Source: Planctomycetales bacterium
GTDB taxonomy: Bacteria > 4484-113 > JAFGCY01
Assembly: GCA_022646745.1 (NCBI GenBank)
Contig: CP060262.1
Location: 3,270,001-3,302,000, forward strand
Length of the DNA: 32,000 nt
Direction of reading: 5' to 3'
Part shown: piece after piece, positions 1 to 32,000 of the stretch
How the letters are laid out: each line of letters begins with the position of its first letter
How positions within the stretch are numbered: position 1 is the stretch's first letter
Translations under genes and position numbers: made by a program
The notes under the pieces: generated by a model
The model's input: only the letters and a program-made list of their open reading frames with translations
What the model was told of the DNA's origin: nothing
Database searches by the model: none

Positions 1-1218
1 GCCGAGGATCCGGTGGTCCTCCGGGTCGAACAGCAGCTTCACCATTCCGTCAGAGTTGCCCGTCATCTGCCCCTTGGCGGTGTCGCCAAAGTAACCGACG
101 CCAGTCTCATAGCGGGTGCCGGCCTTTTTCAGGTTCTCCTCCGACTCTCCGATCATCGAAATGTCGGGACAGGTATAGATGCCGTAGGGGAAGAGCGGCT
201 CGTAGGGGATGTCGTCAATCTGCAGGATGGCATTGGCCGCCTTGCGGCCCTGGTCAATGGAAGTGGCGGCCAGTGAGGGGAAACCGATCACGTCGCCTGC
301 TGCATAGATGTGGTCAACGTTGGTCTTGTAATTTGAATCAACCTTGAGGTAGTCCTTATCCTCGACCTCCACGCCGGCCGCCGACAGGTTCAGCGTATTG
401 GTGTTGCCCCAGCGCTGGGCGGCGATGAACATCATGTCGAACTGCAGTTCGTCACCCGCACGCGTAGTGGCACGGACGTCCTTCGGCCCGGCTACATGGA
501 TGTCGGACAGCTCCTCTTCCATGTGGAATACAACGCCATGTCTCACCATGTGGCCCTTCAGCACCTCAATCAGTTCCCTGTCAACGAAGGGCAGCAGTGA
601 CTTGTACTGGCTGACGACATGCACTTCGATTCCGAGCAGCGAGAACATGGCCGCATACTCGAGGCCGATCACACCGCCGCCGATGATGCAGAGCTTCTTT
701 GGCAGGTAGCGCATCTCCAGGATGTCGTCCGTGTTGAAGATATGCACGTTGTCATACGGCGGGTTGTAATGCGAATAACTGCGGGCCCCGCTGCAGATGA
801 TGAAGTTCTTGGCGGTGTAATCCTCTGTGCCGACGGTGTCTTCGACGCGCATTGTATGCGGGTCGAGGAAGTGGCCATGGCCGGAGATCACGTCCACGTG
901 GTTGCGCACGAGCTGCGAATGGATCACGTCAATTTCGCGGCGGATAATGCGGTTACAGCGGTACAGGAGGTCATCGGAAGTGATGTTCTCCTTCACGCGG
1001 TAGTTATCGCCGTACATCTTCTTCTCGTGGTAGCCACTGAGGTAGATGATGGCGGAGCGGATGGTCTTTGAAGGGATGGTGCCGATGTGCAGGCAGTTAC
1101 CGCCCACGACCTGACGTTCATCGATGACCGCAACCTTGGCCCCGACCTTCCCGCACTTGATGGCGGCTTTCTGACCAGCTGGGCCGCAGCCGATAACGAT
1201 CACATCATAATCTGACAT
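1..1218 (-). CDS. sthA: Soluble pyridine nucleotide transhydrogenase-like flavoprotein (SthA/UdhA type); C-terminus cut by the window edge
   Basis: Absent from the ORF track because it is open at the window edge. My reverse-strand translation from the ATG (complement of 1216-1218) reads MSDYDVIVIGCGPAGQKAAIKCGKVGAKVAVIDERQVVGGNCLHIGTIPSK... This has a GxGxxG FAD fold. GGNCLHIGTIPSK has a single Cys; the second redox Cys of lipoamide dehydrogenase is Thr, as in E. coli SthA GGGCTHWGTIPSK. A second Rossmann motif (IIGGGVIGLEYA) and AAGDVIGFPSLA are also present. The frame stays open to base 1. Confidence 0.8.
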   Translation of the reverse strand, partial: MSDYDVIVIGCGPAGQKAAIKCGKVGAKVAVIDERQVVGGNCLHIGTIPSKTIRSAIIYLSGYHEKKMYGDNYRVKENITSDDLLYRCNRIIRREIDVIHSQLVRNHVDVISGHGHFLDPHTMRVEDTVGTEDYTAKNFIICSGARSYSHYNPPYDNVHIFNTDDILEMRYLPKKLCIIGGGVIGLEYAAMFSLLGIEVHVVSQYKSLLPFVDRELIEVLKGHMVRHGVVFHMEEELSDIHVAGPKDVRATTRAGDELQFDMMFIAAQRWGNTNTLNLSAAGVEVEDKDYLKVDSNYKTNVDHIYAAGDVIGFPSLAATSIDQGRKAANAILQIDDIPYEPLFPYGIYTCPDISMIGESEENLKKAGTRYETGVGYFGDTAKGQMTGNSDGMVKLLFDPEDHRILG

Positions 1219-1403
1219 GGCGCACTAATTATCCACCTGCGATCAACATCCGCAAGTCTTATAACAGGATTGAAGCCCGGCTTCACAAATAGAGAAACCT
1301 TGCCACGCGGATACTGTACCGCCTGACCGGAGAAATGCCATACTAGGGGTCCGATATCCCATGTGCATCGAGCTTCTTTCAACATCAGGGCCGGACACAG
1401 TCC

Positions 1404-2132
1404 ATGGCTAACCTGAGACCCCAGGGGCCACTGTTTGATGCTGCGAGCACGGCAGTCAGCCGCATGGCGCAGCAATATGAGCGTGGCAGGGCGAATGCCA
1501 GCTACATTGCAGCAGCATTGCTGGCCATTCCGATCGGTCTTCTGCCATTGGTCCTTTCCCGCAACTTGGCTGACATTCTGAATGCTCCCCTGAATGGCCA
1601 GCTCTTCAGGTTACCAGCCATGGACACGCAGGGAAGCATCTACATGGTCGCGGCGCTGATCATCAGCCTCGGTTTCATTGTGCTAATGAATGTACTGGCA
1701 GATCGACAATACAACCAGATGCTGGAAACCTCGTCCCAGCTGCTTTCAGGGAGCACCCTGTCCATGCTGATCCTCGACAGCAACACTGCCCGGGAAATGT
1801 CTGCAGAGATGAAAGGAGCGGTTTTGCCGGAAATCCTTTCGAATCGTGGAGGAGAGTCGATCAATGAACTGGCTGCATTCTATGCCCTGTACCATGACAC
1901 TTTCCATCGAAAGGCACTTGGAAAGGAACATGCTTCAATGGCAATGCTGGTTCGCCAAGACATGGTACTCAACCTGCTGCTGGCCCTTGTGACTAACCTC
2001 GCCTGTTACGTGCTTGTTGGCTATCTGTTACTGCCCTGGGTGCTGCTTCGAATCTTCCGCAACTGGCCGAGGGTCAGTGCGTGCCAGACGGCCTTTGCGC
2101 ATTACATATCCCTTCGCGAACATGATTGCTAG
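1404..2132 (+). CDS. Hypothetical membrane protein
   Basis: 242-aa ORF with several hydrophobic segments (IAAALLAIPIGLLPLVL, MVAALIISLGFIVLMNVL, LLLALVTNLACYVLVGYLLLPWVLL). No motif recognised and no clear Shine-Dalgarno, so the start is uncertain (alternative Met at 1467). Confidence 0.45.
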   Translation: MANLRPQGPLFDAASTAVSRMAQQYERGRANASYIAAALLAIPIGLLPLVLSRNLADILNAPLNGQLFRLPAMDTQGSIYMVAALIISLGFIVLMNVLADRQYNQMLETSSQLLSGSTLSMLILDSNTAREMSAEMKGAVLPEILSNRGGESINELAAFYALYHDTFHRKALGKEHASMAMLVRQDMVLNLLLALVTNLACYVLVGYLLLPWVLLRIFRNWPRVSACQTAFAHYISLREHDC

Positions 2133-2397
2133 AATTACCTGATTGAATTGCATCTCCATTGATTCTATTGGCGGATCAAACAGCCAACTTTCACTGCTAT
2201 TGGAAAGCCCATAGAAGGATTGAGCATCATTGATATCACCTGAGCTCAGTCCAGCATTGAATTCTTTACTTTTGGTAAAAATCCCGCAAGCCAGTTCACT
2301 GTGCTTTCCATTTCTCTGACATACATTGCAATTGTTAAGCCGGATCGTTATAGTTTAAACGCAGAGGTGTGTACGAGATTCCAACTTGGAGAGTGCC

Positions 2398-5227
<2,830 letters not shown>

Positions 5228-5333
5228 TGGGCACAGGGTTCAGGCCTGCATGTTTAACGTTGAGGTTTGGACAGTTGCCGGAGTAGGCCCGCTCCCAGCG
5301 GCCTTCTGACTTGCTATTCAAAGGGGAAAAGCT

Positions 5334-5407
5334 TACGGGGGGAGGGTCTCGAACCCACGACCTCCAGATCCACAATCTGGCGCTCTAACCAACTGAGCTA
5401 CCCCCGC
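5334..5407 (-). tRNA. tRNA-His (anticodon GTG), without an encoded G-1 or CCA
   Basis: The reverse complement folds by hand into a cloverleaf: GCGGGGG TA GCTC AGTTGGTTA GAGC G CCAGA TTGTGGA TCTGG AGGTC GTGGG TTCGAGA CCCTC CCCCCGT A. It has T8, A14, GG in the D-loop and a TTCGA T-loop. Anticodon-loop positions 34-36 are GTG. There is one U:U mismatch in the T-stem (50:64) and a G1:U72 pair. Confidence 0.85.
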
Positions 5408-5458
5408 GTGGGGACAGGAATTATACCGTTATATCCCTTGATTGAACAGACGGGCAGA

Positions 5459-6619
5459 CTAAGCCCCGGCGGCTTCCGCGTTGATCAGCTCCACGATCTT
5501 CTGTGCACCGGCCCACATGCTGTCCACGAATACCAGAGGCTTGTTGCTGCCCTCGAGGATCTCCTTGGCCAGCTCCTCTCGTGTACCGGTCAGGCGGATC
5601 ACGATCGGCACCTTGCGCTCCAGCTTGTCGTACACGTCCACGATGCCCTGGGCGACAAGGTCCGTGCGGGTGATGCCGCCGAACACATTGATGAAGATGC
5701 CCTTCACATCCGGGTCGCGCAGCACAGCGATCAGCGCCTTCTGCACACCTTCCGCAGTAGCGGAACCACCGAAGTCGAGGAAGTTGTTGGGCGTGCCGCC
5801 GGCGCGCTTCACGACATCCATCGTGGTCATCACCAGGCCTGCACCGTTGCCGCAGATGCCGACGTTGCCGCCTGGCAGGTGCACATAGGTCAGGCCCTCT
5901 TCCTTGGCCTGCACCTCATACTCATCCAGCTCGGAGCCAGCCTCACGCAGCTCGGCGATCTCCTTCTGGCGATAGAGCGCATTGTCATCAAAGTTCATCT
6001 TGGCGTCGATGGCAACAACCTCACCCTGCTTGGTGATCACCAGCGGGTTGATCTCTGCCATTTCAGCATCGGTCGCCATGAAGCAGTCATACAGCTTATC
6101 GATGAAGCTGGCGATGGCGCGGGCCTTGGAGGTGTCCACGCCACTCATGTAGACCGCCTGGCGGATTTCGTAGTCCTGGATGCCGACGGTCGGGTCAATG
6201 TTGACCTTGGTGATCTTCTCGGGGGTACTGGCAGCAACTTCCTCGATGTCCACGCCGCCCGCCGCACTGATGATCAGCACCACACTCTTGTCCTCACGGT
6301 TGAGCGTGAAGCCGAGGTAGTACTCGGTTTCAATGTCCACTGCATCTGCGACAAGTACACGGTCCACGGTCAGGCCCTTGATCTCCATCCCGAGGATGTT
6401 CTGCGCGACGGCGAAAGCCTCGTCCGGGGTCTTGGCCAGCTTGACACCGCCGGCCTTGCCTCGGCCGCCGGCATGCACCTGGGCCTTGACGACCACCATG
6501 CGGCCGATCTTCTCGGCGATGGCCTTGACTTCCTCCGGCGTACGCGCCAGCTCCCCGTGGTTGGTCGGGATGCCGAACTTGCTCATGATTTCGCGTGCCT
6601 GGTACTCGTGGATCTTCAT
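5459..6619 (-). CDS. sucC: Succinate--CoA ligase (ADP-forming) beta subunit
   Basis: 386 aa. MKIHEYQAREIMSKFGIP... and VVKAQVHAGGRGKAGGVKLA are the classic SucC N-terminal ATP-grasp signatures. The C-terminal half has GNVGICGNGAGLVMTTMD and NVFGGITR. Confidence 0.95.
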   Translation of the reverse strand: MKIHEYQAREIMSKFGIPTNHGELARTPEEVKAIAEKIGRMVVVKAQVHAGGRGKAGGVKLAKTPDEAFAVAQNILGMEIKGLTVDRVLVADAVDIETEYYLGFTLNREDKSVVLIISAAGGVDIEEVAASTPEKITKVNIDPTVGIQDYEIRQAVYMSGVDTSKARAIASFIDKLYDCFMATDAEMAEINPLVITKQGEVVAIDAKMNFDDNALYRQKEIAELREAGSELDEYEVQAKEEGLTYVHLPGGNVGICGNGAGLVMTTMDVVKRAGGTPNNFLDFGGSATAEGVQKALIAVLRDPDVKGIFINVFGGITRTDLVAQGIVDVYDKLERKVPIVIRLTGTREELAKEILEGSNKPLVFVDSMWAGAQKIVELINAEAAGA

Positions 6620-6819
6620 CTCAGGTCCTGTCTGGGGGTTTTGCCGCGCAAATTATAGCGCGGGGCTTGTGCATGGAACGGAGTGTGCACGGACTTAACA
6701 ATGGAAGGTCCTAATTTTATTGATACATAGATCTCATTAAACAATAAATGAGGTTTTTCGTCCCTAATGCATGCCGGGCATAAACCTATATTGGTAATGT
6801 GCTAGGCTATCGTGAGTCT

Positions 6820-7326
6820 ATGGGAATCTCAGGTACAGTTCGCATAATGGCAATCCTGCTTGCAGGTCTGCTATTCATGCAGCTGGATCCCGGTGGTGCG
6901 GTGGTCTGCCTGGCGGACAATGGCCGCATGAGCTACAGCTTCAGCTGTACCTGTGACCTGCCCGGTGAACACAAGGGTGGATGCTCCGCCTGCTCCGATA
7001 TCCATGCAGATGCCACAAACGCCAAGGCGGAGACAACTGGTCATTCCTGCTGCGACAAGAGTGATTCCAATTCCAAAGAAGACACACCCAGCCACAAGGG
7101 CTGCTGCCACAATTTCCGCATTGAGCTGATCGCCAGCGCTGGACCGCAGCTGGCCGCACCACAGTGGGAACAGGCCAGCCAGCAGTTGCCTGGACCGGTA
7201 ATCCTTACCGAGCTGGTATCTGCTGACTGGAGCGAGGCACGGCACATGGCCGACTTGCCTCCACCGCTACCTGAACGATCAGAATCCCCAACTTCCCTAC
7301 TCTCCTGCGTCCGGCTGCTGCTTTAG
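6820..7326 (+). CDS. Cys/His-rich exported protein, putative metal-binding accessory protein of the efflux operon
   Basis: The track ORF starts at a GTG (6799). The first ATG is at 6820 and the next at 6847, so the start is uncertain. Signal/TM segment IMAILLAGLLFMQL, then CxC, CxxC, CC and CCH clusters (SFSCTCDLPGEHKGGCSACSDIH...GHSCCDKS...HKGCCHNF). Same strand as the OMF gene and 91 nt upstream of it. Confidence 0.5.
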   Translation: MGISGTVRIMAILLAGLLFMQLDPGGAVVCLADNGRMSYSFSCTCDLPGEHKGGCSACSDIHADATNAKAETTGHSCCDKSDSNSKEDTPSHKGCCHNFRIELIASAGPQLAAPQWEQASQQLPGPVILTELVSADWSEARHMADLPPPLPERSESPTSLLSCVRLLL

Positions 7327-7417
7327 GCCGCCTGGTCGACGCCAGCCACCCCTGACCCATCACGTATCATCACGTGACAGCTGGGCCGCCAGTGTGCGGC
7401 CTGAGGAGAGCAAGCGG

Positions 7418-9106
7418 ATGCAGACTGACCTGCGCCTGGCAATGCTCATGGGGCTGATCCTGCTGCTGATCCTTCCACTTCGCACTGAAGCGAGCGAGTA
7501 CACCTCAGTGGAAATTGGCAGCACACGCCAGTACCTGCGCAACCAGGCCACAAGCCAGCCGAAACACTACCTGCCAGACGATGAAGCGCTGGATGCGCGC
7601 ATCGGCACGGTGATCGGCAATATGGATGAACTGCTGGCGGCATTGCATGCATTGCCGCCGGAGCTGGGCAGCGAGGATCTCTCGCGTGTAATCAACCATG
7701 AAGAGCTGTTGGAACTCGTTGATATAGCACTGGATAACAATCCCGAATTGCGTCCATATCGTACTCAACTAGGGATCCAGGCTGCGCGCACCCGCCAAGC
7801 TGGTGCAAAGCAGGATCCGATGCTGATGTTCAGCCTGATGAATTTTCCGGCACCACAGTTTCCGATAGATGATTCACCCATGACTATGATCCAGATTGGC
7901 GTCAGTCAGGGTTTTGAGGGCTATGGCAAGCGCAAGCTCCGCCGAAACATCAACAACCTCGAAGAACAGCTCACCCAGTATTCATTGGCACAGCGTGAAC
8001 TGGATCTCGTCGGACAGGTCAGCGATGTCTACTTCATGATGATGGAAACGACTGCCCGGCTGCAGATCCTCGATGAAAACATCGAATTGATGCAGGTCCT
8101 GATCGAACTGGCCGGCGTGAAAGCCGGACTGGGCCAGACCAGCCAGGCAATGCTGATCGACAGCCAGCTTGAACTGAGCATGCTGACCGAGCGTCGTGTG
8201 TTGCTCAACTCCATGCTGTCCAAGCAGCGCAATGAACTGAAGGGGCTGCTTGGCAACGATCCGCGACTTGATGGGATGGAGCTCCAGCTTACCGCAAGCT
8301 ATCCGCTGACACATTCACCGGTGATTGACAACGCCGCGCTTTATAGCGAGAGCCTCGAGCGCCGACCGGACTACCTGAAGCTCGATCTAATGGAGTATCA
8401 GCAGGACCTTATGGTTGAGCTTGCTTCACGCGGGTACCGCCCCGATTACACCATCAGCACCAGCATCGGCCTGCAATGGGGTATGCGCAACATGGTTTCG
8501 GCCGGCATCACAATCCCGTTGTTCACCAACAAGGAGGAACGGCAGGACGCCATGGTTCAGGAAGCACGCGCCGAACGCGCACTTGTGGACGACATGAAGG
8601 CAGAATTGACCAATAACCTTGAGACGCAGATCACCGGCCTCGAACTTGCCCTGGCGGAGGACAGCGAGATCATTGATCTTTACCGCGACGTACTGGTACC
8701 ACAGGCCCGGCTTGGTCTCGAGAGTGAGCTGCGCAGCTATGCCGCTGAGGGTGCAGAACTTGACGAACTGGTCAAGAGCCAGCTTGGCCTGCTCAACCTG
8801 CAGCAGGAACTCGAGCTGCGCAACATCAGCTACCTTGCCAACCTTGCGCGGCTGCAGATACTGACGGCAGGAGCGTTCGACCCGGCACCCTACCTGCTGG
8901 GAGAACCGGCAATCTCTGACCTGGTTGACGGAGTCAGTGAACTGGCCCGCCAGGCTGCGGCTAGCGCTGCGGAGGAAACGGTGGCCAGGGAAGTCAATCC
9001 ATTCATCGAGGAGCTGGATCTGCCCGATGACATTCCGCCGATCAGCTACCACGACGACGACATCACCGACACCAGTAATGGTGGCAATGGAGAAGGCAGT
9101 GACTGA
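7418..9106 (+). CDS. cusC: TolC-family outer membrane efflux factor (CusC/CzcC-like)
   Basis: The ATG at 7418 is preceded by GAGGAGAG; the track starts at a GTG at 7394. Signal peptide MQTDLRLAMLMGLILLLILPLRTEA. OEP-type repeats: LLELVDIALDNNPELRPYRTQLGIQAARTRQAG..., LYSESLERRPDYLKL. Long coiled-coil segments. There is no lipobox Cys. The acidic C-terminal tail ends ...HDDDITDTSNGGNGEGSD. Confidence 0.85.
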   Translation: MQTDLRLAMLMGLILLLILPLRTEASEYTSVEIGSTRQYLRNQATSQPKHYLPDDEALDARIGTVIGNMDELLAALHALPPELGSEDLSRVINHEELLELVDIALDNNPELRPYRTQLGIQAARTRQAGAKQDPMLMFSLMNFPAPQFPIDDSPMTMIQIGVSQGFEGYGKRKLRRNINNLEEQLTQYSLAQRELDLVGQVSDVYFMMMETTARLQILDENIELMQVLIELAGVKAGLGQTSQAMLIDSQLELSMLTERRVLLNSMLSKQRNELKGLLGNDPRLDGMELQLTASYPLTHSPVIDNAALYSESLERRPDYLKLDLMEYQQDLMVELASRGYRPDYTISTSIGLQWGMRNMVSAGITIPLFTNKEERQDAMVQEARAERALVDDMKAELTNNLETQITGLELALAEDSEIIDLYRDVLVPQARLGLESELRSYAAEGAELDELVKSQLGLLNLQQELELRNISYLANLARLQILTAGAFDPAPYLLGEPAISDLVDGVSELARQAAASAAEETVAREVNPFIEELDLPDDIPPISYHDDDITDTSNGGNGEGSD

Positions 9107-10274
9107 CAGCCACGACGAGACACAGGAAGAGCTCTTCTACGAGGAGGCGCCGCGCAGCAGTGTTTCTGAGGCTGTTGGCGTGTTCATCGCGCTGCTGGCG
9201 TTGTGCATCGTCGGCTACGGTGGCTACGTCTGGTTGACACCGGGCATGGAGCTTGGCGACATCCTCAGGCGCGAAGGACTTTCGCCCAAGGACGGCGTGG
9301 AGAACCTGACATCCGAACAGGGAAAATCCGTCGCCATTGAGGATGAACGCTGTCCGCAGTGCGGCATGTATTCCTTGCGCAGCATTGCAGCGGTGCACGC
9401 CAGCTTTGCTGACGGCAGCAGCGGCTACTTCGACGGCTGGGGCTGCGTTGCCAACTGGGCTACGGAGCACTCCACGACCCTGGCCGATGCCAAGACGCGG
9501 GACATTGCCAGTGCGGACCGCGATCCGCAGTGGATTGACGCGGCGAGCGCTGCGTACCGCTATGGCACTGACAAGCTCAGCGGCAGCATGGCACCATTCG
9601 TAGCCTCCTATGCCACGCCTGGCATGGCTGCTGACGATGCTAGGCGCGGCGGCGAGGTGATGGACTACCCGGCCCTGCTCAGCGAACTCGGCATCGCAGC
9701 TTCTACGAACTCCATGGGTGCTGAAATCACCAATGACCCTGCAAAGCTGGACACAGCTGGTGAGATGCAAATGGATGGCGCGATGGAAAGCATGGACCAC
9801 ATTGGGCACGACCATGCAGCCAGGGATGGTGCAGACAAGGGAATGCCGGCTGCCGATAAGGACTCCAGCACTGTGACCGCTTCCGGCAGCCTGTACAACA
9901 AGGCCGGCTTCAGTGACTCATCCTGCCAGTACTGCGGGATGTTCGCTGACAAGAGCCTGACTCATGTCGTCGTGCGCTGGCAGGACGGCAGTTACACGCA
10001 GCACGACAGCTTCGACTGCGTGTTCAACCTGATGGCGGACGAGGCTCGCAGCATCGATGCCATCCAGTTCACCGCATATGAAGTTGACAACCCAGGCAGC
10101 CACTGGCTTGATGCCAGTACCGCCTGGTTCCTGTACGACACAGACACCGTCAAGGGCTCCATGCCGCCATATGTGGCGGGATTCGCGAGCCGCTCGGATG
10201 CCGAAAACGCCCAGGCTGGACTGGGTGGCCAACTGCTCGATTACAACGGGCTGGCTGCCATGTGGCAGCAGTAG
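9078..10274 (+). CDS. Membrane-anchored protein with two NosL-like (copper chaperone) modules and a Met/His-rich linker
   Basis: The track ORF starts at 8925, inside cusC. The likely start is the ATG at 9078 (MVAMEKAV...), overlapping the cusC stop by 29 nt. TM anchor VGVFIALLALCIVGYGGYVWL. Module 1: CPQCGM (9351-9368) ...KLSGSMAPFVASYATPGMAADDARRGGEVMDY. Module 2: CQYCGM (9924-9941) ...VKGSMPPYVAGFASRSDAENAQAGLGGQLLDY. This matches my memory of NosL (CxxCGM ... KGxMG..FA....A......GG.V..F). Linker: MQMDGAMESMDHIGHDH. Confidence 0.75.
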   Translation: MVAMEKAVTDSHDETQEELFYEEAPRSSVSEAVGVFIALLALCIVGYGGYVWLTPGMELGDILRREGLSPKDGVENLTSEQGKSVAIEDERCPQCGMYSLRSIAAVHASFADGSSGYFDGWGCVANWATEHSTTLADAKTRDIASADRDPQWIDAASAAYRYGTDKLSGSMAPFVASYATPGMAADDARRGGEVMDYPALLSELGIAASTNSMGAEITNDPAKLDTAGEMQMDGAMESMDHIGHDHAARDGADKGMPAADKDSSTVTASGSLYNKAGFSDSSCQYCGMFADKSLTHVVVRWQDGSYTQHDSFDCVFNLMADEARSIDAIQFTAYEVDNPGSHWLDASTAWFLYDTDTVKGSMPPYVAGFASRSDAENAQAGLGGQLLDYNGLAAMWQQ

Positions 10275-10294
10275 CATTACCCAAGGAGAACGAT

Positions 10295-10930
10295 ATGTAC
10301 AAGTATCTGATCGCCATGCTGGCCATGGTCATCTTCGCAACCGCCGCCTGGGCTCAGAAGGATGATGAGCCGATCCGCTGCGACACCTGCGGCATGTTCT
10401 GTGAGAAGAGCAGCACGCGGATGCAGATGGAACTCAACATCGATGGTGAAAAGGGCCTCTATCACTTCGAATCCCTCGGATGTGTCTTCAACAAGATGGC
10501 TGAACTCAAGGAAGGCGGCGCCAAGGAAATCAAGGTTGCCAATGCCATGATCCTGGACTACAGCACCTTCGGCACGGACGACGAGCAGATGCTCGACCCG
10601 CACGAGGCCTGGTACCTGGTGGGAACAAGCCGGCTGAAGGGAAGCATGGCCCCCTTCATCGCAGCATTCGCAACAAAGGACATGGCTACTTCGATGCAGG
10701 ATGAGCTCGGCGGGGAAGTGATGGACCACGACAGCATGGCCGCACAGATGGTCGGCGATGACGAAGACCGCAAGCATGATGGGCACGACGATGGCAGTAA
10801 GGAGATGCACGCGATGGCGGACGTCTACATCTGCCCCTGCAGCGGTGGCTGTTGTGACGACATCAAGAGCGACAAGCCGGGTGAATGCCCCAAGTGCGGC
10901 ATGCAGCTGGTCAAGAAGGAAGACAAGTAG
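10295..10930 (+). CDS. Exported NosL-like module fused to a His/Met-rich linker and a C-terminal CPxCGM heavy-metal-binding module
   Basis: ATG at 10295 with AAGGAG 7 nt upstream; the track starts at 10262. Signal peptide MYKYLIAMLAMVIFATAAWA. NosL pattern: CDTCGM (10379-10396) ...LKGSMAPFIAAFATKDMATSMQDELGGEVMDH. Linker: DEDRKHDGHDDGSKEMHAM. The C-terminal YICPCSGGCCDDIKSDKPGECPKCGMQLV (10826-10912) resembles the HMBD of CusB-like adaptors. Confidence 0.8.
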   Translation: MYKYLIAMLAMVIFATAAWAQKDDEPIRCDTCGMFCEKSSTRMQMELNIDGEKGLYHFESLGCVFNKMAELKEGGAKEIKVANAMILDYSTFGTDDEQMLDPHEAWYLVGTSRLKGSMAPFIAAFATKDMATSMQDELGGEVMDHDSMAAQMVGDDEDRKHDGHDDGSKEMHAMADVYICPCSGGCCDDIKSDKPGECPKCGMQLVKKEDK

Positions 10931-10939
10931 GAGCAATCC

Positions 10940-12388
10940 ATGCGGGTTTCACCGGCACTGATGACTTTCCTGACCGGACTGCTGCTGCTCAGCATCGCCG
11001 GCATCCTCTACCAGCATTCACTGGTCGAAAGTGGCGCGTATGGCACAGGCGACTCAACTGAGGCAGCGGCTCCCGCTGCCAATGTGAAATATGCCTGCCC
11101 GATGCGCTGCGTGGAGGCTGACAAGCCGGGCGACTGCCCGGTATGCGGGATGGAGATGATGCCGGTGGAACTCGACACACCTGCCAGCCTGGCTGCAAGC
11201 ACCTCAGCCGAGCAGGAGTACACATGTCCAATGCATCCGCAGATCGAGCAAGACCATCCCGGCACCTGCCCGATCTGCGGCATGGAACTCGTGCTCAAGG
11301 CGAATGACAGTGCGGCGGTCGATCCGGCGGTGGCCGAGAGCGTTGCCGCAGTGAAGATCAGTCCGCTGCAGGGCCTGCTGGCAGATGTGCAGGTGGCAAT
11401 GCCTGAAAAGCGGATGGTCAGCCGCAGCGTGGATGCAATCGGCGAGGTGGAGGTACCGGAGGATCGCATCAACATGGTTGTCAGCTGGCAACCAGGCCGG
11501 ATTGATAACCTCGAGCTGGCTGAGACCGGGGTGAGGGTCAGCAAGGGCCAGCACATCATGGACATCTACAGCGAGGAGCTGGTACGCGCGCAGGAGGAAT
11601 ACCTGATCGCACTGCGCGCACGTGACCAGCTGGGTGACAGCAGCTACGACTACATCGCCGACAGTGGCAAGCAGCTGCTGAGCAGCGCAGAGTCGCGCCT
11701 GACAAGGCTTGGCTTCACGGCCGCCCAGCTTACGGCACTTGCAGAGACCAAGGAGACCAGTGAACACATCCCGCTGAGCAGCGCATATGACGGCATCGTG
11801 CTTGGCAAGTATGTCAACGAAGGCGACTACGTGATGGAGGGCAGCAAGCTCTACCAGGTCGCCGACCTGTCTGAGCTCTGGGTGCAGATGGAAGTTTTTG
11901 AGGAGGACAGTGCCGGCCTGATACCCGGCATGAAGATCAAGCTGGACTGCCCGGTGCATCCGGGCATGGTGTTCAACGGTGAACTTGAGCTGATTGAACC
12001 GATGCAAAGTGACATGACAAGGACGCAACTAGCTCGTGTCAGGGTTGCCAATCCTGACATGATCCTGAGGCCGGGCATGCTGGTTCGCAGCAGCTTCCAG
12101 CTGGACCGCCACGAAGCACTGATGGTTGTACGCAATGCGGTTCTGCAGACCGGTGATGGAGCTATCGTCTATGTTGCCCGCGATGGCGGTATGTGGGAAC
12201 CGCGTAACGTGACAACTGGACTGATCGACGGCGACATGATTGAAATCACGGCTGGACTGGCCGAGGGAGAGGGCGTGGCCTCAACAGCGGTGTTCCTGCT
12301 GGACAGCGAAGCCCAGATCAAGGGCATTCCGCGCATTGATGAAAACGCAATTGAAGAGGAATCACACAGTGCCGCACACGTGCACTGA
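10940..12388 (+). CDS. cusB: Efflux RND periplasmic adaptor (membrane fusion protein, CusB-like) with two N-terminal heavy-metal-binding modules
   Basis: AGGAG lies upstream of the ATG at 10940. N-terminal TM segment. HMBD-like modules: YACPMRCVEADKPGDCPVCGMEMMPV (11090-11167) and canonical YTCPMHPQIEQDHPGTCPICGMELV (11219-11293). The rest shows MFP architecture: lipoyl/hairpin region (SGRIDNLE-type WQPGRIDNLELAETGVRVSKGQHIMDIYSEELVRAQEEYL), beta-barrel region and a C-terminal domain. Confidence 0.9.
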   Translation: MRVSPALMTFLTGLLLLSIAGILYQHSLVESGAYGTGDSTEAAAPAANVKYACPMRCVEADKPGDCPVCGMEMMPVELDTPASLAASTSAEQEYTCPMHPQIEQDHPGTCPICGMELVLKANDSAAVDPAVAESVAAVKISPLQGLLADVQVAMPEKRMVSRSVDAIGEVEVPEDRINMVVSWQPGRIDNLELAETGVRVSKGQHIMDIYSEELVRAQEEYLIALRARDQLGDSSYDYIADSGKQLLSSAESRLTRLGFTAAQLTALAETKETSEHIPLSSAYDGIVLGKYVNEGDYVMEGSKLYQVADLSELWVQMEVFEEDSAGLIPGMKIKLDCPVHPGMVFNGELELIEPMQSDMTRTQLARVRVANPDMILRPGMLVRSSFQLDRHEALMVVRNAVLQTGDGAIVYVARDGGMWEPRNVTTGLIDGDMIEITAGLAEGEGVASTAVFLLDSEAQIKGIPRIDENAIEEESHSAAHVH

Positions 12389-12402
12389 ACAAAGATAGAC
12401 AG

Positions 12403-15400
12403 ATGACAGACAAACAGCTGGAATCATCAGAGCAGCACAGGCAAACGGAACCGAAGGGCTTCTTCCCTGCCCTGATCGGCTACTGCGTGGACAATCCCTT
12501 CATCGTGCTGCTGTGCGTCGCACTGGTGGCCCTGCTCGGATACAGTACGATCCAGAACACAAAGCTCGATGCATTGCCTGACCTGTCTGACAACCAGGTG
12601 ATCGTACTGGCGGACTGGCCGGGGCGAGGGCCGAAGGTGATGGAGGACCAGGTGGCCTACCCGCTGACTACCTCGCTATCCGCCCTGCCCCATGTCGCTG
12701 ACATCCGTTCGATGTCCAACTTCGGCTTCTGCATGATCTACATCATCTTTGACGACAGTGTGGACATCTACTGGGCACGCACCCGCGTCAGTGAGCGCCT
12801 GACCACGATCGGCTCCGACCTGCCGGATGGAGTGGTACCCCGGCTTGGCCCCGAAGGAACCGGCGTCGGACATGTCTACTGGTACCTCGTAACCAATGAC
12901 GACGACCCGGCAACGCCGCAGCATGATCTAGCCGAACTGCGCAGCATCCAGGACTGGTACATCCGCTACCAGCTGGCCACTGTTCCCGGTGTTGCTGAAG
13001 TGGCCAGTGGCGGCGGTTTCAAGCGGGAATACCACGTTGACATCCTGCCTGAGGAGATGCGGCGCTACGGCATCAACCTGATGCAGTTGACGAAGGCGCT
13101 GAAGGAAAACAACATGGATGTCGGTGGCCGCCTGCTCGAGCAGAGCGACACCGAGTTCTTCGTCCGCAGTGAGGGCTACTACGGCAAGCGCAATGGACAG
13201 TTCGTCAGCCCCGAGCAGGTGATCGAGGATATCGGCAATACGGTGATCACGCATACGAAGGAAGGCGTGCCCGTACTGCTGAAACAGATTGCGATGGTGC
13301 AGCTCGGCACCGCCGTACGCCGCGGTGTGATCGACCACAACGGCGAGGGCGAAGCGGTGACCGGCATCATCGTGATGCAGTACGGCCAGAATGCCCAGAG
13401 CGTGATCAATGCAGTCAAGGAGAAACTGGACGACATCCGTCGTGGGTTGCCGCCCGGCGTGAAAATCGAGACCGCGCATGACCGCTCCTGGCTGATCGGC
13501 AAGAGCCTCGAGACCCTAAAGCATGCCCTCAGGGAAGAAGCCGTGGTCGTTTCGATCGTGATTATCCTTTTCCTGCTAAGCCTGCGTCCCAGCCTGGTTG
13601 TTGTGCTGACCCTGCCGATTGCCGTGCTGATCGGCTTTATCGGCATGAATGCGCTGGGGATAACGAGCAACATCATGAGCCTTGGTGGCATCGCGATTGC
13701 GATTGGCGTGATCGTGGACGATGGCATCGTGATGGTTGAGAACTGCCATGCCCATCTGGCAAAGCTATGGGAGCGCTGCAAGAAGCAGGGTCGCAAGCCA
13801 ACACCGAATGAGATTACCCAGACTATCAAGTACGCGGCCCAGCAGGTCGGTAAGCCGGTGTTCTTCACCACGCTGATCATCATCACGAGCTTCGGGCCGG
13901 TGTTCTTCCTTACCGGTTCCGAAGGCAAGCTATTCACCCCGTTGGCATACACCAAGAGCCTGGTGATGCTTGCCAGTGCGGTGATGGCGGTCACTCTGGT
14001 TCCCGTGCTGATGCGGATGCTGATGCGCGGACGGATGCTGCCGGAGGAGCATAACCCGCTTTCAAGATTCTTCAACTGGCTGTACATGGGTCCGCTGAAA
14101 TTCTGCCTGCAACTGCGCTGGCTCGCAGTGGCAATCGCCATTGCAAGCCTGTTCGCCACATGGCCGGTCTACAAATCTCTCGGCAATGAGTTCATGCCCA
14201 ACCTCAATGAGGGTGAACTGGTCTATATGCCCACCACCCTGCCAAACGTGACGACGACAGAGGCAAAGCGGCTACTGCAACTGACGGACAAGATTATGTA
14301 CGAACATCCACTTGTCGCCAATGTCGTCGGCAAGGTCGGGCGCGCGGATACAGCCACAGACCCGGCCCCCGTCAGCATGATAGAGACCTTCGTGCAGTTC
14401 TACCCCCGCGAGGACTGGGGCAAGATCGATCCAAAGTACGAGAACTACACCATTGGTGATATCCGCAATGACCTCGATAAGGCGATCCGAGTGCCGGGCC
14501 TGACCAACGGCTGGACGATGCCGATCATCAACCGCATCCAGATGCTGGCAACCGGCGTGCGCACGGACATCGGCATCAAGATTTACGGGGACGACACGGA
14601 GGAGCTGGCCCGGCTGGCTGTCGAAGCCAGCCACATAGCCGAAAAGGTGCCCGGTGTGAAGGACGTGTTCGCCGAGCGACTGAGCGGTGGCCGCTACCTT
14701 GATGTTGACATTGACCGTGAGGCCGCGGCGCGCTACGGCCTGAACATCGGTGATGTACAGGAACAGGTTGAACTGCTGATTGGCGGCATGAAACTCACGC
14801 GTACCGTGGAAGGACGCGAGCGCTACAACGTGCAGGTACGCTATGCCAGTGCCTACCGTGATAACGTGCAGGTGATGGAGGACACGCTGATCGAGACCCC
14901 GCACCAGGGCGTGATCCCGCTCAGCAGCGTGGCGACGATGCGTTACAGCAGCGGGCCGCCCTACCTTGCCAGTGAGAACAGCCTGTTGCGCACCGTGGTG
15001 TTTGCCAACATCCGTGACCGTGACATTGGTGGCACAGTTGAGGAGCTGGAAGCCACACTGGACCGAGAGCTGGATCTTCCGCAGGGCTATTACTTCCGTA
15101 TCGCGGGCCAGTGGGAGAACATCACCCGCGCCCGCGCCCGCCTTGCCTTGCTGATCCCGGCCGTACTGATGATCATCTTCATCTTCCTCTACCTGACATT
15201 CGATAGCCTGTGGGACACGTTGATTGTCTACGTCTCCCTGCCCTTCGCCTTCACCGGCGGCATCTGGTACCTGCACCTGCTTAACATGAATATCTCAGTG
15301 GCCGTCTGGGTGGGATTCATCGCCCTGTTCGGAATGGCTGTCAACACCGGTGTGCTGATGATCGTCTACCTGCAGGAGGCACTGGACAAGCGCCTGGAGA

Positions 15401-15675
15401 AGGGCTGGCTGCGACCCGGTGACATCTACTCCGCCACCATCGAAGGAGCCGGACGGCGTGTACGCCCTAAGCTGATGACCGTCAGCACTTCCCTGATCGG
15501 CCTGTTGCCCCTGATGTGGGCCACGGGAATCGGCAGCGATGTGCTGAAACCAATTGCCGCGCCGCTGATCGGTGGCCTGGCCAGTTCCACCATCATGGTG
15601 CTGTTCATCATCCCTGTGCTGTTTTTCTGGGAACGCAGCTGGCAGTTGCGCAAACTCGTCAGGCGGGAGGAATAG
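12403..15675 (+). CDS. cusA: Heavy-metal efflux RND pump, CusA-type (Cu(I)/Ag(I))
   Basis: 1090 aa with a 12-TM RND layout. The TM4 motif is SLGGIAIAIGVIVDDGIVMVEN, which is the monovalent type and not the DFG..DGA..VEN of CzcA. Met609 (14227), Met659 (14377) and Met714 (14542) lie in LVYMPTTLP, APVSMIETF and NRIQMLATG. By eye these contexts correspond to the E. coli CusA Met573/Met623/Met672 metal site. Confidence 0.9.
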   Translation: MTDKQLESSEQHRQTEPKGFFPALIGYCVDNPFIVLLCVALVALLGYSTIQNTKLDALPDLSDNQVIVLADWPGRGPKVMEDQVAYPLTTSLSALPHVADIRSMSNFGFCMIYIIFDDSVDIYWARTRVSERLTTIGSDLPDGVVPRLGPEGTGVGHVYWYLVTNDDDPATPQHDLAELRSIQDWYIRYQLATVPGVAEVASGGGFKREYHVDILPEEMRRYGINLMQLTKALKENNMDVGGRLLEQSDTEFFVRSEGYYGKRNGQFVSPEQVIEDIGNTVITHTKEGVPVLLKQIAMVQLGTAVRRGVIDHNGEGEAVTGIIVMQYGQNAQSVINAVKEKLDDIRRGLPPGVKIETAHDRSWLIGKSLETLKHALREEAVVVSIVIILFLLSLRPSLVVVLTLPIAVLIGFIGMNALGITSNIMSLGGIAIAIGVIVDDGIVMVENCHAHLAKLWERCKKQGRKPTPNEITQTIKYAAQQVGKPVFFTTLIIITSFGPVFFLTGSEGKLFTPLAYTKSLVMLASAVMAVTLVPVLMRMLMRGRMLPEEHNPLSRFFNWLYMGPLKFCLQLRWLAVAIAIASLFATWPVYKSLGNEFMPNLNEGELVYMPTTLPNVTTTEAKRLLQLTDKIMYEHPLVANVVGKVGRADTATDPAPVSMIETFVQFYPREDWGKIDPKYENYTIGDIRNDLDKAIRVPGLTNGWTMPIINRIQMLATGVRTDIGIKIYGDDTEELARLAVEASHIAEKVPGVKDVFAERLSGGRYLDVDIDREAAARYGLNIGDVQEQVELLIGGMKLTRTVEGRERYNVQVRYASAYRDNVQVMEDTLIETPHQGVIPLSSVATMRYSSGPPYLASENSLLRTVVFANIRDRDIGGTVEELEATLDRELDLPQGYYFRIAGQWENITRARARLALLIPAVLMIIFIFLYLTFDSLWDTLIVYVSLPFAFTGGIWYLHLLNMNISVAVWVGFIALFGMAVNTGVLMIVYLQEALDKRLEKGWLRPGDIYSATIEGAGRRVRPKLMTVSTSLIGLLPLMWATGIGSDVLKPIAAPLIGGLASSTIMVLFIIPVLFFWERSWQLRKLVRREE

Positions 15676-15680
15676 CAAAA

Positions 15681-15702
15681 GGCCGCCCCCGTGGGGACGG
15701 CC
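15681..15702 (-). terminator. Intrinsic terminator between convergent cusA and the lipoprotein gene
   Basis: GGCCGCCCC-cgt-GGGG(A)CGGCC hairpin. On the minus strand it is followed by CTTTTGCTATT (U-rich). On the plus strand it sits 6 nt after the cusA stop and may act in both directions. Confidence 0.7.
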
Positions 15703-15731
15703 CTTCATTTCCTTCGTCAAGCCTGCGGGGC

Positions 15732-16763
15732 TTAGAAGTTGTTGACGGTGATCAGCGGCATCGGGACCACGCTGCCGAAGTAGGCGGCGTTGTCATCGAC
15801 GTAGGTGAACTCGCCGGGGAAGGCAAGGTCCATCTTGATGCCGAAGCCGCTCACGTCGTAGATGTAGTCGATCAATGCGGGGGCACCGCTCACGTCCAGC
15901 AGCATCTCATTGCTGTCAACGCCGAACTTGTAGTGGCCGCTCGGCAGGTTCATGCCCCAGGCACCATTGGCAGCGGTCATCGTGGTGTAGACCACTCCCG
16001 TGCTGAGGTTCTCGAAGCTGACCTGGTAACCCGCGTGCGGGCTGCCGGTGACGTAGTCTTCATAGGCCTGGCCCCAGACGTTCCACCAGGTCTGGTCCTC
16101 ACCGGTCGGCTTCTCACGGTCCTTGAAGTTCAGGGTGATGTCCGTGATGTGCAGGTTGGTGTCAGGCATAGCAATCAGCGCGATGTACATGTGGCCTGCA
16201 GCGCTGGTGAAGTCGTAACCGAGGGAAGTCATGTCCGTGTACCAGCTCGGGCTGTTCATCGGACCGTAGAAGTCCCAGTGCATACCGGTGAAGTCCGCGA
16301 TGGCCGCGTAATAAGTTTCAGTGGCGCTGCTGACCTGGGCTGCCACCTTCATGTCCAGCAGGTCGGTCTCAAGGGCACCGAGCGGGATCTGGTAGATGGC
16401 GAAAGCGATCTGCGCACCGCCGTTGGCACCGGGCACATCACCCTTAAAGCCCTTCAGCAGGTAGCAGTTCGGGTCACCGGCGTCGATGCCTCCATTGAAG
16501 CTGATACCGGGAGTGAGGTGGTTCGGGTGGCTGATCCAGCTGGCACCCTTCTCCTGTCCGGCTTCCTCTCCGCCAAACAGCTTGTCAAGTTCAGCAAGGC
16601 TTGGGATCTCGCTCTGCTCCAGCTGCTCCTCGACTGAGGGCGTGCCGTTGTCATTATTGTCAGTGGGCTGCTCGATGCCCACGTTGCTGCCACCGCAGGA
16701 TGCGGACATCGCGGAGACGATGACGATGAAGAGGGAGATCAGGTAAATATCAAGGCGCTTCAA
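15732..16763 (-). CDS. Hypothetical lipoprotein, possibly with a carboxypeptidase-regulatory-like beta-sandwich near the C-terminus
   Basis: 343 aa. Signal peptide ending in SAMSAS-C, then GGSNVGIEQP and an acidic linker. The segment GYQVSFENLSTGVVYTTMTAANGAWGMNLPSGHYKF fits the T..(N/D)G.(F/W)....LP.G.Y pattern. No catalytic motif recognised. Confidence 0.65.
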   Translation of the reverse strand: MKRLDIYLISLFIVIVSAMSASCGGSNVGIEQPTDNNDNGTPSVEEQLEQSEIPSLAELDKLFGGEEAGQEKGASWISHPNHLTPGISFNGGIDAGDPNCYLLKGFKGDVPGANGGAQIAFAIYQIPLGALETDLLDMKVAAQVSSATETYYAAIADFTGMHWDFYGPMNSPSWYTDMTSLGYDFTSAAGHMYIALIAMPDTNLHITDITLNFKDREKPTGEDQTWWNVWGQAYEDYVTGSPHAGYQVSFENLSTGVVYTTMTAANGAWGMNLPSGHYKFGVDSNEMLLDVSGAPALIDYIYDVSGFGIKMDLAFPGEFTYVDDNAAYFGSVVPMPLITVNNF

Positions 16764-16855
16764 AATTGACTCCTTTGGCCGGTCATGAAGCTAAACCGGA
16801 ATAGTTTTTGGTCCGGAATTTCCAAACCAAACTTGTTACCCGCTGGGTCAGGAGT

Positions 16856-17323
16856 CTAAACAGGAGGTGTGTAATACATCTCACGCAGGGCAGACATATC
16901 TACATATGTCAGAAAGTCGCTCAGAACGAATGCGGCAATAGTCAGCACCGGAATCAGGAATGCCATGCCAAAAGTCAGCTGCAATGCCCTGCGCTTGTCG
17001 ACAGCCAGGCGATGGACCAGCTGCTGCCGGATGGCCATCATCATCAACAGGTTCAGTACCGCAGTATCGATCAGCAGGAAAAACGCTACGGCTGTCGGTC
17101 CACCTTCGCCGATATCCAACTGGTGGATCATCACATAGGCGTAGCTCAGGCAGGGAATCATCCAGATCAGATAAATAGTCAGGAAGAACTTGCGGCAGTC
17201 GGGCGTCTTAAGTTTCGTGCCGGACAACCTGCACAGGATCAGGCAGACAAGCAGGGCCACAATCGCAAAGCTGACCGGGATCCCGATCAGATAGAAGCCC
17301 CATGGATTCTCGTATGCTTTCAC
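16856..17323 (-). CDS. Hypothetical integral membrane protein (about 4-5 TM)
   Basis: 155-aa ORF with strongly hydrophobic segments (FYLIGIPVSFAIVALLVCLILC, FFLTIYLIWMIPCLSYAYVMI, AVAFFLLIDTAVLNLLMMMAI, FGMAFLIPVLTIAAFVL). The overlapping plus-strand ORF 16808-17371 is Q/H/R-rich and looks like an antisense shadow. Confidence 0.6.
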   Translation of the reverse strand: MKAYENPWGFYLIGIPVSFAIVALLVCLILCRLSGTKLKTPDCRKFFLTIYLIWMIPCLSYAYVMIHQLDIGEGGPTAVAFFLLIDTAVLNLLMMMAIRQQLVHRLAVDKRRALQLTFGMAFLIPVLTIAAFVLSDFLTYVDMSALREMYYTPPV

Positions 17324-17354
17324 ACCCGTACTCCCTTAAGGCAAGAAGAACTCC

Positions 17355-17921
17355 TTAGAAGTTCACAATGAAATCCACGCCGCCGCCGTGTCCCTCGGGA
17401 TTGAAGAACGGGGAAATCAGGATCCCGCGCGGCAGCTGCTGCTCCAGCTTGGCAATGCCATAGCCGAGTGCTGCGCCGGCCAGTACATCCTCGGTGCGAT
17501 GCCTGTTCTCCCGAACCCGCGACCAGGCTATCAACGAAGCGCCACCATACCAGAGCAAAGCCTGGTCAGGGTCATGGTCTGCTGCAACAGTGGCCGCTGC
17601 AAATGCCATCGTGGCGTGGTTACTGGGAAAGCTGTAACCCGGATGCCCGTCAGGCCGGTCACTGCGCACCACCAGCTTCAGGCCCTCGGAAGCTATCAGC
17701 GATGCCGCAATTGCATCACCTGTGCGCAAGGCCTGCCCCTCACCCGCCTCTCCCTTCTGGATGAGCGGGACAAGCATGGCTGCAGAAAGGAATGCGATTG
17801 TGCCCTCGTCACCCATCGTTCGAGCAAAGCGCACCTCAGTGCTGTCACCAGGCGCAGCCAGTGCTGGCCTCAATGAGCACAGGACAAGCATGGACAAGAG
17901 GATCACAAGCCGGTAAGCCAT
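17355..17921 (-). CDS. PAP2-superfamily phosphatase (exported)
   Basis: All three PAP2 motifs are present: KLVVRSDRP (Kx6RP), PSNH (PSGH variant) and SRVRENRHRTED (SRx5Hx3D). N-terminal signal peptide MAYRLVILLSMLVLCSLRPALA. Confidence 0.85.
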   Translation of the reverse strand: MAYRLVILLSMLVLCSLRPALAAPGDSTEVRFARTMGDEGTIAFLSAAMLVPLIQKGEAGEGQALRTGDAIAASLIASEGLKLVVRSDRPDGHPGYSFPSNHATMAFAAATVAADHDPDQALLWYGGASLIAWSRVRENRHRTEDVLAGAALGYGIAKLEQQLPRGILISPFFNPEGHGGGVDFIVNF

Positions 17922-17959
17922 CTGCCTATTCTAATACCGCGGTAGGCTAGCTTTCGAAA

Positions 17960-18859
17960 TCAGCGAATGAATGTACCGTCCTGCAGTTCCTGGTAGGCCT
18001 GCCGCAGTTCCTCGGGCCGGTTCATTACGATCGGGCCGTGCCAGGCCACCGGCTCACGCAGTGGCCTGCCGCTTACTAGCAAAAAACGGATGCCCTGTTC
18101 ACCGGCAGTCACCACCACTTCATCGCCACTGTCAAACAACACCAGGCTGCGGTTGCCTGCTGGTACCAGCACTGCTTCGTCTCCCGGGTTTGTTCCTTCA
18201 GTCATCACACCCTGCGGGTCGGACGCACTGCGGAAGTTGCCACTGCCCTCAAACACGTAGGCAAAGGCATGGCTGTCCGTCTCAACCGGCAGGTGCTTCG
18301 TACTGCCTGCAGGAATACTCACATCTATGTAAACCGGGTCGGCGGCAATCCCTTCAACTGGTCCGCGCTGGCCCCAGAAGCTGCCACTGACCAGCCGGAC
18401 ATGGGTGCCGTCATCATCTGTGACTGTCGGGATGTCACTTGCCTTCATCTCCTGGTAGCGCGGTTCGCTCATCTTCAGGCTGGCCGGCAGGTTGGCCCAG
18501 AGCTGGAAACCATGCATCCGGCCCTGTTCATCGCCCTGCGGCATTTCACGATGGAAGATTCCGCGTCCGCTTGTCATCCACTGCACATCACCGGCTGAGA
18601 TGGTGCCGCTGTTGCCAATACTATCCCCATGCGCAACCGTACCCGCAAGCACGTATGTGACCGTCTCGATCCCGCGGTGTGGATGCCAGGGAAAGCCAGC
18701 CAGGTAGTCCTCCGGCTTATCATTGCGGAAATCGTCAAACAACAGGAATGGGTCAAAATCCTTCGTCTTGCCGAACCCGAAGGCTCGGTGCAGGTTTACC
18801 CCGGCCCCTTCAAGGGTGTGCTGGGCTTCGCTTATGTGCTTGACTGGCCTGATTGACAT
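17960..18859 (-). CDS. Pirin-family bicupin protein
   Basis: The track ORF starts at 18889. I prefer the ATG at 18859, preceded by GGGAGAAGAGA. FPWHPHRGIETVTYVLAGTVAHGDS is the pirin N-terminal cupin metal-site signature, and the size of about 300 aa is typical. Confidence 0.9.
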   Translation of the reverse strand: MSIRPVKHISEAQHTLEGAGVNLHRAFGFGKTKDFDPFLLFDDFRNDKPEDYLAGFPWHPHRGIETVTYVLAGTVAHGDSIGNSGTISAGDVQWMTSGRGIFHREMPQGDEQGRMHGFQLWANLPASLKMSEPRYQEMKASDIPTVTDDDGTHVRLVSGSFWGQRGPVEGIAADPVYIDVSIPAGSTKHLPVETDSHAFAYVFEGSGNFRSASDPQGVMTEGTNPGDEAVLVPAGNRSLVLFDSGDEVVVTAGEQGIRFLLVSGRPLREPVAWHGPIVMNRPEELRQAYQELQDGTFIR

Positions 18860-19211
18860 TCTCTTCTCCCGGTCCTGGTTGGGAATCACGCTGGAATACC
18901 GACCAACAGGCTGGATTCATTCATAACCTGCTGATCGTGGCACACACGGTTTGCACATATGGGATTGCTATACTGCCAGCATGCGGACATGGCTGATACC
19001 AGGTATCACCCGCGCCATTTCTTTGCTGGCAACCCATAAGATTGCAGCGCAGGGAGACTGACCGCTCACAGCTGCAGGCCATCCGATTGCTACTTCAACA
19101 GCAAATGTCTCCCAGGATCACGACCTACTCTGCCACAGCTTGCAGCGACAGATGTTAATCTGGTTTTAACCAGTAAATGGTTACTCAACCTGCCTGGACC
19201 AGGGAGTTACT

Positions 19212-22200
19212 ATGCATTCTTACTCAACGAGGCAAATCCAGCTTGCAGTACTTCTGTTCTGTATTGCTTTAACATCAGCCTGCGGTGGTGGCAGCAATGG
19301 TTCCATAGACCAACCGGCTGCCGAGAAAGCTGCTAACTTCAAACCTGTTTCAGATGTACTGGCGGAGATCGAATCCACGCCCGTTCCAGAGGGAGTTGAT
19401 CCCGACCTCCACCGCCAGTTGAAGCAAGCTCTCGCTGAATACATCGAAGCAAATTATCCTGGCAGGATAGGCAGTGCGGCACCTACTGGAGTGGCCGGCA
19501 GGGTAACGGAAATTTCACTGGCTGATGGAACACTTCGCTGGACCTACCGGAATGCCGGTGATTACAACGGCGACGGGCAGGTGACAATCAATGACCTGAC
19601 CAACATCGGCCTGCATTACCAGAAGACCCCACTCTCAGAGGACTGGGCCAGGGCCCGCAGTGCAGATGGCAATGGCGACGGGGAAATCAACATCGGTGAC
19701 ATCACGCCGATGGGCCAGAACTACCTGTCGGATGTGGCTGGTTACAAGGTGCTCAATGGAGACTCTGAGACTTCATCACTTGTGGAACTGGCTGATGTGA
19801 AACTGGAAGAGGCAGTTGTGGACAGTGATCCACTGATCTTTGAAGTTGGTATCGACACCGCCGCACTAACCGGGATGCTGTTTGTAATGCCCTACGATTC
19901 CGCAGGCGGGACGGGTGAACTGAGCAAGGGTATCCCTGTCGGCGGTGGATCATCGATTGACAGCATACCTGGATCCAGCAGTGATCCGCTTGCCAACCAC
20001 ATCAGCACATATTCACCTCCGGCTCCCCCTGCCAGTGACTTTACCCAGGACACTGCACGCAGCGGACTGTTTATATCTCGCACCCGCTTCGTGGTCTGCA
20101 TGCAGCCAGATGTCAGCGTTGGCGAAACCAACCTGCTGCTCAGCCAGGTTGGCGGGCGGGTGATTGGCGCGATGACAGGCATCAACATGCTGGTGATTGA
20201 GGTGGACGACCCCGGCGACCTGAGCCGGGTGCACAACGCAATTGACACCTTCGATGCCAGCCCGCATGTGCTGCTTGCCGTCGAGGACTGCCTGATGTCA
20301 ACGCTAAACGTAAACAATCCCAGCAATGACAGTGACTCCAGCGTCTTTGGACTGGCGAACCAGGCCGTACCGAACCCCTGGCGCTGGGACTGGCCGCCAT
20401 CCGAAAACGGTGTCAGCGTGAATGGCAACTGGGGAATTGAAGCGGTGCGCGCGCCCTTCGCCTGGAATCTGTTTGATTATGGCCGGCGCCAGGGAGACCC
20501 GGCCCGCACCATCGTGCTGGACACCGGATTCAACAATGCCCACAACGATGATGAACTGGACAACCTTTCACTGAAGACAGTTGATGGCAATGACGTGATT
20601 GACGGCTTCACACTGGGAGCCCATGGCTCTCATGTGGCCGGGACGGTCGGAGCCCCGCATTACAACAATGCAGGGGTCGCCGGGATGAACCCGTTGTTCC
20701 AGTTCGTAGACGTTGATGACGAACTGTGGGTCGGCATGACCTGCCGCATCTCCAGTTTCAACGGCGGCACCTACCAGGGCCGGGAGACCTGCTTTGACAG
20801 CACGGTGTTTGACATCTTCTTCGCCTGGGATGAATGGAATGATGTGGCAGTGGTCAACACCAGCCTCGGGTACAACTGGGCCAACGCGGGGATAGACACC
20901 GCCGCCACTGAACGTGCGCGCGAGCTGGCACGGGACCAGGGCATGATCATGCGCTACATCGCATTCGTGGAAAATGCCAAGCTGCTGTGTACAGCGGCCG
21001 GCAATGACAGCACAGGCTCAAATGGCTGGCCCACCGAGCAGGATGCTGTCTGGGCCAGTCCGATGTGCTGGGCTGCGCTCGATCCGGAGATTGCCTGGCC
21101 TGACTATCTCGACCTGGGCCCCTCAGCCAACATCATCGTGGTTGAGTCCAGCCAGGCCATCGTGGCGGACAACACCCTCAGTGAGAACAGCTGGCAATAC
21201 ACCAAGAGTGACTTCAGCAATGTCGGGGGCCATGTGTCCGCCCCCGGAAGCGACATCCTCAGCGTGGTCGGCAATAACCTCAATGACCGCAACGGCAACC
21301 CCTACCAGGACTATGAGACCTTCAGCGGAACCTCAATGGCCACGCCACTCGTAACCGGTCTCGTCAGCTACATTGCGAGCCTCGCACCTGACCTGGATGC
21401 GGGCCAGATCCGCAGCCTGCTTACCGATGCCGGCAACACCCGTCCTGTGGCACTCGAACAGGGTGCCACCCTGCCGGCGGGCATTGATGCCCCAGCGCGC
21501 CAGGTGGATGCCTTCGCCGCAGTGACCTCGATCGATGATGAGCGGGGCAACCGCGAGATCCAGCGTGCACTGGTGGATGTTGACGATGGCACACGCGATG
21601 GCAACCTGCGCACCAGGGTATGCGACGATGCAGGGTACACCAACCCGATGGACCCGGACCCGGATGGCATCGAAACCGCTGACCAGCGGCGCGGGGACGG
21701 CGAAACCACCATGAAGGATTTCCGTGCCTTCAGGGATGCCTGGCTGTATGCGGCCTATGACCATTTCAGCGCAGAGGTTGACCTCGACGGCAACTTCGAG
21801 CAATTCAAGAAAGACTTCAACTTTGACGGTGCGGTGCAGTACATGAGCCGAAACGGACGCGCTGCAGCTCCACCCCACCCGCTTGATATTCCAACGGCAA
21901 CTGTATTGAATGATGTGATATTTGAGGACCGCTTCAGCCGCTACGACTTCAACGGTGACGGGCAGCTGGCAGACTGGTCGGCAACTGCGCCTTATCGCAT
22001 CGCCTGTACGACGGCAGCCGGCAGCAATCCGACTTCCGCAGTCAACCAGGTGCCCGGCATGGTACGCGACCTTGATGTGATGCTGTCCGCCGGAAACTGG
22101 CAATCACGGGACATTCTCTACGAGCAGAATGGTGATCCCGAATACTTCGAGAACATCTCCATCCTTCCTGCAGACGAGGGAATGATCACCAGCCAACACT

Positions 22201-23642
22201 GGTCACCGAAACGCTACCTGCTGGAAAACCGGGATGCATCAGCAGCCGTGGACCAGCTATACAAGGACACCCCCGATTACCTGCAGTCCTGTGACATCCA
22301 TTTCAACCTGGACTGGAGCTACCTGCTGCTTGGTGGCAGCAACAGTGTGGAGATCACCGTCACAAGCGAAATCGACGGCGTGGTGGACCCATTTGTCCGC
22401 ACCGCCACCTTCAAACCCAGCGATCCCTGGAAATTCGTTCTGACCGTACCGATCTGGAGCAACACCATCAACATCGACTGGAACAGCAACGGAGGCTTCA
22501 GCAGCAACACTGACCTCAACGTGAAGCTTGGCAGTGATGTGCCCTATCGCATCAACAGCTTCTATCAGGTGCCCGGCATCACCAAGCAGTGGACTACCGC
22601 CACGCCACGCCTCGAGCCGGTACTGTGGTACCGGTATCTCGGGGCCGGAGAAGGCTACCGCCTGCACACGATCTTTGCCGAGGACAAGGGCAATGACAAC
22701 TTCGACATCAACTACAGCATGATGCAGTCCACCGATGGCCTCTGGTCAGATCCAAAGGTGGTGGCAAATGCGGACGGGCTGGTGATGATGGCCGGTGCTG
22801 ACCTGTATGGCTTCCCGGCCATTGTCTTCAGCAACTCAGATGGGCAACTGCTCTTCAAGACAACAGTTGACGGGAATGACTGGGACAGCCATGACCGCAC
22901 GATAGATACCGGGGCTGACTTCGACTTCGCCCAGCTTGGCTTCCTGCAGCATGGTGGCGAACAGAATTTCATCGTCTGGAGCAAGGGCAATGGAGTGGAT
23001 GGCAACAGCGTCTATTTCTCGCGCAGCAACGACTTCACAGCCTACACCTGGGCGGCACCACAGGAAATCGGCAAGGGACATGCCCCCGCGCTTGCAAGCA
23101 TTGACAATGCTGACGGCCTGTTCCTCGTGATGTTCGACCCGCTGGCCGGTGCGATCGGTTCTGCCGTCAAGCTGTTCCAGTGGAACACCGGCATGACCAG
23201 TTTCGGCACACCCGACCCACTTCCGCTGGATGGGATCCTGTGGAATGCGGGAGAGCAGATATCCGGTGATATCGGCAGCTTCAACGGCAATGCAGGCCTC
23301 GTGGTGCGTTTTGGCAATGAAATGTACTGGTTTGATGGCATTGACGGTGAGTCCATCGATCATCATTTCGTCGGCAATTACAACGGACAACTGGACAGCT
23401 GGATCCGACCACAGGTGTTCAACGTAACAGGCAAACCGGCCGTGTTCATCATGGGCCTTGTGTACCAGTCGCAGGACACATCAGGGATAGGCTGGGAGAA
23501 TGCCGTCGTGCTCGATACTCGTGGCACTGAGCCCAGCCGCAACCTGATGCGCATTCGAGGGCATGAAACGGGTCTGCTGTCATGCGAGTTCTTCGATGAA
23601 GGTCTCGACAGACTGGTGGTGCAGACAGATTTCCTGCACTGA
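19212..23642 (+). CDS. Large S8 (subtilisin-like) serine peptidase lipoprotein with an N-terminal dockerin-like module, an I9-like propeptide and a long C-terminal region with BNR-like repeats
   Basis: GGGAG lies upstream of the ATG. Signal peptide with Cys24 (LTSA-C-GGGSNGSIDQP). Duplicated Ca-binding segments: DYNGDGQVTINDLTNIG and DGNGDGEINIGDITPMG. Catalytic triad contexts: VLDTGF (Asp437, 20520), GAHGSHVAGT (His471, 20622), FSGTSMATP (Ser708, 21333), plus TAAGNDS. Further DxDxDG-like segments: DPDPDG, NFDGAV, DFNGDGQLADW. The C-terminal roughly 450 aa carries S/TxDGxxW-like repeats (STDGLWSDP, TVDGNDWDS). Confidence 0.85.
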   Translation: MHSYSTRQIQLAVLLFCIALTSACGGGSNGSIDQPAAEKAANFKPVSDVLAEIESTPVPEGVDPDLHRQLKQALAEYIEANYPGRIGSAAPTGVAGRVTEISLADGTLRWTYRNAGDYNGDGQVTINDLTNIGLHYQKTPLSEDWARARSADGNGDGEINIGDITPMGQNYLSDVAGYKVLNGDSETSSLVELADVKLEEAVVDSDPLIFEVGIDTAALTGMLFVMPYDSAGGTGELSKGIPVGGGSSIDSIPGSSSDPLANHISTYSPPAPPASDFTQDTARSGLFISRTRFVVCMQPDVSVGETNLLLSQVGGRVIGAMTGINMLVIEVDDPGDLSRVHNAIDTFDASPHVLLAVEDCLMSTLNVNNPSNDSDSSVFGLANQAVPNPWRWDWPPSENGVSVNGNWGIEAVRAPFAWNLFDYGRRQGDPARTIVLDTGFNNAHNDDELDNLSLKTVDGNDVIDGFTLGAHGSHVAGTVGAPHYNNAGVAGMNPLFQFVDVDDELWVGMTCRISSFNGGTYQGRETCFDSTVFDIFFAWDEWNDVAVVNTSLGYNWANAGIDTAATERARELARDQGMIMRYIAFVENAKLLCTAAGNDSTGSNGWPTEQDAVWASPMCWAALDPEIAWPDYLDLGPSANIIVVESSQAIVADNTLSENSWQYTKSDFSNVGGHVSAPGSDILSVVGNNLNDRNGNPYQDYETFSGTSMATPLVTGLVSYIASLAPDLDAGQIRSLLTDAGNTRPVALEQGATLPAGIDAPARQVDAFAAVTSIDDERGNREIQRALVDVDDGTRDGNLRTRVCDDAGYTNPMDPDPDGIETADQRRGDGETTMKDFRAFRDAWLYAAYDHFSAEVDLDGNFEQFKKDFNFDGAVQYMSRNGRAAAPPHPLDIPTATVLNDVIFEDRFSRYDFNGDGQLADWSATAPYRIACTTAAGSNPTSAVNQVPGMVRDLDVMLSAGNWQSRDILYEQNGDPEYFENISILPADEGMITSQHWSPKRYLLENRDASAAVDQLYKDTPDYLQSCDIHFNLDWSYLLLGGSNSVEITVTSEIDGVVDPFVRTATFKPSDPWKFVLTVPIWSNTINIDWNSNGGFSSNTDLNVKLGSDVPYRINSFYQVPGITKQWTTATPRLEPVLWYRYLGAGEGYRLHTIFAEDKGNDNFDINYSMMQSTDGLWSDPKVVANADGLVMMAGADLYGFPAIVFSNSDGQLLFKTTVDGNDWDSHDRTIDTGADFDFAQLGFLQHGGEQNFIVWSKGNGVDGNSVYFSRSNDFTAYTWAAPQEIGKGHAPALASIDNADGLFLVMFDPLAGAIGSAVKLFQWNTGMTSFGTPDPLPLDGILWNAGEQISGDIGSFNGNAGLVVRFGNEMYWFDGIDGESIDHHFVGNYNGQLDSWIRPQVFNVTGKPAVFIMGLVYQSQDTSGIGWENAVVLDTRGTEPSRNLMRIRGHETGLLSCEFFDEGLDRLVVQTDFLH

Positions 23643-23651
23643 GGAACGCGG

Positions 23652-24749
<1,098 letters not shown>

Positions 24750-24756
24750 TTATGCC

Positions 24757-25458
24757 ATGGAACTCAGGGATTCAGTCGTAATCGTAACTGGTGCCTCTTC
24801 AGGTATCGGAGAATACACCGCCCGTAGACTGGCGGACGAGGGCGCAAAGCTCGTGCTGGCCGCCCGTAACGCTGACAAGCTCGAGAAGCTGGCAGCTGAG
24901 CTTCCCGAGTCTGTGGCAATTGCCACCGACATGATGGACAGCTCAGCGATCGAGCGAATGGTGGCACAGACGATTGATGAATTCGGCCGTGTGGACGTGC
25001 TGATGAACAATGCCGGCCAGGGCATGCGCTGCCCGGTGGCCGACATCAAGCTGGAGGACATCCGCTACCTGCTGGAATTGAACGTCGTGGCACAGGTGGC
25101 CGCCATGCAGCAGGTGATCCCGCACATGCGCAGGCAAGGCGGCGGGATGATCCTCAACATCAGCAGCATGCTGTCAACGATGAACATGCCGAAGCTGGCA
25201 GGTTATGCCTGCACCAAGCATGCGCTGAACAACATTTCGCGGAGTGCCCGCCAGGAGCTTGCTGCTGACAACATCCGCGTCTGCCTGTTCCTGCCACGCA
25301 TCACAGGTACGGACTTCGGGATGAACACCCGTGGATCGGACCAGTACGACTCCCGCAAGGGAGCACCGGGCATGTCAGTTGATCCCGTTGAGGATGTGGC
25401 GGATGCGATCGTGGCCCAGATCAGGAGCGAGGAAGAGGAAGTCCGCCGCAGCTACTGA
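24757..25458 (+). CDS. Short-chain dehydrogenase/reductase (SDR) family oxidoreductase
   Basis: The ATG at 24757 gives MELRDSVVIVTGASSGIGE (TGxxxGIG). NNAG motif, and catalytic YACTK (YxxxK) preceded by ISS. The track start at 24724 is a TTG extension. Confidence 0.9.
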   Translation: MELRDSVVIVTGASSGIGEYTARRLADEGAKLVLAARNADKLEKLAAELPESVAIATDMMDSSAIERMVAQTIDEFGRVDVLMNNAGQGMRCPVADIKLEDIRYLLELNVVAQVAAMQQVIPHMRRQGGGMILNISSMLSTMNMPKLAGYACTKHALNNISRSARQELAADNIRVCLFLPRITGTDFGMNTRGSDQYDSRKGAPGMSVDPVEDVADAIVAQIRSEEEEVRRSY

Positions 25459-25493
25459 TCCCGTGCAGCAGGAAACTGAACAAGAAAACGAGA

Positions 25494-25519
25494 CGCCCGG
25501 GCCATCCATGACCCGGGCG
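25494..25519 (-). terminator. Intrinsic terminator between convergent katG and the SDR gene
   Basis: Perfect 8-bp stem CGCCCGGG-10 nt-CCCGGGCG. On the minus strand it is followed by TCTCGTTTTCTTGTT, downstream of the katG stop. Confidence 0.7.
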
Positions 25520-25542
25520 CCCTACTTCCAAGGGAAGTCTAA

Positions 25543-27780
<2,238 letters not shown>

Positions 27781-28242
27781 CTAGTTATCCTGCTGCTTCT
27801 GCAAGCAGTCTTTGCAGATGCCATGCACTTCCACCTGCGTGGCATTGATGCTGCCAAATTCCGAAACCGCTTCAGGGATGCGCAGCTCGTTCAGCTCACT
27901 GCTCTTGAAGTCACGCGCCAGTCCGCAACGCAGGCAGACGTAGTGATGATGTGGTTCGGGATTGGCATCGAAGCGGATGCTCTCTCGCTTGGGACCGAGT
28001 GTGGAAACCATGCCAAGGTCGGTCAGCAGCCAGAGCGTGCGGTAGACCGTGTCATGCGACAGGGTCGGCATGCGCGGGCTGAGCGCCTTGTGGACGGCCT
28101 CTGCACTGGGGTGGTCAACACTGGATGCGACTTCGCGGAAGATTTCGATGCGCTGGTGTGTGAGTTTGATCCCGGCGGCCTTTGCAGCCTGCTTGAACAA
28201 CTCTATCCTGCGATCCACTTCCTGACTCTCTACTTTAAACAT
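27781..28242 (-). CDS. Fur-family transcriptional regulator, PerR-like by context
   Basis: 153 aa. A winged-helix region (LTHQRIEIFREVASSVDHPSAEAVHKAL), then an HHHYVCLRCG...CKDC metal-site pattern with two CxxC pairs. It lies 48 nt upstream of katG on the same strand. Confidence 0.85.
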   Translation of the reverse strand: MFKVESQEVDRRIELFKQAAKAAGIKLTHQRIEIFREVASSVDHPSAEAVHKALSPRMPTLSHDTVYRTLWLLTDLGMVSTLGPKRESIRFDANPEPHHHYVCLRCGLARDFKSSELNELRIPEAVSEFGSINATQVEVHGICKDCLQKQQDN

Positions 28243-28268
28243 GGTTCCTACTTGCGGTTTGTACGTGG

Positions 28269-28285
28269 ATAGGAATGTATCCTAT
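28269..28285. promoter_or_regulatory. 17-bp palindrome ATAGGA-ATGTA-TCCTAT, candidate operator in the divergent Fur-family/DUF2200 intergenic region
   Basis: Perfect 6-5-6 inverted repeat, 27-43 nt upstream of the Fur-family start codon (28242). It is flanked by AT-rich sequence (TTTAGGATTTAATGTC). Confidence 0.35.
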
Positions 28286-28375
28286 TTAGGATTTAATGTC
28301 AAGTGAGATTCCGGCTATGCAACCGAGGCTTATATAATCGTCCGGTCGTAATCTGCCGGATCCACAGGTACCAGT

Positions 28376-28726
28376 ATGAAGCTTGATCGTGTGTATGCAA
28401 TGAAATTTGGCGGCGTCTATCCGCATTATGTGGCGAAAGCTGAGAAGAAGGGGCGCAGTAAGGCCGAACTGGATGAAGTACTGAGCTGGCTGACTGGCTA
28501 CAGCCAGAAGCAGCTCGATAAGATTATTGAGGACGGGACCGACCTGGAGACATTCTTCGCCAAGGCTCCCAAGCTGAACCCGAATCGCGAATTGATCACC
28601 GGCGTGGTCTGCGGTGTGCGTGTGGAAGAGATCGAGGAACCGACATACAAGCTGATCCGCTACATGGATAAGCTGGTGGACGAACTGGCCAAGGGCAAGG
28701 CTATGGAGAAGATCCTGCGGCAGTAA
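28376..28726 (+). CDS. DUF2200-family protein
   Basis: 116 aa. [56 protein letters not shown] and [18 protein letters not shown] match my memory of the conserved DUF2200 sequence almost along the full length. Confidence 0.8.
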
Positions 28727-29190
28727 GGTGGTTCTGGCTACAGGTATTGCTGGGCAAGTGAAAAGAAGCAACGCGCGGTTAGGCTTGGTGAACTCTGCCG
28801 GGATTGGCAGCCCCTCCTGGCTGACCTTCGAACCTACTTTGAGTCTGCTCAGTCCTCTGGAAAGAGGTCGTCTACCCCTTCCGACGAACGTGTAAATGCC
28901 CCTTCTTACGACCCTTATTCCGGTAGGAAGGGGTAAGCCATTACGATAACCCGCTTCCTGACTGTGCAAACAGGCTGTATCCATACACTCGATACGAGTG
29001 CTATTCCTCCTGCCATGGCGCCCTCACTTCTGAAAGTGATATGAGGGGCACCATGGACGGCTCGCGGGAGGATGATTTCCCGCAAACCTCAGTCGGGTCG
29101 GCGGAGTTGAATTGGATGGCAGGAAGGCCATCCACTCCTCCGACTGTACGCGGGAGGGACTGAATTTGTTTTTGAATTTTTTTGTTTTAT
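28727..29190 (+). ncRNA. Unclassified hairpin-dense, ORF-poor region; candidate structured RNA or structured 3' UTR
   Basis: No plus-strand ORF of 60 aa or more. Hand-found helices: 28808-28823 (CAGCC/GGCTG); 28854-28867 (CCTCT-GGAA-AGAGG); 28873-28882 with 28926-28935 (10 bp); 29013-29056 (nested CCATGG..TCACTT-CTGA-AAGTGA..CCATGG); 29064-29083 (GCGGGA/TCCCGC); 29097-29144 (10-bp outer stem around TGGATGGC-AGGAAG-GCCATCCA). It ends in a T-rich tract at 29165-29190. The strand was chosen from the GGAA loop and the T-tract. The class is unknown. Confidence 0.3.
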
Positions 29191-29262
29191 GGGTTTGAAG
29201 GAACAGAATGCCGGAAGCTTGTGCTTCCGGGAATGATGCATTCTTGTCATTGCCCTGTAACA

Positions 29263-29290
29263 TTGGACTCTAGCCGATAATCCTTATATT
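29263..29290 (+). promoter_or_regulatory. Sigma70-like promoter candidate for the 29334 gene
   Basis: TTGGAC (29263-29268), 16-nt spacer, TATATT (29285-29290). It is followed by the palindrome TCTTCATT-A-AATGAAGA (29294-29310) and the SD GAGGTG before the ATG at 29334. Confidence 0.35.
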
Positions 29291-29333
29291 AAGTCTTCAT
29301 TAAATGAAGAGAATCTACTTCTAGAGGTGACGT

Positions 29334-29888
29334 ATGCGCCGAAGCAAACTGAGCGCTGTCATCCGGTTAGCAGTGATTGCCGGAATGATGGCGCTATCAA
29401 TGTCCTGCTCTTCCCAGCAGGATCTCAGCGAGTCACTGGATTCAACCGTCAACCCTCAGCTGGATACCTCAGTTGAGACCATGCCTCCGATCAGCATCGA
29501 AGTACTTTCACCTGAATTCACAGAGATTCAGGGGGACAGCAAGAGCGTCTCTCACACTTACGTCTTTTACCGCGACTTCAACCAGACATTCGAGGTTTGG
29601 CGTGATGACCCGACCTACATCTATTACGGGCCAGGGATAGTTGGCAACAAGAGGTTGTCTTTCACAGAGCCTCTCTCCAATCCAACTCCTTTGGAAATGG
29701 ATTGCTACTGGAAGACCAACAGCACAGGCTGGAACTACTGGACCACCGTGCGGATTCCTATTGGCTACTGGAGATCAATGAAACTCTATTGTGGCCAGAA
29801 GGATGTGATGTTCCAATTCAGGCTTAGGAACACGTCTAACATCAAGAGTTACCCTGGACACGCCACACTGCGCACTTCCAACTGGTGA
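29334..29888 (+). CDS. Hypothetical small lipoprotein or exported protein, Trp/Tyr-rich
   Basis: 184 aa. GAGGTG SD. Signal peptide MRRSKLSAVIRLAVIAGMMALSMS-C. The mature part is rich in W/Y (YWKTNSTGWNYWTTVRIPIGYW). No family recognised. Confidence 0.6.
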   Translation: MRRSKLSAVIRLAVIAGMMALSMSCSSQQDLSESLDSTVNPQLDTSVETMPPISIEVLSPEFTEIQGDSKSVSHTYVFYRDFNQTFEVWRDDPTYIYYGPGIVGNKRLSFTEPLSNPTPLEMDCYWKTNSTGWNYWTTVRIPIGYWRSMKLYCGQKDVMFQFRLRNTSNIKSYPGHATLRTSNW

Positions 29889-29897
29889 TTTCATCAC

Positions 29898-29932
29898 AAC
29901 CTGGCTCCCGGTCTTGCACTGGGAGCCAGGTT
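29898..29932 (+). terminator. Perfect 12-bp hairpin after the 29334 gene
   Basis: AACCTGGCTCCC-11 nt-GGGAGCCAGGTT, 10 nt after the stop codon. No U-run follows (GGCTCAATAATGG). Confidence 0.45.
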
Positions 29933-29969
29933 GGCTCAATAATGGTCTTAATAGCAGTTATGTACGAAC

Positions 29970-30266
29970 ATGAGACCGTTATTCAAGACCCTTCTCCTTA
30001 GTGTTCCGATTACCCTTATTGTCATTTTCATCGTAAACAATGGCAGTCCTATCTGGCCAGTAGACGAGCTACTTCTTTCGATCTACTATCCTGCTTACTC
30101 AGCAGTAAACTACGTGTTCTTCGATGTGTTGCCAAATGCCAACCCGTACTTTGGAACTTTACTTTTCTTCTTGGCTATCTTCCTATGGACTATTCTGCTG
30201 ACGATTATTTTTCAGCAGCTCTTACGACTCGCTAAGCTGGTCGTCATCGAGAAGAAAAAACTGTAA
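29970..30266 (+). CDS. Hypothetical small membrane protein (about 3 TM)
   Basis: 98 aa. Hydrophobic segments LLLSVPITLIVIFIV, IYYPAYSAVNYVFFDVL, LLFFLAIFLWTILLTIIF, and a basic C-terminus EKKKL. AT-rich codon usage and no clear SD. Confidence 0.5.
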   Translation: MRPLFKTLLLSVPITLIVIFIVNNGSPIWPVDELLLSIYYPAYSAVNYVFFDVLPNANPYFGTLLFFLAIFLWTILLTIIFQQLLRLAKLVVIEKKKL

Positions 30267-30413
30267 CCACGGCGGGTCTCCTTGTCTTAGACTCCGCTGC
30301 CGTCCCCTCGAACGCCTCATTGGTGATACCCACTATCTTTATCCTTTACTGCCGGATACAATTCCTGTAATTTGTTGGTGAATCGGTATTATCTACAAAA
30401 GGAGGCTAAACCG

Positions 30414-31391
30414 ATGAGGTTCCTTACAATTTTTGTGCTGTGTCTTGGTCTACTGACTAGTACCGCCATGGCCAATGAGATGGTGGCTTATGACGGTCAT
30501 TCCAACCGTCATGGAGTTAACCCGATTGACGCCGATGACAACCCCTATCAGGGGCAGTACACCGCAGTCGACCGGTGGGCTTTCGAGCACTACGACGAGA
30601 CCATCGGCTGGAACAACTACACCCAGATTCGGGCATCCCTGGTGTTCCCGGAGGTCCTTATCCAGGTAGATGTCAACTTTGACGGCTGGGCAATGCCTGA
30701 GCGGGTACGCCTCGATGACCTCTGGAGCAGACGTTCGACCACCCAGTTTCCGAGGGATTACCGTCCTGAGAACTACGCGTTCTTCGCCCGTGGTGAAATC
30801 TCACCTGACCTGTGGCTGATGTATCAGGACATTCAGGAAGTCGGTACTGCCGAGCAACTTCCAGGAATCCCCACCTGGCTGGCCGCACTCGCTACAGAGC
30901 CGGTGGTCAAGGAAGTTGTATTCCTGCCGAACGGCAACTTCGTAGTTGGCTTCTACAACATCGACGACCAAACATCCGATGCCAACCTCGAAAACATGGA
31001 TACCACTCACTACCTGTATACGGCAGATGGCCAGCGGGTTGTTGACAGCGCTGTTACCGACGGCAACTGGCTTAGCGTGTCATGGAACTTCTCCAGAACC
31101 ATCGACAAACTGGAAGCCCAGTATCCCAAGGTGGACGTATCGTCATCCCCGAAAACTATGTACCTCATAGTTCGGGGGTACATGGGCGCTCTCGACTATG
31201 AGTCACGGGAAATACTTGCCGTATTCGACTGGGACGGCACACAGGTATATGACAAGACCAAGCCTGACCAAGGAATCCTGATTCCTGACACCGGCGGTCA
31301 CCTGACAATCCCTGAGCGCAATTTCAACTACTGTCGCGCTATTGCACCCAGCCTGGTCAAGCAGGCATACGACATCCAGAAGTCCCTGTAG
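30414..31391 (+). CDS. Hypothetical secreted protein
   Basis: The ATG at 30414 is preceded by AAGGAGG; the track starts at 30372. Signal peptide MRFLTIFVLCLGLLTSTAMA. 325 aa with no motif recognised. A strong terminator follows. Confidence 0.7.
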   Translation: MRFLTIFVLCLGLLTSTAMANEMVAYDGHSNRHGVNPIDADDNPYQGQYTAVDRWAFEHYDETIGWNNYTQIRASLVFPEVLIQVDVNFDGWAMPERVRLDDLWSRRSTTQFPRDYRPENYAFFARGEISPDLWLMYQDIQEVGTAEQLPGIPTWLAALATEPVVKEVVFLPNGNFVVGFYNIDDQTSDANLENMDTTHYLYTADGQRVVDSAVTDGNWLSVSWNFSRTIDKLEAQYPKVDVSSSPKTMYLIVRGYMGALDYESREILAVFDWDGTQVYDKTKPDQGILIPDTGGHLTIPERNFNYCRAIAPSLVKQAYDIQKSL

Positions 31392-31416
31392 CACCTGCAC
31401 CTCGCAGTACAACACC

Positions 31417-31447
31417 GCCCCCGGAAATTTCCGGGGGCTTCTTTTTC
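31417..31447 (+). terminator. Rho-independent terminator of the 30414-31391 gene
   Basis: GCCCCCGG-AAATTT-CCGGGGGC followed by TTCTTTTTCG. Confidence 0.85.
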
Positions 31448-31592
31448 GTAGGCGGAACAATTAAGAGGTACCGTCTGTCTATAAGTCTGTGAGCAGTAAC
31501 AAGTACATGACGACCAACAGGAAAAAGCCGAAGCCCTGGCTAATGGCTGATAGCCTGATGTGCGCTCTACTGCTTTCGTCTCACTAAATCGT

Positions 31593-31617
31593 CCCCGGAG
31601 AACCGGGGTATTTTTTT
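31593..31617 (+). terminator. Second rho-independent terminator, closing a short unit with no annotated gene
   Basis: CCCCGG-AGAA-CCGGGG followed by TATTTTTTT. It lies 146 nt after the previous terminator. Confidence 0.75.
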
Positions 31618-31782
31618 GACCAAAATTCAGGAGGTGGGTTTGGCACCAATGGACAGTGAAAGACCTGCCCAGGCGCGGGCAGGCCATGATTGTTGCCGGA
31701 ATGGCAACGGTGCAGTTTAGCAACTTCACCATACACCCTCCGGTTCCACTTATCAAGTTAGGGAGTATCACATACCAAATAC

Positions 31783-31796
31783 GTGGCAATTGCCAC
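31783..31796. promoter_or_regulatory. Perfect 14-bp palindrome GTGGCAATTGCCAC abutting the Shine-Dalgarno of the next gene
   Basis: Self-complementary 14-mer at 31783-31796. AGGAGG is at 31798-31803 and the ATG at 31809. Confidence 0.35.
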
Positions 31797-31808
31797 TAGG
31801 AGGAAAGT

Positions 31809-32000
31809 ATGGAAGTCATTTCCATGAAGGTGTTCGGCCTTCTTGTCTACTCCCTTACCATCGTATCGCTGATCTACGCGATCGGTTCCGCCCAGGTCAT
31901 CGAGCGCATGGCGTGCTTCATCCGCAACCATGCCGGATTCCCCTTCGATGAAGGTGTCAACGATGAGATGGTATTCCAGCGTCAGAGGCTGGATGCCCTC
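31809..32000 (+). CDS. Hypothetical membrane-anchored protein, N-terminal 64 aa only (runs off the window)
   Basis: Not in the ORF track because it is open at the edge. AGGAGG lies 5 nt upstream of the ATG. My translation is MEVISMKVFGLLVYSLTIVSLIYAIGSAQVIERMACFIRNHAGFPFDEGVNDEMVFQRQRLDAL, with one N-terminal TM segment. Confidence 0.5.
   Translation, partial: MEVISMKVFGLLVYSLTIVSLIYAIGSAQVIERMACFIRNHAGFPFDEGVNDEMVFQRQRLDAL

Follow-up and report, generated by a model that had tools for sequence, protein, structure and literature searches.

Gene content and layout of the locus

The window, by which we mean the whole 32,000-nucleotide stretch of DNA that was analysed, comes from an uncultured MAG. 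Six open reading frames follow one another on the forward strand between positions 6820 and 15675, with junctions of +91, -29, +20, +9 and +14 nt. A sequence-only reading had described them as a six-gene operon; our ORF check reproduced all of its coordinates and gaps, and searches against Pfam returned the OEP, NosL, HMBD, HlyD-type and ACR_tran matches that it had expected. The genes and the features within them are as follows.

6820..7326, + strand: orf1, Cys-rich, 168 aa, hydrophobic segment at the N terminus (homologue alignment)
7418..9106, + strand: outer-membrane factor (OMF), TolC/OEP family, 562 aa (Pfam OEP, E = 6.8e-17, two stretches)
9078..10274, + strand: inner-membrane-anchored protein with two NosL modules, 398 aa (Pfam NosL PF05573, E = 1.2e-15, two stretches)
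9162..9236, + strand: transmembrane anchor helix, residues 29-53 of the double-NosL protein (AF2 helix 29-53; hydrophobic 19-mers, residues 26-55)
9339..9692, + strand: NosL module 1, C92-x2-C95-G-M97, D119-x3-C123, G-S-M171 (motif search, homologue alignment)
9711..9869, + strand: disordered Met/His/Asp-rich linker between both NosL modules, residues 212-264 (pLDDT below 50)
9912..10271, + strand: NosL module 2, C283-x2-C286-G-M288, D310-x3-C314, G-S-M362 (motif search, homologue alignment)
10295..10930, + strand: secreted NosL-HMBD fusion, 211 aa (Pfam NosL, E = 3.1e-12; HMBD PF19335, E = 1.3e-08)
10367..10744, + strand: NosL module 3, C29-x2-C32-G-M34, E59-x3-C63, G-S-M118 (HMMER alignment to S. 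denitrificans NosL chain 7og7_A)
10745..10822, + strand: disordered His/Met/Asp-rich linker of the fusion, HDSMAAQMVGDDEDRKHDGHDDGSKEMHAMAD (pLDDT below 50, residues 161-174)
10823..10918, + strand: Cys-rich HMBD of the fusion, VYICPCSGGCCDDIKSDKPGECPKCGMQLV (Pfam PF19335, E = 1.3e-08)
10940..12388, + strand: CusB-like periplasmic adaptor (MFP), 482 aa (HlyD_D23, E = 1e-56; HMBD, E = 1.6e-20, two stretches)
11087..11164, + strand: adaptor HMBD 1, KYACPMRCVEADKPGDCPVCGM (Pfam, motif search, alignment with E. coli CusB)
11219..11293, + strand: adaptor HMBD 2 (MAFFT alignment with E. coli CusB)
12403..15675, + strand: CusA-type HME-RND permease, 1090 aa (ACR_tran, E = 9e-225; TIGR00914, 1055 bits)

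The product of orf1 had no match in Pfam or NCBIfam. Nine cysteines are invariant across its five homologues, together with His97, and orf1 is a real gene. Matches were confined to two clusters in a 5.8-billion-protein database, and among the related loci only the syntenic L001, L002 and L006 have orf1 ahead of the OMF gene. On these alignments and gene neighbourhoods orf1 is lineage-specific and lies outside the conserved core module. The six ORFs and their order stood as claimed, but orf1 belongs to the lineage of the window only and not to the module. The OMF, assigned to the TolC family by the Pfam match as it had been by eye, carries a signal peptide, seen as an N-terminal hydrophobic segment, and an acidic C-terminal tail; it has no lipobox, and its NCBIfam matches (IhpA, NodT and TolC) were all weak.

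A phmmer search of all six frames (E ≤ 10) gave no CusF-like sequence, and the other large ORFs of the 32-kb window contained no nos, cusRS or cueR domains, in agreement with the earlier claim that CusF, nosZ/nosDFY, cusRS and cueR are missing from it. No metal-responsive regulator was found within the window. In related loci, a BlaI-like protein and an M56 protein form a separate pair of candidate regulators.

NosL-family proteins and their metal sites

For the gene of the anchored protein, GTG 9099 is a possible alternative to ATG 9078 as start codon; it would give an 8-nt overlap as in relatives and a product of 391 aa, in agreement with the 391-aa NCBI model. Hydrophobic 19-mers between residues 26 and 55 reach a KD maximum of 2.21, and the AF2 model shows the transmembrane helix followed by two modules at pLDDT 87-97. 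CxxCGM occurs at residues 92 and 283, and the linker between the modules contains AGEMQMDGAMESMDHIGHDHAARDGADKGMP. When the model was searched with Foldseek, the best six matches were all NosL, with 7og7 at a TMt of 0.69 and an rmsd of 2.7 Å; MerB was present among the weak matches. In module 1, the ligand columns showed no variation in 18 homologues.

The fusion protein has a signal peptide (residues 1-20, AWA/QK) and no lipobox. Its AF2 model has a pLDDT of 88, and again the best six Foldseek matches were all NosL. C29, C32, M34, C63 and M118 of its NosL module were invariant in 22 homologues, 17 of which also keep the HMBD. This HMBD is a Cys-rich variant, YxCPCxGGCC...PGxCPxCGM, with CPxCGM at residue 198. 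Both proteins have the architecture that the sequence-only reading had given them, two NosL-like modules on a membrane anchor and a NosL module joined through a His/Met linker to a CPxCGM module, and the NosL and HMBD calls are backed by profiles and by two AlphaFold models with their Foldseek matches.

CxxCGM, [D/E]xxxC and GSM are kept in all three NosL modules, and the ligand columns are invariant in homologue sets of 22, 14 and 18. These positions correspond to C59, C62, M64, C88/D92 and M145 of S. denitrificans NosL, with 88 and 92 swapped as in clade II NosL; for module 3, HMMER paired the ligands directly with these residues of 7og7_A. By alignment to this reference, whose ligand residues were taken from published work (PMC8457098), none of the three modules has lost any part of the published set of Cu(I)/Zn(II) ligands. 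The earlier count of three NosL and three HMBD sites was correct. In published work, a NosL site binds one Cu(I) and can also hold Zn(II) (PMC8457098). A C88D/D92C swap rendered S. denitrificans NosL non-functional (PMC8457098), and the behaviour of the swapped site here is therefore not directly extrapolable.

The adaptor and the pump

The adaptor has an N-terminal anchor, two HMBDs and a His-rich C terminus (SHSAAHVH). It scored 121 bits against the NCBIfam model RND_mfp, above cutoff, matched CusB PRK09783 at E = 4e-30 and is 26% identical to E. coli CusB. YxCPM...CPxCGM occurs twice, and the two HMBD stretches with the HlyD_D23 match bear out the two-module adaptor that had been proposed. 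When aligned by MAFFT with genuine E. coli CusB (NC_000913.3), HMBD 2 falls column for column on the M49/M64/M66 metal site. In CusB, this Met triad receives metal from CusF.

The pump exceeds the TIGR00914 CusA/CzcA cutoff of 701 bits. It is 43% identical to E. coli CusA, which is its best PDB match (E = 3.7e-268, versus 8e-154 for ZneA). The monovalent-type TM4 motif reported earlier, AIGVIVDDGIVMVEN, was found with its first residue at 433; A433 is Ala, as at the aligned CusA A399. Met609, Met659 and Met714 align with M573, M623 and M672 of E. coli CusA, which turns the by-eye assignment of a three-Met Cu(I) site into an aligned one, and E661, D439, E446 and K1023 are also conserved. All seven clade pumps share the three-Met site, E625, D405, E412 and K984 (CusA numbering) and Ala at A399. 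Divalent HME1/2 pumps carry DFG-DGA-VEN (PMC3637150), and this signature is absent from the pump. The CusA relay methionines M271, M755 and M403, as well as E939, are not conserved, and the pump therefore departs in detail from E. coli CusA.

Linkage of NosL and pump genes in related loci

We collected related loci (L001-L021, about 12 of them non-redundant). The core module, consisting of the OMF, anchored NosL, soluble NosL, adaptor and RND genes, was present in all of the approximately 12, among at least five different neighbour-gene sets, and every locus with a close NosL relative had the order OMF, NosL, (NosL), MFP, RND. A nos cluster beside the locus, named in the sequence-only reading as a point against it, was found neither in the window nor within 10 kb on either side of the module in these relatives; NosL genes between OMF and MFP genes without nos genes were instead the arrangement at all related loci found, across different genomic contexts. 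Just outside the clade, one NosL relative (P0099) adjoins a TonB-type receptor gene and another (P0098) lies among housekeeping genes, neither with a link to a pump. The NosL-pump linkage is strict, independent of context and clade-specific, and the NosL-bearing Cus-type system is restricted to a small uncultured lineage.

A candidate Cu(I) relay and its alternatives

We think it fairly probable that the locus specifies a Cus-type (HME-RND) tripartite pump that takes Cu(I), probably also Ag(I), out of the periplasm and across the outer membrane, and in which NosL proteins replace CusF as the periplasmic donors. The proposal that NosL was recruited as metal donor to an efflux pump is supported: we infer the donor role from the order of the genes, the fusion of domains and the conserved ligands. 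The metal specificity, the direction of transfer and the protein-protein contacts are put forward on the same conditional footing. The transmembrane-tethered NosL pair would capture Cu(I) near the inner-membrane surface, for example at a P-type ATPase exit or on periplasmic entry. The NosL site of the soluble fusion would take it up and pass it by ligand exchange, through the C-terminal HMBD, to the homologous N-terminal HMBDs of the adaptor; the HMBD is the domain type common to fusion and adaptor. Adaptor HMBD 2 occupies the position of the CusB Met triad, the acceptor site of CusF, from which the metal would move to M609/M659/M714 of the pump and leave through the OMF, with proton antiport involving D439/E446/K1023 as the driving force. 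If the donor role holds, the two NosL-chaperone genes in the slot of CusF would serve a copper/silver pump. We found no description in the literature of NosL proteins as donors in Cus-type efflux.

The same proteins could act as periplasmic Cu(I) buffers or sequesterers like SilE or PcoE, co-expressed with the pump and lowering free Cu(I) with no direct handover to adaptor or pump. Multiple high-affinity sites, disordered Met/His-rich linkers and the inner-membrane tether on one of the two proteins fit storage, and many Cus-like systems, which function without CusF, show that a dedicated donor is not a requirement. We nevertheless regard buffering as unlikely: the NosL genes keep strictly to the slot between those for the OMF and the adaptor, the fusion of a NosL module to an HMBD homologous to the acceptor domain of the adaptor points to one specific partner and not to bulk buffering, and NosL sites take a single Cu(I) (PMC8457098). 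It is highly improbable that the genes serve maturation of a cuproenzyme, whether N2O reductase or another periplasmic enzyme encoded elsewhere, with their operon position coupling copper supply to copper stress. This is the sole experimentally established NosL function, and in the NCBI annotation these proteins are N2OR accessory proteins; against it stand the lack of nos genes in the window and within ±10 kb in the relatives, the missing lipoprotein anchor of canonical NosL, the invariant link to adaptor and RND genes, and the fusion of one NosL to an HMBD.

That the modules are mainly metal sensors or switches, gating pump assembly or opening off the substrate path, seems very unlikely to us. 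A switch role has been proposed for the CusB N terminus, to whose site adaptor HMBD 2 is homologous, and the window has no classical regulator, but three NosL and three HMBD modules exceed the needs of a switch, and related loci hold the BlaI-like/M56 pair as candidate regulators. A different soft metal as substrate, for example Au(I), Hg(II) or Cd(II)/Zn(II), to which the NosL modules would have adapted, is quite unlikely. It would accord with the fold shared with MerB (weak Foldseek matches), the Cys-rich sites, including the extra cysteines of the fusion HMBD, the Zn(II) also held by NosL (PMC8457098) and the CusA methionine pairs missing from the pump. The conserved three-Met site and TM4 alanine, the absence of DFG-DGA-VEN, a match to CusA far stronger than to ZneA, and the invariance of C62, M64 and M145 among the Cu ligands of NosL argue against it.

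Comparison with known systems

E. coli CusCFBA and plasmid-borne SilCFBA share the order OMF, periplasmic chaperone gene(s), adaptor, RND. The three-Met site, D405, E412, K984 and A399 of CusA are kept in this pump, whereas several of its relay methionines are not. Like CusB, the adaptor is His-rich at its C terminus, and its N-terminal metal site falls where that of CusB does in the alignment, but the CusB site is a Met triad and the site here a Cys-based HMBD in two copies. CusF (PF11604) is absent, and its slot holds two NosL-family proteins, the first membrane-anchored and the second soluble. The OMF is not a lipoprotein, and cusRS is absent, with the BlaI-like/M56 pair in relatives instead.

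The NosL of N2O reductase assembly (S. denitrificans, 7og7) has the same Pfam family and fold, at an identity to these proteins of only about 20%, and its Cu ligands Cys62, Met64 and Met145 and its Zn ligands are retained. Canonical NosL operates as a docked partner of NosDFYL, a membrane transporter complex to whose periplasmic part it attaches (PDB 7osf-7osj, 7znq), which is a precedent for such an association. It is a lipoprotein, whereas here one protein is transmembrane-anchored and one soluble, the former carries its modules as a tandem pair and the latter has its module joined to an HMBD, and both genes belong to an RND efflux operon that has no nos genes in its vicinity. HMBD (PF19335)-bearing CusB-type adaptors and P-type ATPases have the YxCPM...PGxCPxCGM module found in the adaptor and fusion. 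Unlike in those proteins, the HMBD here also sits on a separate soluble chaperone, in Cys-enriched form (CPCxGGCC), and the putative donor and acceptor would therefore be of the same domain type.

Gene content of the operon

The sequence-only reading had proposed an operon of six same-strand ORFs with junctions of +91, -29, +20, +9 and +14 nt. We found all six with these junctions, and Pfam searches of their products returned every family that had been expected (OEP, NosL, HMBD, HlyD-type and ACR_tran):

6820-7326, ORF 1 (orf1), no family match
7418-9106, ORF 2, OMF, Pfam OEP
9078-10274, ORF 3, anchored NosL protein, Pfam NosL in two stretches
10295-10930, ORF 4, soluble NosL-HMBD fusion protein, Pfam NosL and HMBD
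10940-12388, ORF 5, adaptor, Pfam HlyD_D23 and two HMBD stretches
12403-15675, ORF 6, RND pump, Pfam ACR_tran

The absences that had been noted by eye also stood: six-frame translations of the window gave 0 phmmer matches to E. coli CusF (E<=10) and no CusF_Ec Pfam match, and neither nos genes nor cusRS or cueR were found among the window genes. Translation of the anchored NosL protein may start at GTG 9099 instead of ATG 9078; this start gives an 8-nt overlap as in relatives and matches the 391-aa NCBI model. Scans for sigma-70 promoters and terminators yielded nothing above background, and neither did a search for inverted repeats in the upstream regions of orf1 and the OMF gene. At its C terminus, the OMF carries an unusual acidic extension (…HDDDITDTSNGGNGEGSD).

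The operon is flanked upstream by ligA, tRNA-His and sucC, and downstream by genes for a CarboxypepD_reg-like protein, a PAP2 phosphatase, a pirin, a large subtilase, an aldo-keto reductase, an SDR, KatG and a Fur-family regulator. An ORF at 5267-6658 (+) was rejected as a shadow ORF because it overlaps the tRNA gene and lies antisense to sucC (5459-6619, -). Details of three of the flanking genes are as follows:

5334-5407 (-), tRNA-His(GTG) gene between ligA and sucC, the only RNA gene detected in the window by Rfam and tRNA scans
19212-23642 (+), subtilase of 1476 aa with a weak dockerin-type I match close to its N terminus
25543-28242 (-), KatG-type catalase-peroxidase, with the peroxidase domain matched in two stretches

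The Fur-family regulator gene lies directly upstream of the KatG gene on the same strand, and the pair looks like a PerR/Fur-katG oxidative-stress unit.

Ligands and fold of the NosL modules

The NosL family (PF05573) matched the anchored protein at 58.5 bits over two stretches and the fusion protein at 47.4 bits, against a cutoff of 24. In S. denitrificans NosL, Zn(II) is held by C59, C62, C88 and D92, and Cu(I) by C62, M64 and M145; clade II NosL has the residues at 88 and 92 interchanged (Prasser et al., PMC8457098). When the fusion protein was aligned with 7og7_A using HMMER, C29, C32 and M34 corresponded to C59, C62 and M64, E59 to C88, C63 to D92 and M118 to M145. The respective residues of the anchored protein are C92/C95/M97, D119/C123 and M171 in module 1 and C283/C286/M288, D310/C314 and M362 in module 2. 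Equivalents of the Cu(I) ligands Cys62, Met64 and Met145 are thus present in all three modules; for Zn(II), the Cys59 equivalent is kept, with [D/E]...C at positions 88 and 92, swapped as in clade II NosL. None of these ligand columns varied among the 22, 14 and 18 homologues aligned, and we consider the modules to be predicted Cu(I)-binding sites.

AlphaFold2 models agreed with the family assignment. The fusion protein was modelled with a mean pLDDT of 88, its residues 161-174 forming a disordered His/Met/Asp linker, and the anchored protein with a TM helix at 29-53, two modules at pLDDT 87-97 and a disordered Met/His linker at 212-264. Both models show the NosL fold of two beta-beta-alpha-beta subdomains. 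For each, the six best PDB matches in Foldseek were all NosL (probability 0.98-1.0), with 7og7 matched at a probability of 1.0 and a TMt of 0.63 for the fusion and 0.69 for the anchored protein.

The adaptor and the pump

HMBD (PF19335) scored 35.1 bits in the fusion protein and 73.2 bits over two stretches of the adaptor (cutoff 23.6), and both proteins carry the ligand pattern C/H-P-M...C-P-x-C-G-M. The adaptor matched RND_mfp above cutoff and CusB PRK09783 (NCBIfam) with an E value of 4e-30, which lies below that model's own cutoff; it is 26% identical to E. coli CusB. In E. coli, CusF delivers Cu(I)/Ag(I) to the M49/M64/M66 site of CusB. The second adaptor HMBD aligns column for column with CusB WYDPMYPNTRFDKPGKSPFMDMDL, which contains this site, with Cys in place of Met64. 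These matches identify the protein as an adaptor of the CusB type that carries a soft-metal site near its N terminus, and it also shares a His-rich C terminus with E. coli CusB (EEESHSAAHVH, window 12340-12388, and SESATHAH in the E. coli cus reference L022, respectively).

The pump scored 1055 bits against NCBIfam TIGR00914, the CusA/CzcA heavy-metal efflux family (cutoff 701), and its closest PDB structure is E. coli CusA (E 3.7e-268, compared with 8e-154 for the zinc pump ZneA). Seven clade pumps were aligned with E. coli CusA, taking the cusCFBA reference from NC_000913.3; the window pump is 43% identical to CusA overall. The alignment bore out the three-Met Cu(I) site that had been picked by eye: M609, M659 and M714 fall on CusA M573, M623 and M672, and the six further clade pumps have equivalents. 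The monovalent type of the TM4 motif also held, with A433 of the window pump at CusA position 399 and D439 (D405) and E446 (E412) retained. Across all seven clade pumps, the three-Met site, E625, D405, E412, K984 and Ala at 399 are kept. The signature of divalent HME1/2 pumps is DFG-DGA-VEN (PMC3637150); given Ala at position 399, it is absent from the clade pumps.

Unlike CusA, the window pump does not keep the full set of methionine relay pairs (M271-M755, M403-M486, M391-M1009 and M410-M501): it has V at M271, K at M755, I at M403 and L at M1009, and keeps M391, M410, M486 and M501. Among the clade pumps, M271, M755, M403 and E939 are not conserved, the last being Asn in the window. Retention of the three-Met site and its companions together with these losses describes a CusA-type pump that is no close copy of CusA. 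Its predicted function is Cu/Ag-dependent transport and resistance.

Related loci

We compared all retrievable loci with a gene for a close relative of one or the other NosL protein, 21 in total and approximately 12 when made non-redundant; all of these relatives come from metagenome contigs or MAGs. The gene order OMF, anchored NosL, soluble NosL, HMBD-adaptor, RND was found at all 21, as far as each contig reaches, and every locus has at least one NosL gene. Variation lies within the NosL proteins. The anchored protein has either two modules or, as in L007 and L018, one, the soluble protein of L007 is without an HMBD, and the sole NosL gene encodes an anchored double-NosL in L020 and an anchored NosL-HMBD in L012. 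No nos-related Pfam family occurred within +/-10 kb at any compared locus, so the proposal that NosL genes sit between OMF and MFP genes without nearby nos genes held throughout the approximately 12 non-redundant loci. The metagenome contig L015 carries a further RND permease fragment, divergent and on the opposite strand, approximately 4 kb downstream from the pump linked to NosL (9858-10754, -).

Three loci (L001, L002 and L006) are syntenic with the window, orf1 included. The neighbours differ from those of the window in L003, L007, L018/19, L020 and L021, and these loci have a divergent BlaI/Penicillinase_R repressor gene and a Peptidase_M56 (BlaR1-like) gene where orf1 would be. The pairs, each divergent from the pump operon, are:

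L003, 5518-6904 (-), BlaI/Penicillinase_R and Peptidase_M56
L007, 6017-7394 (-), BlaI/Penicillinase_R and Peptidase_M56
L018, 6681-8052 (-), BlaI/Penicillinase_R and Peptidase_M56
L020, 6588-7931 (-), BlaI/Penicillinase_R and Peptidase_M56
L021, 111-1492 (-), BlaI/Penicillinase_R and Peptidase_M56

The BlaI-like repressors of the related loci do not have a CopY-type CxCx4CxC tail; the Cys cluster is on the M56 partner. Every M56 protein has SRC[LF]CACYLGY at its C-terminal end, so the pair may be a metal-sensing regulator of the BlaR1/BlaI type. No BlaI/M56 homologues were found in the window, where orf1 takes that position.

The orf1 product is a small protein with a hydrophobic segment at its N terminus and no match in Pfam or NCBIfam. 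It is a conserved gene: five homologues share nine invariant Cys and one invariant His (C30, C43, C45, C55, C58, CC77-78, CC95-96 and His97) and a conserved LPPP...RLLL C terminus. Relatives formed only two clusters in a database of 5.8 billion proteins, and orf1 occurs only upstream of the pump module in the window's own lineage. As it is missing from all loci outside that lineage, we rejected it as a core component.

Extent of the clade

When 1.84 billion representative proteins were searched with a profile of NosL alone, 901 matched at E<=1e-3; 136 of them reached E<=1e-10 and only 39 reached E<=1e-30, and the high-scoring matches had the same three architectures as at the loci. Just below the drop in score, P0098 is encoded among housekeeping genes and P0099 next to a gene for a TonB-type (Plug-domain) receptor, both with no RND pump near, and the pump link is therefore specific to a small clade. 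P0099 is a more distant, secreted double-NosL protein of 364 aa with TonB-dependent receptor and CMD-family genes nearby (L023 1098-6180), which hints at another NosL setting, possibly copper uptake.

The clade is rare in reference genomes. Among GTDB species representatives, the GSMAPFIA pattern found one locus, on the same contig as L003; either the family is rare or this pattern is too narrow. A tblastn search with the NosL module against 72,556 plasmids gave no match.

Interpretation

These data are best explained by a Cus-type efflux system for Cu(I)/Ag(I), with NosL-family proteins probably serving as periplasmic metal donors in place of CusF. Other roles can be proposed for the same genes. 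The NosL proteins could only buffer Cu(I), the NosL and HMBD modules could gate or sense, the system could serve another soft metal, or the NosL genes could act in the maturation of a cuproenzyme. We favour donation to the pump for four reasons: the NosL genes keep the same place in the operon even where the neighbourhoods are unrelated; no Cu/Zn ligand has been lost; one NosL module is joined to an HMBD, the domain type that makes up the acceptor site of the adaptor; and canonical NosL docks on the periplasmic part of a transporter complex, NosDFYL (PDB 7osf and others). We infer which proteins exchange metal and in what direction, which metal the system carries and what the tethered modules do.

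A bolder model goes further, and we hold it tentatively, leaning slightly against it as a whole. It comprises a NosL clade dedicated to exporting copper instead of assembling cuproenzymes, NosL as a general periplasmic Cu(I) hand-off module, a tethered relay that fully replaces CusF, and BlaI/BlaR1-type control in most relatives. NosL would dock on acceptor domains attached to transporters: the adaptor HMBDs in the present system, and NosD where N2OR is assembled. In this lineage, metal would pass from the inner-membrane-anchored NosL to the soluble NosL-HMBD protein, on to the adaptor HMBDs and then to the CusA three-Met site. Control in most relatives may fall to the BlaI/BlaR1-type pair, in which the membrane protease has a conserved CxCxC cluster at its end; if so, this pair would represent a type of metal sensor not described before.

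Should a NosL clade prove to be a fixed part of Cu(I) efflux operons, the family would have a wider function than is known, and nosL matches would have to be used with caution as markers of N2O-reducing potential in metagenomes. Automatic annotation names the pump-linked NosL proteins "nitrous oxide reductase accessory protein". Carried by the 9078-10274 and 10295-10930 products and by the related proteins P0001, P0023-P0026 and P0033, this name could inflate nosL-based estimates of N2O reduction from metagenomes. The operons would also constitute a natural experiment on how RND metal pumps are fed, and they are a good system for studying a periplasmic Cu(I) relay because donor and acceptor share the HMBD and the chaperone occurs both tethered and soluble. 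The finding is well supported genomically and testable, and is relevant to specialists in copper homeostasis and N2O markers.

Comparison with known systems

The copper literature regards NosL as dedicated to nitrous oxide reductase, and in the reviews and genome surveys covered by our search it figures only as the chaperone of that enzyme. Prasser et al. noted some NosL homologues outside nos clusters, and remarked that use of the chaperone may be wider (PMC8457098). Our literature search, which covered articles other than subscription-only ones, found no paper on NosL in an RND/Cus efflux operon; a Haloferax paper that names NosL and RND together lists them as unrelated proteins induced by iron starvation and was set aside.

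Canonical NosL is an outer-membrane lipoprotein with a lipobox Cys and belongs to a nos cluster (nosZ/nosDFY). Both window proteins, in contrast, are without a lipobox, the anchored one having an internal TM helix and the fusion a cleavable signal peptide, and no nos cluster accompanies them in the window or their relatives within +/-10 kb. Judged from its genes, what is new here would be a Cus-type pump that has recruited its chaperone from a different family: a component swap in a well-understood system, found in an uncultured lineage.
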